From a virus (taxonomy: Duplodnaviria > Heunggongvirae > Uroviricota > Caudoviricetes), in IMG/VR virus record IMGVR_UViG_2654588181_000001: a DNA stretch of 48,351 bases; one strand, given 5' to 3'. Each line of letters starts with the position of its first letter. Position 1 is the first letter of the stretch. Shown here one piece after another: positions 1 through 48,351 of this stretch. The notes beneath the pieces were generated by a model. It was given only the letters and a program-made list of their open reading frames with translations, did no database searches and was not told where the DNA came from. Both the position numbers and the translations under genes were made by a program.

Positions 1-1361
1 TTTACCGTTTCCTGTAAACCGAGGTATTCGATAACGGCAGCAACGGTTGATTTCGCAAGAATATCCCGCCCGACTTTTGTCAGGGTTGCCAGGCTGGCGA
101 CATCATTCCCCGTAAAATACGGAAACTTGTCTGCCGCAGTAGTAAGCCCGGCCAGCGCCGTCAGGGTGGCATCTTTCGGTTGCTTACCCGCAAGCGCGTT
201 AGTCATGGTGGTCGCAAAATTCGGGTCGTTTCCCAGCGCCGCCGCTAACTCGTTCAGCGTATTCAGTGCGTCAGGTGACGAATCTACAAGGGCGGCAATC
301 GCAGCCATAACATAAGCCGTGCTTGCGATCTGAGTATTGTTAGTACCTTTTGGCGCAGTTGGTGTTGTTGGTGTTCCGGTCAGCGCCGGACTGTTCAGGG
401 GCGCTTTCTTGTTCGTTTCATCCATTACCACCTTTATAGCTTTCGATGTCGCGGCCAGTGTTTCAGACGTGCTGTTGGTGGCACTACTGAGCTGAGTTAT
501 TCCCCTTACAGTCAGTGAAGCTACAGGCACATTTGTTATCTGCTCCCACGAATGCGTGTGATTGGACGGAGCCTTTCCGGCCGCAAGATCATACGCTGCC
601 TTAACAGCCTTTGGTGTTGCTGCCAGCGTTTCAGACGTGCTGTTGGTGGCACTACTGAGCTGAACAATCCCTTTTCGCGCTGTGGTAGCGTCCTGTGCGG
701 TGTATTTAGCATTAGCCAGGTCATATGCTGCCTTAACAGCCTTAGGCGTCGCAGCAAGCGTTTCAGACGCGCTATTGGTGGCGCTGCTAAGTTGAACAAA
801 GCCTTTTGAGGTTAAAGTTGCATCAGGATGATTACGTGATTGCTCATGTTTCACAATGGCTTGCTTAAGCCGTTTTGCTGAAACAGCAAGGGAATCATCT
901 GTACCTGCATCAATTTCTTGTTCATTAGCAAATCTTGCCACCCCAACAACAGTTTCGGTCGCGGGAGGATTAATAAACTCAATATCACCAAATGTAATAT
1001 TTTTAGTATCAAGCGTTTTAATTGCTATATCACTTGATATTAAAGCGATAGTAGATGATGCTTTATTTATTATTGCTTGTTCTTGTGAGTATACAGCAAA
1101 CAACGTACCCTTATTCGTATACAATCCTATTGTATGGACAACATACTCATCTTTACTATCATCCTTCGCTGTTACATGAATTGTATCAGGGGAAACAACT
1201 TTGCCACCTATTGTGGTAAGTCGTTTTATTTCGTTTGTTATATTTGTTTGTGAAGTTGACGTGACATAATATCTACTACCTAAACCAACAGAAACAATCT
1301 CAACTTTATTTGTTCCTGTTTTGTTGGCATTAACCAGCTCCTGACGCCCGGCGTCAGTCAT
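1..1361 (-). CDS. tail fibre protein, constant N-terminal part (partial at window edge; continues in frame into 48351..47390 if ends are joined)
   Basis: Minus-strand ORF from ATG at 1359-1361 (MTDAGRQELVNANKTG...) with no stop before position 1; three tandem ~50-aa repeats (GIVQLSSATNSTSETLAATPKAVKAAYDLA); last codons ...AVIEYLGLQETV lie inside the 25-bp inversion crossover repeat; sits downstream of baseplate gpI/gpJ-like genes. Confidence 0.8.
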   Translation of the reverse strand, partial: MTDAGRQELVNANKTGTNKVEIVSVGLGSRYYVTSTSQTNITNEIKRLTTIGGKVVSPDTIHVTAKDDSKDEYVVHTIGLYTNKGTLFAVYSQEQAIINKASSTIALISSDIAIKTLDTKNITFGDIEFINPPATETVVGVARFANEQEIDAGTDDSLAVSAKRLKQAIVKHEQSRNHPDATLTSKGFVQLSSATNSASETLAATPKAVKAAYDLANAKYTAQDATTARKGIVQLSSATNSTSETLAATPKAVKAAYDLAAGKAPSNHTHSWEQITNVPVASLTVRGITQLSSATNSTSETLAATSKAIKVVMDETNKKAPLNSPALTGTPTTPTAPKGTNNTQIASTAYVMAAIAALVDSSPDALNTLNELAAALGNDPNFATTMTNALAGKQPKDATLTALAGLTTAADKFPYFTGNDVASLATLTKVGRDILAKSTVAAVIEYLGLQETV

Positions 1362-1412
1362 CGTAAATAATAATTTACTCACGCTTAATTCCTTGAATTA
1401 ACAAATTGCGAA

Positions 1413-1994
1413 TTAGCACTCGCCAATTAATCGTACATAAGACACAGGCTGACAAGCACCAACAATACCGACACCACCAGAAACATTGGCTGCTTGCGAA
1501 AATGTAAATAATGTTCTTGCCGACTTTGCGCTCTTGATACTTCTTAACGTATCTTCCAACATCTCTTTCGAAGGAACGGCACCATCAAAAGAGTTAATCG
1601 AAGCAACAATTGAGGCTGTATATGGTTCGCCAGGTGGTGATGTTTCAAACCATTCTGTTATGTTTACCTCTCCACCCAAGCTATTTACTACATCTTCAAC
1701 CGCTGCCCTTGTACCCTTTATTCGCTTTGTTCGTATTATTGATTTAAAAACAGAACGCTTTAACGATACAGACCAACTATCCCTCCATGTATCAGCATTC
1801 CATTGCCAAGCTAAATGATCGAGAACAACTGAGTCCAGGTTATCAACAACGCTATATATTTCTGTCTTATATATTAAATTGTTAATTGCTTGTAGTTCAT
1901 CATCAATAGCTTTCGACATAGCTATCACGTTGGGATCTCTAGCTAAGTTAGGAGGTAAAACATCCAACAAGCTAACATTAAAGATATCAGCCAT
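1413..1994 (-). CDS. baseplate assembly protein, P2 gpI-like
   Basis: 193-aa ORF; position between gpJ-like gene and tail fibre; overlaps gpJ-like stop; family call from memory. Confidence 0.7.
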   Translation of the reverse strand: MADIFNVSLLDVLPPNLARDPNVIAMSKAIDDELQAINNLIYKTEIYSVVDNLDSVVLDHLAWQWNADTWRDSWSVSLKRSVFKSIIRTKRIKGTRAAVEDVVNSLGGEVNITEWFETSPPGEPYTASIVASINSFDGAVPSKEMLEDTLRSIKSAKSARTLFTFSQAANVSGGVGIVGACQPVSYVRLIGEC

Positions 1995-3111
1995 CCTCTA
2001 ACCCCGCATACTGGCAATTTATATTTCTCTCTCTGGCGACCTGCGTCTCTCCAACTACAGTAAATACAGGACTTGATATTTCTAATCTTTTAGCCCCGGC
2101 ATTTTTTAAACGTTGAATAATTTCATCTGGATTTATATCTCTTCCCATAACCGAACGTTGCCATTGTTTATACTCATCAAGAGCTTTCTCAACCTCACTT
2201 TGAATTAACGTTGTTCTGTTTTTGTCCGATGAGTTAATCCAGTATTTAATTATTATATCGTATTCAATGCTCTCTGGTTTCTTAACAAGAACTTTATCTG
2301 TGAATGGTCGAATATTAGTTGCAGAGAGAACGCTATTTATCTGCTCTAATAGTTCATCAGAAGGTATATCCCCGTTCTCTAACAAAGAACGGATTTCTAC
2401 AGTTCCGGGCGATGGTGTATATACATTCACATCTTTTATATTCTGATTGGCTGTTCTTGTCCAATATTTATAAGAATCCTCCGGCCCTGCTGTAGACAGT
2501 TTTTCCGGCGACAGTTTTATTCTTTCAGCATAATTATCATCTGACTCTGTATCAGCACCAGAATTAGATGTTGTTAGATTCCTTACGCTGGAAACATACG
2601 GCAACGGAGTCACCAACTCGTTTATTTGCCCAGGTAAAAATCCATTCCCCGATAAGCCAGGTATAACAGCATATCCTGAGACTGTACCAACTGTTTTCCC
2701 AGCTGGTATTTCCAACAAAACATCTGTTTGGAAAATAACACTATTTCCAGTTGAAATTTGAGTGCCAGCAGGTATTGTATATATCCCCGATAATTTTGTT
2801 GACAGATTAAACTCAAATGTAGTCAAGGCAGATTGAGCTTCCAGCCTAGGCGTATCCGTCAGATAGCCTATATGGTCGAGATATTCACCCCCACCATATG
2901 TAAGAAGGTTTTGTTTTGCAGAAAAATCGATAGCTTTTCTTTGCTGTATAATAATCTCACACAATGACAAGATGAATAATCTACGTGGATCAGCAGGTGC
3001 TAATGTTTCACCTGTTATACTCTCAAAAGCCCTGATTGAACGAGTTGTTATATCAGTCGGGTTAGAATCTGCGAAAGTAATATCTGGCAAACCACCGCGC
3101 GGCAACGTCAT
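1987..3111 (-). CDS. baseplate protein, P2 gpJ-like
   Basis: 374-aa ORF in conserved W-J-I baseplate order; overlapping start/stop with neighbours. Confidence 0.75.
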   Translation of the reverse strand: MTLPRGGLPDITFADSNPTDITTRSIRAFESITGETLAPADPRRLFILSLCEIIIQQRKAIDFSAKQNLLTYGGGEYLDHIGYLTDTPRLEAQSALTTFEFNLSTKLSGIYTIPAGTQISTGNSVIFQTDVLLEIPAGKTVGTVSGYAVIPGLSGNGFLPGQINELVTPLPYVSSVRNLTTSNSGADTESDDNYAERIKLSPEKLSTAGPEDSYKYWTRTANQNIKDVNVYTPSPGTVEIRSLLENGDIPSDELLEQINSVLSATNIRPFTDKVLVKKPESIEYDIIIKYWINSSDKNRTTLIQSEVEKALDEYKQWQRSVMGRDINPDEIIQRLKNAGAKRLEISSPVFTVVGETQVARERNINCQYAGLEDG

Positions 3112-3428
3112 TCTCTAACTCCTATCACAAGTTTTGGCCTAATAAAACCATCAGAAACGTCCGTTCTTTCAAAAGTAACAGAATGGATAATCGCTCTAGG
3201 CTCAAACTCACTAATTTTTTGAATTATTTCTCGTGTTGCTGTAGCAATAAAAATTGGGCTAGGGCTATCAACAAGACTTGAATTAACTCCTAATTTTCTG
3301 GCATATGGTACAGTGCCAATCTGAGTATTAATAATAGTAGAGACATTTTGCAATACTTCTTCTACAACTGTTTTGGGCGACCAATCAATCGAGTAAGAAG
3401 GTGATGATATGGTAAACGTATTATTCAT
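3108..3428 (-). CDS. baseplate protein gpW / gp25-like
   Basis: 106-aa ORF, size and position typical of gp25/GPW baseplate wedge protein. Confidence 0.7.
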   Translation of the reverse strand: MNNTFTISSPSYSIDWSPKTVVEEVLQNVSTIINTQIGTVPYARKLGVNSSLVDSPSPIFIATATREIIQKISEFEPRAIIHSVTFERTDVSDGFIRPKLVIGVRE

Positions 3429-3892
3429 AATAATTTACCTAACGCACTTCTAGTTTTTGACTCTATATTGCCAGCAATATCAACTAATGCTTCTTTCAGA
3501 GAGGTCTGTCCGACTTCCTGTAATTTAATGCCGACGATAATCACTCGCGGATTCCCAGTTGGACCGAAATAAGTCCATGATTCCTCTATATCTGTAATTA
3601 TAAAATTACCAAAATACTGAATACCAATTACAACAGGATTTACTTCCTGAATTGATTGCATTGTCCTAAGTAATGAAAGCGCAGCCAATGGAACAATGCC
3701 AAGTGTTGTATCCAACCGCATATTAAAACTAACTTCATCCAGATCTGGACCTATATCCTCCAGAACAGGTTTAAGCCCAATAACATCATGGCGCGCTACA
3801 CGACGCTTTGACGTCCTTTTAAAATTGTTGAACGTATTCACCACTATTGATGAGGCAACAAAAGGCATTGTACCAAGCATACCCACAATCAT
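3425..3892 (-). CDS. hypothetical baseplate-associated protein
   Basis: 155-aa ORF translationally coupled between spike and gpW-like genes. Confidence 0.45.
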   Translation of the reverse strand: MIVGMLGTMPFVASSIVVNTFNNFKRTSKRRVARHDVIGLKPVLEDIGPDLDEVSFNMRLDTTLGIVPLAALSLLRTMQSIQEVNPVVIGIQYFGNFIITDIEESWTYFGPTGNPRVIIVGIKLQEVGQTSLKEALVDIAGNIESKTRSALGKLL

Positions 3893-4509
3893 GCCTGAGC
3901 CTCCGTTGTCGGAGCGTATTCCCCCTGAGCCGTGTGATGGTGGCCTTTAGATTTAATCCCATCAACATCTATATCACCACCAACAACCTTAACATCCCCA
4001 GAAATTGTAGCTGCAACACCTCCAGCAGAAGATCCTTTCATTCCACCTTTGAAGGTTAGTAATCCTTCAACTGTAGCATTTCCGGTAATGATGGTTTCTG
4101 GAGCATCAATAGTTACGGTTCCTGTAGCCTTAACGGTTACATCTCCGACAGCATCAACAAGGAGTAAATTAGATTCTCTGTCTACCTCAATACGAGTTCC
4201 GTTATTAAATCTAATGACGCGTTTATTAACAGTATTAGATGGCGGCTTCTGTGTTTCATCATAAAAACTACCAAGAATAAAACCTTGTTGCGGCCCTGCG
4301 GGATGAAAGATACACAAAACTTGCTCACCAATATCTGGCATCCAGTAATCAGCATTCTTATCCGTATTTTTCACAATAACTGATAACTTTGCCGAAGTGA
4401 CGTTATCCTGATCATCGAAAGTAACTCTTGCTGTAACATCACCATCATCAATATCAGAAACAACGCCAACTCTTATAGTCTGACGTAATAATGTTTCTAA
4501 ATCATTCAT
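3889..4509 (-). CDS. baseplate central spike protein, gpV-like
   Basis: 206-aa ORF with Gly-rich C-terminus (GTVTIDAPETIITGNATVEGLLTFKGG...) typical of gpV/Mu gp45 spikes. Confidence 0.7.
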   Translation of the reverse strand: MNDLETLLRQTIRVGVVSDIDDGDVTARVTFDDQDNVTSAKLSVIVKNTDKNADYWMPDIGEQVLCIFHPAGPQQGFILGSFYDETQKPPSNTVNKRVIRFNNGTRIEVDRESNLLLVDAVGDVTVKATGTVTIDAPETIITGNATVEGLLTFKGGMKGSSAGGVAATISGDVKVVGGDIDVDGIKSKGHHHTAQGEYAPTTEAQA

Positions 4510-4511
4510 AA

Positions 4512-5513
4512 TTAATACCCATTAATTACTCTTCGGACATCAATCGAGGTGGTATAACCACTAGCCCCAATTGAATGCACAGCTTTCGATATAAGATATT
4601 TTCCAGAAAATGAACCGAATCCGTCCAGATTTATAGTTACACCAGCTACCAATCTGGTGTCTCCAACCAATACTAAAGATCCTGTATTTTGATATCTATT
4701 TTTAAGCCGCAAAGCAGCCTTTGCCTTACGTTTTGCTTCATCTAAATTAGCTACCAGTTTTCTTATCTTAAGATTCGACCCATCTTCTACGGATGGATCT
4801 ACCCAAGTATACGAAAGCGACTTTCTTTTTTTAGGTACGCGATATTTGCACGTGCAACTTTTATACAAATCTGTAGATTGTGTGCTAAAGCTATATCTGA
4901 TTATCTCATCAATACCTAACGTAAGCGTAGCGATAGGATCTTTTTGCTCAAACATCTCTTGAGCAAATATTATTAATTGGCTATCAGTGACCTTTAACGA
5001 CAACCCTTCATCCTGGCATAGTCGATGGAGAAATTTTAAATCGCTTTCCTCCATTTGATCTTCACGCGCATAATATGGATTACTATCACCATCAATAAGA
5101 AACAACAGTTCAAGGTTAGCTAATTTAGCTATAGAGGTTGCTATATCTTTAAGAGTTGTTTTTTCCCATGCATTACTTTTTAAATCGCGTCTAATGCCTG
5201 ATGAAACAGGAACAGAAACAGCAGTCACCTCAACAACAGAAGGTGGTCCAGAGCAAGTTATGCCATCTACCTGGAATTTCCCGCACTCAAGGACGATTTG
5301 ATTTATAGGCTTAAAGCTCAAATCAATAAAATCACCCTTTTTAGGTGTCCAGTCTCCAGACCATTTCCCATCATCATTTTTTAATATAATAGAAATATCA
5401 TCGACCTGACCATCTTCATTATCTGTATAAGACATTGACAAAACATCAGGTGACATATGAGCGGTAATATTTACATTCTGATATATAACATCAAAAAGCG
5501 TTTTACGTAACAC
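4512..5513 (-). CDS. tail/baseplate hub protein, gpD (late control D)-like
   Basis: 333-aa ORF between tape measure and spike genes. Confidence 0.7.
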   Translation of the reverse strand: MLRKTLFDVIYQNVNITAHMSPDVLSMSYTDNEDGQVDDISIILKNDDGKWSGDWTPKKGDFIDLSFKPINQIVLECGKFQVDGITCSGPPSVVEVTAVSVPVSSGIRRDLKSNAWEKTTLKDIATSIAKLANLELLFLIDGDSNPYYAREDQMEESDLKFLHRLCQDEGLSLKVTDSQLIIFAQEMFEQKDPIATLTLGIDEIIRYSFSTQSTDLYKSCTCKYRVPKKRKSLSYTWVDPSVEDGSNLKIRKLVANLDEAKRKAKAALRLKNRYQNTGSLVLVGDTRLVAGVTINLDGFGSFSGKYLISKAVHSIGASGYTTSIDVRRVINGY

Positions 5514-5721
5514 TATTGCGTCTCCACGGAGGCAAATTGTTTACTGATATTGGCATAACCGGAGCATCAGGAACTTTAAGAATAATTCCCGCAGAAAAAA
5601 GCACCGTAAAGCGGTGCTCAGTATTAGCATCAATAAGAAGATAAGACAGGTACTCATTACCATACAACTTTAACGCGATACTATCCCATGAGTCCCCTTG
5701 AACCGTTCTATAATCATCCAA
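5503..5721 (-). CDS. tail protein X-like (LysM-like)
   Basis: 72-aa ORF immediately downstream of tape measure gene; VQGDSWDSIALKLYG motif resembles gpX/LysM. Confidence 0.5.
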   Translation of the reverse strand: MDDYRTVQGDSWDSIALKLYGNEYLSYLLIDANTEHRFTVLFSAGIILKVPDAPVMPISVNNLPPWRRNSVT

Positions 5722-8506
5722 AACTTAATCTCCGCTGTTGGAACATATGAGCACTCAATTTCTTCTCAAAATCAGAATATCCCGCATCTAATGCTCTTTT
5801 AGCTGCCGCCTCAGTTTCCTTTGGTGAACCAGCCGGAAGATTGATTACAGGTGAATAGGTTATTCCACCAGTCACAGCATTAACGTTCTGGCGAGGTCCA
5901 GAAGTCCCGGCGGCAGATATCCCGTGAGGTGATAAATTTGATTGCCCGAACTTGGTTGCTATTGCATTCTGTAAGCTGTTATTCCTGCTAACGCCTGATG
6001 CCAGAGTAGTCATTATTGCACCACCTGACTTTGTTAGCTGTGAGAATGGACCTTTTTTCGCGTCAGAGAACGGTAAATACTCACGTACAGAAGAAAAAAC
6101 GCCTTTCACTTCATTAATTAAAGCATTTGCTTTTGATTTTATCCCAGTGATTAACGTCTCAATTATTTTTGCGCCTGACTCACTCCAGTTTATTCCAGAC
6201 AAATAAGCCGTTACAGATTGGAATGCTCTTATAAAGAGTCCAACTGGTGAAAAACGCATAAAAACAGATACCAGTGTATCTATGATTTTCTTTCCTGTTT
6301 CGCTCCAGTTAATACCAGAAAGGTAATTTGTTGTAAGTTTAAATGCTTTAATTAAGAACGGAAGCGGAGACATCCATTTAAAAGCACTAATTAATGTACT
6401 GTAAATTCTTACTCCTGCCGAACTCCAGTTTATGTTGGAAAGATAATCCCATGCTTTACCAAACATAGATATAATCCATCCATTGAGATCAAAGTTTAAG
6501 ATAAAGTTTTTTATAGCTTCAAACGATTTAACTGTATATTCCTTAACAGAAGGCCAAACTCTGACAGCATAATCTCTGATCTTATCCCAGTTCTGATAGA
6601 GCAATATTCCTGCGGCAACCAGCGCAGATATAGCCATCTGAATCCACCCGAAGGGTGTTAGCTTTGTCGCTACAGATAAAGCCAGCATAGCTACCCTACA
6701 CGCTATAACCACACTTTTCATGGTTAGAAACGCACCTGCCGCCATCACAATCTGAGACACAAAATTGGGGTTGTTAGCTACAAATTCACTAATTTTTGTA
6801 ATCAGCGGAACCAAAACACTAAGCGCGGCATTCAAAGCAGGTTGCAAGGCCTGACCAAAACTTAATGATGCATTGCTAGCCTGAATACGTAATTGTTTCA
6901 ATCGCTCCGCATTGTCTTTCGTTATGTTGGCAAAATCGCGGTCAATAACAGCACTTCCAGCACCAAGAGATGTTGCTTTGATTCTCTGGTATTCCTTCCA
7001 GTTTTGAATCATCGGACGAACAAAGTTCTGAACCTGCATATCGCCAAATAGCTCACCAAGTAACTTCTGATCTCCGTTCTTAGTCATTTTCATGACAGAA
7101 TGCATTGCAGCTTCGAATGGATTCTTCCCTTTTTTCTGCGCTGTTGTGACAATTTTATATAAATCTACACCGAAATTTTTCTTTGCTTTTTTTAGTGTTT
7201 CAGGGGAAAGTATTTTCGCCAAAAAGTTGTTCATATTATTAGCAGCCTCATCCGAAGTTGCAGCACCTTTGCGAGCTATCTGCAAAGCTGCCCCCATCGT
7301 CGCGGCGGCTTCTTTACCTCCCATTTTTAATGCCTGGAACTGAGCACCAAGCACAGGAAGATTTTTGGCCATATCTTTAAATTCAAAGTTTCCCTCTTTC
7401 CCTGCCTGAACCAGAATCCCCATTGCAGACTTCATTTGAGATGGATCAATCTTCAATGAGTCACTTAATGTAAATGATGCTTTCGAGACATCGAGGATAT
7501 CAGAGCCAGTAGCTGTAGCTGTTCGCCCAATAGTTAGTAGATTCGCCTGAGCCTCTTTATAATCCTGCCCAGCAGCGACGAGAAAACCCTGAGCGGCCTG
7601 AATATCAGATGCAAACTGGTTGGTGGCCGTTCCGGTAACAAGCATCGCCTGCCCCATCGCCTGAACTTCTTCCGGCTTCATATCTGCCGTAAGACCAATC
7701 ATTTTGTTTTCACGATTGAAATTTGCTGCATTGTTAGCAGCAGCAAATGCACCAGCCGCTACAGCACCAGTTTGTAATCCTGACCTTACAAGTTGACTCT
7801 TTGCCTCACCAAGATGCTCTCGCTTCAATTCACGCTGCCTTTCCAACGCGCGGTTTAACTCCTCCTGAGCACGTTTTACTGCAAGAACATTTTTCCGTGC
7901 TTCAGCCAACGCATTTTTATAGCTGTTAATTTTATCAATACGTTGTTTTTCTAATGCCCGGTTAAGTTCCTCCTGCTGTTTTTTCACTTGCTGAACATTT
8001 GCTCTGGCTAAAGCCAAAGCCGTTCTGTAGCGGTTAACCTGCTCAACGCTACGGACCTGAGCCTCACGATTACGATCAATGCTGGCTTTAAGCTCTTTCT
8101 CTCTTGAGGCCAAAGCTCTGGCAGATGTATCAGCTCCCTGATAGGCAGACTTTAAAGCGGCCAGTTCTTCACGCTGAGAACGTAGTGATGCTCGTAAATT
8201 CGATGAATGTGTTTTTGCCTTCTCAAAGTCACGAAGCATCGCTCTGGTTGGATTGGCCGTGTTTTTTATTTGCTTCTGTAACTCTTCAACGCGAGCGGCA
8301 GCTTTATGATATTCGAGGGCAGTCTGTCCAACCTTTACTTTTACAGATTGTAGCTTTTGAATTTCCCCATGTTCTTTCGTTAATCCAGCAAGCTCGGCAT
8401 TTAATTTAGCAACAGCCTGATTAGCTGTAGTAAAACTTTTGGGGAGAGAGGCGGCAACTTTGCCGCCAATTTCAAAAGCCAGCTTAAAGTTCTTATTGCT
8501 GGCCAT
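5714..8506 (-). CDS. tail tape measure protein
   Basis: 930-aa ORF, coiled-coil repeats (QEELNRALE... duplicated), C-terminal hydrophobic segments, follows frameshifted chaperone pair. Confidence 0.85.
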   Translation of the reverse strand: MASNKNFKLAFEIGGKVAASLPKSFTTANQAVAKLNAELAGLTKEHGEIQKLQSVKVKVGQTALEYHKAAARVEELQKQIKNTANPTRAMLRDFEKAKTHSSNLRASLRSQREELAALKSAYQGADTSARALASREKELKASIDRNREAQVRSVEQVNRYRTALALARANVQQVKKQQEELNRALEKQRIDKINSYKNALAEARKNVLAVKRAQEELNRALERQRELKREHLGEAKSQLVRSGLQTGAVAAGAFAAANNAANFNRENKMIGLTADMKPEEVQAMGQAMLVTGTATNQFASDIQAAQGFLVAAGQDYKEAQANLLTIGRTATATGSDILDVSKASFTLSDSLKIDPSQMKSAMGILVQAGKEGNFEFKDMAKNLPVLGAQFQALKMGGKEAAATMGAALQIARKGAATSDEAANNMNNFLAKILSPETLKKAKKNFGVDLYKIVTTAQKKGKNPFEAAMHSVMKMTKNGDQKLLGELFGDMQVQNFVRPMIQNWKEYQRIKATSLGAGSAVIDRDFANITKDNAERLKQLRIQASNASLSFGQALQPALNAALSVLVPLITKISEFVANNPNFVSQIVMAAGAFLTMKSVVIACRVAMLALSVATKLTPFGWIQMAISALVAAGILLYQNWDKIRDYAVRVWPSVKEYTVKSFEAIKNFILNFDLNGWIISMFGKAWDYLSNINWSSAGVRIYSTLISAFKWMSPLPFLIKAFKLTTNYLSGINWSETGKKIIDTLVSVFMRFSPVGLFIRAFQSVTAYLSGINWSESGAKIIETLITGIKSKANALINEVKGVFSSVREYLPFSDAKKGPFSQLTKSGGAIMTTLASGVSRNNSLQNAIATKFGQSNLSPHGISAAGTSGPRQNVNAVTGGITYSPVINLPAGSPKETEAAAKRALDAGYSDFEKKLSAHMFQQRRLSFG

Positions 8507-8511
8507 TAGTA

Positions 8512-8694
8512 TTAATCCTCATTAAACACATCAATCCATGCGACGATTCGCCTCAACCGAAGCGAAAGCCAGTAGGATATAGGTGTTGATTGAGATGATT
8601 GAGATAGAGAACTCGCGGCCCTCATTATTTGCTTATCAATAGGTTTTTGCTCATCAAAACCTACGAGAGCAAAAAATTCTGTACCTTTTGACAA
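8512..8694 (-). CDS. tail assembly chaperone -1 frameshift extension (fusion product would span 8512..8942)
   Basis: ORF in -1 frame overlapping 3' end of 8661..8942; slippery heptamer T_TTT_TTG on minus strand at 8670..8676. Confidence 0.6.
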   Translation of the reverse strand: MSKGTEFFALVGFDEQKPIDKQIMRAASSLSQSSQSTPISYWLSLRLRRIVAWIDVFNED

Positions 8695-8942
8695 ACTTTA
8701 ACAAAGTCTTTCGCTGGCAATCCATTCAGATACTCTATTGGACGGCCAATACAGCGAGCAGCCAAGGCTGCATGGACTTTATTATCAAGTGATGTTTGAA
8801 CTGAAACATGCCCTTGAGATTGCAGTAAGTCCGATACCTCTAAAATATCACTGCCTTTTAGGTTGTCTAAATCAAGGTTGAGTTCAGTCACCGGCTCAAA
8901 GTCTTCAAAACGATATTCTTTACTTAATTTAACGGTTTCCAT
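8661..8942 (-). CDS. tail assembly chaperone (upstream frame)
   Basis: 93-aa ORF between tail tube and tape measure; ends just after slippery TTTTTTG. Confidence 0.7.
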   Translation of the reverse strand: METVKLSKEYRFEDFEPVTELNLDLDNLKGSDILEVSDLLQSQGHVSVQTSLDNKVHAALAARCIGRPIEYLNGLPAKDFVKVCQKVQNFLLS

Positions 8943-8951
8943 TTTGTCACC

Positions 8952-9473
8952 TTATAAACCTAAATCATCACGAACGCTTTTTAATATATCTTCACCATCA
9001 AAGATACAAATAAAGTTCAACTTATCAATTTCCAAGACTTCTTTTCCATCAATAAATAATTTGATATAGAGAACTTCAAATTCATTCTCTGAATCAGTAG
9101 CCTTTGCCACCTGTAGCGAACCTAAATCCAGTTTTTTAGGGTTTAGCTTCATTGAAGCCCGAATAGGAACCGTTTTATATTTTCCTGTTCCTGCATCATA
9201 AACCTGCTGGCTACCGCGAAAATCTACCTGATGCGATGAGGATAGAAATAATTTTGTACCAGCAGAGGTCAGAGTTCGCCATTTAAGAGAGACAGTCATT
9301 GGTTTGAAATGCCCCAGCGTTCCGCTCTCAAGCTCTCCAGCGATACCTGCACCACTAACAGTTTCTGTCATCATCTCAATTGATGGCAGCTTTGCGTCAG
9401 CAACACCGATAATACGGTTTCCCTCACCGTATACTGTAAAGTTAATAAGTCTCTCAGGAATTTGATTGCTCAA
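8952..9473 (-). CDS. tail tube protein
   Basis: 173-aa ORF directly downstream of sheath gene. Confidence 0.75.
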   Translation of the reverse strand: MSNQIPERLINFTVYGEGNRIIGVADAKLPSIEMMTETVSGAGIAGELESGTLGHFKPMTVSLKWRTLTSAGTKLFLSSSHQVDFRGSQQVYDAGTGKYKTVPIRASMKLNPKKLDLGSLQVAKATDSENEFEVLYIKLFIDGKEVLEIDKLNFICIFDGEDILKSVRDDLGL

Positions 9474-9489
9474 AGCAACCTCCTATTAT

Positions 9490-10953
9490 TTATTCAGAAA
9501 ACAAGTTCAGCAGATAATCAGGATTATATTCCATGACGAACTCTATATCTCTGGCAGGTGAGAATGGTGTCATTTTTACATGGAATTTAACAATCCCGTC
9601 CATCAATGACGTAATCGTGTTTTCAGACTGATCAAAGGTAACAACACCACCTGCAATATCCTGATTACCTGTGAGGCCGTTAAGCCAAATATTCGCACTT
9701 GTAACAATCGATTCAATTAATCGACGGTTTGCAGGATTGTCTATTTTTGACCAATGCGAAAGAATTAACGTATTACCCACCCAGTTAAACATACGTCGGC
9801 AAACACGAAATGCGTCTTTGGGGTCTGTAGATGTTGGATAAATAGCATTACGGTTTCCCCATGATTTCCAACCATCAAAATTAAGGCTTGTTACAATCCC
9901 CTGACCATTTAAGTAGTTTGCCTGGCTAATGTTAAGCCATACTTCACTGCCATCTTTACGTACAGCACCGTCCATCTGTAGTTTTATATTTGACGGAGAA
10001 CGTGATGGAATATCACCATACTGACTATCCAGCAAGCATATTGCGGCCGCTAAATGGGTTGAGTGATGGTAAATATTGTCACCAAGTTTCACCATCGGCC
10101 AGCACACTGTCTGGTTAGCGGCCATGTGATTATTGTTCTGTTTCCATTCAGGAACAGCCGAGTAATCACTGATAGTAGATTTATCGGTCGGTGCATCAGT
10201 TATGGCTTCTGCTTTGAACAATTCACTAATCAACGCGGCTTTAGCCGCCATTAGCTGACCAACTTCACTATCAGAACTAAATCCAGGCGCAATCACTTGT
10301 CCAGGAACCAACTTGAAGCGGGGATACACATCAGACAGTAACTCAAGCCCTGTATTGGCTTTAGTGTTGGAATCCACACCACCGATAATGTCATTTTTAG
10401 TTACGGCACCGGGATCAAGATGCGTATAACTAACCTTAAGAGTAGCGTCTTTTTCGGTAATTTTTCCTCCGCTAATAGCGGTAATGACCGTATAGCCATT
10501 ATCATCCAGCGCCAGCACATAATCGGTATCAACCGTTAACCCTGGCGAATCACCATCTGCTTTTTTCACAACAACAGATTTATATAAGACACCATCGTTA
10601 GAGAGCGTACCTTTCCCGCCAGAAAGTTTTACTACCTCATCAGTTACGTCTTTCTTATGCTTTGCTGGATCAAGCACATTGATAAATACAACTGGCGCAA
10701 CACCATATATTCCAAATGCGACTTTAATTACTTCGCTTAAAGTATATTTCTCGAAGTTTGTGCTATATCCTATTTTAGATACGGCCTCTGCGTATGTATA
10801 AGCAATGATAGGTTTATTTACTGCTGAGGCTGGATCTTCTAACTGATTAACAGGAGCTGTACCAAATGCGACAATCAACCCAGCACTAACTTGTACTGGA
10901 GGAGTTATAGATGTAGCCAGCTCAGATATATAAATACCGTGGCGATATCCCAT
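9490..10953 (-). CDS. contractile tail sheath protein
   Basis: 487-aa ORF preceding tube gene; size/position typical. Confidence 0.85.
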   Translation of the reverse strand: MGYRHGIYISELATSITPPVQVSAGLIVAFGTAPVNQLEDPASAVNKPIIAYTYAEAVSKIGYSTNFEKYTLSEVIKVAFGIYGVAPVVFINVLDPAKHKKDVTDEVVKLSGGKGTLSNDGVLYKSVVVKKADGDSPGLTVDTDYVLALDDNGYTVITAISGGKITEKDATLKVSYTHLDPGAVTKNDIIGGVDSNTKANTGLELLSDVYPRFKLVPGQVIAPGFSSDSEVGQLMAAKAALISELFKAEAITDAPTDKSTISDYSAVPEWKQNNNHMAANQTVCWPMVKLGDNIYHHSTHLAAAICLLDSQYGDIPSRSPSNIKLQMDGAVRKDGSEVWLNISQANYLNGQGIVTSLNFDGWKSWGNRNAIYPTSTDPKDAFRVCRRMFNWVGNTLILSHWSKIDNPANRRLIESIVTSANIWLNGLTGNQDIAGGVVTFDQSENTITSLMDGIVKFHVKMTPFSPARDIEFVMEYNPDYLLNLFSE

Positions 10954-11243
10954 TATTTAATCTCCATGATAGAAGAAGAAACTCTAGAGTACATTACATA
11001 CTCGACACTGGTTTTATCAGAAAGTCTTTTTTCTGCATCTGCAAAATCACTGGTTGCCACAAACAAACACTTTGCACCAGGAATATGTGATATTAATTTT
11101 TCACACTCTGGAGATAAGCCATTCTTAAATAGTTTATGCTTCAAAATTGAGAGTTGAGGGATTGTTGGTCCTATATATACAAATGTTTGAGCAACATCTT
11201 CCTTCTTTTCTATATCTTCTTTACTACTTTTCTTATTAGCCAT
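10953..11243 (-). CDS. hypothetical protein (head-tail region)
   Basis: 96-aa ORF, start overlaps sheath stop region. Confidence 0.45.
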   Translation of the reverse strand: MANKKSSKEDIEKKEDVAQTFVYIGPTIPQLSILKHKLFKNGLSPECEKLISHIPGAKCLFVATSDFADAEKRLSDKTSVEYVMYSRVSSSIMEIK

Positions 11244-11729
11244 TTAGATAAACTCCTGAGACTGAATATTCTGAGGCTTTAATACTAGCCACGTTCCAGT
11301 TGCTTCCGTTATCCAATATGGATATGGTTGATCATCAAACATTCGCCATCTGATATCACCCTGAAAGAGAAATTTCTCTTCAAGTAAAGGCTTCTCCTGA
11401 AAATGAAACATCATCCTTTCAAGAAGAGCCATTACCCATTCATATCCAGTATGGTCCTCACAAAAACCACCTAGAAGAAACTTAACCTTAACTTCATCCG
11501 TTTCAGGCTGCATTCCTCCTTCCGTGGGTCTGATAATCACATGAGGAAATTCTGGCAGTTTATCTGGAGATGGTTGTGATTTAGGAGGCAAGTACCCTTT
11601 AAATATTGTTGGAACAAACAATTTAATATCGCTGTCTGTTTCATCATAAGGAGGCCCCTGCACTAATAAATCATGGAAAACCTCATGTTCCAACCGATTT
11701 TTTATTGCATCTATCAAAAGATTAATCAA
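11244..11729 (-). CDS. hypothetical protein (possible tail completion/neck)
   Basis: 161-aa ORF in head-tail joining block. Confidence 0.45.
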   Translation of the reverse strand: MINLLIDAIKNRLEHEVFHDLLVQGPPYDETDSDIKLFVPTIFKGYLPPKSQPSPDKLPEFPHVIIRPTEGGMQPETDEVKVKFLLGGFCEDHTGYEWVMALLERMMFHFQEKPLLEEKFLFQGDIRWRMFDDQPYPYWITEATGTWLVLKPQNIQSQEFI

Positions 11730-12070
11730 ATCGGCATTCCTCTGTTAGTATTAACAGTGAGAGTTATTTCCAATACACCAACATTATCTGATACTTCATC
11801 AACAATATAATTTTTACCGTTGATTTTCATTGACTGGTCTTTGACAGGGAGAACAGGAAAATCTTTTCTTGAAACAAATAATATTATTTGCCCCTGATTT
11901 ATTCCCTCTGCAAACTCAGCATATGAGCGTTTATTACGCTCATGAATAAGGTCTGTATCAATAACGGCAAGGATATCCTTGCCGTCTATGTTATATGTAT
12001 CGGCAAACTCTTTTTCATTGAGGAATATTGCAGAAATATCTTGCGCTATAACCTCTTTGAAGGAGTTCAT
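11726..12070 (-). CDS. hypothetical protein (possible head-tail connector)
   Basis: 114-aa ORF, translationally coupled. Confidence 0.45.
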   Translation of the reverse strand: MNSFKEVIAQDISAIFLNEKEFADTYNIDGKDILAVIDTDLIHERNKRSYAEFAEGINQGQIILFVSRKDFPVLPVKDQSMKINGKNYIVDEVSDNVGVLEITLTVNTNRGMPI

Positions 12071-12462
12071 TACTTCTTATTACCTTTTTTTTGCGTTGAT
12101 TTTTTCGCATTACTGGTATCAGAAGTAGCTACAGATTCAGATGAATCATCAGCAACCATTTCCTCATTGCCGCCATCATCCTCAAACTCAACCTCGAATA
12201 CACAGCTACCCGCCTCCGTTCGCGTAATCAACCCCGCGTCCACAGCATCATTAACAGCAGATGCGTATCCATGCTCAAAAGCTAACTTAGCAGCATCATA
12301 GCCCCCAGCCGATGCCAAATCACCATCCTCTTCGGTGGCAATAGCATGTCCTGACGCAATCAGTTCGGCAATTCTGGAGTTATCCATTAGCCCATTAAGC
12401 AAACGGCCCGCTTTTAGCGAGCCGTGGCTTATCGTATCAATGTTTTTAATCAGTCTGGCCAT
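12070..12462 (-). CDS. hypothetical head-associated protein
   Basis: 130-aa ORF with acidic low-complexity C-terminus, directly after major capsid gene. Confidence 0.45.
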   Translation of the reverse strand: MARLIKNIDTISHGSLKAGRLLNGLMDNSRIAELIASGHAIATEEDGDLASAGGYDAAKLAFEHGYASAVNDAVDAGLITRTEAGSCVFEVEFEDDGGNEEMVADDSSESVATSDTSNAKKSTQKKGNKK

Positions 12463-13506
12463 TTAAACCACCTTAGCCACCAGATAGGCATCAGCCACAC
12501 CAGGATTAGGCAGTGGAGATGACTTCATGGCAACATAACGGCCAGCCGGCTTACGAGTTACCCAGGTGTCTGGAACTCGTGGCGACTCAACAATCGTCAG
12601 AGTCTTTTCGGCGTCATCTACAAGCTCTACAGCACCATACAGCATCGTTCCTCGACCAGGAGAGCCAAAGAGGATCTTATCTTCCGGTACTAATGGTTCT
12701 GGTTTTCCTGTTTTATCATTGCGAATAAGTTCGTCGTAACCATAAAAATCGACACCTTCAAGATTGCCATAATGAGTTACGCCTTCTTCTAACTCCTTAG
12801 GCTCAATATACCCAAGCTCTTTTCGGCGATTATCAAGATATTTAGTTACTGCTTCATTTTTAACGAAGGCATCAACAACTTTTGCGCCCATTACGGCAAC
12901 ACGAGGTGTAAAACCTGAAGTTAGTGATACCCGACGTTTCCAGTTGCGAACATTGACCAACGGATCTGATTTTGCTGCGCTCCATAAATCATCACCTGTC
13001 AGTTCAAGATATGGTTTATCTCCTTCCTCTTCAGGCCAAAAATAAACTGTGTCATCCACTCCTTCACCAACAATATCAACCTGCCCCGTAAACAAGACTT
13101 GTGCACACATCCATTCTTCACGGCGGTTAACCATTTCATCAAGCTCAAGCAAATCTTTACCTAATTGCGCGGCGGCTCGTTCTGCTGGCGATTTTGCGTT
13201 GTAAATATTCTCACCCGGAAGCCTGTTTAAAAGCAGCTCGGCTGTTGTTACCAAATCAGGTGCAACAAGTGGTGGCTCCAGAGTTCTCGTTACAAAGCCG
13301 CGTCGCTCAACGGTTTTTGAGCCAAAACCTTTACCAACAAACGGAGCCATAGTACGGCCACCGCGAACAAAATCCAGATCAACTTTCTTTGTATTAAAGG
13401 TCTGAACACCAGGAAAAAAGGTACGAAGAAGAAAACGACGAGCCTTGAAATTCTGAATAACAGGCTCAAGCATTGTACGTCGTTCAAAAATATCAATATT
13501 CGGCAT
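12463..13506 (-). CDS. major capsid protein, lambda gpE-like
   Basis: 347-aa ORF; order terminase-W-portal-protease-D-E matches lambda head module. Confidence 0.8.
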   Translation of the reverse strand: MPNIDIFERRTMLEPVIQNFKARRFLLRTFFPGVQTFNTKKVDLDFVRGGRTMAPFVGKGFGSKTVERRGFVTRTLEPPLVAPDLVTTAELLLNRLPGENIYNAKSPAERAAAQLGKDLLELDEMVNRREEWMCAQVLFTGQVDIVGEGVDDTVYFWPEEEGDKPYLELTGDDLWSAAKSDPLVNVRNWKRRVSLTSGFTPRVAVMGAKVVDAFVKNEAVTKYLDNRRKELGYIEPKELEEGVTHYGNLEGVDFYGYDELIRNDKTGKPEPLVPEDKILFGSPGRGTMLYGAVELVDDAEKTLTIVESPRVPDTWVTRKPAGRYVAMKSSPLPNPGVADAYLVAKVV

Positions 13507-13526
13507 AAAAATACGACCTCTTTATA

Positions 13527-13910
13527 TTATGCAGATGGATTTTGTTGTGCGGTATTAAGGAATATCCCAACCTTCCGGCAAGCCAGATATACATCGGCAA
13601 TCTTTGCTGATTCAGGAAGGATAACCGCATGTGCATTGAACATTCCGGTCAGCCATGCTGTTCCAACTTGCGCTGAATCAGTCGCATCAATACTATGTTG
13701 AGCGATACAATACGGTTCTTTTGCCACCCCCTCACCAGAGAGATTTATTGGTGCCACAGTGACAACATTTGTTGTCTGATCAATACTGACAAAAGCAAGC
13801 AACTCACCTCGATTTACTTTACCGCTGGCAAGTTTAATACTTGTTGTAATTGCTGGCATACCACCAGAAATAATCAGATTATCTGGTTCAAATGAAAAAG
13901 ACTCTCGCAT
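13527..13910 (-). CDS. head decoration protein, gpD-like
   Basis: 127-aa ORF immediately upstream of capsid gene. Confidence 0.6.
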   Translation of the reverse strand: MRESFSFEPDNLIISGGMPAITTSIKLASGKVNRGELLAFVSIDQTTNVVTVAPINLSGEGVAKEPYCIAQHSIDATDSAQVGTAWLTGMFNAHAVILPESAKIADVYLACRKVGIFLNTAQQNPSA

Positions 13911-13919
13911 AAACTCACC

Positions 13920-15008
13920 TTAATTTTTATCGCGGTTTTTGAATACTGACCCAATAACATTTTTTACTACTTCAGCTTGTTTATCGCCGTTGTTTTCTGG
14001 TTGATTAACATCAACTGAATCATTCACCTCATTTGCGTCTTCTTGCCGTTGATTAAGAAAGTTTTTGTTACGCGCTCGCTCTGCATTCATAATTTCCAAA
14101 GCAAGTTCAGCCGCAGAAATTCCCGTTTTGAATTTTGCATTCTTAACCAGGTCGTCATGACCTGGAATTACGCTATTCTCGATTGTTTCAATGCGCTCGC
14201 GTTCTGATTTAACGCCCTCGTCTTTACCAGCATTAAAAACCTGATTGTATAATTCTGGATGTTTATTTTTTAATTCATCAAGAGTCACAACATCGTCCTC
14301 ATTTTGTTCATTTAATTCAGTAGATAATTCATTTTTATTTTGTGGCAACTTTGCGAGCGAATCAGGTAATTTTGAAAACCTTGATGCTTCAAAAGTTATT
14401 CCATTGAGCGAAAGCATCCCTTCCTTTATAGAAGCGGATAAGCGCATTGGTTTTTCAACTTCGTCAGCAAATCCAAGCTCTACAGCCTCTTCTGCATTTA
14501 GCCATGTTTCCTGATCCATTAGTTCAATTAATTTATCCTCAGAAAGCCCTGTTTTCTCCTTATATGCAGATAAAATACTATCTCGTATCTTATCCATCAT
14601 CTCAGCAATATCACGTAGTTCATCCGCATCACCAGCAGCAAATGTCCACGGATTATGGATCATCATCATAGCATTAGATGGGATAACAACTTTATCACCT
14701 GCCATTGCAATAATGGTTGCAGCCGATGCAGCAATACCATCAATATAAACAGTAATATTAGCCTTATGACGTTTTAATGAAGAAAGAATAGCTTGAGCAG
14801 TAAAAACAGAACCACCATAACTATTAATTTTTACGTTGATAGCATTTGATGATATATCCTTTAATTTATTAACTATGTCAGAAGAAGAAACCTCATCAAA
14901 TTCGCCAATATATCCGTAGATTAAAAGTTCAGCCGGAGAGTCATCTTCACCCGTGCTATTTTTTATTTCCCACCAATTAGGCATCATCTGTCTCCATATT
15001 TTGTTCAT
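13920..15008 (-). CDS. head maturation protease / scaffold (ClpP/S49-like, lambda gpC-like)
   Basis: 362-aa ORF; N-terminal ClpP-like core, acidic coiled C-terminal half. Confidence 0.75.
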   Translation of the reverse strand: MNKIWRQMMPNWWEIKNSTGEDDSPAELLIYGYIGEFDEVSSSDIVNKLKDISSNAINVKINSYGGSVFTAQAILSSLKRHKANITVYIDGIAASAATIIAMAGDKVVIPSNAMMMIHNPWTFAAGDADELRDIAEMMDKIRDSILSAYKEKTGLSEDKLIELMDQETWLNAEEAVELGFADEVEKPMRLSASIKEGMLSLNGITFEASRFSKLPDSLAKLPQNKNELSTELNEQNEDDVVTLDELKNKHPELYNQVFNAGKDEGVKSERERIETIENSVIPGHDDLVKNAKFKTGISAAELALEIMNAERARNKNFLNQRQEDANEVNDSVDVNQPENNGDKQAEVVKNVIGSVFKNRDKN

Positions 15009-16551
15009 TTACCTCAGAAACAGGAGGCGTAATCAGCCCCAACTCACGGCGAGCATTCTCTTCTCTGCCACAAATTTGTGCGGTTTCTTCCCAGTTAAGA
15101 CCTGACATTTCAGCCGCTTCCTTTTCACGGGTAGAGAATGTTTCCTCAACACGCAGTTTTGCAGCTTTGACTTCTTTAAGGGGATCTAATTGGCCTTGTG
15201 ATGGGCCATACCATTGAGCGCCACTCCATGCAGCGCGATATTCAGGCCCATAAAAAAAACCAGGGGCAATAACACGACCTTTAGCAACGGCTTCGGCCAA
15301 CCATTCCTCATAGATCGGTTGGCAAAATGACTGAACCATCCAGTCACGTCGCATACGGAACATTTTCCAGGCTTCAAGTAATGCGGCCCTGCTAGCGCTA
15401 TAACTTGCTGTAAAATGCTTTACCAAGAGTTCGTAAGGGAGTTCTAAAGCAGCCCCAATTTGACGGCATATGGCGACAACAAAACCATCAAATGCCGTAT
15501 TTGGTCGCCCGGGATTTGCTGTATCTATCGACTCACCTTCACCCAAACTTACTATGGAGCCATTCCCCATTTCTTGGGTGTTATCATCATGGTTATCGAT
15601 CTGCTCGTACTGAGGGATACCCGATTCACCGACTGGTCCATCAGGAGCGTCTGTTTTAATAAAGACAGTAAACATCCCTGACACAACCGCAGCAACCAAT
15701 TCAGCATCGGTGTATCGTCCTAACTGCTTCAATGCTTCAATAACAGGAGCAAGTACAGGAACGCCACGGCGTTGCCCAGGCCTTTCAAAATCCTGCATGA
15801 CATGCAGAATATTTCTTCTTCCTGTTTTACTCCCATATGCGGGAATACGTTCCCACTTGCGGGTTACAAAACCAGAAGTCCCGGCTGGGTGATGTTTTGC
15901 AACCCAGTACGCCACAGGCTCGCTAAATTCACCAACCTCTACGCCACCGTAAAGATTTGGTATAAAACGATCCTCTGGATTGCAAACACGATCACCTTCA
16001 ATTAAATAGACGCACAAATCATATATAACACCCTTACGCTTAATAACTGGTAGCGCAGCAAATATATCGCCAGATGTTAACGCAGATATTTGGACCAATG
16101 ATTGCAATTGTCCAAAAGTACACATTCTTGATGCATCACAATTTGGAGAATCAGCCCATAATCTAAACTCACGCTCAACATGCTTTTCCCATGCTCGCGC
16201 TTCTTCCTGCGTCATCCCCAAGAAATCGGCATCAATGTTCGCATTTAGTTTTAAACCGGAACCAACAACGTTTGTCCTGATAGTTTTTATTGCGCCAACC
16301 GATAGCGGGTTTCCCATGAAGAGATCACGAGAACGCTCACGCAATTTATCTATATTTTTAACAATATCATCATCAGGAGAACCAGCTTTACTAAACCAAC
16401 CCCTTAATGATTTTTTATGAGTGCTTGCACCATGACGTGAATATCCAAGGTTATTAATACCTTCAAGTGCTTCTAACCGTTTTCTTGCCAAAGCTCGATT
16501 TAATGCCCTCTGAGGTGAAAACGGCGCAATAACTCGATCAAGAATATTCAT
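14977..16551 (-). CDS. portal protein, lambda gpB-like
   Basis: 524-aa ORF between gpW-like and protease genes. Confidence 0.8.
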   Translation of the reverse strand: MNILDRVIAPFSPQRALNRALARKRLEALEGINNLGYSRHGASTHKKSLRGWFSKAGSPDDDIVKNIDKLRERSRDLFMGNPLSVGAIKTIRTNVVGSGLKLNANIDADFLGMTQEEARAWEKHVEREFRLWADSPNCDASRMCTFGQLQSLVQISALTSGDIFAALPVIKRKGVIYDLCVYLIEGDRVCNPEDRFIPNLYGGVEVGEFSEPVAYWVAKHHPAGTSGFVTRKWERIPAYGSKTGRRNILHVMQDFERPGQRRGVPVLAPVIEALKQLGRYTDAELVAAVVSGMFTVFIKTDAPDGPVGESGIPQYEQIDNHDDNTQEMGNGSIVSLGEGESIDTANPGRPNTAFDGFVVAICRQIGAALELPYELLVKHFTASYSASRAALLEAWKMFRMRRDWMVQSFCQPIYEEWLAEAVAKGRVIAPGFFYGPEYRAAWSGAQWYGPSQGQLDPLKEVKAAKLRVEETFSTREKEAAEMSGLNWEETAQICGREENARRELGLITPPVSEVNEQNMETDDA

Positions 16552-16787
16552 AAATCTCTTATCACCACTCGTTTAATTCGTGGGCCTCGGCGTATACCTG
16601 CTGATAATCTTTCTACTTCATTACGCCAGTAATCCATCTCTTTTCTGACTTCTGATAAATCCGCACGAGTTAACTGCCGCGTACCAAATTTATATGACTG
16701 ACCGCCAATAGCAATAGCGCGATATGCTTCCCGCCAGACAGATAACATCTCTCTGGCTTCAGTCAGAGAAAATGCTTCATTGTTCAT
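16548..16787 (-). CDS. head-tail joining protein, gpW-like
   Basis: 79-aa ORF between terminase large subunit and portal. Confidence 0.65.
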   Translation of the reverse strand: MNNEAFSLTEAREMLSVWREAYRAIAIGGQSYKFGTRQLTRADLSEVRKEMDYWRNEVERLSAGIRRGPRIKRVVIRDL

Positions 16788-16798
16788 TTATATTTCCT

Positions 16799-18655
16799 CT
16801 ATATGGTTACGCCTTTACTTATAACTCTACGGCGTCTTCTACGTATACCTGACGAGTTCTGCACATACACATTACCTCGCATTTCCTGTTCGGCAAGCCA
16901 GTTAAAATTAGGGTTCAGAATTTCCATCGCGGCAGTTGCATAGTTACGGCAATCAAGAGGCTCGTTACGCTCGTAGACTTTCACCCACTTTTCTTTTGTC
17001 TGCCCATTTTTATATTCAAATATTTTCTTCTCTGATAATAATCCTTTAAAGTATTCGGTATCATATCCTCTGTCAGAATCTAATGGGAAATGCATATAAC
17101 CAGGACCAGGATCATGTAGTTTAATTCTTGCCATGATGGTCCCTTTACCATCATCAACCCCCAAATTAAACAACATAGCACCCACACGGTTATTATTACT
17201 TGGCTTTCCTATAAATGGTAAACCTACCCCACCACGCCCCCTGATAGAGTATATTCGCCTTGATTCTCTCGGCTTAGTAAAGCGATATACCTCTGTCGTA
17301 AAATGCCCACCAGAGTCAATACAAACGGAAGAAATCTGTAATTTTCGACCGTCACGGAATGACCAGCTACGGAGTAAGTATTCATCAAGTTGTTTCCAGA
17401 CAACATCTTGTGCGGGATCACCTGGGAATATTTTATATTCTATCCCCCATGACTCCTTACCTTTTCCCCAACCGACCAATTCACAAACTAAATACGTGTC
17501 CTGTACGTCAACACCAGCACTTAACAATAAAACATCATCTGGTAAAAACTCTTCAAACCTTATTCTGCGTTGCAACAAGTATTCAGGATCGATATCGTCT
17601 TTAGCATCCTCTTTCCATGGCTCACCCAGCTTAAGGTTAATAAACTCCATTAATCCATTTTTATCGCGGTTTCTGGTTGCTTCCGTAAATTCTTCAACCA
17701 GCTCTGACAATGCAACCCACGGGGAGTAAAGACTGTTAATATGAAAACCAACAATACCTTTAACTCCAGTATGTTCAGCTATCCATACCCCCTTCGCCAA
17801 CCAATCAACGTCTGGTTTACCAGATCCGCGCATAATCCCGCCGCACTCACAGCACTCATATCTGGCCGTTTCCGGTAACGCCTCACCTGAATCGCTCTTA
17901 TCCCATCTGACTTGCGACCATTTCATCACCTGCATGGTGCCACAACATGGGCAAGGAACATGGTAGTAACGCTGATCGGAGAGCTTAAACCACTTGTGGA
18001 TTTTGCTCGTTTCCTCCAAAACAGGAGTAGAAACAAAAACTTTCTTACGATTATGAAAGTTGGTAGTACGCTGAATACCTAGTTTTAGTGGGTCGCCCTC
18101 CTGCGTCACACCGTAACGATCAATCTCATCAGCTAACAGTATTCGAATTGGCCTGGATGCAAGACCTGCTGGGGAATTAGCACCAACAAGTGCTATATAT
18201 CCACCAGCGTAATGCTTCATACGTATAGTCGTGCTGGACTTTTTGGCTGCACCGCGCCCCTCTTTCCCTTCATGCAGCTTGTGTTTCAAACCAGGGGAAT
18301 ATTTGAACGTCGGATCAATACGCTCTTTTGAAAAAGCCTCAGCCGCCTCTACCGTTGGATAAATCATCAACTGAGGAGATGGCTCCTGATCTGCAAAGTA
18401 ACCCATAACATTTAGCTGTAATTCGGATTTACCAATTTGCGAGCTACATTGCATCACTACTGTTTCTGTATCAGCGTCACCAATAACATCCATTGGTTCA
18501 CGCAAATATGGCACTCGGCTTGTACGCCACGGCCCTGGCTCTGGAGACGTTCCCGGCGCTACATGACGATACTTATCAGCCCATTCGGAAACAGTTAGCC
18601 GTGATTTAGGGCGAAGCGCACGGAAAAAAGCGGTGCTCCATACTGTTTCGCCCAT
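16799..18655 (-). CDS. terminase large subunit, lambda gpA-like
   Basis: 618-aa ORF with ATPase and nuclease regions; followed by W and portal. Confidence 0.85.
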   Translation of the reverse strand: MGETVWSTAFFRALRPKSRLTVSEWADKYRHVAPGTSPEPGPWRTSRVPYLREPMDVIGDADTETVVMQCSSQIGKSELQLNVMGYFADQEPSPQLMIYPTVEAAEAFSKERIDPTFKYSPGLKHKLHEGKEGRGAAKKSSTTIRMKHYAGGYIALVGANSPAGLASRPIRILLADEIDRYGVTQEGDPLKLGIQRTTNFHNRKKVFVSTPVLEETSKIHKWFKLSDQRYYHVPCPCCGTMQVMKWSQVRWDKSDSGEALPETARYECCECGGIMRGSGKPDVDWLAKGVWIAEHTGVKGIVGFHINSLYSPWVALSELVEEFTEATRNRDKNGLMEFINLKLGEPWKEDAKDDIDPEYLLQRRIRFEEFLPDDVLLLSAGVDVQDTYLVCELVGWGKGKESWGIEYKIFPGDPAQDVVWKQLDEYLLRSWSFRDGRKLQISSVCIDSGGHFTTEVYRFTKPRESRRIYSIRGRGGVGLPFIGKPSNNNRVGAMLFNLGVDDGKGTIMARIKLHDPGPGYMHFPLDSDRGYDTEYFKGLLSEKKIFEYKNGQTKEKWVKVYERNEPLDCRNYATAAMEILNPNFNWLAEQEMRGNVYVQNSSGIRRRRRRVISKGVTI

Positions 18656-18660
18656 GAGGT

Positions 18661-19221
18661 TTATTCTTCCTGCTTAATAAATCGGGATTCCTGGAGCGCC
18701 TGAAGCGCAAAATTAATCTCGTCTTCAATAATGCGTTCGATCTCCCTGGCTGTTTTGCCTTCACAACGGGGAGCTGCTCTTGGAGCAATACTAAATAAGC
18801 GGCTACGCAATTCATTAGCTGCCAGAAATGCATCATCCCTGACCGCATCTTTAGCGATGAGAGAGCCTTCCTTTTCTTCAAATTCAAGGCGTTTCAGCTT
18901 TGCCTGATAAATTTTTTCTGCGGTCTTAGCCTTGTTGAATTGCACTGCAACACCGGAAGTACCACCAGCTAATCCGGCATCATCAGCGGGTAACTCTGGT
19001 TGTTCCGAAGATATCCCATGCCCTCTTTTTCCATTTTCAGCAGATACCTCACGACCAACCTGTCGGCTCGCTTCATAAGCCGCACTAGCTTTATCAAAAT
19101 CCAGCTTGCCGCTTTTCAGCACTGGAATGCGACCGGAACGACAGAGCTTCGTAACCATTGCCGGAGAAATACCTTTTCGGCGGGCAAACTCTGACTTACT
19201 GACGATGGCCATTACTTGCAA
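18661..19221 (-). CDS. terminase small subunit, Nu1-like (HTH)
   Basis: 186-aa ORF immediately upstream of terminase large subunit; N-terminal HTH. Confidence 0.55.
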   Translation of the reverse strand: MQVMAIVSKSEFARRKGISPAMVTKLCRSGRIPVLKSGKLDFDKASAAYEASRQVGREVSAENGKRGHGISSEQPELPADDAGLAGGTSGVAVQFNKAKTAEKIYQAKLKRLEFEEKEGSLIAKDAVRDDAFLAANELRSRLFSIAPRAAPRCEGKTAREIERIIEDEINFALQALQESRFIKQEE

Positions 19222-19802
19222 CCATTAGCAAGATACTGAACAAATCCCTCATGCGTTTCATGCGCGTCGTGGTACTGACGATAAACATCCAGCAACAATG
19301 CAATTTCCATATCCGTCGCGGGAATACGTTCTTTATCAATAGCCAGGTACTTAATTTGAACAACAGGGGAAGAATTATCGTCTTCTTCCTGCGGCTGTTC
19401 ATCGCTTAACATTTCGTCAAGCTCTGCATCATTAAACCCAAGCAGATCAATATCAAAATCATCATCCATTAACGCTTTGACTTCTTCGGCCAGAAGCTGC
19501 ATATCCCAGCCAGCATTTAAGGCCAGCTTGTTATCTGCAATCCTGTAAGCCTTCTTCTGTTTTTCAGAAAGGTTACTCAACCGAATCGCTGGAACTTTAT
19601 CCATTTCCAGAATTTCGGCTGCTGCAAGCCGCCCATGCCCCGCAATCAGTTCATTCTTTTCATCGATCAGCACAGGATTAGTGAAACCGAACTCACGGAT
19701 ACTGTTCACCAACTGTTCAACTTGCTCATCTGAATGAGTCCGTGAATTTTTGGCGTATCTGAGCAGCTTACCGACTGGTAAATATTCGATTTTTAGAGCC
19801 AT
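19212..19802 (-). CDS. ParB-like N-terminal domain protein (paralog 1)
   Basis: 196-aa ORF; ParB/Srx-type motif ...LIDEKNELIAGHGRLAAA...; clear paralog of 22469..23092. Confidence 0.7.
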   Translation of the reverse strand: MALKIEYLPVGKLLRYAKNSRTHSDEQVEQLVNSIREFGFTNPVLIDEKNELIAGHGRLAAAEILEMDKVPAIRLSNLSEKQKKAYRIADNKLALNAGWDMQLLAEEVKALMDDDFDIDLLGFNDAELDEMLSDEQPQEEDDNSSPVVQIKYLAIDKERIPATDMEIALLLDVYRQYHDAHETHEGFVQYLANGCK

Positions 19803-20359
19803 TTTTTAACCGCCATAACACAACAGGTTAAAGAAAACTGTTTAACTTATTGATACTAAAAGAGAAAAATGACGATCTTTTTACTCATAAAAAATCACAC
19901 AAACCAGCATAATCATCTGATTTTATTAAGTTTTTATAAGTAAAAAGGATCTTGAGATGGTGTTTTGGTTAAAAGATTGGATGTATTTGCATGATTTATA
20001 ACGATTTTTATCAGAACAACATCACATTGGTTAAAGATCTGCGCGTATCTTGATGATCTAAAAGAAAATTTTCTACTTTCTTTTTACCAGCACAAATACA
20101 GCAAAAAATCACGTTTTCCCGATATTTTTCAATGAGATGAGTAAATTTCTTTTACCGCAACTTTTAACCTAACTTTTTTCACGTTTAGCTAGCCGAACAT
20201 CGGGGTTCGAATGACCCGCATCCAACGCTTTTGGCCAGAAGGACCCAATTCTGCCGGACGATGAAACGATGCTCGTGCTCCCCCACAGACAGCCAGCGAG
20301 CGACGCTACAGAACACAGTGAATACACTCTGCATAACAACACCATCAACCACACGATGA

Positions 20360-21079
20360 TTAACGAGAGAAGGTCTTAGAAAGAATGTCATCAATAGCCT
20401 TTGTGACTTCATCAGCAAACGCATCCTCACCAGCACGCAGCGCCACGCCATGCCAATCAAGACGCTGCGAATAGTTAGGTTGCTGGATAAACGTAAGGAT
20501 CAACGTAGGACGCCGCCCAACGCGCTGCCAGACGCCTGGTTGAAGCGGGTTACTTGTACCAGGTCGAACAACAAAAAACTCCGTAGGCTTGCCCTGACGG
20601 CGATTTTGATGCGCATCTCGCTGAACTCTTAGGCCAGATAAGACCTGCTGTAATTGCCCCCGCGAAATATTCCCGTATTTGTCCAGCTTTGCGCCGGGAC
20701 CAGGAGCAAGCTGCCAGCCGTTAGGCAAATATCCACCAGCCCTTAGCGCCCCTTCTGAGCGTTTGTACTGTCGTTGGCCACCTTCGATTTGCGGAGTCAA
20801 CGTTACAGGGGCTGGCGTTCCTCCCCATTCACGAGCATACACAATGGCTGTAGGATCACTCTTCTTTGCGGCCAAAACGTAAGTAGAGTTCTGAATCCAC
20901 GGCGTGGGCCTGTCAAATACCCGATTAATTTCATTCTTAATCGCAGCCTGAGAAGCCTTTGCCGTTCTGGTTGCCGCAAGCGCCATTGCGAACGGCAATT
21001 CGCGTTCTTCAAGGCGCTGGAGTTGTCGTTGAATATCCTGAGAAGAAAAATCCATCTTTATCTCAATTCTGTCAGCCAC
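20360..21079 (-). CDS. hypothetical protein
   Basis: 239-aa ORF embedded between ParB-like genes. Confidence 0.5.
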   Translation of the reverse strand: MADRIEIKMDFSSQDIQRQLQRLEERELPFAMALAATRTAKASQAAIKNEINRVFDRPTPWIQNSTYVLAAKKSDPTAIVYAREWGGTPAPVTLTPQIEGGQRQYKRSEGALRAGGYLPNGWQLAPGPGAKLDKYGNISRGQLQQVLSGLRVQRDAHQNRRQGKPTEFFVVRPGTSNPLQPGVWQRVGRRPTLILTFIQQPNYSQRLDWHGVALRAGEDAFADEVTKAIDDILSKTFSR

Positions 21080-21095
21080 CAGCGCCTCCTACACA

Positions 21096-22475
21096 CTACT
21101 TAATCAACGGCCGGAAAGCCGCCAGCACATCATCAGATCGTCCGATTGTTGAACCACCAGGCAACGGCAACTCAAACTCAAAACGAACAGCTTTCTCCAG
21201 ACTCGCCCAACTAAGGGAATCATCGTTAATGACGTGCAAATACCAGCTCTTACAGTTGAATATTGACCGCTTAATCCTGAAACCATGTACACGACACAAC
21301 TGCTTCACTTCCTCATCAGAGTGAAACTTCTGGTAAAACCAGTGCCCCTTCCGGTACAACGCGGTAAAACCGTTATGATCAATAAAATAAAGCCGGCTTT
21401 TGGAACTCGCCGCTTGTGTCTGCTTCAGGACTGTTTCCAGCTCTCCACGGCTACGGCCAGAAAAGAATATTGACCCACCAGCTTTACACAGCCCTTTCAG
21501 AACCGTCAGAACGGACCATTCAGCCTCGACACTATCGACCGAGTTCAAAACGCTATCGCAAATCACGTAGTCGTAACGCCCTCGCGTTTTTAAGTCGTCC
21601 ACCAGCGTATCAATCATCCGGTTTGTTGCGGTCCTATCCAGAGTGTTTCCAGCGCCCTTACGGCGGAAAAGCTCAAGATCATGCAGGTTATATCCCTTTG
21701 CCCTGAGCATTCGCGCGTAGTCTCCCTGACCCGAACCAAAATCAATTCCTCTTGGCGTCTTGGCAATGATCGGGAGGATCAACGACTCATACAGGTTTGA
21801 TTTCAGGCTGCCACCATTACGCAACCGCATAAGCTGCGCATACGTCTGGATGTATGTTGTTTTCTCCAGATGAGAATACTCAAATACACCATAAGTTTTA
21901 TTCAGATAACTTTGGTATTTTTCCTTCTCAACATCAGGGATCACAAACACCGTTAGCGGTGTGCGCGTCATCTTCGCTGCTAATGCATACTGAGCACAGT
22001 GAATAACCTCGCCAGACTGCGTAGCAACACAACCACCCCACGGACCATACTTGATAACCAGTTCCGCTATGTTCTTTCGAACATATGCCATTTTCGCGCG
22101 CATATTGCCTGAAATCTGGCTTGCCGATACCTGAACAAAACCATGCTTATCTCCCAGACCTGACACCCTGCAACGCTCATCTCCGCTATCAAAATCCGTT
22201 CCGTTATGCAGTTGGTTAAACCGTACTTCGTCGTATACCGTCGTTTCACAGGGCAACACATACACCGCAGCACGCGTTATTCCCAACTTACGTAGCGCCT
22301 TCGTCCTTTGGTGTCCCGCCACCAGCAAATCGCCGCGCACTATCAATGGCTTCACAAGCCCCAGCTCCCTGACGCTTTCCGCCAGCCTCGCAAGATCATC
22401 CTCACCGATAAAACGCGGGTTATATTCCGCGCCGCGTAGGTGCGTTATGTCGTAATTGAGATGAAGCATCAGCAC
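21096..22475 (-). CDS. ParB-like N-terminal domain fused to SAM-dependent methyltransferase domain
   Basis: 459-aa ORF; N-terminal ParB-like segment (LVAGHQRTKALRKLG); class-I MTase motif I-like IDFGSGQGDYARML and DYVICDSVLN. Confidence 0.65.
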   Translation of the reverse strand: MLMLHLNYDITHLRGAEYNPRFIGEDDLARLAESVRELGLVKPLIVRGDLLVAGHQRTKALRKLGITRAAVYVLPCETTVYDEVRFNQLHNGTDFDSGDERCRVSGLGDKHGFVQVSASQISGNMRAKMAYVRKNIAELVIKYGPWGGCVATQSGEVIHCAQYALAAKMTRTPLTVFVIPDVEKEKYQSYLNKTYGVFEYSHLEKTTYIQTYAQLMRLRNGGSLKSNLYESLILPIIAKTPRGIDFGSGQGDYARMLRAKGYNLHDLELFRRKGAGNTLDRTATNRMIDTLVDDLKTRGRYDYVICDSVLNSVDSVEAEWSVLTVLKGLCKAGGSIFFSGRSRGELETVLKQTQAASSKSRLYFIDHNGFTALYRKGHWFYQKFHSDEEVKQLCRVHGFRIKRSIFNCKSWYLHVINDDSLSWASLEKAVRFEFELPLPGGSTIGRSDDVLAAFRPLIK

Positions 22476-23092
22476 ACCTCCCCAGCCAGCAATGCGGATA
22501 CAAATCCGATATAGCTGCCATTATCATCAACATAACGAGATACCGCGCAGTCAAAACGATCCGCTTCCTCATCCGTTGCCGGGATTTTATGACCTCCAAA
22601 TGACAGGTACTGAACTTTTACGCCTGATTTGGCCTCATCCTTCTCAAATGGGATATCCATACCCTCTGTGTCATCGTAGACCGCCGCACTCAATAAGTTA
22701 TCCAGTTCGCGCTGAGTAAAACCAATTGAGTCCAGAGCAAAATCATCGGCCGCAAGATCTGCAAGTTCCGCGCTTAACAACTCTTCATCCCAACCAGCAT
22801 TCAGCGGAATACGGTTGTCGGCCAGACGATATGCCTTCTTCTGATTCTCCGTTAGCCCTTCCAGAACAATGCAGGGAACGTCATCCATCCCCAACTGAGT
22901 GGCCGCAGCAATTCGACCATGACCAGCAATTACAACGTTGTTCTCGTCTATCAGGATCGGATTAGTCCATCCGTACTCCTGTATGCTGGCAACAATCTGA
23001 TCTACCTGCTCCACGGAGTGTGTGCGAGCGTTCTTTTCATAACCAATCAACACAGAAAGTGGTAAAGAAACCACATTAAGATGTTTTGTCAT
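22469..23092 (-). CDS. ParB-like N-terminal domain protein (paralog 2)
   Basis: 207-aa ORF; ...ILIDENNVVIAGHGRIAAA...; about half identical to 19212..19802 by eye. Confidence 0.7.
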   Translation of the reverse strand: MTKHLNVVSLPLSVLIGYEKNARTHSVEQVDQIVASIQEYGWTNPILIDENNVVIAGHGRIAAATQLGMDDVPCIVLEGLTENQKKAYRLADNRIPLNAGWDEELLSAELADLAADDFALDSIGFTQRELDNLLSAAVYDDTEGMDIPFEKDEAKSGVKVQYLSFGGHKIPATDEEADRFDCAVSRYVDDNGSYIGFVSALLAGEVC

Positions 23093-23326
23093 GCCGTTTA
23101 TCCGCTAAAATCCCCTCGCTTGTGCAAGCAAGTGGGCCTCGGTTTGTATCCACGGCACCCTGTGGGTATGAATGACTGTCGTCAGGTCGCAACTGACGGC
23201 GGTCGCCCACCTTCCAGTAATAAAAAAGCCACCAGCATTAACTCCACAGCGAGCTGGAGTTAATGAGGCAGCTTTGGTTTGCGCATTATCGCAGCCCCTG
23301 ATAGGCACAAGAGCTGCTGTAATGCG

Positions 23327-23806
23327 TTACGCAGGGATCAAACGGAGGCAGCCGTTATTTACCTCAATACGAGAGTATTCCGGCTTACCATCAACGATTC
23401 CGGTAATGACAAGTTCGCCATCAGATGAGCATTCTTCTTCGTCGTCTTCAAGTACCGCGCCTTCTGGCAAATCAATACAGGCAAAAACAGGGCAGCCAGG
23501 ATGACGTTTATCCTCCATCGCAATCAGCATCGACTCACCGAACCACTCTGTGGTAGCACGGCCATCAGCCGCCTGATAGTGAATCAGATACTGGTTTTCG
23601 CCATTTGCATACTGAGCACGGGCTTGAACTTCTCCCCATTCGTCACTGATACGCATTGTTACCAGTTGGGATAATTCAAACTTAAACGGAACAGACTCTG
23701 CACCAATGGCAATCGGTTTATCTTCTTTCTTTTCCATAACATCACCTGAAAATAAAAAGCCCCGCGACACCGCGAGGCTGTAAGAGTTACTTTCGATAGA
23801 AATCAA
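23327..23806 (-). CDS. hypothetical acidic protein
   Basis: 159-aa ORF, last gene of cassette-1-driven operon; true start may be internal Met. Confidence 0.45.
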   Translation of the reverse strand: MISIESNSYSLAVSRGFLFSGDVMEKKEDKPIAIGAESVPFKFELSQLVTMRISDEWGEVQARAQYANGENQYLIHYQAADGRATTEWFGESMLIAMEDKRHPGCPVFACIDLPEGAVLEDDEEECSSDGELVITGIVDGKPEYSRIEVNNGCLRLIPA

Positions 23807-23935
23807 GGCGCATTTGCTCCCGCTTAAGCCGAAAAGCTCTCTGCGCCACTAAGATGCGCCACAGGACACCAGCAATAACCACCAGCGAGATACAAAAACA
23901 CACGGCCACAACCATCAGAAAAATGCAAAGACCAT

Positions 23936-24148
23936 TCATGAAACTATCCATTTTTCAATGAATACCTCCAGTAATATCAAGAGATACGCCGTACCCAGCG
24001 CGGTTCCTACCGATATAGCTAAGACAAACCTCAAAGATAACGAGGTGTCTTTCGCTTTTCTCCAGACGTAAGCGCCAGCCAGAAATACCAACAAATCTCT
24101 TATTGGAAGCGGAAACCAGAACAAATCACTCGGCATAAGCACGATCAT
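23936..24148 (-). CDS. small membrane protein
   Basis: 70-aa ORF with two hydrophobic segments. Confidence 0.4.
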   Translation of the reverse strand: MIVLMPSDLFWFPLPIRDLLVFLAGAYVWRKAKDTSLSLRFVLAISVGTALGTAYLLILLEVFIEKWIVS

Positions 24149-24425
24149 CTTCCGCTGCTGATTTACACGCCGCAGTTACTGATATATTGATAACCGGTGC
24201 GCTAATCGTGATGGACGACGCTGTCGGTTGACGCGATATAACTGAACGATGGCTATCAAGGAAGTCCACAATCTCATTCAGGCACTCTTTAGCTGCCTCA
24301 TCGTGACTTTTTCCGTATGCTTCATGGAGGACTTTCATCCTCATCATTGCTCCGTCACATATAGTCGAAAGCGCGTAAAGCACATCACTAGCCGCCATTT
24401 CTTTTTTGGTGCTTGTCGAAGGCAT
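24126..24425 (-). CDS. hypothetical protein
   Basis: 99-aa ORF. Confidence 0.4.
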   Translation of the reverse strand: MPSTSTKKEMAASDVLYALSTICDGAMMRMKVLHEAYGKSHDEAAKECLNEIVDFLDSHRSVISRQPTASSITISAPVINISVTAACKSAAEDDRAYAE

Positions 24426-24499
24426 CCCATGTTCTCCTTTGTCTGGATGTAAAAAAGCCCCGGCAATTGCCGAGGCTCGTTGTTCGTTATCGTTACGGT

Positions 24500-24700
24500 T
24501 TAATGCTCGCGTCGTCCGGCGACAACTTCGGATTTGTATTTCAGGTCGCCCAGCAAGAATTGCAGTTTAAGCATCTTTGCCGCCGTGTAGTTCCCTGATT
24601 CCACAACCTCTTTCATGAGGTCATAAACGGCCGCAACATCATCAGCCAGGAACTCTTTGCGTTGCTGCTCAGTCGCACGTTTGAAGGAAATACGCATCAC
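24500..24700 (-). CDS. hypothetical protein
   Basis: 66-aa ORF overlapping stop of upstream gene. Confidence 0.4.
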   Translation of the reverse strand: MMRISFKRATEQQRKEFLADDVAAVYDLMKEVVESGNYTAAKMLKLQFLLGDLKYKSEVVAGRREH

Positions 24701-24966
24701 TCATCATCTCCTGCCGCACATACAACCTCACAAAAAACATCAGCGGAATGTTTCTTTTTGAATGAATGGCGCTCAAAACCGCACTCAATATCAGGCGCAA
24801 AAACATCCACCACATACGGTCTTTCAGAATGTTTGTTTTCCCAACGATAAACCGTAGTGACGTTGAAATGTTTTAACGCTTCACGGAACTCAACGCTGCC
24901 CGTCAGGTTTTTTGAGGTCAGGTATTGCAGGAGGTTTTTTACTACTTCACGGTCTTGTACTTTCAT
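24697..24966 (-). CDS. hypothetical protein (first gene after promoter-leader cassette copy 1)
   Basis: 89-aa ORF; ATG preceded by CCGGAGATAACCCG leader. Confidence 0.5.
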   Translation of the reverse strand: MKVQDREVVKNLLQYLTSKNLTGSVEFREALKHFNVTTVYRWENKHSERPYVVDVFAPDIECGFERHSFKKKHSADVFCEVVCAAGDDE

Positions 24967-25083
24967 CGGGTTATCTCCGGTTTAACCAGGGCGGGTATCG
25001 CTCGGTTTCGGGTATAACCATAGGAAATTTTTTCCCACCTGTAAAGCACCTTTTATATAAATATATAATTATATAATTCTATG
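24967..25083 (-). promoter_or_regulatory. repeated promoter-leader cassette, copy 1
   Basis: Near-identical to 31746..31865 and 41210..41330; -35 TTTACA, 17-nt spacer containing GGAAAAAATTTCC, -10 TATGGT, ~60-nt conserved leader, GGAG then ATG. Confidence 0.6.
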
Positions 25084-25666
25084 CCACTTGCCAGAGAGCA
25101 TCATGCAACTGGATACCTCCATTGCACTGGTTGCCCCAGCCATGCCAGCCATCAGGTAAATCACCGCGAGCAAACAGCTCAATACGGGGAACATCACCTA
25201 ACAGCCTTACCAGCTTGTCACGAACCACATCAGGCTTCCGAGAATGCTCCAGACGAGGCGATGTAAACGACTGAATGATCCCCGCATCAAGGCGGGTCGG
25301 CAGTTTGCCTTTTACCGCAAACAAGCAATCTTCACTGTTTGCACGAGTCATATGCCCCATCCCCATCACCAGCTTATCTGGTTGTCGGCTACCACATTTG
25401 TTCCATGTGAAGCCCTTCATGGTCATCAGCCTGAATCCCCATGCTTTCACCACCAGCAACGCTTCTTCTGGCTGAGTCGGAACCCACCACATGGCCAACA
25501 AACACGATTCAGGATTAGCAAGCTGCCAGACAGGAATACGAGCAATATCCTCAGCTTTCATCGTTGGATACTTAAAACCAGCGCCACGATTCCCATCCTT
25601 ACACTTGTCTTTGTATTCCCAGGGGGGATCTGCATAAATCAGATTAAACAATGCAATTGCCTCCAT
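25079..25666 (-). CDS. DNA N6-adenine methyltransferase, MT-A70-like
   Basis: 195-aa ORF with catalytic DPPW motif (LIYADPPWEY). Confidence 0.75.
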   Translation of the reverse strand: MEAIALFNLIYADPPWEYKDKCKDGNRGAGFKYPTMKAEDIARIPVWQLANPESCLLAMWWVPTQPEEALLVVKAWGFRLMTMKGFTWNKCGSRQPDKLVMGMGHMTRANSEDCLFAVKGKLPTRLDAGIIQSFTSPRLEHSRKPDVVRDKLVRLLGDVPRIELFARGDLPDGWHGWGNQCNGGIQLHDALWQVA

Positions 25667-25973
25667 GTTAGTTGTGTCTCCGGCGCTTATCTCCGGCAGT
25701 CATAACGCTGGCCAGCTCTACAGCAAACACAACGAAAAGGGCACTAACCAGACTGATTAATGCCCTTGCCTGTTGTGTGCCGGATATCGCCCGACAACGC
25801 TGTTTTGGTAACACGGCTACAGTTCCGTGCCGCTCCAGCTTTTACCCCTTTGCGGATAACAGGCCCTGCCTGTAACTTAGCCCCACGTTCGCCCGAAATG
25901 CGCACCAGGCACGCATAAAGATGAGCACGAAGAAGTAACTCCACCGCGCTTATCTTTATGTGTGAGAGTGAAT

Positions 25974-26049
25974 TGGTGGCCCCTACCGGATTTGAACCGA
26001 TGACCGTGCGATTATGAGTCGCCTGCTCTAACCACTGAGCTAAGGGGCC
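25974..26049 (-). tRNA. tRNA with CAU anticodon (Ile2/lysidine type or Met), CCA encoded
   Basis: 76-nt cloverleaf: GGCCCCT acceptor stem, D-arm TAGCTCAGTGGTTAGAGCA, anticodon loop CTCATAA, T-loop GGTTCAAATCC, 3' CCA; first ~42 nt match my recollection of E. coli ileX. Confidence 0.8.
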
Positions 26050-26218
26050 ATATTTGATTTGTTTGTCTGGTGTGGCGCCGCGCACGAAAATCCCAGCCAA
26101 TAAATTCAGGATTTTTGGGCGCGGCGGCATATCAGACAAACATGGTTGATGCGTGCGCCCATGAGAAAAGCGCATAGAATGTTGTAACTATATATTTATA
26201 TAATTATAGAAATATATA

Positions 26219-26428
26219 TTACTTTCGGCAGTTGATTTCCCATGCCCTGTTATGAGCCAGAATATCTTTCTTTGTCTGGCGGTCCATAACATCGATGTCG
26301 TGATCAGTCAGGTAGATGGGCTTTACCCAATCACAGGCGGTATCAACCACCACCGGGACGCTTCCACGACTCCCGCAGCTCGCGATCAACATCGTCATCA
26401 GCCATATGGTTAACACTCTGCTGTACAT
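26219..26428 (-). CDS. o-spanin (Rz1-like lipoprotein), overlapping in alternate frame
   Basis: 69-aa ORF with lipobox-like LIASC; overlaps 3' end of Rz-like gene. Confidence 0.5.
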   Translation of the reverse strand: MYSRVLTIWLMTMLIASCGSRGSVPVVVDTACDWVKPIYLTDHDIDVMDRQTKKDILAHNRAWEINCRK

Positions 26429-26621
26429 TCCCCACCTCTTTTGTCACTTCTATACGCCGCTCCGCAGTGGCTTTTACGGCGGCTGCATTCTCATTAATGC
26501 GCTGCTTTTCAGCTTCATCTTCGGCCTTTTCTCGCCCCTTCATACGACCAAAACCAAACGCGCCGAATGCAACCAATATAATTGTGCCAATAAATGACAA
26601 AACGGCCTTCAAACCAGTCAT
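26343..26621 (-). CDS. i-spanin (Rz-like)
   Basis: 92-aa ORF, N-terminal TM helix then charged coiled region; directly downstream of endolysin. Confidence 0.55.
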   Translation of the reverse strand: MTGLKAVLSFIGTIILVAFGAFGFGRMKGREKAEDEAEKQRINENAAAVKATAERRIEVTKEVGNVQQSVNHMADDDVDRELRESWKRPGGG

Positions 26622-27160
26622 ACCACCACTCGCTCTTTCATCCAGCCGTAGACAAACGACTCATTAGCCTCGCGCTTCTCCGCCAACTCCAGATAGCGTT
26701 CGCCCTGCGTACAGTTCAGCGACGTCAGCATCACCCGTTCGCCGTCTTTTCCCCGATTCCCAAGATAAGCACGCAGCGCATTAATGGTACGTGGACCGAT
26801 TCGTCCATCTGCATCCAAATCGGGATACAGCTTCCCACGCAGATTGAACACATTCAGCCAGCGTTGAAGCATTTTGGACGCCACTGTTGGCCCCATATTC
26901 ACACCGGTATCACACAGCTCTGCGGCAATATCAGAGGATAATGCAGCCACCTGATCAAAGCGTGGTCCGTACCAGTAATCAGCCTCAAGGATTTCCAGTG
27001 CCTGTTCGCGGGTTAAATCGCGCATATCGCCACGGTATCCATGAGCACGGGCAGTGTTCTGAGTAATGCCCCACTTTGTTGGGCCTCCCTTGTCGTCAGG
27101 GTGATCCACATAGCCGCCCTCTTTTCCAAGAACGCTGTTAAAAATCTCATCTTTGGTCAT
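26618..27160 (-). CDS. endolysin (GH108-like muramidase with peptidoglycan-binding domain)
   Basis: 180-aa ORF; N-terminal EGGYVDHPDDKGGPTKWGIT motif. Confidence 0.75.
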   Translation of the reverse strand: MTKDEIFNSVLGKEGGYVDHPDDKGGPTKWGITQNTARAHGYRGDMRDLTREQALEILEADYWYGPRFDQVAALSSDIAAELCDTGVNMGPTVASKMLQRWLNVFNLRGKLYPDLDADGRIGPRTINALRAYLGNRGKDGERVMLTSLNCTQGERYLELAEKREANESFVYGWMKERVVV

Positions 27161-27479
27161 GATTAAACCCTAATGCGTCAACTATCCGCGCCAGATTGCC
27201 CCTGAAATACAGAACAACGATGCAGATAATCAGATTTCCAATAACCACCAGCCAGTGGGATTCTTGATAAAGACCGAACACATAACGGAAGGGAACATTG
27301 GCGTATACAATGACGTAGATATAAGCCAGAAAGGAAACAAATGGACGATGCCTGGAGTCTTTCCGTCGATAAAGCATCAGCGCCATTACTATTACTGTGC
27401 AAAGCACCGCATTAATCAGTGCTGACGGGTCACTGCTTACCATTTGAACCCCCTCCACGTAAGCGGGAAAGCATTCCAA
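27147..27479 (-). CDS. lysis-associated membrane protein (holin/antiholin candidate)
   Basis: 110-aa ORF with hydrophobic helices between holin candidate and endolysin. Confidence 0.45.
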   Translation of the reverse strand: MECFPAYVEGVQMVSSDPSALINAVLCTVIVMALMLYRRKDSRHRPFVSFLAYIYVIVYANVPFRYVFGLYQESHWLVVIGNLIICIVVLYFRGNLARIVDALGFNHDQR

Positions 27480-27825
27480 AGATGCTACCGAGATCCTGGC
27501 TGTTTACGAACGTGAGGATTTTAATGGTCAATGCAGCCACAATAACCGCACCAAGCGCATCCAGAGGACGATCGTTGTAGCTGGTCCATTTGGCAAGAAA
27601 TGAGCCAACTAACGGCGCTCCAATCACTCCAACAATGAACGATGTAAAGAAATAGCCAATCAGCTTGAGACGGCTAATATTCACCGCTGTAGCAACATAG
27701 AAAACAGCGCCAGCAAATGCCCCGAATACAACGCCGTAATCAATACCAGTTGCAATACCAAAAACGCTGGCACCCATCAGGCCACCAGCAGCAACGGCCG
27801 TACCGGAAATTGGTTCTGCTGACAT
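27430..27825 (-). CDS. putative holin
   Basis: Hydrophobic multi-TM ORF; start chosen at ATG 27825 preceded by GAGGA, because the upstream ATG at 27873 lies inside a terminator hairpin. Confidence 0.55.
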   Translation of the reverse strand: MSAEPISGTAVAAGGLMGASVFGIATGIDYGVVFGAFAGAVFYVATAVNISRLKLIGYFFTSFIVGVIGAPLVGSFLAKWTSYNDRPLDALGAVIVAALTIKILTFVNSQDLGSIFGMLSRLRGGGSNGKQ

Positions 27826-27838
27826 TGAAATCCTCGTT

Positions 27839-27868
27839 AAAAAAAAAGCCCCGCCGAAAAGGCAGGGC
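27839..27868 (-). terminator. rho-independent terminator upstream of lysis genes (tR'-like)
   Basis: Minus-strand GCCCTGCC-TTTTC-GGCGGGGC followed by T9. Confidence 0.55.
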
Positions 27869-28561
27869 TTCATAAAGCAACAAATTACGCGGTAATCGCT
27901 TAACGCAGTTTTACTACGTTAAATGAAACACTACACCCAGTTACCACCTAAAACAAGGTTTTCCCATAAAAAAACCTTCATATTGTGGTTAACCGATCAA
28001 TAAAAAAACAATACTTAACTTTTGACCAACCGAACATCCCGACCAGGACTTCCATAATATTCGCCGATATGCCACTGCTTAAGTTGAGTAATCTTCTCCA
28101 ACTTAACGCCCATAGAGTCCAGTTTCTGCCATGTTTTCGGTTGTATGTGCTTCATTACCCGCTCTGAATATCTGAATACTGCTCGTAAGCGCATGGCTTC
28201 TCACTACAGCTTATATAAGTGGTTTTTCCAGCGGTTTTGCGCCGCGCTGCGCTTATCTTTGACTCCCTCTCTGGCAATTCCAGAATATAAGTACAACACC
28301 ACACGGCGGTTGCTAACTCTCAACCACTGGCTGGGATAGCAACGTCTGTATACACGGGAAATAAGCATCTTTGCTTTACGGTTTTTCATCATTTTGCTCT
28401 CCTGCGTTTCTTTGCTGCACGCCGTGCAGCTGCAATACCGGTATGGCGGCGCTTTGGTGCCGGGATGATGTTGTCAGCCATCAGGACATGCGGCTTTGCA
28501 ATTAGCGCAGAAGCCCAAAAACGAGTCGGGTATGGTAACAAGCCGATACATGCCACACGCA

Positions 28562-29101
28562 TTACTCACCTCCTTTGATGCGAATGCCAGCGGCGCGTGG
28601 CACATTAACTTCCACGATGCGCACAGTTGGTTTGTACATCTCGATCGCTGTCAGCCAGTCAGCTCCTGTCATGCGCTTTTCCGCATCGCCATTAGTCCAC
28701 TGAACCGGTACACCAATAGCCTTCATCGCTATTTCTATTTCCCCGGCAATGGCGCTTTTTCCGCAACCAGTAAAACCAGAAACAACGACAAGAACTTCGC
28801 CCCTGGCCGGTTTTATTTCCCGAGCATCCTGTTCCTTAACGCGTTCCTCCAGTTCGTAGACTCTGCATTGCTCTTTATCATCAATCAGATATAACCCAAG
28901 ACATTCGCTTTCTACCCAGCCACCGAAATCATGATCGTAACGCTCACATGAAAACTCACCGTCACCGTCCTTTGTTGGAATTGTGTAACTGTCTAATGGG
29001 CCACCGTACGTCGGTACATTTCCCAATGTCGGATGCTCAATCCACATGAAAAATGCACGTCCGGTTATTGGGCAAATATCTGGTCGCCATTGGTTACTCA
29101 C
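28562..29101 (-). CDS. hypothetical P-loop protein
   Basis: 179-aa ORF; Walker A-like GFTGCGKS in C-terminal half. Confidence 0.5.
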   Translation of the reverse strand: MSNQWRPDICPITGRAFFMWIEHPTLGNVPTYGGPLDSYTIPTKDGDGEFSCERYDHDFGGWVESECLGLYLIDDKEQCRVYELEERVKEQDAREIKPARGEVLVVVSGFTGCGKSAIAGEIEIAMKAIGVPVQWTNGDAEKRMTGADWLTAIEMYKPTVRIVEVNVPRAAGIRIKGGE

Positions 29102-29727
29102 AGGTTGCCCTCCTGAATACGCTTAAACTCAATTACCCATACCCACGGGTTAGATAGCCAGTTCTCTTGCCCGTAAATACCGCGCCAGATATCACCAAAG
29201 CCAACACGATAAACAGCTTCCGGCGGTGTAATTTTGTACGTCGCCGGAGATGCGCCTTCAGCTTTAGCATCTGCCTCGCTCATGTCATGCAGCCGTTCCA
29301 CACGCACGTCGGTTATTTCCAACAGAATGCGGCTGGCCCAACGTGGCATGTGAATCGACGGGGTCCAGCCCTCAGCTGGCTTGCTACTATCTGAGTAATC
29401 AGCCTTGTAATCACACAGTTCAGAAGCCAGAGAGACACCATCTTTGATTTCCTGAATGACATCGTTATCCAGCCAAAAAGCGTTGAATGTTTCACGGACC
29501 CATATGCGATCTCCAACGTTACCGAACGGGCATAAACCATGTTCCGGTGCATCCATAACGTGGGTATAGACACCATTGCGTTTCTTTGTCGGTTTACGGA
29601 TAACCAGGCAGTTATCGGCCCTGACATTTTTTACAGGTCGGCGAGTCTGCGTCTTCCTTCCTTCGAGGATGGCCCGGACCATCTCATCGTTAAAAATCAT
29701 GCCGCGCTCTTTCACTCTCCCTCCCAC
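29098..29727 (-). CDS. hypothetical protein, ASCH/PUA-like N-terminus
   Basis: 209-aa ORF; N-terminal MVRAILEGRKTQTRRPV...GDRIWVRETF pattern recalled from ASCH-domain proteins. Confidence 0.45.
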   Translation of the reverse strand: MGGRVKERGMIFNDEMVRAILEGRKTQTRRPVKNVRADNCLVIRKPTKKRNGVYTHVMDAPEHGLCPFGNVGDRIWVRETFNAFWLDNDVIQEIKDGVSLASELCDYKADYSDSSKPAEGWTPSIHMPRWASRILLEITDVRVERLHDMSEADAKAEGASPATYKITPPEAVYRVGFGDIWRGIYGQENWLSNPWVWVIEFKRIQEGNL

Positions 29728-29956
29728 GTTTTCAGACTTTCACCACAAAACGGGCAAAATGAGACTCGAATAGGTGATTTAGAAAACTCACCGGAACGCA
29801 ACATCACCAAATCAGGTCCACGGGTTAAACTCTCATTCCAGATTTTGTATAGCAGTAAGCCTTTTCTTACTGAGCATTCAGCATCGTGCTCAAGAGACTT
29901 TGCCAATGCAGCACACGGCTCTATTCGATTGCCATTAATTCGACAATTTGATCCAC

Positions 29957-30322
29957 TCACTTCAACTCCTCCCGACGACGTTCCTGAAGCTCTAGCATTG
30001 CGGCTCGGAAATCCTGCCACCATTCCTCATCGGCTACTGGGGTGTTCCGCTCCAGCACCTTGTCCGCATCGGCGATCAGGTTTGCCAGACTCTTGTCTGA
30101 AATCTTCGTTACCGGAGTCGTTGGTTGCTCAACCTGCCCGATAGGTTTTATCGTGCTCAAAAGGAGGCGACGGCGGGAAAGTGGTGCCCCACAACGACGG
30201 CCATCTTCCTTGCGATATGTTTCTTTCGGACCAACACACCAGGTTGTCGGCGTTTCGCGTAACTTCACTTTTTTCTCACCATCAATGGTGATGATTATTC
30301 CGGTATGGGTTTTGATGCTCAT
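29957..30322 (-). CDS. hypothetical protein
   Basis: 121-aa ORF, overlaps upstream gene stop. Confidence 0.45.
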   Translation of the reverse strand: MSIKTHTGIIITIDGEKKVKLRETPTTWCVGPKETYRKEDGRRCGAPLSRRRLLLSTIKPIGQVEQPTTPVTKISDKSLANLIADADKVLERNTPVADEEWWQDFRAAMLELQERRREELK

Positions 30323-30621
30323 GCCACAGCCCCTCTCAACGGCTTAACTTTGGCTAATAAGGTGTTAAACAACATGGAGTTAGGATTCATGCCAAATGGC
30401 AATTCCGGTTTAGCGGAGTAGTACAGGCAACCATTTATTTTCCTGGTTGTTATCTGTCCTTCGGCAACCATGCTTCTCAGTCTGCAACGCATAGAGTTCT
30501 GCGACACACCAATGTGCTCCGCGATTACGTCCACTTTTGAACATGGGTGATCGGTCAGGAAATTAATCACATCTTGGGGGTTAATAATTTTGCGTTTCAT
30601 TGTCGAGGCGTCCTTATACAT
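30319..30621 (-). CDS. small HTH DNA-binding protein (first gene of 4-gene operon); start may be second ATG at 30600
   Basis: 100-aa ORF; AT-palindrome motif and terminator hairpin immediately upstream. Confidence 0.5.
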   Translation of the reverse strand: MYKDASTMKRKIINPQDVINFLTDHPCSKVDVIAEHIGVSQNSMRCRLRSMVAEGQITTRKINGCLYYSAKPELPFGMNPNSMLFNTLLAKVKPLRGAVA

Positions 30622-30677
30622 TTATATAAATATATAATTCTATATACGGCGGGAGACATCCCGCCGTAGGCTTACTG

Positions 30678-31745
30678 TCAGGCTTTCAATAGCGATTCTT
30701 TCAGATATCGGGCATCAGCCAGGGCGTTTGGAGTAATCTTGCGAACCCATGCATTACGGGTTGGACTCCACTTAAAGGCGCGTGATTTAAGCAGCGAACG
30801 AATGTTTGCCTCTGGTTTGCCAGGGAAATAAAACAGGATGCGGTTATCCTCTGGATCTATCTCCATAGAAAAGCCGTCGTATTCTTCGCGCTGTGCTCCT
30901 GTTACAGACTTGACCGATTCAAGCTCCTTAATACGGCTCTGTAGTCGTTTGATTTCGGCGTTATTGTTGCTCAGTGCGTATGAAGGGAATCCGATGCGCC
31001 CACAGAAATCTCCGGCCAGTAACTCTTTGGCTTCGCTTTCTGTAAACCTGAGATCGATTAATGCAGAAAGCTGCTGTATTTGGTCTTTTTTGTATTTGCG
31101 AATGGCCTTATTTGCGGCCTTCATTTTGACGTGTGACTTCATGCAGCCTTGCAGCTTACGAAGCAACTTAAATAGCGCATCAGGATCATCAGACGAAATT
31201 CCATTACGACCAACACCTGCGGCTTTGCTCTCGTAGTGTGATGCTTTACTTTCGCATTCAACAAACGCTTTTCTGAATAACGCATCAGCTTTAGACAAAC
31301 GGCGGCGATGGCCTTTCGCGCTATAATGGTCAACTAAAATCGGCTGGCCTAACGGGATCACATCCAACAGGTCATGCGCTCGCTTATGCGCTACCGCACC
31401 TTCTTTTCTGGCTTTTTCTGCACGAGCAATATATCGGGCAAGACGCGCGTTCTGGCGTTCCTGATAGGTGTTTACGTAATCATCTCCGCGCTGCTGCTGT
31501 TCAAGCCATGCTTTGCGCAGATCTTCTGTTACGTCCACCAGCTCCGCAGGGATACAACCAGTTTGGGCTTCATAAGAGTAACCATCCTCATAGATACGCC
31601 CATCGTCTTCAACAAAGAAAAAGGTTTCGTGCTCATCGCTTTTGACCATACGACCATTAACATGGCGTAATAGGTAGCCAGTATCAGTGCTTAACAGGCT
31701 GTTAGGGTTGTTGATCCAGTCAGAAATAATTACTTGTTTATTCAT
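30678..31745 (-). CDS. conserved hypothetical protein (possibly DUF3560-like)
   Basis: 355-aa ORF directly driven by promoter-leader cassette copy 2. Confidence 0.55.
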   Translation of the reverse strand: MNKQVIISDWINNPNSLLSTDTGYLLRHVNGRMVKSDEHETFFFVEDDGRIYEDGYSYEAQTGCIPAELVDVTEDLRKAWLEQQQRGDDYVNTYQERQNARLARYIARAEKARKEGAVAHKRAHDLLDVIPLGQPILVDHYSAKGHRRRLSKADALFRKAFVECESKASHYESKAAGVGRNGISSDDPDALFKLLRKLQGCMKSHVKMKAANKAIRKYKKDQIQQLSALIDLRFTESEAKELLAGDFCGRIGFPSYALSNNNAEIKRLQSRIKELESVKSVTGAQREEYDGFSMEIDPEDNRILFYFPGKPEANIRSLLKSRAFKWSPTRNAWVRKITPNALADARYLKESLLKA

Positions 31746-31865
31746 CAGATTTCTCCGGTTTAACCAGGGCGGGTATCGCTCGGTTTCGGGTATAACCTTA
31801 GGAAATTTTTTCCCACCTGTAAAGCACTTTTTATATAAATCTATAATTATATATTTATAGATTTT
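31746..31865 (-). promoter_or_regulatory. repeated promoter-leader cassette, copy 2
   Basis: Same ~115-bp element as copies 1 and 3; -10 variant TAAGGT; leader ...CCGGAGAAATCTG ATG. Confidence 0.6.
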
Positions 31866-31914
31866 CGATGTTCCCGATGTCTACACACCATCAAAACAGC
31901 TCAAAATGACACTT

Positions 31915-32292
31915 TTACTCTCTTCGCTTTTTCAAATAGTCGACAACATACGCCCTGGCTTTTGCCAGCTTCCGGCGATACTGTCTGAGACTAAGAGAAA
32001 GGGCGTGGGCTTTATCAATATGCGGTGCATTTATGTCGAGGCCCCGAATCTCCCACGCCCCGTATTCAATTCGGACAACCAGCGCCGCAGTCTCATCAAC
32101 TACCGTGAGGGCCGTCACCGCTCCCTCGATACTAGTTTCCAGTGAGTCATTTGGTGCGCCGCCCCCTCCGGTAAACTGGCAACGCGTAACCATCATCATT
32201 TCTAACATCGACGCGAAACCGCTACGGGCGTTGCAGCCATTGCGCACCCACAGCGCCCATAGCTCAAACAAGCTATCCAGATCGCGTCTCAC
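31915..32292 (-). CDS. hypothetical protein, possible Q-like late antiterminator
   Basis: 125-aa ORF ending 50 bp upstream of cassette copy 2; weak resemblance (LFELWALWVRNG) to a short Q family recalled from phage 21/933W; not verifiable here. Confidence 0.3.
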   Translation of the reverse strand: MRRDLDSLFELWALWVRNGCNARSGFASMLEMMMVTRCQFTGGGGAPNDSLETSIEGAVTALTVVDETAALVVRIEYGAWEIRGLDINAPHIDKAHALSLSLRQYRRKLAKARAYVVDYLKKRRE

Positions 32293-32295
32293 TGT

Positions 32296-32628
32296 TCAGA
32301 TCTCCCGTATCGTGACGGGATAAAGCGCCTCTACCTGCTTTTTCTTCATGATGTAGACGTCTGTTCGCACACCTTTAGTGTCGACACAATCAATCGTCCC
32401 ATCGTCATAAAACACCATGAAATCAAGTTTATAAACGACACCACCTGGCAGATGAAAAGGCACCTGCATAAGAAACGTCACAACGCGGCCAGCTTTTCTC
32501 AGTAGCTTCAGTTCGCAGTAGTAATCAGCCTCTTTTTTGCTATCAAAAGCGATATCATCGACAACAGTTTTTTTATTGCCGTATTTGCTTTTCCTGGTCG
32601 CTGGTTTGCGAAAGCCGGTATATCTCAT
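32296..32628 (-). CDS. hypothetical protein (DUF1064-like)
   Basis: 110-aa ORF; KYGNKKTVVDDIAFDSKKEADYY pattern. Confidence 0.5.
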   Translation of the reverse strand: MRYTGFRKPATRKSKYGNKKTVVDDIAFDSKKEADYYCELKLLRKAGRVVTFLMQVPFHLPGGVVYKLDFMVFYDDGTIDCVDTKGVRTDVYIMKKKQVEALYPVTIREI

Positions 32629-33029
32629 TTGGTATCCCCTGGTACTTCACCAAGACTAAGATCAAACCCAATTTCGTCTTTAACTGACTGCGGCAACAGC
32701 TCCCACGTCTGCGCACACAAAAATTCATCGGTGCCATAACGCTCAACAAAGCGAGCACAATTACTCAGGGGAGGGTGACGAACGGCAATATGCGGAGGCA
32801 CGCGCCCACCACCAGGCACAACACCGCGATGATGTGGTGCGCACAACCCAAAGCTATGGAAGTGGCAATTCTCATCAACGCTGCCGTAATCAGGATCGTG
32901 ATGTAGCTCCGTCCACAGCTCTGGATTCTCAATTTCACGGCCATCAATAATGCAAGCTATGCAACCCACGTGAGTGAGCACCGCTTGTATATAAAGTTTC
33001 TCTTTCTTCGTTGGTGTACGTCCGTTCAT
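32625..33029 (-). CDS. hypothetical Cys/His-rich protein (possible HNH/Ref-like nuclease)
   Basis: 134-aa ORF with CxxC and HH motifs. Confidence 0.4.
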   Translation of the reverse strand: MNGRTPTKKEKLYIQAVLTHVGCIACIIDGREIENPELWTELHHDPDYGSVDENCHFHSFGLCAPHHRGVVPGGGRVPPHIAVRHPPLSNCARFVERYGTDEFLCAQTWELLPQSVKDEIGFDLSLGEVPGDTK

Positions 33030-33262
33030 CAGCGCCCCTTACCATTGATAAAGAGGTTGAACTCGTTGATTAACTGGACATACATGCTTCTGGCCGCGTA
33101 GTTCTTTGCCAGCTCTTTACGGGATGAGATCCCGCAAAACTCACGCAGAATCACAGAGGCCTCAGAACTGTTTGAAACGTTCTTCCCTGTTTTACTGGTC
33201 AGAAAGCGCCAGAATTGGGGATTCTGGCAATGCATCGCAGCACCGCGAACATAACTACTCAT
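33029..33262 (-). CDS. hypothetical protein
   Basis: 77-aa ORF. Confidence 0.35.
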   Translation of the reverse strand: MSSYVRGAAMHCQNPQFWRFLTSKTGKNVSNSSEASVILREFCGISSRKELAKNYAARSMYVQLINEFNLFINGKGR

Positions 33263-33774
33263 TGATGGCCCCCGTCATTTCTGGTGCTTTTCACCGTGCG
33301 GCTTCTTAAAAACCTGCCATCACGAACAACAGACACTTCTCGTTTACCCAACCTCATTTCACGGCGGTAACATTCAGAAAATGCCTCGTCCGGCATCATA
33401 TAAATGCGACGCTTCGCCTCCGTATCCAGAAGGGAACGGCTTGGGGTTACATATAAAAACGACTCATCAATAGGGACAAAACCACGAGCAAGAATTGCTG
33501 GCAGAATGCCAGGAAGAACGCAGAAAACAGCTCCACGATGCAGCAACATCTGGTACTCCATGACCTCCGTTATCCCCGTGACTACTGTTACGGTGTCACG
33601 TCTGTTACGGCTGGCAACCAGTCGCTGCACACGTCCAATTTTCTGATCTACAGATAGATGTTTGCTATCGTTATCAATATGATCGATAACAAATCCTTTA
33701 ATCGTTTGATCAAGGTAGTGCACCACCTGCGATTGAATCTGGTGATTATCACCAAAGAAGGCCAGAATCATCAT
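33259..33774 (-). CDS. hypothetical protein
   Basis: 171-aa ORF in early-right operon. Confidence 0.45.
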   Translation of the reverse strand: MMILAFFGDNHQIQSQVVHYLDQTIKGFVIDHIDNDSKHLSVDQKIGRVQRLVASRNRRDTVTVVTGITEVMEYQMLLHRGAVFCVLPGILPAILARGFVPIDESFLYVTPSRSLLDTEAKRRIYMMPDEAFSECYRREMRLGKREVSVVRDGRFLRSRTVKSTRNDGGHQ

Positions 33775-34265
33775 TCCTCAAGCCTCCCAAGTGCTGAACG
33801 CCGGGCGTTGCTAATCTCCTTATGAATCAGCTCGATATCGCTGGAATCTTTATTCTTAAGCTCCAGCACGGTAATCGCATCACGAACCTCTGAAACGGTT
33901 ACGTGTGAGTGTTTCCAGCGAGCAATGAATCGCGGACCGCGTAGATTGCAACGCTCCGCAGGCATCCCCAGCTCAGAGAAAACCGCTTTCAGCCTTGATA
34001 AGCAGTTAACAGGGAGATTCCCTTTGATCTTGTTCTGCCGAACCGATGTGCCATCGCTACGCTGGCGCTGACGTTCGGCAAAATCTGCCGCCCATTGCTG
34101 GACGTTAATCCGGCCTTCCGAATACGCCACCAGCAGCGTCAGGTTATCCGCACGAGGGAATCTCTCGAAGCGATACCAGGCACCAATCAGTGATGACGTA
34201 AAGCCAAACTTTCTGGCAACACCAATTTGGCCTCCATTTTCGTCAACCCACTCCTGAAAGGTCAT
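33771..34265 (-). CDS. HTH DNA-binding protein, Cro-position early regulator
   Basis: 164-aa ORF divergent from CI-like gene across operator-rich region; N-terminal HTH; SD GGAG upstream. Confidence 0.55.
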   Translation of the reverse strand: MTFQEWVDENGGQIGVARKFGFTSSLIGAWYRFERFPRADNLTLLVAYSEGRINVQQWAADFAERQRQRSDGTSVRQNKIKGNLPVNCLSRLKAVFSELGMPAERCNLRGPRFIARWKHSHVTVSEVRDAITVLELKNKDSSDIELIHKEISNARRSALGRLEE

Positions 34266-34284
34266 TTAACGAACTCCAGTTAAA

Positions 34285-34402
34285 ACCACGATATGTGGTA
34301 TTAAAACCACATATCGTGAGTTTTTCAATGGGCGAAACAAAAAATAACCTTCTATTTGTGGTCCACCTCTCGTCTTACCATGTGAAAACCACTAAATGTG
34401 GT
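34285..34402. promoter_or_regulatory. divergent promoter/operator region with ACCAC-N5-GTGGT operators
   Basis: ACCACGATATGTGGT (34285..34299), ACCACATATCGTG (34306..34318), GTGGTCCAC (34357..34365), ACCACTAAATGTGGT (34388..34402). Confidence 0.65.
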
Positions 34403-34439
34403 AATGTATAAATAACCCACCATTCACGATTGATGAGAC

Positions 34440-35096
34440 ATGAAAAGCAACGACGAGAACATCAAGAAAGAAATAGGTCTGCGCATTCAGACTCTACGGA
34501 AACAATCCGGCATGACTGCCGGAGATCTCCAGCAAGTCACTGGAATAGGCTTAAGCACCTTGCAGAACTATGAGGCCGGATTAAGACAACCATCTATACC
34601 TGCCATCAAGAAAATCGCGCACGCCCTAAAAGCATCAGCGCCTTACATCGCGTGCTTAACAGATAACCCGTTCCCACCCCAGAATACTAACGCTCCTGTT
34701 ATTCCTGGGCTTGTAGCTATAAAAAATGACATAGCATCGCACGCCGGAGAAAAGCCTGTGCTGGCGATAGAACAGGAGATTTTACGAAGCAAGAACATCA
34801 ACCCATCGTCTCTGTCAGTTCTCCAGAGCAACGATGAGTTAATGTCACCAACAATATCCCCTGGCTCCCAAGTCCTGATTAATACAGACGATACAGAGAT
34901 TCATGAGGGGATCTATGCCCTTGAAGACAGAAATGGCCTAGTTGTTTTGAGGCACTGTAGAGTCATACCGGGTGACAATGCTGTTATGCTGTCAACCGAA
35001 AGGGATGCTGAAATGAACACTAAGCATCTGAATAACGAGGAATTTAAGCGTTATAAAGTTCTTGGCCGCGTAGTTAGTGTTGTCAACTGGTTATGA
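34440..35096 (+). CDS. CI-like repressor (HTH plus S24/LexA-like autocleavage domain)
   Basis: 218-aa ORF; N-terminal HTH; C-terminal ELMSPTISPGSQVLIN resembles S24 Ser-nucleophile region. Confidence 0.8.
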   Translation: MKSNDENIKKEIGLRIQTLRKQSGMTAGDLQQVTGIGLSTLQNYEAGLRQPSIPAIKKIAHALKASAPYIACLTDNPFPPQNTNAPVIPGLVAIKNDIASHAGEKPVLAIEQEILRSKNINPSSLSVLQSNDELMSPTISPGSQVLINTDDTEIHEGIYALEDRNGLVVLRHCRVIPGDNAVMLSTERDAEMNTKHLNNEEFKRYKVLGRVVSVVNWL

Positions 35097-35188
35097 TACA
35101 CAGCACGGCGGAAGCCGTGCATTTCTACGCTCAAAAAAACCACATTTTGTGGTTTTGACAACATGTAAAAGTATAAAAGAGGCTACGC

Positions 35189-35563
35189 ATGGAATTACAT
35201 ACAGCCAATAAAAACGAAACTCTGATCACTGCTGGAATCGAAATCCAAGCGTTGAACATAGCGATTGAGTGTATGTTATGCCAAATCATTGATAATGAGA
35301 AAGATATCGACTGGATAGAATCTATCCTTCATCTGGCATCAGAACAAAAAGTCTGCCTCAAAACGGCCTTACAATACGATGTGCCAGCGGTATCGAAGCT
35401 GTGCCAGCCATTGATGGCATATAACAGAGCTATTATTTCTGTATGCCTCATGATTCTCGATGAAAACACCCCTCTTAGCGACCGCTCAGAAGCTGCTCTA
35501 ACCCTCTCACGTAAACAGCGACAGCTAGCAAATCAACTGATATCAACGATAGCTGACCTCTGA
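35189..35563 (+). CDS. hypothetical protein downstream of repressor (superinfection-exclusion position)
   Basis: 124-aa ORF preceded by operator-like ACCACATTTTGTGGT at 35140..35154 overlapping a TTGACA. Confidence 0.45.
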   Translation: MELHTANKNETLITAGIEIQALNIAIECMLCQIIDNEKDIDWIESILHLASEQKVCLKTALQYDVPAVSKLCQPLMAYNRAIISVCLMILDENTPLSDRSEAALTLSRKQRQLANQLISTIADL

Positions 35564-35713
35564 CTGCAAGCGGGCTAACGCCCGCTTATATGATTATAGA
35601 TTTATATAATTATATAAAACGCTTTTCATCCGCCAAAAAGTTGGTTATGCTTACCTCGTTCTATAAATATAGATTTATAGAATTATATAATCAAACACAT
35701 GGAGTCTCGACAA

Positions 35714-36367
35714 ATGACTATCTCTGTAGGTATTTTCAACGGAAAAGGTGGCGTAACCAAATCAACAATTGCCCGTGCTTTAGCAGTTGCTTATGCAAAG
35801 GCTGGCTGGAATGTATGCCTGATCGATATGGATGTGCTTAACGGAACGGTAACGCGTTGGGTACAACGCAGAATGGCCAACAATATCGAACCAGCAATCG
35901 CGGCGCAGCCGTGCGGCACACCATCACAAGTCCAGAAAATCATCGAATCAGAAGTATACGACCTGGTTATCGTTGATGGCGGTGCCTACGCATCTGAATC
36001 AGTACCGAAGCTATCTGAATTTCTGGATATGGTTATTTTGCCAACCCGATTCTCTACCGATGACCTGGAAACCACCGTTAACACTGCTCACGGCATCGTT
36101 AAAAAGGGTGTACCAATCAAGAAAATTTGCATGGTGTTTTCCGGCGCGGCTGAAAACGAAGCTGACTATATTGAAGCCCAAGAGTACCTGGCTAATACGC
36201 CATACTTTGTTGTCGATAAGTACATTCCCCACAAGCCAGCTCTGAGCAAAGCTCAGGATAAGGGCTTAAGCCTCATTGAATGCTCATACGTTGCGCCACG
36301 CAAAAAGGCAGACGACGTTATTCAGGGGATTATCAACCAGCTTGAGGCTCTGACTACTGCCGCGTAA
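35714..36367 (+). CDS. parA: ParA-family partition ATPase
   Basis: Deviant Walker A GIFNGKGGVTKST at N-terminus; ATG at 35714 with GGAG 10 nt upstream. Confidence 0.85.
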   Translation: MTISVGIFNGKGGVTKSTIARALAVAYAKAGWNVCLIDMDVLNGTVTRWVQRRMANNIEPAIAAQPCGTPSQVQKIIESEVYDLVIVDGGAYASESVPKLSEFLDMVILPTRFSTDDLETTVNTAHGIVKKGVPIKKICMVFSGAAENEADYIEAQEYLANTPYFVVDKYIPHKPALSKAQDKGLSLIECSYVAPRKKADDVIQGIINQLEALTTAA

Positions 36368-36410
36368 TATATAATTATAGTTTTATAGATTTATATAAGA
36401 GGGGATACAC

Positions 36411-36659
36411 ATGGCCGCACCATCAAAACCACCAAAGAAGAACAGCAAAGGCGTACCGCCATCGATCGAACAACCGCAAGTTTTCGACCCGACTGAAACG
36501 CCAACCAGAACCAAATCAGGTGGGGCTCAAATGGCGTTTAATGTCGACCCTGAATTTAAACGCGAGTACAAAACGTTCGCCAGCTCAATGGATATGTCAT
36601 TGAAAGAAGTGCTGACAAAGTCTTTTGAGTTACTCAAGGCTCAATACAACCAGAAGTAA
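36411..36659 (+). CDS. small centromere-binding partner (ParG-like RHH)
   Basis: 82-aa ORF directly after parA; disordered basic N-terminus then MAFNVDPEFKREYKTFA RHH-like segment. Confidence 0.55.
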   Translation: MAAPSKPPKKNSKGVPPSIEQPQVFDPTETPTRTKSGGAQMAFNVDPEFKREYKTFASSMDMSLKEVLTKSFELLKAQYNQK

Positions 36660-36688
36660 GAGAAGGTGACGGCCTCCAGCGCCAACTG

Positions 36689-36871
36689 TTGGCCGTCGCG
36701 ACACAACAAGGGGAATTTGTTATGTCCGAACAACAATATACACGGTTACTGAAAACTCGTCTAACCGACCTCAAACGGCTGCAAGCTGGTCGCTTATTTG
36801 CCCTGCTATCCACCAGGCCAGAATGGGTACGTGAAGCAGTTCTGAAAGGCTTAATGCGCTCCAGCGTTTAA
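36689..36871 (+). CDS. hypothetical small protein
   Basis: 60-aa ORF. Confidence 0.3.
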   Translation: MAVATQQGEFVMSEQQYTRLLKTRLTDLKRLQAGRLFALLSTRPEWVREAVLKGLMRSSV

Positions 36872-36880
36872 ATTCAACCA

Positions 36881-36903
36881 TAAAAAAGGCCCCCGAAGGG
36901 GCC
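36881..36903 (-). terminator. rho-independent terminator
   Basis: GGCCCC-CGAA-GGGGCC hairpin followed by T-run on minus strand. Confidence 0.5.
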
Positions 36904-36909
36904 TAATCG

Positions 36910-37029
36910 CTACTTGCTGCTAATGTTTATCGTCACATTCAGAGCGTTATCAGTAATCTTCCAACCCTCCCCATGTGGCGTAAACAAAGCTCCAGTAACA
37001 ACGATAAAAATACACATACAGTATTTTTT
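36910..37029 (-). CDS. small hydrophobic peptide (40 aa) with own SD and terminator
   Basis: MKKYCMCIFIVVTGALFTPHGEGW...; AAGGG 8 nt upstream of ATG; terminator immediately downstream. Confidence 0.35.
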   Translation of the reverse strand, partial: KKYCMCIFIVVTGALFTPHGEGWKITDNALNVTINISSK

Positions 37030-37785
37030 CATTGTGTGGCCCTTACAGGCCGTTTCACGGCATCCCCACCGACGAAAACAACGCGAGAGCAAGCACGGCT
37101 GCTTGTGCTTGCATGTACGGCAACAGGAAATCCTCCCCTAAAGTCGGTGCCCGGGTGCGAATCGGCGGGAAGGTCCACAGGTATTTTACGATTATTTTAA
37201 GATTAGTAATAGGAAAGAAATTAAACGAAAAAAACAGTTTATTTTCACAAAATCAGTAACCTACCCACAATCTGTGAGTTTGCTGACACAACAAGAACCA
37301 CAATTTTTTGATGTATAATAGTGGACTATTATTACCTTTTGAGTAAAATCAATTTGCTGCTTGTGCTTGCGTGGTTGTTTATACAACAACGTAATGCTGA
37401 AAGGACCGCGAATCCGATCAGCACGAAAGAACCGTCCTCAATAGGGCGGTTTTTTTGTTTCTGCCTACCAATAAACCCACGCTATGTGGTTGTCTCTGTT
37501 AAAATCCCGCCGTATTGACATGAATGCGCCATTGGTGGACACTTTCCGAGCCGTAGCAAAATCTACGGTCGGGATTAGCCTCCTGAATAACACGATGGCG
37601 CATACCGCGTTAGCGGTTTTTTTATGCGTAGAGCACTGTTACGCCCAAATTATGGTGGGTCGTACAGGGGCGGAGAAATCCGCGCCGGTTCGTCATTGTG
37701 TCCGGTAAGGCTAACCCTGTACGGCTCACCACCATTTGATTAGCCTCGAATGGCGGTGATAGTTCCATATACTGGAGATATCACA

Positions 37786-37977
37786 ATGACAAACCTACCC
37801 CATGACTATTACGTCAACCTCGTAAAGATCCTTCTCAAGAAAGCCTCATACGCCGATAAATTCCGCCTGGCTGAAATCATCGAGCGCGAAGCTATGCGCA
37901 TCGCCAGCAACGATAACGCTGTTTCTGACGCAAAAATCTCCCTCGTAACCAAAGTAGTTATGGGAGGTGCAAAATGA
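37786..37977 (+). CDS. small ORF overlapping antirepressor start (icd-like position)
   Basis: Stop overlaps ant ATG (ATGA at 37974..37977); start uncertain. Confidence 0.35.
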   Translation: MTNLPHDYYVNLVKILLKKASYADKFRLAEIIEREAMRIASNDNAVSDAKISLVTKVVMGGAK

Positions 37978-39116
37978 AAACGCTTCCGACCGTTAACACC
38001 CTACAGCCTATCCTGCATAACCAGATCCCCGTTATCACTAGTGAACTTCTGGCGCAGTTATACGGAACAAAAATCAAAAACATTTCTGATAACTTTCTGA
38101 ACAACACGACGCGATTCGTAGCCGGAAAGCATTACTTTAAAATTGAAAAAAACGAATTACGCGAGTTCAAGAACAGACCCGAAACAATCGGGTTAGTTGG
38201 TAAAAATGCCCGCTCCCTAATTCTCTGGACCGAACGCGGGGCTGCACGTCACGCTAAAATGCTCGAAACCGATCAGGCGTGGGATGTATTCGAACGGCTG
38301 GAAGACTGCTATTTCAGCCAGAACGCGCAAACGGCCGCGACCGTAACCGTCTCGCCAAACAATGCTCGTGAGGTTGTCGATACGCTCAACGCCAAACCGA
38401 TGTTTTACATTAAGGTGTGCAATAACGAGCCACTCACAACCTCAGCCGATGTTGCCCAGGCATTCAGCACCACAAACAATTCCATCGTTATGGCCATCGA
38501 TGCGCTACGCATTCCTCGCACGGCTGCGGCGCGTCACTTCTTTAAAGAGCAACGACCGTTGGAAGGAAGCGACCGCGAAATAACAATCTATCGCATGACA
38601 AAAGACGGATTTACCTTGCTCATGGAGAGCATCGACGGTCCAGGCGTGAAAGATATCAAGCTGGCCTACATTGAAGCCTTTAACGCTATCAGCAGCGTGT
38701 TAAAAACACAGTACGAGCGTGATCTGGCTAAACGACTGTACCAGGAAAAAACGATTATCCGCGCGGCAACAGAGCATAATCGGCTATTAACGGAACCGAA
38801 CTACAGGAAGGAACTAATCAAGGAGTTTGACAAGGCAACAGGGAAAACCAAAGCGGCGCTAAATCTGCCAGCAATGACTCAGGAAAATGTGATATCAGCC
38901 TTACTTCTTGATCTGCTCAGAAACGCCAGAGCACTTATCAGCTTTGACGAAAACCTGAATCCTCAGCTCAAGCTACTACCACCGACAGGCAAAGTAGTCG
39001 ACCAGGCTGATCACAACAGCATACTCAGCGTACTGGATGCAAACCTGCCAGCCAGGACACTACAGGATCTGATAAAAACATGTGCTGATAAGCTGGCACA
39101 GAAAAGCAGACCATAA
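37974..39116 (+). CDS. antirepressor (Ant-like)
   Basis: 380-aa ORF; N-terminal KilA-N/ORF6N-like segment; operator-like CCCACGCTATGTGGT upstream at 37477..37491. Confidence 0.7.
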   Translation: MKTLPTVNTLQPILHNQIPVITSELLAQLYGTKIKNISDNFLNNTTRFVAGKHYFKIEKNELREFKNRPETIGLVGKNARSLILWTERGAARHAKMLETDQAWDVFERLEDCYFSQNAQTAATVTVSPNNAREVVDTLNAKPMFYIKVCNNEPLTTSADVAQAFSTTNNSIVMAIDALRIPRTAAARHFFKEQRPLEGSDREITIYRMTKDGFTLLMESIDGPGVKDIKLAYIEAFNAISSVLKTQYERDLAKRLYQEKTIIRAATEHNRLLTEPNYRKELIKEFDKATGKTKAALNLPAMTQENVISALLLDLLRNARALISFDENLNPQLKLLPPTGKVVDQADHNSILSVLDANLPARTLQDLIKTCADKLAQKSRP

Positions 39117-39126
39117 CTACAAGGGG

Positions 39127-39339
39127 CTACGGCCCCTTACTCTTTTCTCTCTTATCAACGCCAGAGACTTTCTGAAAATCCTTTCGAATAGCGTCAGCAT
39201 CACGCGCCAAGCCCATACTGGAACGCGTCGCCATATGACGAAAATGATCGACTGCCGGAAACAAAGAAATAATGGACCCAATAGCTTGCAGCAAACTCGC
39301 TTTTCTACGCATCATAATTCCACCATAACCGATAACCAC
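39127..39339 (-). CDS. hypothetical small protein
   Basis: 70-aa ORF ending at bidirectional hairpin after ant; G-rich tract upstream. Confidence 0.3.
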   Translation of the reverse strand: MVIGYGGIMMRRKASLLQAIGSIISLFPAVDHFRHMATRSSMGLARDADAIRKDFQKVSGVDKREKSKGP

Positions 39340-39925
39340 CCTTCAGACACAGCCCCCCCTCCCCCCATACAGGGTGCCCTTTACCGGAGTTCCGGCCCCT
39401 TCTCAAAAGCATCAAAAAAAGCTCGAGATTGAGTACCGGAACTCATGCCACCAGATAGCTCCACATCGTTTCCAATGCTTCGCCGCCGTGTGCGCCCTGT
39501 GGCCCACAATCATGCCATTGGTCGTCTGATATACCTTCTTCTGCTCATAGAGCACAGGCGAGTTGTCGCACTCCTGCCTTTCTCAGACTCGACTTAGTTT
39601 AGATCGCTGTTCCTGGCTTGCGTCAGCACACTTTCCCCTTGTACGCATACCCGCGCGCCACTTCGCCCAAAAACACCGAACCCTACGAAGTGGCAAAGAC
39701 AACGACGCGAGCGTGAGTCTGAAACGGGCACCAGTAAAAAAGGGGTTGCAGGCGCAAAAAGATTTGATTATCTTTAGACGCAAGAAAGCCGCCCCAATCA
39801 AGAGGTGTCTTTTTAAATCCAGCCTACCAAGCAAGATTTAAATTTCAGACTGAAAACCGCCCGGCAAGGCGGTTTTTGTCTTTCTGGCGCTTACATTACA
39901 CCACCATAAAACGATCCGTAAAGGA

Positions 39926-40198
39926 TCATTTGATCCCTTGTTCCAATTCTGACGACACTTTAACCTTTTCCCATACAAGGGTTTGCAGCCTTAACAGAAT
40001 CGCGTCTTTATCAAGGTGTGAAAGATCCTTAACCATATCGTCAAATGACAGAACGCGAATGGCCATCTCAATGACCCTCGGCGGCTCCCCCTTCTCATAT
40101 CGCTTATATGTAGCCAACGATATCCCAAATTCTTCGGCGGCTCGCTCCTGCGTCCAGTTCATCCCACGACGCCATAATTTCAATTCGTAACCCGTCAT
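39926..40198 (-). CDS. XRE-family HTH regulator
   Basis: 90-aa ORF; LKLWRRGMNWTQERAAEEFGISLATYKRYEKG HTH. Confidence 0.6.
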   Translation of the reverse strand: MTGYELKLWRRGMNWTQERAAEEFGISLATYKRYEKGEPPRVIEMAIRVLSFDDMVKDLSHLDKDAILLRLQTLVWEKVKVSSELEQGIK

Positions 40199-40299
40199 TG
40201 CATCCTCTACCTTTCCCTAGATATTCAATAAATTAGACATAGCCACTCACGACAAAATAAGATGTATTAACAATCCAATCTTTAGGCTTTAGGTAAAAA

Positions 40300-40725
40300 A
40301 TGAGTTCATCTGCTTTTGTCACCGTGGTCACTGGTGTAAGTGTTTTTGTTCTAGGCCAACTCATCGTCAAAGGAGCTATTGAGCCTTACATTTCATTCAG
40401 GGAACAACTAGGGAAAATATCCAATCTGTTATTGTGTAACCAAGCAAAAATAGTGAATCCTGGCTCGAACTTAAAGCCAGAAATCATTCATGATCTAAAA
40501 GATTCCGCAGCACAGTTAATGGCGAAATATTCCACTTTACCTTTCTATATCAAAAAGTTACATATCGGCTTTCGTCTTGTTCCATCAGCCACCGAGATTC
40601 TTGGGGCAGCTCGAAATTTGAACTATATAGCGTCAATACATGAAGGTAAGACTGGGGAGAATCCATCTAAGCATCTCGAAGATATTGGCCATATGCTCAA
40701 AATACCAACTACCTATTCAAGCTAA
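40300..40725 (+). CDS. hypothetical membrane-anchored protein (AT-rich moron)
   Basis: 141-aa ORF with N-terminal TM helix; visibly lower GC than flanks. Confidence 0.45.
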   Translation: MSSSAFVTVVTGVSVFVLGQLIVKGAIEPYISFREQLGKISNLLLCNQAKIVNPGSNLKPEIIHDLKDSAAQLMAKYSTLPFYIKKLHIGFRLVPSATEILGAARNLNYIASIHEGKTGENPSKHLEDIGHMLKIPTTYSS

Positions 40726-40828
40726 CCCAATGCAAGTTATCGGCTTGCCCCACAATAAGTTATCTATCTTCAAACACCCCCTATATTAACACTCGCAAAG
40801 TGTCATTTTGACACTTTGCGCATTGTGT

Positions 40829-41209
40829 TTACTTAACGAGGAATAAAAATGGTTTATTGTTAGGCGGTGTAATCGGGGCTGGCTCGCTTTTGCTCATGCG
40901 ATCAGTGTACCAGGCCAACTCCTTGTCAAAGTAAGCCTGATTAAAATAGGCCATGAATGTAGTTTCAAATCCATAACGACCGCTAATACGCAGCATCTGA
41001 TTGCCGTTCTCTGTTTCCAGATATACCTGGGCACGCTCCTGATTCTCCTTCAGCCAAGTTAAAGCCTCATCGCACGAGGACACACGATACTCATCATCGT
41101 AGCCGTCATCGATGCGGCTTGAAGAAGAACGGCAAATCACGCCAACAGAACCAGCCAGGATAGTTTGAATTTTAAGGAAAGCGTTTTTGCGGATTTTAAT
41201 CATGCTCAT
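40829..41209 (-). CDS. hypothetical protein (driven by cassette copy 3)
   Basis: 126-aa ORF; ATG preceded by CCGGAGATAACCCG. Confidence 0.5.
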   Translation of the reverse strand: MSMIKIRKNAFLKIQTILAGSVGVICRSSSSRIDDGYDDEYRVSSCDEALTWLKENQERAQVYLETENGNQMLRISGRYGFETTFMAYFNQAYFDKELAWYTDRMSKSEPAPITPPNNKPFLFLVK

Positions 41210-41330
41210 CGGGTTATCTCCGGTTTAACCAGGGCGGGTATCGCTCGGTTTCGGGTATAACCATAGGAAATTTTTTCCCATCCGCAAAGCACTTTTTATA
41301 TAAATCTATAATTATATAATTCTATGAGCA
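41210..41330 (-). promoter_or_regulatory. repeated promoter-leader cassette, copy 3
   Basis: Same element as copies 1 and 2; -35 variant TTTGCG; preceded by terminator 41326..41358. Confidence 0.6.
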
Positions 41331-41358
41331 CAAAAAAGCCCCTTTGCAACAGGGGCTT
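41326..41358 (-). terminator. rho-independent terminator after antitoxin gene
   Basis: AAGCCCCT-loop-AGGGGCTT followed by T-run on minus strand. Confidence 0.6.
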
Positions 41359-41372
41359 ATCATTCGTTCTGA

Positions 41373-41672
41373 TCAGATGTTAAACGCTATTCGTTTTCCT
41401 GTGGGAAGCTCAACATCCAGGCTTAATTTGCCTCCCATAGCTTCAACGTAACGCTTTAATGTCGCCAGCTTTAAATCATTTCCGCGCTGCTCCAGCTTTG
41501 TTACTGCTGGCTGGCTTATACCCATCGCCTCAGCAACCTGTTTTTGTGATAACTGGAGTTCTTCACGCATCATCTGCAAGCCGACCTCAAGAATCATCTC
41601 ATCTGCCATTTCTTTAATTCGCGCCTGGCTTTCAGGTGAACGGCTGGCAATCACCTCATCTAATGTTCTCAT
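41373..41672 (-). CDS. HTH antitoxin (HigA-like)
   Basis: 99-aa XRE HTH ORF; start overlaps toxin stop (ATGA). Confidence 0.65.
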   Translation of the reverse strand: MRTLDEVIASRSPESQARIKEMADEMILEVGLQMMREELQLSQKQVAEAMGISQPAVTKLEQRGNDLKLATLKRYVEAMGGKLSLDVELPTGKRIAFNI

Positions 41673-42019
41673 TACTTGCTCTCCAGTGTGTTCAGATGTG
41701 CTGCAAACTCATCCTCAGCTATACGCACCAGTTTTTTATAAAACCGCTTATCGTTACTTTTGTCTCCTGCACAAAGAACGATGGCCCGGCGAATCGGATC
41801 GAACGCATAAAAGGCTCTTATCGGACGGCCAGAAAACTGAACGCGAAGCTCTTTCATATTTTTGTACCGAGAACCTTTTACGGTATCGGCATATGGCCTG
41901 GGTAACTCAGGTCCGTAAACCTGTAGATTTTTCAAATCAGCCAAAACCTTTTCCTGAAGAGCGTCTTCTTGCTCATTTAGCCAGTCGTCAAATCGCTGGC
42001 TAAAAAGTACCGTCCACAT
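41672..42019 (-). CDS. RelE/ParE-superfamily toxin (HigB-like)
   Basis: Start at ATG 42019 (MWTVLFSQRFDDWL...); ...ELRVQFSGRPIRAFYAFDPIRRAIVLCAGDKS pattern; upstream inverted TATAACC repeats. Confidence 0.65.
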   Translation of the reverse strand: MWTVLFSQRFDDWLNEQEDALQEKVLADLKNLQVYGPELPRPYADTVKGSRYKNMKELRVQFSGRPIRAFYAFDPIRRAIVLCAGDKSNDKRFYKKLVRIAEDEFAAHLNTLESK

Positions 42020-42263
42020 GCTCAATCCTATAACCTGTAGTTTATACCACTGACTATATAACCCGTAGGTTATAATTTCAAGAAAAACGGGGCTATTTAA
42101 CATAATGGACGTTATCGGCACCACCGGATCACCGTTCATTGTCGGATCTAAAAAATCCGCTCAAAAGATCATGTTTTCCTGGGCGTTTTCCACCGTTTTT
42201 TATGTTGCTTATTTGTTAATGAAATCTCGTTTTCAGTTTCGCCTCATTTTCGACGCGAAAGCC

Positions 42264-42554
42264 CTATTTTTGTGACTTTACTCCTGGCATATGGACTTCC
42301 CAGCGACGAATCCCCATAGCTGCGCAAAAATCAGCCACATAATTCAATCCCGCCCATTCGCGGATACCACCACGGGCTTTTTCAATGAAAACGGCAATCC
42401 CTTTTTTATTGAGAGCAAAAAGCCGCCAGCTTTTTGTCACTTCGTCCTGGGTAGCCACAACACAAGTGAAAGCTCCCATGCGATACAGGTCCAAGAACTC
42501 TTTGCGTGTTTTGCGTACAAGTTCCATAACAAACCTCATATTTGCATGTTTCAA
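42264..42554 (-). CDS. hypothetical protein
   Basis: 96-aa ORF overlapping stop of upstream HTH gene. Confidence 0.4.
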   Translation of the reverse strand: MKHANMRFVMELVRKTRKEFLDLYRMGAFTCVVATQDEVTKSWRLFALNKKGIAVFIEKARGGIREWAGLNYVADFCAAMGIRRWEVHMPGVKSQK

Positions 42555-42850
42555 ACATCTGTTTTGTTATCAATGAAGATTAACCCTAACCCAGCGAAGT
42601 AACACAGCAGCGCCCAGGCTGCATACGGAATGCTGGATCTGGATGTGGACTCCTTTAACATCTGCCAGTTGCGAACATTGCGGCTATCTTTTAAGCCTAG
42701 TTTTTTGGCCAACTGCGAGCCACTCATTCCGGTCAGGCCAATGACTGCCCGAACTTCTCCACATGTAGGAGATTCCCATTCATCCGCTTTTTTTAAACAA
42801 GCCGGATTCAACATTTTTAAAACAGTATCTTTATCCATAACCATCTCCAT
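42551..42850 (-). CDS. small HTH DNA-binding protein (candidate repressor of the GGAAA-N3-TTTCC operators)
   Basis: 99-aa ORF; promoter has same architecture as the repeated cassettes with AGGAAA-N3-TTTCCT in the spacer. Confidence 0.5.
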   Translation of the reverse strand: MEMVMDKDTVLKMLNPACLKKADEWESPTCGEVRAVIGLTGMSGSQLAKKLGLKDSRNVRNWQMLKESTSRSSIPYAAWALLCYFAGLGLIFIDNKTDV

Positions 42851-43229
42851 TTATTATATCTACGATGGTAGGAAATCTTTTCCTATGTGGCAATAGAAAT
42901 TTACTACATTGCGTATAAGACAAGTTTTCTATGTCTAATAGGAAATGATGTTTCTTACGTTTTATCGCGTTCTGATGGCTACTGTGTGCGTATTTATCGA
43001 CGTTTATTGATAAGGCTCGCCCCTTCCTCCTGCAAAGCCCGGCCGTAGGCCTTATTTCGGCCTTATATAAATTGATTTTGTATAGTTCGAAACGCGCCGT
43101 TTCGAAAAGGATGATCAGGCTGCTCCATGCCTCCGGCAAGTGCCGGAGGAGGTATATTTGAGCGTAGCGACTCGAACCGGCGCGAGCTTTAGCTCGCTGC
43201 AAGGGCGAACATATTCACAGGCAAAGCCT

Positions 43230-43481
43230 GCGTAAGTTAAATAAAGAAAGTTTTAATAAAAGAAAGTGATTTTGCATTTATTTGTTTAGTGCATCTATTA
43301 TAAAAAACCATTTGCATATACATATCAAAACTGTGGATAACTTTATTAGCCGATGCCTGTAAAGGCGATATTTTTGCTGTGTTCAGGTTTAGAGAAAACT
43401 AATTTAGATTGTTTTTTGAACAGATATTTTATTGCGACGTAGATAATCCTCCGGTAAAACCGGATTCATCATTCAGGTGGG
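43230..43481. other. candidate replication origin (oriR-like) downstream of repA
   Basis: AT-rich; DnaA box TGTGGATAA at 43332..43340, about 140 bp past repA stop. Confidence 0.45.
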
Positions 43482-44330
43482 TTAATGTTGGAGTGATTTC
43501 CAGGTCTTTCTTAACCTGTTATAACGCTGCTCAACGAGGGATCGTAAATATGCAAGGTCAGCTCCAGGATACATGCCATCAGCAAATTCCTGGCTAACCT
43601 CTCTAGTGATTTGATGACGAAGTTCGGCCTCTCCCTTTTCCCGAACAAGACGCGCAGCTCTCTCCGCTGCTTTCTGTTTTGCCTTTATCTCTCTGGCCGT
43701 CTTCCTCTGACGCCATACATTCTCCATCTGCTCCTGAATAACAATACGCTTATAATCAGCCTCCGTTATCGCTTTTTTAAGCCGTTCGCTATTCTTCGCA
43801 TTGAAGTAATTAAGTTTCTGGCTAACCGCACGTCTCCATGCTTGTTCAGTAATACCAACGGTTTCCAGCAGTTGATCACGAATCTCTATTTTCGCTGGCC
43901 AATACTGTTTATTCACCCGATCCCAGCGACGTTCATAATCAATAAAACCTAACGCTTTCAGTTGCGACAACGCCCTTGTACAGCGTGTTATAGACTTGTT
44001 CCCAGCTTCGGATACGGTAGACAGGCCGCAAAAATCAGCCAACGCCTCAGCACTGGCCAGAACCCGCTTAGAAATGATGTTTACATGGTGCAAAATCGCA
44101 GCAATCACAGCATTAATCGCCCGACGACGATGCTCGTTTATCCGACGCTTCCGCTCTGACGGTTGATTAACGTAGAACGCAACCTCACACGTAAGATCAC
44201 GACCATTAATGCGCTGTAAAGCATCAGATAACACCAGCGGCAGCTTGTGCGTATGGTGCTTTGGAGGCTGGAACTCCGGCGACAAATTACAAACGTAAGC
44301 TGAACGTAGAGACGGCATTGGTCTATCCAT
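43482..44330 (-). CDS. repA: plasmid replication initiator, IncFII RepA-family
   Basis: ...GLSTVSEAGNKSITRCTRALSQLKALGFIDYE... resembles IncFII RepA1 core as recalled; start uncertain (TTG 44360, ATG 44330 or 44318). Confidence 0.75.
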   Translation of the reverse strand: MDRPMPSLRSAYVCNLSPEFQPPKHHTHKLPLVLSDALQRINGRDLTCEVAFYVNQPSERKRRINEHRRRAINAVIAAILHHVNIISKRVLASAEALADFCGLSTVSEAGNKSITRCTRALSQLKALGFIDYERRWDRVNKQYWPAKIEIRDQLLETVGITEQAWRRAVSQKLNYFNAKNSERLKKAITEADYKRIVIQEQMENVWRQRKTAREIKAKQKAAERAARLVREKGEAELRHQITREVSQEFADGMYPGADLAYLRSLVEQRYNRLRKTWKSLQH

Positions 44331-44344
44331 ATGTTCGCTCTTGC

Positions 44345-44457
44345 GTCCACGGAAAACCAACGTATAATGGGAGTTGTCGAGGCGCCCATGGTTAATTGGT
44401 TGTTGGTTTTCCGTGGATGTCGCAAGAAGCCCGCAGATTTATCTGCGGGCTTTTTGT
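44345..44457 (+). ncRNA. candidate countertranscript (CopA-like antisense RNA)
   Basis: Plus-strand 15-bp-stem hairpin (44347..44361 / 44403..44417) plus intrinsic terminator GCCCGCAGA-TTTAT-CTGCGGGC-TTTTT (44428..44457), antisense to repA leader. Confidence 0.35.
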
Positions 44458-44644
44458 TTCCATATCTGGTCATTTTCCAACCAGACACCCACAATCATAA
44501 CCACGTTACGTGGTTTTAAGAGAACTCTACCACAACACTTTCGGTCATGCACGAAGTCTCTCACTGATCGAACGATAATCCACCAGTAAAAGGATCTAAA
44601 TTGGATCTCGTTTTGCGAGCATCATACTACTGGCCTAACTCCAG

Positions 44645-45199
44645 TCAATGATTCCCAGCCGGAAACCTGCGGTAAAGCGTGGATAAGGTAACATCGAAGA
44701 TAATCGCTATCCGCTTACGTGAAACACCATTCGCAATAAGCCTTCCGATCTGTTCCCATTGCTCTGGGGCCAATTTTGAGCGGCGTCCTCCTATCCTGCC
44801 ATTAGCCCTTGCCACCGCCAATCCTGCACGCGTTCTTTCAATCATATTTTCCCGCTCCATCTCTGCGACTGCACTCAGCATCGTGTAGGCAAAGCGGCCA
44901 ATTGAAGTGCTAATTTTTATCCCTTCCGTAATCGAAATAAACTCAATGTTGTTTGATAAAAAATGGTTAAGTAAATCAACAAGATGAATCAGAGAACGCC
45001 CCATTCGATCCAGCTTCCAGACAATAACCGTATCGCCCGGCCGTAACACCTTCAGTAGCTTATCAAGCCCTGGTCGTTTTGATTTAGCACCGGATATTTT
45101 ATCTTCAAAAATCCGGTCACATCCTGAACTCCTGAGCGCCTCCAGTTGTAATTCCAAATTCTGGTCAAAAGTTGACACCCTCGCATAACCATATTGCAT
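44645..45199 (-). CDS. serine DNA invertase (Gin/Cin/Pin/Hin family)
   Basis: 184-aa ORF; N-terminal YARVSTFDQ with catalytic Ser, C-terminal HTH; adjacent to inverted repeat. Confidence 0.9.
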   Translation of the reverse strand: MQYGYARVSTFDQNLELQLEALRSSGCDRIFEDKISGAKSKRPGLDKLLKVLRPGDTVIVWKLDRMGRSLIHLVDLLNHFLSNNIEFISITEGIKISTSIGRFAYTMLSAVAEMERENMIERTRAGLAVARANGRIGGRRSKLAPEQWEQIGRLIANGVSRKRIAIIFDVTLSTLYRRFPAGNH

Positions 45200-45272
45200 A
45201 CTTTCTAAACCGCGATTGTTGCTAAAAGCGGGAAAAAATATCGTTTAGACGACACAGAGGCAATTCGCAAAA

Positions 45273-45297
45273 ACCTCGGTTTACAGGAAACGGTAAA
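45273..45297. repeat. inversion crossover site, left inverted repeat
   Basis: ACCTCGGTTTACAGGAAACGGTAAA = exact reverse complement of 48327..48351 and of 1..25. Confidence 0.8.
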
Positions 45298-46297
45298 CAA
45301 GGCTGGTAACGCCGTGCAAAAGACAGGCGATACCTTGTCCGGTGGACTTACTTTTGAAAACGACTCAATTCTTGCATGGATTCGAAATACCGACTGGGCA
45401 AAGATTGGATTTAAAAATGATGCCGACAGCGATACTGATTCATACATGTGGTTTGAAACAGGCGACAACGGCAATGAATATTTCAAATGGAGAAGCAAAC
45501 AAAGCACCACAACAAAAGACCTGATGAATCTTAAATGGGATGCTTTGTCTGTTCTTGTTAAAGCCCTTTTCAGCAGTGAAGTAAAAATATCGACAGTCAA
45601 TGCACTGAGGATATTTAATTCATCTTTTGGTGCCATTTTTCGTCGTTCTGAAGAATGCCTGCATATCATCCCTACACGAGAGAATGAGGGGGAAAATGGT
45701 GATATAGGGCCACTACGCCCCTTTACGCTTAATCTCAGAACAGGTCGCATAACTATGGGGCATGGTCTGGATGTTACAGGAGATATATTTACAAACCGTT
45801 TTTTAATTAACAGCAGTACAGGCATGTGGATTCATATGCGTGACCAGAACGTTATTATGGGACGTAATGCGGTATCCACTGATGGTGCTCAGGCATTGCT
45901 TCGTCAGGACCATGCCGACCGCAAGTTCATGATAGGTGGATTGGGAAATAAGCAATTTGGCATCTACATGATTAATAACTCAAGGACAGCCAATGGCACC
46001 GATGGTCAGGCGTACATGGATAATAACGGGAATTGGCTTTGCGGCTCGCAAGTTATTCCCGGCAACTATGGCAATTTTGATTCCAGATATGTGAAAGATG
46101 TTCGACTTGGTTCACAGCAATATTATGGAGTGAACAACTGGCAAACATGGAATTTCCAGTGCCCGTCAGGTCATGTATTGTCTGGTATTAATGTTCAGGA
46201 TACAGGGTCCAACTCTGCCGATAATATAGCGGGCGTTTATTACAGACCCGTTCAAAAGTATATAAATGGCACCTGGTATAATGTAGCGAGCGTTTAA
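45273..46297 (+). CDS. alternative tail-fibre C-terminal cassette (silent in this orientation)
   Basis: Open frame through the left repeat (…[25 protein letters not shown]…) with no upstream start; becomes fused to the constant part after inversion. Confidence 0.7.
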
Positions 46298-46298
46298 T

Positions 46299-46826
46299 AT
46301 GATGCACTTAAAGAACATAAAAGCGGGTAACGCTAAAACACTGGAACAGTATGAGTTAACAAAGAAACACGGAGTTATCTGGCTTTACTCTGAGGACGGA
46401 AAAAACTGGTATGAGGAAGTGAAAAACTTTCAGCCAGACACAATAAAGATTGTTTACGATGCAAATAATATTATTGTCGCCATCACTAAAGATGCCTCCA
46501 CGCTTAACCCTGAAGGTTTTAGCGTCGTTGAGATTCCCGATATAACAGCCAATCGTCGTGCCGATGATTCAGGAAAGTGGATGTTTAAGGATGGAGCTGT
46601 AGTTAAACGGATTTATACGGCAGACGAACAGCAACAACAGGCCGAATCACAAAAGGCTGCGTTACTTTCCGAAGCTGAATCAGTCATCCAGCCGCTGGAA
46701 CGTGCTGTCAGGCTGAATATGGCAACAGACGAGGAACGCACACGACTGGAAGCATGGGAACGCTACAGTGTTCTGGTCAGCCGTGTGGATACGGCAAAGC
46801 CAGAATGGCCACAAAAACCAGAGTAA
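46299..46826 (+). CDS. tail fibre assembly chaperone (silent-orientation copy)
   Basis: 175-aa [17 protein letters not shown]...; paralog of 46854..47387. Confidence 0.75.
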
Positions 46827-46853
46827 AATTAAGGCCCGATAGCGGGCCTTCTC

Positions 46854-47387
46854 TCATTCTGGTTGTTCGGGAAACGTTACTGGCAGGCTGGAGGTGTCTG
46901 TAGATTCGACTTTCTGCGCATAGAGCATCCACTCGGTTAATTTTTGTTTATTCTCGTCGGAAATGATGCCCAGCCGTAACTGTGAGTCCCATAGCTGGGT
47001 TTTATCCCTGACGAGCTGTAGCAAGCTTTGCTTTTCATTTTCCACCTGTTGCCGCTGCTCTTCCTCGGTATAAGTTCGCTTTATCACTACGCCATCTTTG
47101 AACATCCATTTACCCGAAATATCAGCCCGGCGATTTGCTGTAATATCAGGTAATTCAACGACGCTTGCGCCTTCTGGATTAATTGCTGAAACATCCTTTT
47201 CAATACAAATAATAACGCCGTTGTGGTCATAGACCATTTTCAACGTATCAGGCTGAAAGTTCTTTTGTTCCTCATACCAGTTTTTCCCATCCTCTGTATA
47301 AAGCCATTTGATGTTAAATTGTTTCGTTAGCTGGTATTGCTCTTTTGTTTTAGGGTTGCCAGCAGTAATATTTTTTAAGTGCATCAT
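46854..47387 (-). CDS. tail fibre assembly chaperone (expressed-orientation copy)
   Basis: 177-aa ORF MMHLKNITAGNPKT...; directly follows fibre C-terminal cassette. Confidence 0.75.
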   Translation of the reverse strand: MMHLKNITAGNPKTKEQYQLTKQFNIKWLYTEDGKNWYEEQKNFQPDTLKMVYDHNGVIICIEKDVSAINPEGASVVELPDITANRRADISGKWMFKDGVVIKRTYTEEEQRQQVENEKQSLLQLVRDKTQLWDSQLRLGIISDENKQKLTEWMLYAQKVESTDTSSLPVTFPEQPE

Positions 47388-47389
47388 AA

Positions 47390-48351
47390 TTAAATACTCC
47401 CCGCGTTATACCACGTTCCATTAATGCAATACTGAATTGGCCTTGCCTGAGTTGTATCAATTAATTCATCACGGTTTCCGTTAACTGACCCCGTAACGAC
47501 ATAACCTGACCTGTCAGACCAGCCGGGACCATTCCATGTCTGAACAGATGACAGACCGCCAAGACGAATACCTGTAATAAACCTTGAGTTACATTCTGCC
47601 TGCGTGTATGCACCAACATCTCCCGCAGAGGGTTTGCGGGTTGTGGTGTAAAACTCTGACCAGTCAGCTTCAAAGCCATAACCATCACGCGCTGAACGAT
47701 AAAAGATACCGCCATTTCTGTAATTCACGCGGAACTGTACAGCAGGGCTGCTCCCCGTATTCATATTGAAGTGGAGGATTAATGTCGATGCGCCACCAAT
47801 ATTTGCGTTATAGACCCCGCTATTCCAGTTCCAGCCAACAGCTTTATCATTTCCGACAGTGCTTCCTGTTTGCCCTAAAGCAAATGCAGGCTGCTGGTTT
47901 TTCGTGTTGTAGTCTCGTCGCCAGCCAGGAGCATAAGCATCACCATGATTAATATAGGTGAATTGAGCGTTAGTAATTCCGCCGCCGCTGGACGTACTCG
48001 GCGTAGTAACGCGTATGGTCATTGCGCCGCGAGTGCCAATAACTTCCACCACAGCACCTGCAAGACAAATATTTCCGCAACCTGTATCTGTAATGACCTT
48101 ATTATTTGCATAAGCCCATGAGCCTTTGCACATCCAGTAAGGATGGTTAAATGCCCCCTGACTCTCCAGCCACGAAATAAATTGCGCAGTTGTCCAGACC
48201 TGACTATCGCCACCAATATCCACCCATGCGCTATATGCGCGACAGGCCCCAATATTTTTGGTGAAGGTATCTTTTCCCGGAATATCTGCGCCGTTCTGGT
48301 TTTTCTGTAATGCGCCAGAAGCCTGATTTACCGTTTCCTGTAAACCGAGGT
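47390..48351 (-). CDS. tail-fibre variable C-terminal part (in frame with constant part at 1..1361 across the junction)
   Basis: Minus-strand frame open from 48351: [18 protein letters not shown]...; Gly-rich distal domain ending INGTWYNAGSI. Confidence 0.8.
   Translation of the reverse strand, partial: LGLQETVNQASGALQKNQNGADIPGKDTFTKNIGACRAYSAWVDIGGDSQVWTTAQFISWLESQGAFNHPYWMCKGSWAYANNKVITDTGCGNICLAGAVVEVIGTRGAMTIRVTTPSTSSGGGITNAQFTYINHGDAYAPGWRRDYNTKNQQPAFALGQTGSTVGNDKAVGWNWNSGVYNANIGGASTLILHFNMNTGSSPAVQFRVNYRNGGIFYRSARDGYGFEADWSEFYTTTRKPSAGDVGAYTQAECNSRFITGIRLGGLSSVQTWNGPGWSDRSGYVVTGSVNGNRDELIDTTQARPIQYCINGTWYNAGSI
48327..48351. repeat. inversion crossover site, right inverted repeat (identical to 1..25)
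   Basis: TTTACCGTTTCCTGTAAACCGAGGT; core resembles gix/cix-type sites as recalled. Confidence 0.8.

What the first reader, a model, noticed from the sequence alone, without database searches (positions are those of the whole stretch)
42900..44640. IncFII-type RepA replicon inside a phage genome, with no integrase or phage replication genes
ORF 43482..44330 has a core (GLSTVSEAGNKSITRCTRALSQLKALGFIDYE) that matches my recollection of IncFII RepA1. An AT-rich stretch about 140 bp downstream contains a consensus DnaA box (TGTGGATAA, 43332..43340), as in oriR. I found no tyrosine or serine integrase (only the invertase), and no O/P, DnaB/DnaC or primase genes. The phage therefore probably replicates as a low-copy plasmid in lysogeny.
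Basis: partly seen in the sequence, partly recalled or inferred. Interest (0 to 1): 0.8.

Follow-up and report, generated by a model that had tools for sequence, protein, structure and literature searches.

The report
Plasmid replicon of a phage-plasmid
This 48-kb tailed phage has no integrase but does carry a complete plasmid-type replication unit, so it almost certainly lives in its host as a free plasmid; that lifestyle is well known, but this widespread E. coli lineage seems not to have been described.

Summary
The minus-strand ORF 43482..44330 is a RepA initiator. It passes Pfam IncFII_repA (E 9e-44) and NCBIfam RepA_IncFII_LM (232 bits, cutoff 70). The window's only perfect DnaA box (43332-43340) lies 142 bp downstream, beside an 18-23% GC tract, in the same order and orientation as in an R100-type IncFII replicon.

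"IncFII" holds only at family level. The protein fails the narrow incFII_RepA model, shares 40% identity with R100-type RepA over 97 residues, gives no CopA hit, and its carrier plasmids get no replicon type.

I also found a likely ~85-nt antisense RNA (about 44372-44459, plus strand) opposite the repA leader. It has two hairpins that stay fully paired in 10 alleles, two compensatory pairs and a hypervariable loop. A stable leader stem covers the repA ribosome-binding site.

Plasmid lysogeny is strongly supported. The same replicon occurs in 71 of 5426 complete E. coli genomes, at 82 places, all on plasmids of about 47-49 kb, including ATCC 25922. Three deposited Yersinia phages are about 99% identical. 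No integrase or recognisable phage replication gene was found.

Verdict: a real, ordinary-in-kind phage-plasmid. It is a new member of a known kind, of moderate interest.

The parts
44621..44648 (-). Promoter-like site for repA (TTGACT-16-TATGAT), overlapping the 3' end of the invertase gene
   Evidence: 10 of 12 matches. Both hexamers are kept in the Salmonella and Klebsiella relatives despite about 76% overall identity.
44331..44613 (-). Untranslated repA leader of about 280 nt, highly structured
   Evidence: MFE -118 kcal/mol, z = -7.9 against shuffles.
44340..44426 (-). Long leader stem. CUUGCG + CCACGGAAAACCAAC (44426-44402) pairs with GUUGGUUUUCCGUGG + CGCAAG (44361-44340). It covers the AAGAG Shine-Dalgarno (44342-44338) upstream of repA.
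   Evidence: One compensatory G-C to A-U pair in the Salmonella alleles.
44138..44389 (-). Leader ORF starting at ATG 44389 inside the loop of the leader stem (MGASTTPIIRWFSVDARAN...). It runs through the 3' arm and over the repA start in another frame. Only its first 19 or so codons are conserved.
   Evidence: The ORF is 83 aa here and 65 aa in Salmonella; my reading of the K. aerogenes sequence gives 32 aa. That it is translated is inferred.
44341..44368 (+). Promoter-like site for the antisense RNA: -35 TTGCGT (44341-44346), 16-nt spacer, perfect -10 TATAAT (44363-44368)
   Evidence: Read. Invariant in all alleles, including the 76%-identical Salmonella leaders. The scan missed it because the -35 matches only 3 of 6.
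44372..44459 (+). Predicted antisense (countertranscript) RNA of about 85 nt: a 5' tail, stem-loop I, then a GC-rich terminator hairpin (44423-44450) and U-tract (44451-44459)
   Evidence: MFE -41.5 kcal/mol, z = -6.9. (10 distinct alleles, 100% of 260 cells paired against 42-52% when slid, 2 pairs with compensatory changes). (the terminator part resembles the terminators of the CsrC and Thr-leader models). The transcript itself has not been observed.
44392..44407 (.). Hypervariable tract: the apical loop of antisense stem-loop I, and the stretch just 5' of the leader-ORF ATG on the sense strand
   Evidence: 14 of 25 variable columns in a 372-column alignment of 17 E. coli-clade control regions fall here, with at least 7 length and sequence alleles.
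43482..44330 (-). repA, replication initiator (282 aa from ATG 44330; 278 aa from the conserved ATG 44318)
   Evidence: PGAP names it 'plasmid replication initiator RepA' in near-identical plasmids.
43451..43463 (-). Hairpin CCGG-N5-CCGG just after the repA stop, followed by AGG
   Evidence: kept with compensatory changes (CCAG..CTGG in L016/L018, CCGT..ACGG in pCAV1176-34). A similar CCGG..CCGGAGG follows repA in the R100-type plasmid.
43332..43340 (-). DnaA box TTATCCACA, 142 nt after the repA stop
43267..43317 (-). Three conserved ATGCA-centred motifs (TATGCAAATGG, GATGCAC, AATGCAAAATCAC) next to the DnaA box; candidate RepA-binding region
   Evidence: near-invariant down to 37% RepA identity. 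Binding is inferred.
43222..43307 (.). AT-rich tract with two 15-nt direct repeats (43237-43251, 43253-43267); candidate DNA-unwinding element
   Evidence: Corresponds in position to the AT-rich TTTAAA repeats of the R100-type oriR.
43160..43233 (-). Two conserved hairpins (CGCAGGC-TTT-GCCTGTG, then CCCTTGCAGCG-[hairpin]-CGCGCCGGTTCG..TCGCTACGCTC); candidate single-strand priming signal
   Evidence: About 90 other plasmids share the 50-bp core. The hairpin stems vary by compensatory changes (GAGCT/AGCTC, GGCGC/GCGCC, GACGT/ACGTC). Function is inferred.
35586..36659 (+). Partition cassette: ParA ATPase (35699-36367), an 82-aa downstream gene (36411-36659), and clusters of 8-bp-period TTATAGAT/TTATATAA repeats (35586-35698, 36367-36406)
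41373..42139 (-). Toxin-antitoxin pair (Gp49/HigB-like toxin, HTH_3 antitoxin) downstream of the origin
   Evidence: Relatives carry other TA types (HicB, ParE) at the same place.
44645..45199 (-). Gin/Hin-type serine DNA invertase. It is the only recombinase, is not an integrase, and lies directly upstream of the repA promoter.

Best explanation
Region 42900-44660 is the plasmid-maintenance replicon of a temperate myovirus that exists as a circular plasmid prophage (a phage-plasmid).

**Shown**
- An intact RepA of the RepA_IncFII_LM / PF02387 family.
- A downstream origin laid out in the same order as R1/R100 oriR: a hairpin after the stop codon, a DnaA box, a conserved block, an AT-rich repeat tract, then conserved hairpins.
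- Near-identical elements are always extrachromosomal in sequenced E. coli.

**Inferred mechanism**
- RepA, made from the promoter at 44648-44621, binds the conserved ATGCA block beside the DnaA box. With host DnaA it opens the AT-rich tract. Host DnaB/DnaC and primase then start theta replication, perhaps priming at the conserved hairpins at 43160-43233.
- Copy number is set after transcription. A constitutive antisense RNA of about 85 nt (44372-44459) pairs through its variable loop with the repA leader. That blocks translation of a leader ORF (ATG 44389).
- Without leader-ORF translation, the 22-bp leader stem keeps the repA ribosome-binding site closed.
- This is the IncFII/IncB/IncI control logic, built from unrelated RNA sequence.
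- The ParA cassette and a toxin-antitoxin pair stabilise the low-copy plasmid.
For: - **RepA family.**
- **Origin.** Same order and DnaA-box orientation as an R100-type plasmid. DnaA box, ATGCA block and hairpins are conserved, with compensatory changes, across replicons whose RepA is 83%, 60% and 37% identical.
- **Antisense RNA.** A perfect -10 and an orientation-specific terminator. The structure is 100% paired in 10 alleles with 2 compensatory pairs, against 42-52% paired in slid controls. One stem-I pair is U-G on the antisense strand but a C-A mismatch on the sense strand.
- **Variable loop.** 14 of 25 variable columns fall in 16 nt.
- **Leader stem.** It covers AAGAG.
- **Plasmid state.** 82 of 82 places on plasmids in 71 E. 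coli genomes. 57 circular plasmids of about 47-49 kb cover at least 80% of the region. The head genes co-occur with the replicon.
- **Phage state.** Three deposited phages at 98.4-98.9% identity, a full virion gene set, and 8 IMG/VR viral contigs with the same control region.
- **No rival machinery.** No integrase or other replication genes.
- **Stabilisation.** ParA with repeats, and a TA pair.
Against: - Nothing here shows the antisense RNA is transcribed, that RepA binds the ATGCA block, or what the copy number is.
- The -35 of the antisense promoter is weak (3 of 6), and the promoter scan did not list it.
- The leader ORF has no clear Shine-Dalgarno. Its length is not conserved (83 and 65 aa; 32 aa on my reading of the K. 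aerogenes sequence). It does not stop near the repA start as IncFII tap does, so coupling is a model, not a finding.
- Covariation rests on only two or three independent lineages.
- The variable tract is an (AAC)n-like low-complexity run. It could vary through slippage alone.
- No Rfam family matches the RNA.
- The source of the window itself (virion or plasmid) is unknown.
Confidence: 0.85

Rival explanations
1. The RepA replicon is also the lytic replicon. It would be the phage's only replication module, switched up after induction, as with the single RepA of N15. It would then not be a lysogeny-only device beside an unrecognised lytic replicon such as P1 repL.
For: No other initiator, helicase, loader, primase or polymerase was recognised among the early genes. 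The DUF3560 protein is not primase-like.
Against: About a dozen early-operon proteins have no known function. A novel lytic initiator could hide among them. Antisense-limited IncFII-family replicons are built for low copy. No regulatory link between the CI-like repressor and repA is visible.
Confidence: 0.35
2. The element is a phage-like plasmid that no longer makes infectious particles, that is, a plasmid with phage cargo rather than a true phage.
For: Most relatives are known only as plasmid records. Some carry IS insertions or are shortened, at 32-39 kb.
Against: Three relatives at 98.4-98.9% identity are deposited as complete phage genomes with Yersinia pestis EV76 as host. The window has uninterrupted terminase, portal, protease, capsid, sheath, tube, tape-measure, baseplate, fibre and lysis genes.
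Confidence: 0.1
3. The structured region at 44340-44460 is not a copy-control antisense system. It would be only a bidirectional terminator or insulator between the invertase gene and repA, with copy control exerted some other way, such as RepA autoregulation.
For: No Rfam CopA or other antisense family match. The antisense -35 is weak. RepA homologues at 60% identity (L016, L018) lack this region and have an upstream 162-aa winged-helix ORF instead. So the RepA clade can use other control.
Against: The hairpin is followed by a U-tract only on the plus strand. A perfect, invariant TATAAT lies 55 nt upstream of the hairpin on that strand. Stem-loop I is paired only when read on the antisense strand. 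Variation is confined to its loop.
Confidence: 0.15
4. The prophage integrates, using the serine recombinase or an unrecognised integrase, and repA is inactive cargo.
For: A serine recombinase is present. One chromosomal place matches the head genes in 5426 genomes (not examined).
Against: None of the 82 replicon places is chromosomal. The recombinase is a 184-aa Gin/Hin-type invertase with gix-like repeats around the tail-fibre segment. RepA is intact and 100% conserved in a cluster of 525 member sequences.
Confidence: 0.03

Closest known systems
IncFII basic replicon of R1/R100 (repA1, copA/copT, tap, copB, oriR)
   Same: - Same RepA superfamily (PF02387, NF040977), with 40% identity across the winged-helix core.
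- The origin lies downstream of repA, with a perfect TTATCCACA in the same orientation at +142 against +176, followed by AT-rich repeats.
- A hairpin CCGG..CCGGAGG follows the stop codon.
- The predicted control is a short two-hairpin countertranscript against the leader, plus a leader ORF.
   Different: - Fails the narrow incFII_RepA equivalog (79 bits against 447).
- No CopA (RF00042) match even at E up to 10.
- No copB-like gene between the upstream gene and repA.
- The leader ORF is long and of variable length, and does not end at the repA start.
- The replicon is untyped by MOB-suite.
- It is carried by a phage, not a conjugative plasmid.
RepA replicons of pKPC_UVA01 / pCAV1176-34-type mobilisable plasmids (MOB-suite rep_cluster_1367)
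   Same: The closest typed plasmid replicon found: 37% RepA identity over the full length. It shares the ATGCAAATGG block and the 50-bp CCCTTGCAGCG-hairpin-CGCGCCGGTTCG..TCGCTACGCTC element at the same distance from repA.
   Different: The leader region has a different sequence, with a UUUGGCG loop hairpin. The DnaA box is degenerate at the aligned position. These are mobilisable resistance plasmids with no phage genes.
Phage-plasmids P1/P7, D6, SSU5 group and N15
   Same: Temperate tailed phages kept as plasmids by their own Rep, partition and addiction modules, without integration. The window also shares P1-like features: an immI-like C4 antisense RNA plus antirepressor, and a Cin/Gin-type invertible tail-fibre segment.
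   Different: - It is half the size of P1 or SSU5, at about 48 kb.
- It has lambda-type head genes (gpA terminase, capsid E) and a P2-type tail.
- The defined phage-plasmid types in reviews are AB, P1, N15 and the SSU5-related groups of 55-111 kb. None fits this element.
- A tblastn search with this RepA against 50,697 phage records hit only the three vB_YpM records.
Yersinia phages vB_YpM_39/41/44 and ~48-kb E. coli plasmids (pECO-b75, the ATCC 25922 48.5-kb plasmid and others)
   Same: Essentially the same element: 98-99% identity over the replicon and structural genes.
   Different: They differ in antisense-loop alleles, in the orientation of the invertible segment, and in accessory genes. 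In the phage records repA is annotated only as a hypothetical protein.

Membership tests
RepA_IncFII_LM / Pfam IncFII_repA initiator family | Protein scores above the curated cutoffs of PF02387 and NF040977 over nearly the full model length | tested here: met
   PF02387 150.3 bits (cutoff 22.9), model positions 2-272 of 275. NF040977 232.2 bits (cutoff 70), positions 1-266 of 266.
IncFII group proper (R1/R100-type replicon) | RepA meets the incFII_RepA equivalog TIGR03474 / PRK13750 | tested here: not met
   79.2 bits against 446.9, and 82.3 against 478. The R100-type control scores 577 and 615.
IncFII group proper (R1/R100-type replicon) | CopA antisense RNA homologous to Rfam CopA | tested here: not met
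   No CopA hit at the gathering threshold or at E up to 10 on 42800-44700. An analogous but unrelated antisense RNA is predicted.
IncFII group proper (R1/R100-type replicon) | copB (repA2) repressor gene upstream of repA, and a short tap leader peptide ending at the repA start (features from my knowledge of R1) | tested here: not met
   No ORF lies between the invertase stop (44645) and repA other than short unconserved ones. The candidate leader ORF is 83 aa here and 65 aa in Salmonella, overlapping repA.
IncFII group proper (R1/R100-type replicon) | oriR downstream of repA with a DnaA box followed by an AT-rich region | tested here: met
   TTATCCACA at +142 (R100-type: +176), same orientation, followed by an AT-rich repeat tract.
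IncFII group proper (R1/R100-type replicon) | Typed as IncFII by replicon-typing schemes | tested here: not met
   PLSDB/MOB-suite gives no replicon type for the 10 carrier plasmid records examined. The control plasmid is typed IncFIA,IncFII.
Antisense-RNA-controlled theta replicons (IncFII/IncB/IncI/IncL-M class) | Countertranscript unit (promoter and rho-independent terminator) inside the rep leader, with a conserved stem-loop structure | tested here: met
   TTGCGT-16-TATAAT plus hairpin and U-tract on the plus strand. 100% pairing in 10 alleles with 2 compensatory pairs. This is sequence-level evidence only.
Antisense-RNA-controlled theta replicons (IncFII/IncB/IncI/IncL-M class) | The RNA is expressed and lowers RepA synthesis and copy number | not testable with these tools
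   Needs RNA-seq or Northern blots, and genetics.
Phage-plasmid | A complete virion, lysis and lysogeny gene set together with plasmid replication and partition genes on one replicon | tested here: met
Phage-plasmid | No integrase; the prophage is found as an autonomous circular replicon | tested here: met
   No integrase. 82 of 82 places are on plasmids. Records examined are circular and about 46-49 kb. This is shown for near-identical relatives, not for the window's own source.
Phage-plasmid | Produces infectious virions | not testable with these tools
   Indirect only: relatives at 98.4-98.9% identity are deposited as phages with Yersinia pestis EV76 as host.

The most novel reading that the evidence does not exclude
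This may be an undescribed, common lineage of small (~48 kb) phage-plasmids. It is present in 1.3% of complete E. coli genomes, including the QC strain ATCC 25922. It also occurs in E. fergusonii, E. albertii, Klebsiella aerogenes and Salmonella, and it can infect Yersinia pestis.

Its RepA_IncFII_LM replicon may be the sole replication module for both lysogeny and lytic growth. Its hypervariable antisense loop may define several incompatibility or immunity types, so that related phage-plasmids can coexist or exclude each other. The same RepA/ori cassette, with a different control module, sits at the same position in a second myovirus lineage with a Mu-type baseplate. That would make it a mobile 'lifestyle cassette' that takes the place of an integrase.
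Probability: 0.3. Interest if true: 0.55.

Novelty: new member of a known kind. Interest (0 to 1): 0.35.

Why it matters
- **Invisible to surveillance.** Phage-plasmids move genes both as viruses and as plasmids. Surveillance finds them by replicon typing or by searching for P1, SSU5, N15 or D6 marker genes. This lineage has an untyped replicon and is not one of the defined phage-plasmid types, so it goes unseen. Yet it is present in about 1 in 75 complete E. coli genomes, including a global reference strain.
- **Compact test system.** The replicon offers a small system for studying how an antisense-controlled plasmid replicon is integrated with a phage lysis-lysogeny switch.
- **Incompatibility among phages.** It also allows a test of whether loop variation creates incompatibility groups among phages.
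- **Limits.** The basic fact, a phage using a plasmid replicon instead of an integrase, is well established. It would not surprise a specialist.

Tried and rejected
- **Rfam CopA or other antisense families.** No hit. Only terminator-like partial matches to Thr_leader and CsrC, below their thresholds.
- **PGAP's 325/326-aa RepA (METKSPQINL...).** Rejected. That start depends on the length of the variable tract. It is out of frame in the window and reads through the terminator hairpin.
- **pSLy3, AnCo3, LF82 Cyrano or ETEC phage-plasmids as the same family.** Rejected. pSLy3, AnCo3 and the ETEC elements are SSU5- or P1-like at about 95-111 kb. I excluded LF82 Cyrano from my own recollection that it is SSU5-like, without reading that paper.
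- **Literature search.** Searches by accession and by phage name, plus supplementary tables of three phage-plasmid papers, found nothing on this lineage. The preprint that names vB_EcoM-613R2 and -473R2 only notes a ParB gene.
- **DUF3560 protein as a hidden primase.** Rejected.
- **The first two early proteins as replication proteins.** No family or PDB sequence match. The first has a Cro-like N-terminus by eye.
- **RepA against solved structures.** No relative.
- **Homology of the conserved hairpin element to the R100-type region downstream of oriR.** No shared motif was found. The priming-site idea therefore rests on analogy only.
- **The 5'-UUGGCG-3' loop motif** (recalled from IncB/IncI antisense RNAs). 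Present in the pCAV1176-34 leader but not clearly in this element. Not used as evidence.
Full report
**1. The observation**

The reading frame stays open up to 44360. It is a genuine replication initiator. Pfam IncFII_repA scores E 9.1e-44 across 271 of 275 model positions. NCBIfam RepA_IncFII_LM scores 232 bits against a cutoff of 70. The recalled core aligns residue for residue with an R100-type RepA at 40% identity over 97 aa.

In the Salmonella and Klebsiella relatives the only in-frame start is the ATG that corresponds to 44318 (MPSLRS...). The protein is therefore probably 278 aa. PGAP's longer 325-aa version in some plasmids is an artefact. It depends on the length of a variable tract and is out of frame in this window.

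The DnaA box TGTGGATAA is at 43332-43340. It is the only perfect box in the window. With one mismatch allowed the count is 12 against 14 expected, so number alone proves nothing. GC falls to 18-23% just beyond it.

**2. What the window is**

- **Virion genes.** The window carries a full set of virion, lysis and regulatory genes. These include a gpA-type terminase, portal, ClpP-like protease, capsid E, sheath, tube, tape measure, a P2-type baseplate, tail fibres and an invertible fibre segment.
- **Circular genome.** Its two ends repeat the same 25-nt gix-like sequence, and the tail-fibre gene runs across the junction. It is a circular genome cut at the inversion site.
- **Phage relatives.** The replicon region is 98.4-98.9% identical to three deposited phages, Yersinia phage vB_YpM_39, 41 and 44.
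- **Plasmid relatives.** It is 98-99% identical to 57 or more circular plasmids of about 47-49 kb from E. coli, E. fergusonii, E. albertii and Klebsiella aerogenes.
- **Always on plasmids.** Among 5426 complete E. coli genomes, 71 carry it. All 82 places are on plasmids and none on a chromosome. ATCC 25922 is among the carriers.
- **Head genes travel with it.** They occur in 72 genomes, at 76 plasmid places and one chromosomal place that I did not examine.

**3. Integrase and phage replication genes**

Every ORF of 150 aa or more is accounted for. The only recombinase is a 184-aa Resolvase+HTH_7 protein next to gix-like inverted repeats. It is a Gin/Hin-type invertase.

No initiator, helicase, loader or polymerase was recognised. 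One protein needed a closer look: the 355-aa DUF3560 protein at 30678-31745, whose C-terminal half matches a PHROG labelled "primase". Three results argue against that label.

- Homologues are often fused to the ArdC N-terminal anti-restriction domain.
- A confident model (pLDDT 89.6) is a long helical bundle with small beta domains.
- The model has no significant PDB fold match; the best E-value is 0.11.

About a dozen early proteins still have no known function.

**4. Anatomy of the replicon, read on the repA strand**

*(a) Promoter.* A promoter-like site, TTGACT-16-TATGAT, lies at 44648-44621 and overlaps the end of the invertase gene. It is kept in relatives that are only 76% identical.

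*(b) Leader.* The leader is about 280 nt and strongly structured. Its last part forms a 22-bp interrupted stem between 44426-44402 and 44361-44340. The stem covers the AAGAG motif upstream of the repA start.

*(c) Leader ORF.* Inside the loop of that stem an ORF starts at ATG 44389. It reads through the 3' arm and into repA in another frame. Its first 19 codons are conserved. Its length is not: 83 aa here and 65 aa in Salmonella, and 32 aa on my reading of the K. aerogenes sequence.

*(d) Antisense RNA.* On the opposite strand a TTGCGT-16-TATAAT site (44341-44368) is followed by a GC-rich hairpin with a U-tract (44423-44459). This predicts an antisense RNA of about 85 nt with two hairpins.

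- Across 10 distinct alleles, from E. coli, E. fergusonii, K. aerogenes, two Salmonella lineages and IMG/VR contigs, all 260 pair cells are standard pairs. Slid controls give 42-52%. Two pairs show compensatory double changes.
- One stem-I pair is U-G on the antisense strand but C-A on the sense strand. That points to the antisense molecule as the folded one.
- Variation is concentrated in the apical loop. In 17 E. coli-clade control regions, 14 of 25 variable columns fall within 16 nt (44392-44407), with at least seven alleles.
- The loop could be a specificity determinant, as in IncFII CopA. It could equally be slippage in an (AAC)n-like run that is tolerated because it is unpaired. I cannot separate these two readings.

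*(e) Origin.* Downstream of repA the layout is:

- a hairpin just after the stop (43451-43463);
- the DnaA box (+142);
- three ATGCA-centred motifs (43267-43317);
- an AT-rich tract with two 15-nt repeats;
- two hairpins inside a conserved element (43160-43233).

This order is kept in replicons whose RepA is 83%, 60% and 37% identical, with compensatory changes in each hairpin. The DnaA box aligns at +133 to +142 in five of them. An R100-type IncFII plasmid has TTATCCACA at +176 in the same orientation, followed by AT-rich repeats. About 90 mobilisable plasmids of the pKPC_UVA01 / pCAV1176-34 type share the 50-bp hairpin element.

**5. Most likely mechanism**

- **Shown.** The parts listed above, their conservation, and the plasmid state of the element.
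- **Inferred from what is established for R1/R100 and related replicons (my knowledge).** RepA and host DnaA open the AT-rich tract, and host enzymes carry out theta replication. The conserved hairpins may act as a priming signal like the R1 G-site. I found no sequence homology to support that.
- **Inferred from the anatomy.** The antisense RNA pairs with the leader and blocks the leader ORF. Without ribosomes passing through it, the leader stem keeps the repA start closed. This gives negative feedback on copy number.
- **Stabilisation.** A ParA gene flanked by 8-bp-period repeats, an 82-aa partner gene and a HigB/Gp49-type toxin-antitoxin pair fit a low-copy plasmid. Copy number itself was not measured.

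**6. Comparison with what is known**

The element works like an IncFII/IncB/IncI-class replicon and belongs to the broad RepA_IncFII_LM family. It is not a member of the IncFII group.

- It fails the narrow equivalog, at 79 bits against 447.
- It has no CopA homologue.
- It has no copB-like gene and no short tap-like peptide.
- Its carrier plasmids get no replicon type.
- Its nearest typed relative is rep_cluster_1367, at 37% identity.

As a phage-plasmid it is not one of the defined types (AB, P1, N15, SSU5-related) listed in the papers I could read. A tblastn search with this RepA against 50,697 deposited phage genomes hit only the three vB_YpM records. A review table does list IncFII replicon types for some P1-group and pMT1-group phage-plasmids. 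An IncFII-family Rep in a phage-plasmid is therefore not unprecedented.

I found no paper describing this lineage. The library lacks most subscription journals, so this is absence of evidence only.

**7. A wider family**

RepA homologues at 81-85% identity occur in Salmonella and K. aerogenes elements with the same gene order. Homologues at about 60% identity sit in contigs of about 45 kb and one of 61.6 kb. Those contigs have a Mu-type baseplate, again with repA just after the tail-fibre genes and ahead of a toxin-antitoxin pair.

These more distant relatives keep the origin. They replace the antisense region with a 162-aa winged-helix ORF that overlaps the repA start (ATGA). The RepA/ori cassette has therefore moved between phage lineages and has changed its control module.

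**8. Verdict**

It is a new member of a known kind. It has practical relevance, because it is an untyped and common replicon. It also shows a tidy predicted antisense control unit. It is not a surprise to specialists.

Interest 0.35.

Noticed in passing
window 36882-37178 (-): Full-length Rfam ryfA match (140 bits, cutoff 80) just after the par locus. It contains a 40-aa hydrophobic ORF (MKKYCMCIFIVVTGALF...). This may be a TimP/ryfA-like type I toxin locus acting as a second addiction module.
   Followed up: partly
window 37550-39116 (+): An isrK-like RNA (37550-37623) and a C4 antisense RNA (37648-37736) are followed by a 75-aa ORF and a 380-aa Ant/Rha-type antirepressor. This is a P1/P7 immI-like immunity module in a phage that also has a CI-like HTH+S24 repressor (34440-35096).
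   Followed up: partly
window 1-25 and 48327-48351; 45273-45321: The window ends duplicate a 25-nt gix-like sequence (ACCTCGGTTTACAGGAAACGGTAAA), which shifts the tail-fibre frame at the junction. The record is a circular genome cut, with an overlap, inside the crossover site of the invertible segment. That segment is inverted relative to vB_YpM_44.
   Followed up: yes
L016 7516-8004 and L018 7516-8004: In the RepA relatives at 60% identity (phage-plasmids with a Mu-type baseplate) the antisense region is absent. A 162-aa ORF with a weak RepA-like winged-helix motif overlaps the repA start (ATGA). This looks like a different, protein-based control module.
   Followed up: partly
window 44517-44549 (-): A 10-codon ORF in the repA leader (MTESVVVEFS) is kept in frame with the same stop in the Salmonella leaders (MESVMIEFF), despite 76% identity. 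I read both peptides by eye from the sequences and the alignment. It could be chance or a second leader peptide.
   Followed up: no
window 19212-19802, 21096-22475, 22469-23092 (-): Three ParB/Srx-N-terminal-domain (nuclease-like) genes lie next to the terminase region, plus an MT-A70 methyltransferase (25079-25666). They are not partition ParB proteins. An earlier preprint counted such a gene as ParB.
   Followed up: no
window 30678-31745 (-): The DUF3560 protein gives a confident model (pLDDT 89.6): a long helical bundle with N- and C-terminal beta domains, and no significant PDB match. Homologues are fused to ArdC-N and polyvalent-protein domains, which suggests an anti-restriction or DNA-entry role.
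   Followed up: partly
window 42264-42850 (-): Two small conserved genes (99 aa and 96 aa; PHROGs 8351 and 4595, function unknown; the first has a weak HTH-repressor hit) lie directly after the origin on the repA strand, with their own promoter-like site at 42893-42865. Whether they belong to the replicon is unknown.
   Followed up: no
E. coli genome collection (not in the window): One of 77 matches to the terminase-portal DNA lies on a chromosome. It could be an integrated relative or a partial match.
   Followed up: no
window 25977-26049 (-): A tRNA gene (Rfam 67 bits; annotated tRNA-Met in vB_YpM_44) lies between the lysis genes and the methyltransferase.
   Followed up: no

Follow-up and report, generated by a model that had tools for sequence, protein, structure and literature searches.

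Genetic setting of the repA leader

The stretch of DNA analyzed here, referred to as the window, is 48,351 nt long and represents a 48-kb E. coli phage-plasmid that forms infectious virions and is found in approximately 1.3% of complete E. coli genomes, that of the reference strain ATCC 25922 among them. Its repA gene lies on the minus strand at 43482..44330 and encodes an initiator of the IncFII_repA family (PF02387; E = 8e-44 over residues 9-275 of 282 aa). Translation may begin at the ATG at 44330 (MDRPMPSLRS) or at the ATG at 44318 (MPSLRS). RepA homologs are 277 aa long with the N terminus M(P/I/S)LRS, and the ATG at 44318 is the start common to them; the upstream AUG at 44330 is in frame in the window and in lineage L017 and out of frame in lineages L010, L011, and L022. 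Neither the actual start codon of RepA nor its Shine-Dalgarno sequence is certain. A third candidate, the METK ATG chosen by PGAP (giving a protein of 326 aa), was rejected: it is missing in L010, L011, L017, and L022, and it is also contradicted by the alleles of a hypervariable loop within its frame (see below), the lengths of which are not multiples of 3. The RefSeq annotation of RepA is 43 to 44 codons too long at the N terminus and runs across the predicted antisense RNA gene. Identity between the window RepA and R100 RepA was 40%, over 97 aa only, and the RepA of L016 was 63% identical to that of the window.

Upstream of the repA leader lies an invertase gene with its stop at 44645. A promoter scan placed a candidate repA mRNA promoter, TTGACT-16-TATGAT, at 44621..44648 on the minus strand, from which the leader would be about 285 nt long; this candidate is conserved in L010, L017, and L022. 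On the other side of repA, 142 nt past its stop, the single match in the window to the DnaA box TTATCCACA (43340-43332) is followed by an AT-rich stretch (23% GC), and together they form a candidate oriR at 43230..43340 on the minus strand. A DnaA box and an AT-rich region 3′ of repA would constitute an origin layout of the IncFII type.

Replication control of this phage-plasmid is so far unannotated. Nothing specific on control of its replicon was found in the literature, and pSLy3 is a different element, belonging to the SSU5 supergroup. A search of genome contigs with the RepA alignment returned a single irrelevant Streptomyces locus. On sequence and folding evidence, there is a somewhat better than even case that the locus controls copy number and incompatibility for an IncFII_repA-family replicon, and its antisense gene, described below, is probably a regulator of the expected type that is unusually built and unannotated.

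A conserved promoter and a terminator delimit a predicted antisense RNA

Reading of the plus strand opposite the repA leader, together with folding and conservation, established a promoter and a terminator, neither of which was listed by the promoter/terminator scan. The promoter consists of a -35 hexamer, TTGCGT (44341..44346), placed 16 nt upstream of a -10 hexamer, TATAAT (44363..44368), that is a perfect consensus. It was absent from the promoter scan because the -35 has only three of six consensus bases; no other plus-strand promoter was detected near the hairpins by the scan, the sole plus-strand match of which lay about 400 nt upstream, within repA. The TATAAT was invariant in all 26 distinct cassettes, which fall into two clades (A and B) with RepA proteins about 59% identical between them, and the stems flanking it differ completely between the clades. 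Clade A had TTGCGT as its -35 and clade B had TTGCAT, 16 to 18 nt upstream of the -10, and a third clade, represented by L016, had TTGAAA-16-TATAAT at the equivalent position.

An intrinsic terminator had been placed at 44428..44457 by an earlier, sequence-only reading of this DNA; the terminator exists, with coordinates that differ by 1 to 2 nt. This plus-strand element (hairpin II, 44422..44459) has a 9-bp core stem formed by GCCCGCAGA (44429-44437) and TCTGCGGGC (44442-44450), a 4-nt loop (TTTA), and a T-run (TTTTT, 44451-44455). It was missed by a simple terminator scan and seen by RNAfold and in two weak Rfam terminator-type alignments. Three of its pairs covary across clades A and B, and a U-tract follows the hairpin in the plus orientation only, the mRNA sense reading CUUCUUGCG.

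The predicted antisense RNA occupies 44372..44458 on the plus strand and would be approximately 80 to 87 nt long, beginning at 44372-44376 and ending at about 44455-44459. In each of the 26 relatives, the predicted fold consists of a 5′ tail, a recognition hairpin (hairpin I), and the terminator, with RNA lengths of 79 to 87 nt. Hairpin I could not be aligned when clades A and B were put into one alignment, so the clades were analyzed separately; in the nine-row clade A alignment of the RNA, 100% of the cells were paired, compared with 43 to 52% when partners were slid, and three pairs were compensatory. The leader thus annotated appears to contain an opposite-strand promoter and an intrinsic terminator, which are generic marks of a countertranscript gene. 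Taken with the folding models, these sequence features make an antisense RNA that represses repA probable. A small protein encoded by the plus-strand RNA was considered and rejected, as its frame is broken by the loop indels and has no stop codon before the terminator.

A strand-specific hairpin carries a hypervariable loop

Hairpin I of the antisense RNA (44381..44421, plus strand) pairs GGCG.CCAUGG with CCGUGG.UGUC across the apical loop. Two of its pairs showed compensatory changes, and it contains 2 to 6 G-U pairs. In all 20 distinct sequences, hairpin I was stabler in the antisense orientation (-11.5 to -15.3 kcal/mol) than in the mRNA orientation (-4.1 to -9.6 kcal/mol); in these folding models, the invariant G-U pairs are what makes hairpin I strand specific.

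The apical loop contains a hypervariable segment at 44392..44401, for which the window allele is TTAATTGGTT (in mRNA sense, AACCAATTAA). Among E. coli-type elements otherwise about 99% identical, this segment had nine alleles spanning 6 to 11 nt (lengths of 6, 8, 9, 10, and 11 nt), including, in mRNA sense, AACAACAAT, AATTAA, and AACCAATTAA, while the adjacent 950 nt in these elements differed from the window by 0.2 to 1.6% and had zero indels. In clade B, too, the hypervariable stretch is the apical loop of hairpin I. A conserved stem-loop with a loop that varies among near-identical replicons, another generic mark of countertranscripts, is therefore found at this locus. In plasmids R1 and R100, incompatibility is defined by loop differences, and the hypervariable loop described here is probably the specificity or incompatibility determinant that decides which related plasmids coexist. 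No genome with co-resident loop alleles was found among 71 records in 71 genomes. A control RNA with a specificity loop would predict coexistence within this phage-plasmid family and explain how copy number is set.

These data also bear on a reading without any regulatory antisense RNA, according to which the hairpins act only in cis, for example, as a terminator of the invertase gene plus an mRNA-stabilizing or attenuating hairpin, and the TATAAT is kept for RNA structure. The weak -35 would fit, as would the ability of the terminator stem to fold in minus-strand RNA too. However, the minus-strand version of that hairpin has no U-tract, hairpin I depends on G-U pairs and exists on the plus strand only, and hypervariability is limited to one loop. 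Moreover, the cassette accompanies repA and not the invertase gene (in L011, L013, and L020, different genes lie upstream), and recognized antisense RNAs lie at the same place in R100 and L016. Purely cis-acting hairpins are accordingly given very little probability.

The long hairpin probably belongs to the repA mRNA

Region 44340-44462 folded at -68 kcal/mol, compared with -33.8 ± 3.5 kcal/mol for 200 dinucleotide shuffles (z = -9.67), none of which (0/200) folded as stably. The sequence-only reading had assigned a 15-bp stem in this region to a CopA-like countertranscript of 90 to 110 nt. The stem itself is real: CCACGGAAAACCAAC at 44347-44361 and GTTGGTTTTCCGTGG are perfectly reverse complementary, although the 3′ arm lies at 44402-44416, not at 44403-44417. 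With G-U pairs included, the stem extends to 20 bp on the plus strand (44343-44362 with 44401-44420). The region folds as two hairpins on the plus strand, and the long hairpin probably belongs to the repA mRNA. In the mRNA (minus strand), it spans 44338..44428, with the 5′ arm at 44417-44402, the 3′ arm at 44361-44346, and an outer helix joining 44428-44421 to 44345-44338; it comprises 16 + 7 bp and a loop of 38 to 41 nt, at the start of which the antisense TATAAT is located. Its 5′ arm is the antisense target, and its 3′ arm forms the spacer of the antisense promoter.

Since the promoter lies inside the long hairpin, the antisense RNA would start in the loop, be about 83 nt long, and contain one arm only. 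A start inside the hairpin, near 44375, is likely on the sequence evidence. The 3′ arm lies outside the predicted RNA, and both arms are thus carried by the mRNA only. In five lineages, 95.3% of the cells in the long hairpin were paired, with three double-sided compensatory pairs, against 30 to 43% in slid controls, and clade B kept the long hairpin despite an unrelated stem sequence. Strand evidence within the stem was mixed, with one U-G pair (in L010) favoring the mRNA and one C.A mismatch (in some clade B members) favoring the other strand.

What stood of the original proposal, then, is a plus-strand countertranscript that ends at the terminator and has a conserved promoter, a G-U strand-specific hairpin I, and a hypervariable loop; the long hairpin is probably not its hairpin, for the sole conserved plus-strand promoter sits inside it, and the predicted length falls to about 83 nt. 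The original arrangement would call for a start upstream of 44343 and an RNA of about 110 nt that includes the whole long hairpin and the terminator and blocks a tap-like leader peptide coupled to repA. R1/R100-type replicons, which share the RepA superfamily, work in this way, 44340-44462 is very stable as two hairpins, and some clade B variants have a plus-orientation G-U pair in the long stem. Against this, no promoter-like site was found on the plus strand upstream of the hairpin, while the universally conserved TATAAT lies inside it; a 38- to 41-nt loop is atypical of a recognition hairpin; and the hypervariable stretch is apical only in an RNA initiated from the internal promoter. Together with the leader-peptide and family searches that follow, these points make the 110-nt RNA very improbable.

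No leader peptide, copB, or known RNA family is evident

A conserved tap-like leader peptide, with a Shine-Dalgarno sequence and a stop overlapping the repA start, was found in none of the window-type lineages compared, and no leader ORF is conserved throughout. The minus-strand ORF overlapping the repA start that had been suggested as a leader peptide is present (44138-44494, beginning ATGGGC), but it has no Shine-Dalgarno sequence, its ATG is lost in L022, and, depending on lineage, it runs +26 to +178 nt beyond the point where RepA begins; candidate leader ORFs end as far as +325 nt beyond that point. The METK ORF (44463-44392) was also rejected as a leader peptide, its ATG being absent in L010, L011, L017, and L022. 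In addition, loop alleles of 6, 8, 9, 10, and 11 nt break every frame and so exclude a reading frame through the loop. No copB (repA2) gene was found in the leader of about 285 nt between the invertase stop (44645) and repA, where only nonconserved ORFs of ≤25 aa occur.

Rfam searches of the whole window at the gathering threshold, and of 44100-44700 on both strands at E ≤ 10, found no CopA, PK-repBA, or PK-repZ; the only matches were spurious ones of the terminator type (Thr_leader and CsrC). The gathering score of the CopA model (RF00042) is 60 bits. As a positive control, R100 scored 106.3 bits, and the CopA-like family membership that had been proposed for the window therefore did not hold up. 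L016 reached 34.3 bits against CopA, under the threshold.

Relationship to IncFII and IncB/IncI-alpha control systems

The locus resembles the IncFII replicons R1 and R100 (CopA/CopT-tap-CopB, RF00042) in several respects: an IncFII_repA initiator; an antisense gene within the repA leader, whose promoter lies a short way upstream of the repA start and is directed away from it; an RNA of 80 to 90 nt with two stem-loops and a U-tail; and an oriR with a DnaA box 3′ of repA. Unlike R1 and R100, the window has neither copB nor the 24-aa tap whose stop overlaps the repA start. Its recognition hairpin and terminator are separate, whereas stem-loop II of CopA does both, and inhibition would operate by sequestration of the ribosome binding site (RBS) through arm exchange rather than by a block of leader-peptide translation.

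The nearest phylogenetic neighbors, by way of L016, are IncB (pMU720), IncI-alpha (ColIb-P9), IncK/Z, and IncL/M (PK-repBA, RF01089; PK-repZ, RF01087). Shared with this group are the antisense -10 at the equivalent place, in a ...GGAUUAUA... block, and the involvement of start-adjacent sequence in long-range RNA pairing. The window differs in having no PK-repBA/PK-repZ match, no leader peptide, and no UUGGCG/CGCCAA loop motif, and in having a 16+7-bp hairpin that encloses the antisense promoter plus a competing sequestor helix.

This relationship raises the possibility that the 83-nt RNA acts on a pseudoknot of the IncB/IncI-alpha kind. Such a pseudoknot, formed between the leader-hairpin loop (CCAUGG region) and sequence next to the RepA start, would activate translation, and the antisense RNA would keep it from forming. 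L016, the nearest differently organized relative, passes the PK-repBA threshold (49.3 bits for its leader; threshold, 45) and has a 15-aa leader peptide with a UGA overlapping a GUG start, so the pseudoknot mechanism may be ancestral in the lineage. In the window, the loop (AU)CCAUGG can pair with CAUAUGGAU, and in L011 the loop-to-distal duplex is strong (-20.3 kcal/mol; z = -4.0). In six of the seven sequences, however, that duplex did not outperform its shuffles (z = +1.0 to -1.5), the window was unmatched by PK-repBA/PK-repZ even at E ≤ 10, and no leader peptide is present to open structure III. Nor do the hypervariable loop alleles have a covarying partner, because the start region is invariant in the E. 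coli-type elements. A pseudoknot in the window is thus considered quite improbable.

A predicted alternative hairpin could sequester the RepA start

The mRNA 3′ arm has a second potential partner. When freed, it can pair with CAUAUGG and AGACCAAUG in an alternative sequestor hairpin (44316..44362, minus strand) that covers both candidate starts (44330 and 44318). In the window, this hairpin was predicted at -19.0 kcal/mol (z = -3.0), and across clade A its z ranged from -2.6 to -4.1. The architecture was found in all five clade A lineages and in clade B, where z was weak in two members (-0.8 and -1.9). For the duplex of the 3′ arm with the start region, z was -2.4 to -4.25 in 7/7 sequences. 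In L011 and L022, the change of arm position 7 from U to A is matched in both of its partners, one in the 5′ arm and one in the start-region copy.

Constrained folding indicated how the two pairings would compete. Blocking the antisense target lowered the probability that the start region is unpaired in all nine lineages (from 0.57 to 0.27-0.30 in the window), and blocking the 3′ arm as well brought start accessibility fully back in eight of nine, the window recovering only partly, to 0.42. In the constrained minimum-free-energy structure of the window, the freed arm paired partly with downstream coding sequence and not in a neat local hairpin. Since the predicted stability of the long hairpin (-25 to -45 kcal/mol) exceeds that of the sequestor (-14 to -20 kcal/mol), "on" would be the default state. 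L022 has a weak long hairpin, and its unconstrained fold is already dominated by the sequestor. Computationally, then, the sequestor arm has two mutually exclusive partners, the target arm and the start region, a likeness in mechanism to that proposed for pSK41 RNAI (see below) and not a homology.

A mechanism of the following kind could account for these observations. On the plus strand, constitutive transcription from the sigma-70 promoter TTGCGT-16-TATAAT (44341-44368) would yield an RNA of some 83 nt, beginning at about 44375 and ending at about 44455, that is fully complementary to the middle of the repA leader of about 285 nt and consists of a conserved single-stranded 5′ tail, hairpin I with its large U/G-rich apical loop, and the terminator hairpin. 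Without the antisense RNA, the 5′ arm of the mRNA would hold the 3′ arm (16 + 7 bp) and leave the RepA start region accessible. The hypervariable loop, and possibly the 5′ tail, would nucleate pairing with a single-stranded A/C-rich stretch in the loop of the mRNA long hairpin, so that the loop sequence would set specificity and incompatibility. Invasion of the 5′ arm would then release the 3′ arm (CGUUGGUUUUCCGUGG), which could pair with an imperfect duplicate of the 5′ arm lying across both candidate RepA starts (CAUAUGG...AGACCAAUG) and block initiation of RepA translation. In the clade of the window, neither a leader peptide nor a CopB-type repressor would take part. Folding and the three-way covariation point to such arm-exchange sequestration, which is put at slightly less than an even chance.

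A simpler possibility is an antisense RNA that acts without any structural switch: the duplex of about 80 bp would be cut by RNase III or would destabilize the repA mRNA, and the long hairpin would serve to present the loop or to stabilize the leader. In cis-antisense systems generally, full complementarity of about 80 nt would give an RNase III substrate. Because the duplex stops 45 nt short of the first AUG, a direct steric block is unlikely and decay is the simplest alternative, and the constrained fold of the window is less clean than those of its relatives. Nevertheless, decay leaves unexplained why an imperfect copy of the 5′ arm is retained over the starts and changes in step with the 3′ arm, both in independent lineages and in clade B, as well as the perfect complementarity of the 3′ arm to the target arm even though it lies outside the antisense RNA. 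Decay alone is therefore judged unlikely, and arm exchange is the reading retained here.

A comparable logic has been described for the staphylococcal plasmid pSK41. The antisense RNA of that plasmid, RNAI, is about 83 nt long, has two stem-loops behind a 5′ tail, and is proposed to induce an RBS-sequestering stem-loop (PMC5703833); going by the title of Kwong et al. 2006, a reference of PMC5703833, it acts by transcription attenuation too. The resemblance, in the RBS-sequestration logic proposed for the window, is one of working and not of family: the pSK41 initiator is RepA_N and not IncFII_repA, its host is Gram positive, and there is zero sequence similarity.

Implications for the RepA lineage

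The locus may, as a tentative proposal that is on balance doubtful, represent a new antisense RNA family in which the ancestral IncB/I leader peptide and pseudoknot were replaced by an RNA-only toggle made up of a target arm, a sequestor arm, and a start-codon decoy, with the antisense promoter inside the toggle hairpin and with a loop that diversifies fast, partly by (AAC)n microsatellite slippage. If so, temperate phage-plasmids would possess a rapidly changing incompatibility or superinfection specificity akin to immunity types, and the locus would offer a compact, tunable antisense-and-toggle module. The RepA lineage would also have swapped control architectures, among them an IncB-like pseudoknot with a leader peptide, a toggle hairpin, and a toggle with an extra upstream ORF, with the antisense promoter block retained through all of these swaps.

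A predicted antisense RNA gene inside the repA leader

The exact inverted repeat (44347-44361/44402-44416) and the intrinsic terminator (GCCCGCAGA-TTTA-TCTGCGGGC-TTTTT, 44429-44455, plus strand) upstream of repA had both been recognized in a sequence-only reading, in which the 3' arm was off by one, and the region 44340-44462 folds at -68 kcal/mol (z = -9.67). A perfect TATAAT (44363-44368, plus strand) lies at the beginning of the loop of the long hairpin, with TTGCGT (44341-44346, plus strand) 16 nt upstream, so that the plus-strand 5' arm of the hairpin would serve as the promoter spacer. A promoter scan detected no plus-strand promoter-like site shortly upstream of the hairpin; the sole plus-strand match was ~400 nt off, within repA.

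A set of 26 distinct 220-nt cassettes was assembled from relatives found by RepA homology, by a conserved 21-mer, or among annotated records of plasmids and phages; it comprised clade A (the E. coli type and four diverged lineages, namely the related loci L010, L011, and L022, with RepA 81 to 85% identical, and L017, 62%) and clade B (RepA ~59 to 60% identical). TATAAT was unchanged in all 26, and the -35 element was either TTGCGT (clade A) or TTGCAT (clade B), with flanking stems wholly unlike between the clades. RNAs taken from 7 nt past the -10 element up to the U-run were 79 to 87 nt long in the 26 cassettes, not the ~90 to 110 nt proposed earlier, and shared a common fold: an unpaired 5' tail that does not vary (UGUCGA...), then hairpin I (44381-44421 in the window), and the terminator hairpin. 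The tail, (G)GGAGUUGUCGAGGC (window 44369-44391), was identical in 26/26 cassettes of both clades, though predicted to be single-stranded; it could be a pairing toehold, a protein or chaperone site, or an initial-transcribed-sequence requirement.

Pairing in the antisense RNA covered 100% of cells in a nine-row clade-A alignment, versus 43 to 52% with slid partners, with three pairs changed on both sides and several present as invariant G-U; the terminator also covaried between clades A and B. The antisense version of hairpin I was more stable than the sense version in every one of the 20 distinct sequences compared (-11.5 to -15.3 versus -4.1 to -9.6 kcal/mol), and the terminator is followed by a U-tract on the plus strand only. 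These G-U and U-tract asymmetries are the sequence evidence that comes closest to standing in for transcript data. The conserved promoter, strand-specific hairpin I, and U-tract thus bear out the kind of RNA proposed by the sequence-only reading, a plus-strand countertranscript, and not its anatomy, as the predicted RNA starts inside the hairpin.

A hypervariable loop

Elements of the E. coli type diverged from the window by 0.2 to 1.6%, with zero indels, over the 950 nt that lie downstream of the loop, whereas the 6 to 11 nt between GGAAAACCAAC and CCATGG (44392-44401), the apical loop of hairpin I, occurred in them as nine alleles. In mRNA sense these were AACCAATTAA (window), AACAACAAT, AACAAT, AATTAA, AACTAA, AACAATAT, AAACATAT, AAAACAAT, and AACTAA following a GGAAA duplication inside the adjacent 5' arm. 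Part of the variation is (AAC)n copy number in CCAAC(AAC)nAAT (n = 0 to 2, mRNA sense; window 44392-44401 and the loci L027, L029, L034, and others), which suggests that new specificity alleles arise in part by slipped-strand mutation. Clade B has a different hypervariable stretch, again at the predicted apical loop. The same pattern of loop variation distinguishes R1 from R100 and is found in the I-complex plasmids; by analogy, the variation at 44392-44401 is what a recognition loop that determines incompatibility would be expected to show.

Predicted arm exchange in the repA mRNA

Because the 3' arm (44361-44346) is upstream of the antisense start, only a minus-strand transcript holds both arms, and the long hairpin is predicted to be a structure of the repA mRNA. 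In mRNA sense it consists of a 16-bp helix and a 7- to 8-bp outer helix (44428-44421/44345-44338) separated by a 3-nt bulge; in a plus-strand RNA the stem lengthens to 20 bp. The hairpin proved to be conserved in related replicons, with 95.3% of cells paired across five clade-A lineages (30 to 43% in slid controls), three pairs with double-sided compensatory changes, and a hairpin of like design and unrelated sequence in clade B. Its 38- to 41-nt loop presents the complement of the antisense 5' tail together with the variable stretch, and its 5' arm (44417-44402) would be the target of the antisense RNA.

Nine leaders were folded with the antisense-covered stretch constrained to be single-stranded. 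In all nine, the freed 3' arm re-paired with the start region, and the mean probability of being unpaired from -15 to +5 of the conserved AUG dropped (window, 0.57 to 0.27-0.30); when the 3' arm was blocked too, the free value was fully regained in eight and only part-way (0.42) in the window. The isolated segment from 3' arm to AUG adopted a single architecture in every clade-A lineage (z = -2.6 to -4.1). This alternative hairpin, the sequestor (44316-44362, minus strand), has an outer helix of CGUUGG(U/A)UU with bases that adjoin or take in the RepA AUG, a middle helix of C(C/U)GUGG with CAU(AU)GG, and a small closing cap, CGC-AAGA-GCG. The arm/start-region duplex was better than shuffles in 7/7 cases (z = -2.4 to -4.25). 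In the start region, the 3' arm pairs with an imperfect repeat of the 5' arm (window, GGAUAGACCAAU versus GGAAAACCAAC; L022, GAAUUCAAC versus GAAUCCAAC), and arm position 7 covaries with both its partners. The clade-B topology matches, with CCUGGCU pairing to AGG(C/U)(C/U)AGG, where the downstream ORF has its Shine-Dalgarno sequence. The constrained minimum free energy fold of the window was untidier than those of its relatives, the long hairpin of L022 was weak, and two clade-B z-scores were poor.

Since the long hairpin (-25 to -45 kcal/mol) outweighs the sequestor (-14 to -20 kcal/mol), the default state should be "on." The constrained folds, the sequestor pairing, and this default led us to propose that binding of the antisense RNA would trigger the arm exchange and occlude the RepA start codons. 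In these models, the RNA most likely acts via an mRNA hairpin toggle and not via a leader peptide, a start-blocking logic like that proposed for pSK41 RNAI (review PMC5703833).

Leader peptides and known RNA families

No leader ORF was conserved among the lineages compared. The ATG of the METK ORF (44463-44392, minus strand) was missing in four lineages, and the minus-strand overlapping ORF suggested earlier as a leader peptide lacks a Shine-Dalgarno sequence, is lost in L022, and varies in its end positions. The CopA-like assignment also failed: Rfam at E<=10 returned no CopA, PK-repBA, or PK-repZ in the window, whereas the R100 control gave CopA at 106 bits and has tap overlapping repA. The related locus L016 (RepA 63% identical) likewise differed from the window, as it passed PK-repBA (49.3 bits) and encodes a leader peptide of 15 aa that ends in a UGA overlapping the repA GUG start; its leader (2363-2500) is classical IncB type, and its antisense RNA is a single hairpin with a CGCCAA loop and the promoter TTGAAA-16-TATAAT. 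Two HTH_3 genes lie upstream in L016. A pseudoknot of the IncB kind would be an alternative for the window leader, but it was without statistical support in 6/7 sequences. These comparisons with R100 and L016 therefore place the cassette as a derived design in the IncB/I/FII superfamily. Judged by sequence, it lies outside the curated RNA families and is an unannotated variant of a well-known regulatory principle, the functional statements about it being predictions.

In clade-B loci (L021, 2016-2504; L019, 112-588; L013, L020, and others), the antisense cassette and repA are separated by an ORF of 158 to 162 aa that has a good Shine-Dalgarno sequence, overlaps the repA start by ATGA, and gives weak winged-helix Pfam matches (in one member, a weak IncFII_repA match). 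In these loci, the antisense toggle would act on the intervening ORF, to which RepA would be translationally coupled.

RepA start, likely origin, and upstream leader

The repA gene (43482-44330, minus strand) encodes an IncFII_repA-family initiator (Pfam, 8e-44). Homologs of 58 to 85% identity are mostly 277 aa long (range, 274 to 284) and begin M(P/I/S)LRS, so the real start should be ATG 44330 (MDRPMPSLRS) or ATG 44318 (MPSLRS); neither the start codon nor the Shine-Dalgarno sequence is certain. RefSeq/PGAP instead gives RepA as 325 to 326 aa from the METK ATG (protein cluster P0001, 525 member sequences; extension at window 44331-44463, minus strand; related loci L001, 3083-4063, and L003, 1210-2187), and the 43- to 44-codon extension traverses the antisense RNA gene. 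The fusion is present only where loop-allele length keeps the frame, and in the window the METK ORF ends after 23 codons. The longer protein arises because some allele lengths happen to fuse the METK ORF in frame, and the RefSeq start is probably a systematic misannotation.

The only consensus DnaA box in the window (TTATCCACA, 43340-43332) lies 142 nt past the repA stop, with a 23% GC stretch (43230-43330) beyond it. IncFII-type replicons have oriR downstream of rep, in the same arrangement, and the box and stretch are likely oriR.

The upstream half of the leader (44499-44650, minus strand) is kept across clades. It contains the promoter-like TTGACT-16-TATGAT (44648-44621) directly followed by two GATC sites within GAGATCCAATTTAGATCC, a possible second promoter with an extended -10 element (TGGTAGAGT, ~44532-44524), and a small covarying hairpin, ACCACG-UAA-CGUGGU (~44515-44501). 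These elements might serve Dam or SeqA control, for example, or provide a second promoter as in R1.

Host element and distribution

The window is a myovirus-type phage-plasmid of ~48 kb. Its repA region is 98.6 to 99.3% identical to E. coli plasmids of ~47 to 50 kb, including the 48,488-bp plasmid of ATCC 25922, and also matches Yersinia phages vB_YpM_39, 41, and 44, which match the structural half together with Escherichia phage vB_EcoM-613R2. The leader was found in 71 of 5,426 complete E. coli genomes, plasmid-borne every time and on one record per genome, under the annotation "repA" or "recombinase" only. In the ATCC 25922 assembly NZ_CP032086.1, the element is a 94,204-bp record with the leader present twice, probably because the 48.5-kb plasmid is dimeric or was duplicated in the assembly.

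Immediately upstream of the repA promoter is a Cin/Hin-type serine invertase gene (44645-45199, minus strand), adjoining tail-fibre and tail-fibre-assembly ORFs of opposite orientation; the segment 44645-46826 looks like an invertible host-range segment. This region varies among relatives, and L003 has a transferase gene at that place. Elsewhere in the window, Rfam matches above threshold were a ryfA-like RNA (140 bits, 36882-37178), isrK (65.7 bits, 37550-37623), C4 antisense RNA (70.8 bits, 37648-37736), and a tRNA (25977-26049). The adjoining isrK and C4 RNAs suggest a P1/P7-type immunity (ant-control) region.

Follow-up and report, generated by a model that had tools for sequence, protein, structure and literature searches.

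The window analysed here, the whole stretch of 48,351 nucleotides in virus record IMGVR_UViG_2654588181_000001, carries a serine invertase gene adjoining a segment of 3.07 kb with a repeat at each border. The first-pass annotation had compared this arrangement with the invertible G segment of phage Mu, which raises the question of whether the locus is a tail-fibre switch, and whether the switch still works. We conclude that it is very probably a working Gin/gix-type inversion switch for tail-fibre host range, the same element as Mu G, SfMu G and P1/P7 C, located in the fibre gene of a phage-plasmid of 48 kb that has a P2-like tail. The element itself is already known, being an ordinary copy of the textbook Mu G segment.

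The first 25 nt of the window are identical to its last 25 nt, which makes the molecule circular, with 48,326 bp and two copies of the repeat, not three. These shared 25 nt are exactly the inverted repeat. Thus, the repeat is where the contig breaks, and only across the window ends is the constant part of the fibre gene joined to the segment. The molecule is a phage-plasmid, with a RepA of the IncFII type and a P2-like tail; such 48-kb plasmid-like phages occur in E. coli and its relatives. A literature search returned no paper on this 48-kb phage-plasmid family or its switch. The paper on Yersinia phage HQ103 (PMC11177050) deals with an unrelated phage of 32 kb. The features of the locus are listed in Table 1.

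Table 1. Coordinates in the window of the features that make up the inversion locus
Feature	Position	Strand	Remarks
gix-type site, constant-part side	9..34	-	TTATCGAATACC TC GGTTTACAGGAA on minus strand; core 21-22
Constant N-terminal tail fibre part (Sc)	23..1382	-	P2 gpH-like N-terminus
DNA invertase, small serine recombinase, 184 aa	44645..45199	-	Resolvase + HTH_7; reads away from segment, as gin in Mu
Putative recombinational enhancer	45114..45181	-	Gene nt 19-86, 5' end of invertase gene
Fis-like 15-mer 2	45115-45130	-	Invertase gene nt 70/71-85
Fis-like 15-mer 1	45164-45178	-	Invertase gene nt 22-36
gix-type site, invertase side	45264..45289	+	TTCGCAAAAACC TC GGTTTACAGGAA; core dinucleotide 45276-45277
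Variable cassette A (Mu S-type / SfMu type)	45278..46297 (ORF 45314-46297)	+	Silent in assembled orientation
Assembly chaperone for cassette A, U-type, 175 aa	46299..46826	+	Caudo_TAP E 2.7e-37
G+C-rich palindromic hairpin	46831..46850		Between the two convergent chaperone genes; terminator scan
Assembly chaperone for cassette B, U'-type, 177 aa	46854..47387	-	Caudo_TAP E 5e-36
Variable cassette B (Mu S'-type)	47390..48346 (ORF 47390-48223 + upstream)	-	Fused to constant part as assembled

The repeat at 45273-45297 matches the reverse complement of 48327-48351 at every position, and chance alone would give about 1e-6 inverted pairs of 25 bp in DNA of this length. The 25-bp repeat reported in the first-pass annotation is therefore exact, but it is only the part common to two functional sites of 26 bp, which reach 9 bp beyond it into diverged outer half-sites. 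In each site, two half-sites of 12 bp flank a core of 2 bp, which is TC in both. The inner half-sites and the core are identical to those of Mu gix, while the outer half-sites differ from it at 2/12 and 3/12 positions, the latter in the site on the invertase side; this is why the perfect repeat is 25 bp here and not 34 bp, as in Mu. Owing to the 25-nt overlap of the window ends, the inner part of the site on the constant-part side recurs at 48335-48351. The whole molecule was also searched for additional sites, as half-site matches with up to 2 mismatches. This search returned 8 matches against 3.6 expected, and complete sites with the full dyad were found only at the two positions in Table 1. 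The other five matches, with 1-2 mismatches, were at chance level and without a partner half-site.

The assignment of the adjoining gene to the Gin/Cin/Pin family of serine invertases was borne out by its domains (Resolvase, E 2.6e-44; HTH_7, E 2.9e-13) and by a gapless alignment of residues 2-181 with the Gin structure 3UJ3 (E 9e-62); structure 4M6F was also matched. NCBIfam gave no specific name to the invertase or the chaperones. Identity to Gin and Cin is only 56%. The catalytic residues Y5, R7, S9, R42, D64, R65 and R68 are all present, and S9, R7, R42, D64, R65 and R68 are invariant across the invertase alignment, so that the active-site mutation named beforehand as grounds for refutation is not there. 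A sigma-70 scan of the 64-bp spacer gave no invertase promoter above threshold, and Rfam models scanned against 44200-45350, around repA and the invertase gene, gave only implausible matches below threshold. By eye, a weak invertase promoter candidate can be seen as TTGCCT-17-TATTTT, with 8/12 matches.

Inversion by Hin, a recombinase of the same subfamily acting on 26-bp hix sites in the flagellar phase switch of Salmonella, uses a Fis enhancer within the 5' end of the recombinase gene. In Hin, the contacts with Fis and the enhancer are made by Q151, R154 and L155, the Fis-contact residues, and by a basic helix-B patch of K47, R/K48 and K/R51 (PMC3798978). The equivalents of the first three are kept in the present invertase as Q150, R153 and L154, and its helix-B basic patch has K47 and K50. 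The position of Hin Lys47, which is Lys in 15/15 invertases aligned by the authors of that study (PMC3798978), is Asp here (Asp46), and our alignment has Asp or Asn there throughout the clade of this invertase. Further, positions 103-106 read AYT, as against F(F/T/V)FH in Gin, Cin and the other sequences of the alignment outside the clade. The FFH that AYT replaces includes His106 of Gin, a site of Fis-independent hyperactive mutations. The clade is spread over E. coli 48-kb phage-plasmids, P1/D6/SJ46-like plasmids and Citrobacter prophages. It is common but uncharacterised, and these substitutions leave some small room for the idea that its members handle the Fis enhancer in another way, or invert faster or slower, on standard gix sites.

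A search for a Fis-type enhancer in the 5' end of the invertase gene had been proposed. In the Gin, Cin, Pin, Hin and Min systems, inversion depends on Fis and on negative supercoiling, and the enhancer acts in cis through a pair of Fis sites spaced about 48 bp. Two G...C 15-mers lie there 48-49 bp apart, at gene positions that match those in gin and cin and aligned with theirs, and the interval in which they lie has the position of the enhancer annotated for Cin in P7 (cin nt 19-86). Across 75 invertase genes, synonymous variation falls to 0.17-0.26 over exactly the two 15-mer patches, compared with 0.45 gene-wide. Degenerate Fis-consensus patterns run over the first 200 nt of the gene gave no strict match and matched neither 15-mer; the lone loose match, at nt 94, lies away from both proposed sites. 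Since these patterns are uninformative, the assignment rests on position and conservation, which make the interval a putative Fis enhancer. Dependence of inversion on Fis is likewise suggested by analogy.

The segment is collinear with SfMu G over 3,086 bp at 93.4% nucleotide identity, and where it aligns with Mu G and P7 C, identity is about 90-95%. It holds, as had been claimed, two fibre C-terminal cassettes, each followed by its own Caudo_TAP chaperone gene; protein identities to SfMu across cassettes and chaperones are 94-97%. Cassette A has 93.8% identity with the silent SfMu Sv, 79.9% with P7 Sv' and 68.6% with Mu S, and it matches the Mu S structure 5YVQ (E 3e-140). The U-type chaperone that goes with it has 91.4% identity with Mu U and 95% with its SfMu counterpart. 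Cassette B is 98.4% identical to the variable part of Mu S', 95.8% to the SfMu fibre and 96% to P7 Sv, matches the S' structure 8JU3 (E 1e-188), and is accompanied by a U'-type chaperone 98.3% identical to Mu U'. With about 98% protein identity to both Mu S'v and U', the likeness to the Mu G segment could be confirmed. The hairpin between the chaperone genes (-25.4 kcal/mol, z -6.0 against shuffles) is probably a two-way terminator. The two variable domains had been described as unrelated. Their tips are indeed divergent, but the last ~75 aa are 36% identical (E 4e-8), so the description was overstated. The divergence of the tips, along with the 98% identity to Mu S', suggests two receptor specificities.

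Outside the segment lies the constant part of the fibre, which contains three copies of SSATNSxSETLAATxKA(V/I)K, two of them followed by AAYD. It had been placed at 1..1361, but the start is most likely GTG 1382 and not ATG 1361. This GTG is preceded at 7 nt by an AAGGA ribosome-binding site, follows the gpI gene by 30 nt, and is the start annotated in relatives. An open frame of 777 codons crosses the circle junction and links cassette B in frame to the constant part, and the expressed fusion as assembled is the one with the Mu S'-type cassette. The repeats lie within the fibre reading frame, as predicted, and encode LGLQETV. Simulated inversion left both frames open: the fibre has 772 aa in the orientation of the assembly and 793 aa in the inverted one, and the two share their first 461 aa. 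In the assembled orientation, the frame of cassette A is open upstream only to 45209, and its first start codon is the internal GTG 45314.

The window shows one orientation of the segment only, and both orientations are found among relatives. CP099296.1 and CP057727.1, both of 48,056 bp, differ by a clean inversion of 2,957 bp between flanks that are 99.94% identical. In the E. coli ATCC 25922 record NZ_CP032086.1, the two copies differ by a clean inversion of 3,071 bp. An A/G polymorphism in the inner half-site travels with the segment in that strain and the outer half-sites stay with the flanks, which places the exchange within an interval of ~11 bp around the TC core. Yersinia phage vB_YpM_39 has flanks 98% identical to those here, the opposite orientation and a different Sv. 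Among PLSDB records of the family, ~15 have the S'-type cassette joined to the constant part and 14 have it joined to the invertase flank. The relatives that have inverted carry an invertase 99-99.5% identical to the present one and the same outer half-sites, including the outer half-site and core of the invertase-side site. Taken together with the open simulated frames, these records agree with the claim that inversion swaps the fibre C-terminus, and we infer that the switch is active in this particular molecule as well.

By analogy with Gin and Hin, invertase dimers would bind both inverted 26-bp sites, and the sites would pair, probably aided by Fis from the host, which would occupy an enhancer within the first ~90 nt of the invertase gene. 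Cutting at the central TC dinucleotide, rotation and rejoining would then flip 3,069 bp. The fibre promoter, the start codon and the first ~455 codons are outside the segment, so a flip would replace the final 311 or 332 codons and, along with them, the chaperone gene that belongs to them. The cassette adjoining the invertase lacks a start codon and is silent. As assembled, the molecule would make the Mu S'/U'-type fibre and, when inverted, the SfMu S-type fibre.

A different reading of the same parts is that the switch is frozen or decayed, inherited from a Mu-like G segment, and that only the S'-type fibre is ever made. The single orientation in the window, the outer half-sites that depart from Mu gix and the divergence of the invertase from Gin would fit this, as would the five to six independent assemblies of the 48,488-bp ATCC 25922 plasmid, which all have one orientation. 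However, the invertase ORF is intact with its catalytic residues complete, neither the silent cassette nor its chaperone gene has lost its open frame, and relatives with identical outer half-sites and a 99.5% identical invertase do invert; we consider a frozen switch improbable. The uniform ATCC 25922 assemblies may reflect slow inversion, or assemblers that report the majority form.

Rather less probable still is an assembly artefact, in which the repeat or the join of constant part and segment would come from mis-assembly and the window ends would not be adjacent. The contig does break at the repeat, and the assembler may have left the orientation of the segment unresolved. Against this, the reading frame is open through the junction, and finished circular plasmids and phage genomes of the family share the arrangement with a fibre gene that is continuous at this point. 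The break at the shared 25 nt would itself be expected from a graph assembler if the reads hold both orientations, which would favour a switch. Multi-site inversion of the kind known from Min of p15B or from shufflons, with three or more fibre variants as its products, has the least to recommend it, and its probability is close to nil. Min belongs to the same recombinase family and shuffles tail-fibre C-termini through six crossover sites and many permutations. Relatives do hold different cassettes in the same slot, for example the Sv of vB_YpM_39, but a full dyad exists at two sites only here, compared with the six of p15B, and the remaining half-site matches, being at chance level and without a partner, led us to reject a Min-like system. 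The two-site Gin/gix-type switch is thus the reading that we retain.

Compared with known systems, the locus has the same layout as Mu G and its SfMu copy: Sc, gix, Sv-U, inverted U'-Sv', gix and an outward-reading invertase. It differs from Mu in its constant fibre part, which is P2 gpH-like and about 455 aa long, whereas that of Mu has ~170 aa, and in its replicon, an IncFII-RepA phage-plasmid instead of a transposable phage. The C segment of P1/P7 (Cin/cix) also resides on a phage-plasmid and has homologous cassettes, but it is longer, about 4.2 kb with longer Sv parts, and P7 cin reads towards the segment. The P2-like phage P88 likewise combines a P2-type tail and baseplate with a G-type segment in the fibre gene, 93% identical to this one. 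Positions 1-807 of the constant part are about 90% identical to the fibres of P88 and others, and for the C-terminal 800 nt of the P88 constant part the identity is about 92%. The P88 invertase, in contrast, is 56% identical, and P88 is an integrated prophage, not a plasmid. Hin flips a promoter and its gene lies inside its segment, whereas here coding cassettes are flipped and the invertase gene lies outside.

As a textbook host-range switch, the locus has little importance beyond annotation. Within this widespread phage-plasmid family of E. coli, Yersinia and Klebsiella, assemblies will break at the repeat or show an arbitrary orientation, and the annotated "tail fiber protein" of any single record is one of two products. 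Host-range predictions should therefore weigh both tips, some of these phages having been isolated on Yersinia pestis. Additionally, homology to SfMu and Mu starts within the recombination site. With cassettes homologous from within the site and an invertase only 56% identical to Gin, the family provides a clean case of cassette exchange between unrelated phages, independent of the recombinase.

Between the repeats we found four genes, two divergent fibre C-terminal frames and two chaperone genes, in line with the first-pass annotation, which had proposed two cassettes each followed by its own assembly chaperone. Cassette A lies on the invertase side, and cassette B is fused to the constant part in the assembled orientation. 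The segment runs collinear with its counterpart in the Shigella phage SfMu, the G segment (93.4% identity, 3,086 bp), and Mu G and P7 C show about 90-95% identity to it where alignable. The solved structures of both Mu fibre tips, 5YVQ and 8JU3, match the cassettes strongly. The variable domains had been described as looking unrelated; they do differ over most of their length, but when aligned their last ~75 aa share 36% identity. The two chaperones are 57% identical.

Features of the fibre switch and neighbouring replicon genes
Feature	Position	Strand	Remarks
IncFII-type RepA	43482-44360	minus	
Small serine recombinase, 184 aa	44645-45199	minus	Resolvase (E 2.6e-44), HTH_7 (E 2.9e-13)
Invertase-side site	45264-45289		TTCGCAAAAACC-TC-GGTTTACAGGAA
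Cassette A			Protein identity 93.8% to second SfMu cassette, 79.9% to P7 Sv', 68.6% to Mu S
Chaperone A gene	46299-46826	plus	Caudo_TAP family; protein identity 91% to Mu U
Strong palindromic hairpin	46831-46850		Between chaperone genes
Chaperone B gene	46854-47387	minus	Caudo_TAP family; protein identity 98.3% to Mu U'
Cassette B			Protein identity 98.4% to Mu S' variable part, 95.8% to SfMu fibre
Fibre gene	GTG 1382 through 1, then 48326-47390	minus	Single open frame
Constant-part-side site	34-9	minus	TTATCGAATACC-TC-GGTTTACAGGAA
tRNA-Met (CAT) gene	25974-26049	minus	Also annotated in vB_YpM_39

The perfect 25-bp inverted repeats held to bound the segment were recovered: 45273-45297 is the exact reverse complement of 48327-48351, whereas chance alone would yield about 1e-6 pairs of this kind. 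By alignment with the Mu boundaries, the limits of the recombination sites were set at 26 bp each. The core and the inner half-sites of both are identical to those of the Mu site, TTATCCAAAACC-TC-GGTTTACAGGAA, whereas the outer half-sites, on the flank side, differ from it at three positions (invertase side) and two positions (constant-part side). This divergence accounts for a perfect repeat of 25 bp, against 34 bp in Mu. No further complete site was found in the molecule beyond these two. Just outside the invertase-side site, an open frame lacking a start codon (45209-45272, plus strand) resembles a leftover terminal piece of some other fibre constant region.

The first and last 25 nt of the window are identical, with no longer end overlap, and the molecule is therefore a circle of 48,326 bp with two repeat copies. 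Window 1-25 and 48327-48351 are exactly the inverted-repeat sequence, so that the circle is broken at the repeat. We infer that a contig ending exactly at a shared repeat is the outcome expected from a graph assembler if the reads carried both orientations. On the circle, the fibre gene reads through the junction. The start of the constant part had been placed at 1361; however, GTG 1382 is likelier than ATG 1361, since it has an AAGGA site 7 nt upstream and follows the gpI gene after a 30-nt gap, a spacing that matches the annotated fibre start in relatives. Within the constant part, at about 431-807 (minus-strand coding), there are three copies of (V/T)QLSSATNSxSETLAATxKA(V/I)K, running on as AAYD in two of the three; in the DNA they show up as internal repeats with 84-86% identity.

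Simulated inversion yielded a fibre of 793 aa, compared with 772 aa as assembled, with the first 461 aa in common; inversion would swap the C-terminus on the constant part, as had been suggested. For the cassette next to the invertase, the open frame reaches no further upstream than 45209, and the first start codon in it is an internal GTG; this cassette should therefore be silent.

Near-identical relatives of the window molecule do flip the segment. In the relatives compared, the invertase is 99-99.5% identical, the outer half-sites and the core are the same, and the inner half-site is identical or one base off. Between CP099296.1 and CP057727.1 (both 48,056 bp), 2,957 bp are cleanly inverted and the flanks are 99.94% identical. 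NZ_CP032086.1, a 94,204-bp linear record of E. coli ATCC 25922, contains two ~48.5-kb phage-plasmid copies with a clean 3,071-bp inversion between them. The segment of vB_YpM_39 is oriented opposite to that of the window. Of the family records in PLSDB, about 15 have the S'-type cassette joined to the constant part and 14 have it joined to the invertase flank. In the two ATCC 25922 copies, the inner half-sites carry an A/G polymorphism that follows the segment, whereas each outer half-site remains with its flank; the exchange thus took place in an ~11-bp interval surrounding the TC core. Although the repeat extends over ~73 bp at this point, the exchange is confined to these ~11 bp, and site-specific recombination fits better than homologous recombination.

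The proposed Gin/Cin/Pin-family serine invertase was borne out by its two domains and by a gap-free alignment, over residues 2-181, to the Gin structures 3UJ3 and 4M6F. With only 56% protein identity to Gin and Cin, it is the sole non-textbook part of the switch. Its clade is well populated, the database name being just "recombinase family protein", and includes members on 48-kb E. coli plasmids, 90-100-kb P1/D6/SJ46-like plasmids and Citrobacter chromosomes. A chimera of the two clades also exists among database invertases: P0019 is Gin/Pin-like over residues 1-65 and of the window clade type over 66-184. Residues 104-106 are AYT in the window invertase versus FFH in Gin and Cin; H106 of Gin is a site of Fis-independent mutations. 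Hin Q151, R154 and L155, conserved among Fis-dependent invertases (PMC3798978), have their equivalents in Q150, R153 and L154. Hin residue 47 is lysine in 15 of 15 aligned invertases (PMC3798978), whereas its equivalent is Asp46 here and Asp or Asn across the clade. There is thus a small chance that this invertase is regulated differently.

The Cin enhancer is annotated in P7 at cin nt 19-86. The same gene positions in the window invertase hold GTGTCAACTTTTGAC (nt 22-36) and (A)GTTCAGGATGTGACC (nt 70/71-85), two 15-mers 48-49 bp apart that line up with their counterparts in gin and cin. Among 75 distinct invertase genes, mostly from viral contigs and mostly Gin/Pin-like rather than of the window clade, synonymous differences dip to 0.17-0.20 at codons 5-16 and to 0.26 at codons 25-32, compared with 0.42-0.48 between the dips and 0.45 gene-wide; the Ser9 codon is always TCA. 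These data support a conserved DNA element, a putative Fis enhancer, overlapping the invertase coding sequence.

As for the replicon, the Yersinia phages vB_YpM_39, 41 and 44 are 98-99% identical to the window across most of its length, and close relatives also include many plasmids of ~48 kb from E. coli, E. albertii, E. fergusonii and Klebsiella, among them the 48,488-bp plasmid of ATCC 25922. The P2-type baseplate genes gpJ and gpI adjoin the fibre gene. Upstream of repA, at 44342-44459 (plus strand), two hairpins lie opposite the repA leader: the first is a 16-bp perfect stem (44346-44417), and a run of T follows the second (44423-44456). A countertranscript for copy control may be encoded here; Rfam gave only sub-threshold matches. 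Gathering-level Rfam matches to ryfA, isrK and C4 antisense RNA occur at 36882-37178 (minus), 37550-37623 (plus) and 37648-37736 (plus), respectively, of which the C4 match points to an immunity (antirepressor) region under antisense control of the P1/P7 type.

Homology to SfMu sets in within the 26-bp site, at its position 7 (45264-45275 region, compared with SfMu and Mu), yet the invertase next to it is not related in DNA sequence; the cassette has thus moved between phages independently of its recombinase. Taken together, the observation made in the first pass is confirmed and its interpretation as a Mu G-like switch is supported: an already known Mu/P1-type fibre switch, placed in another phage backbone.
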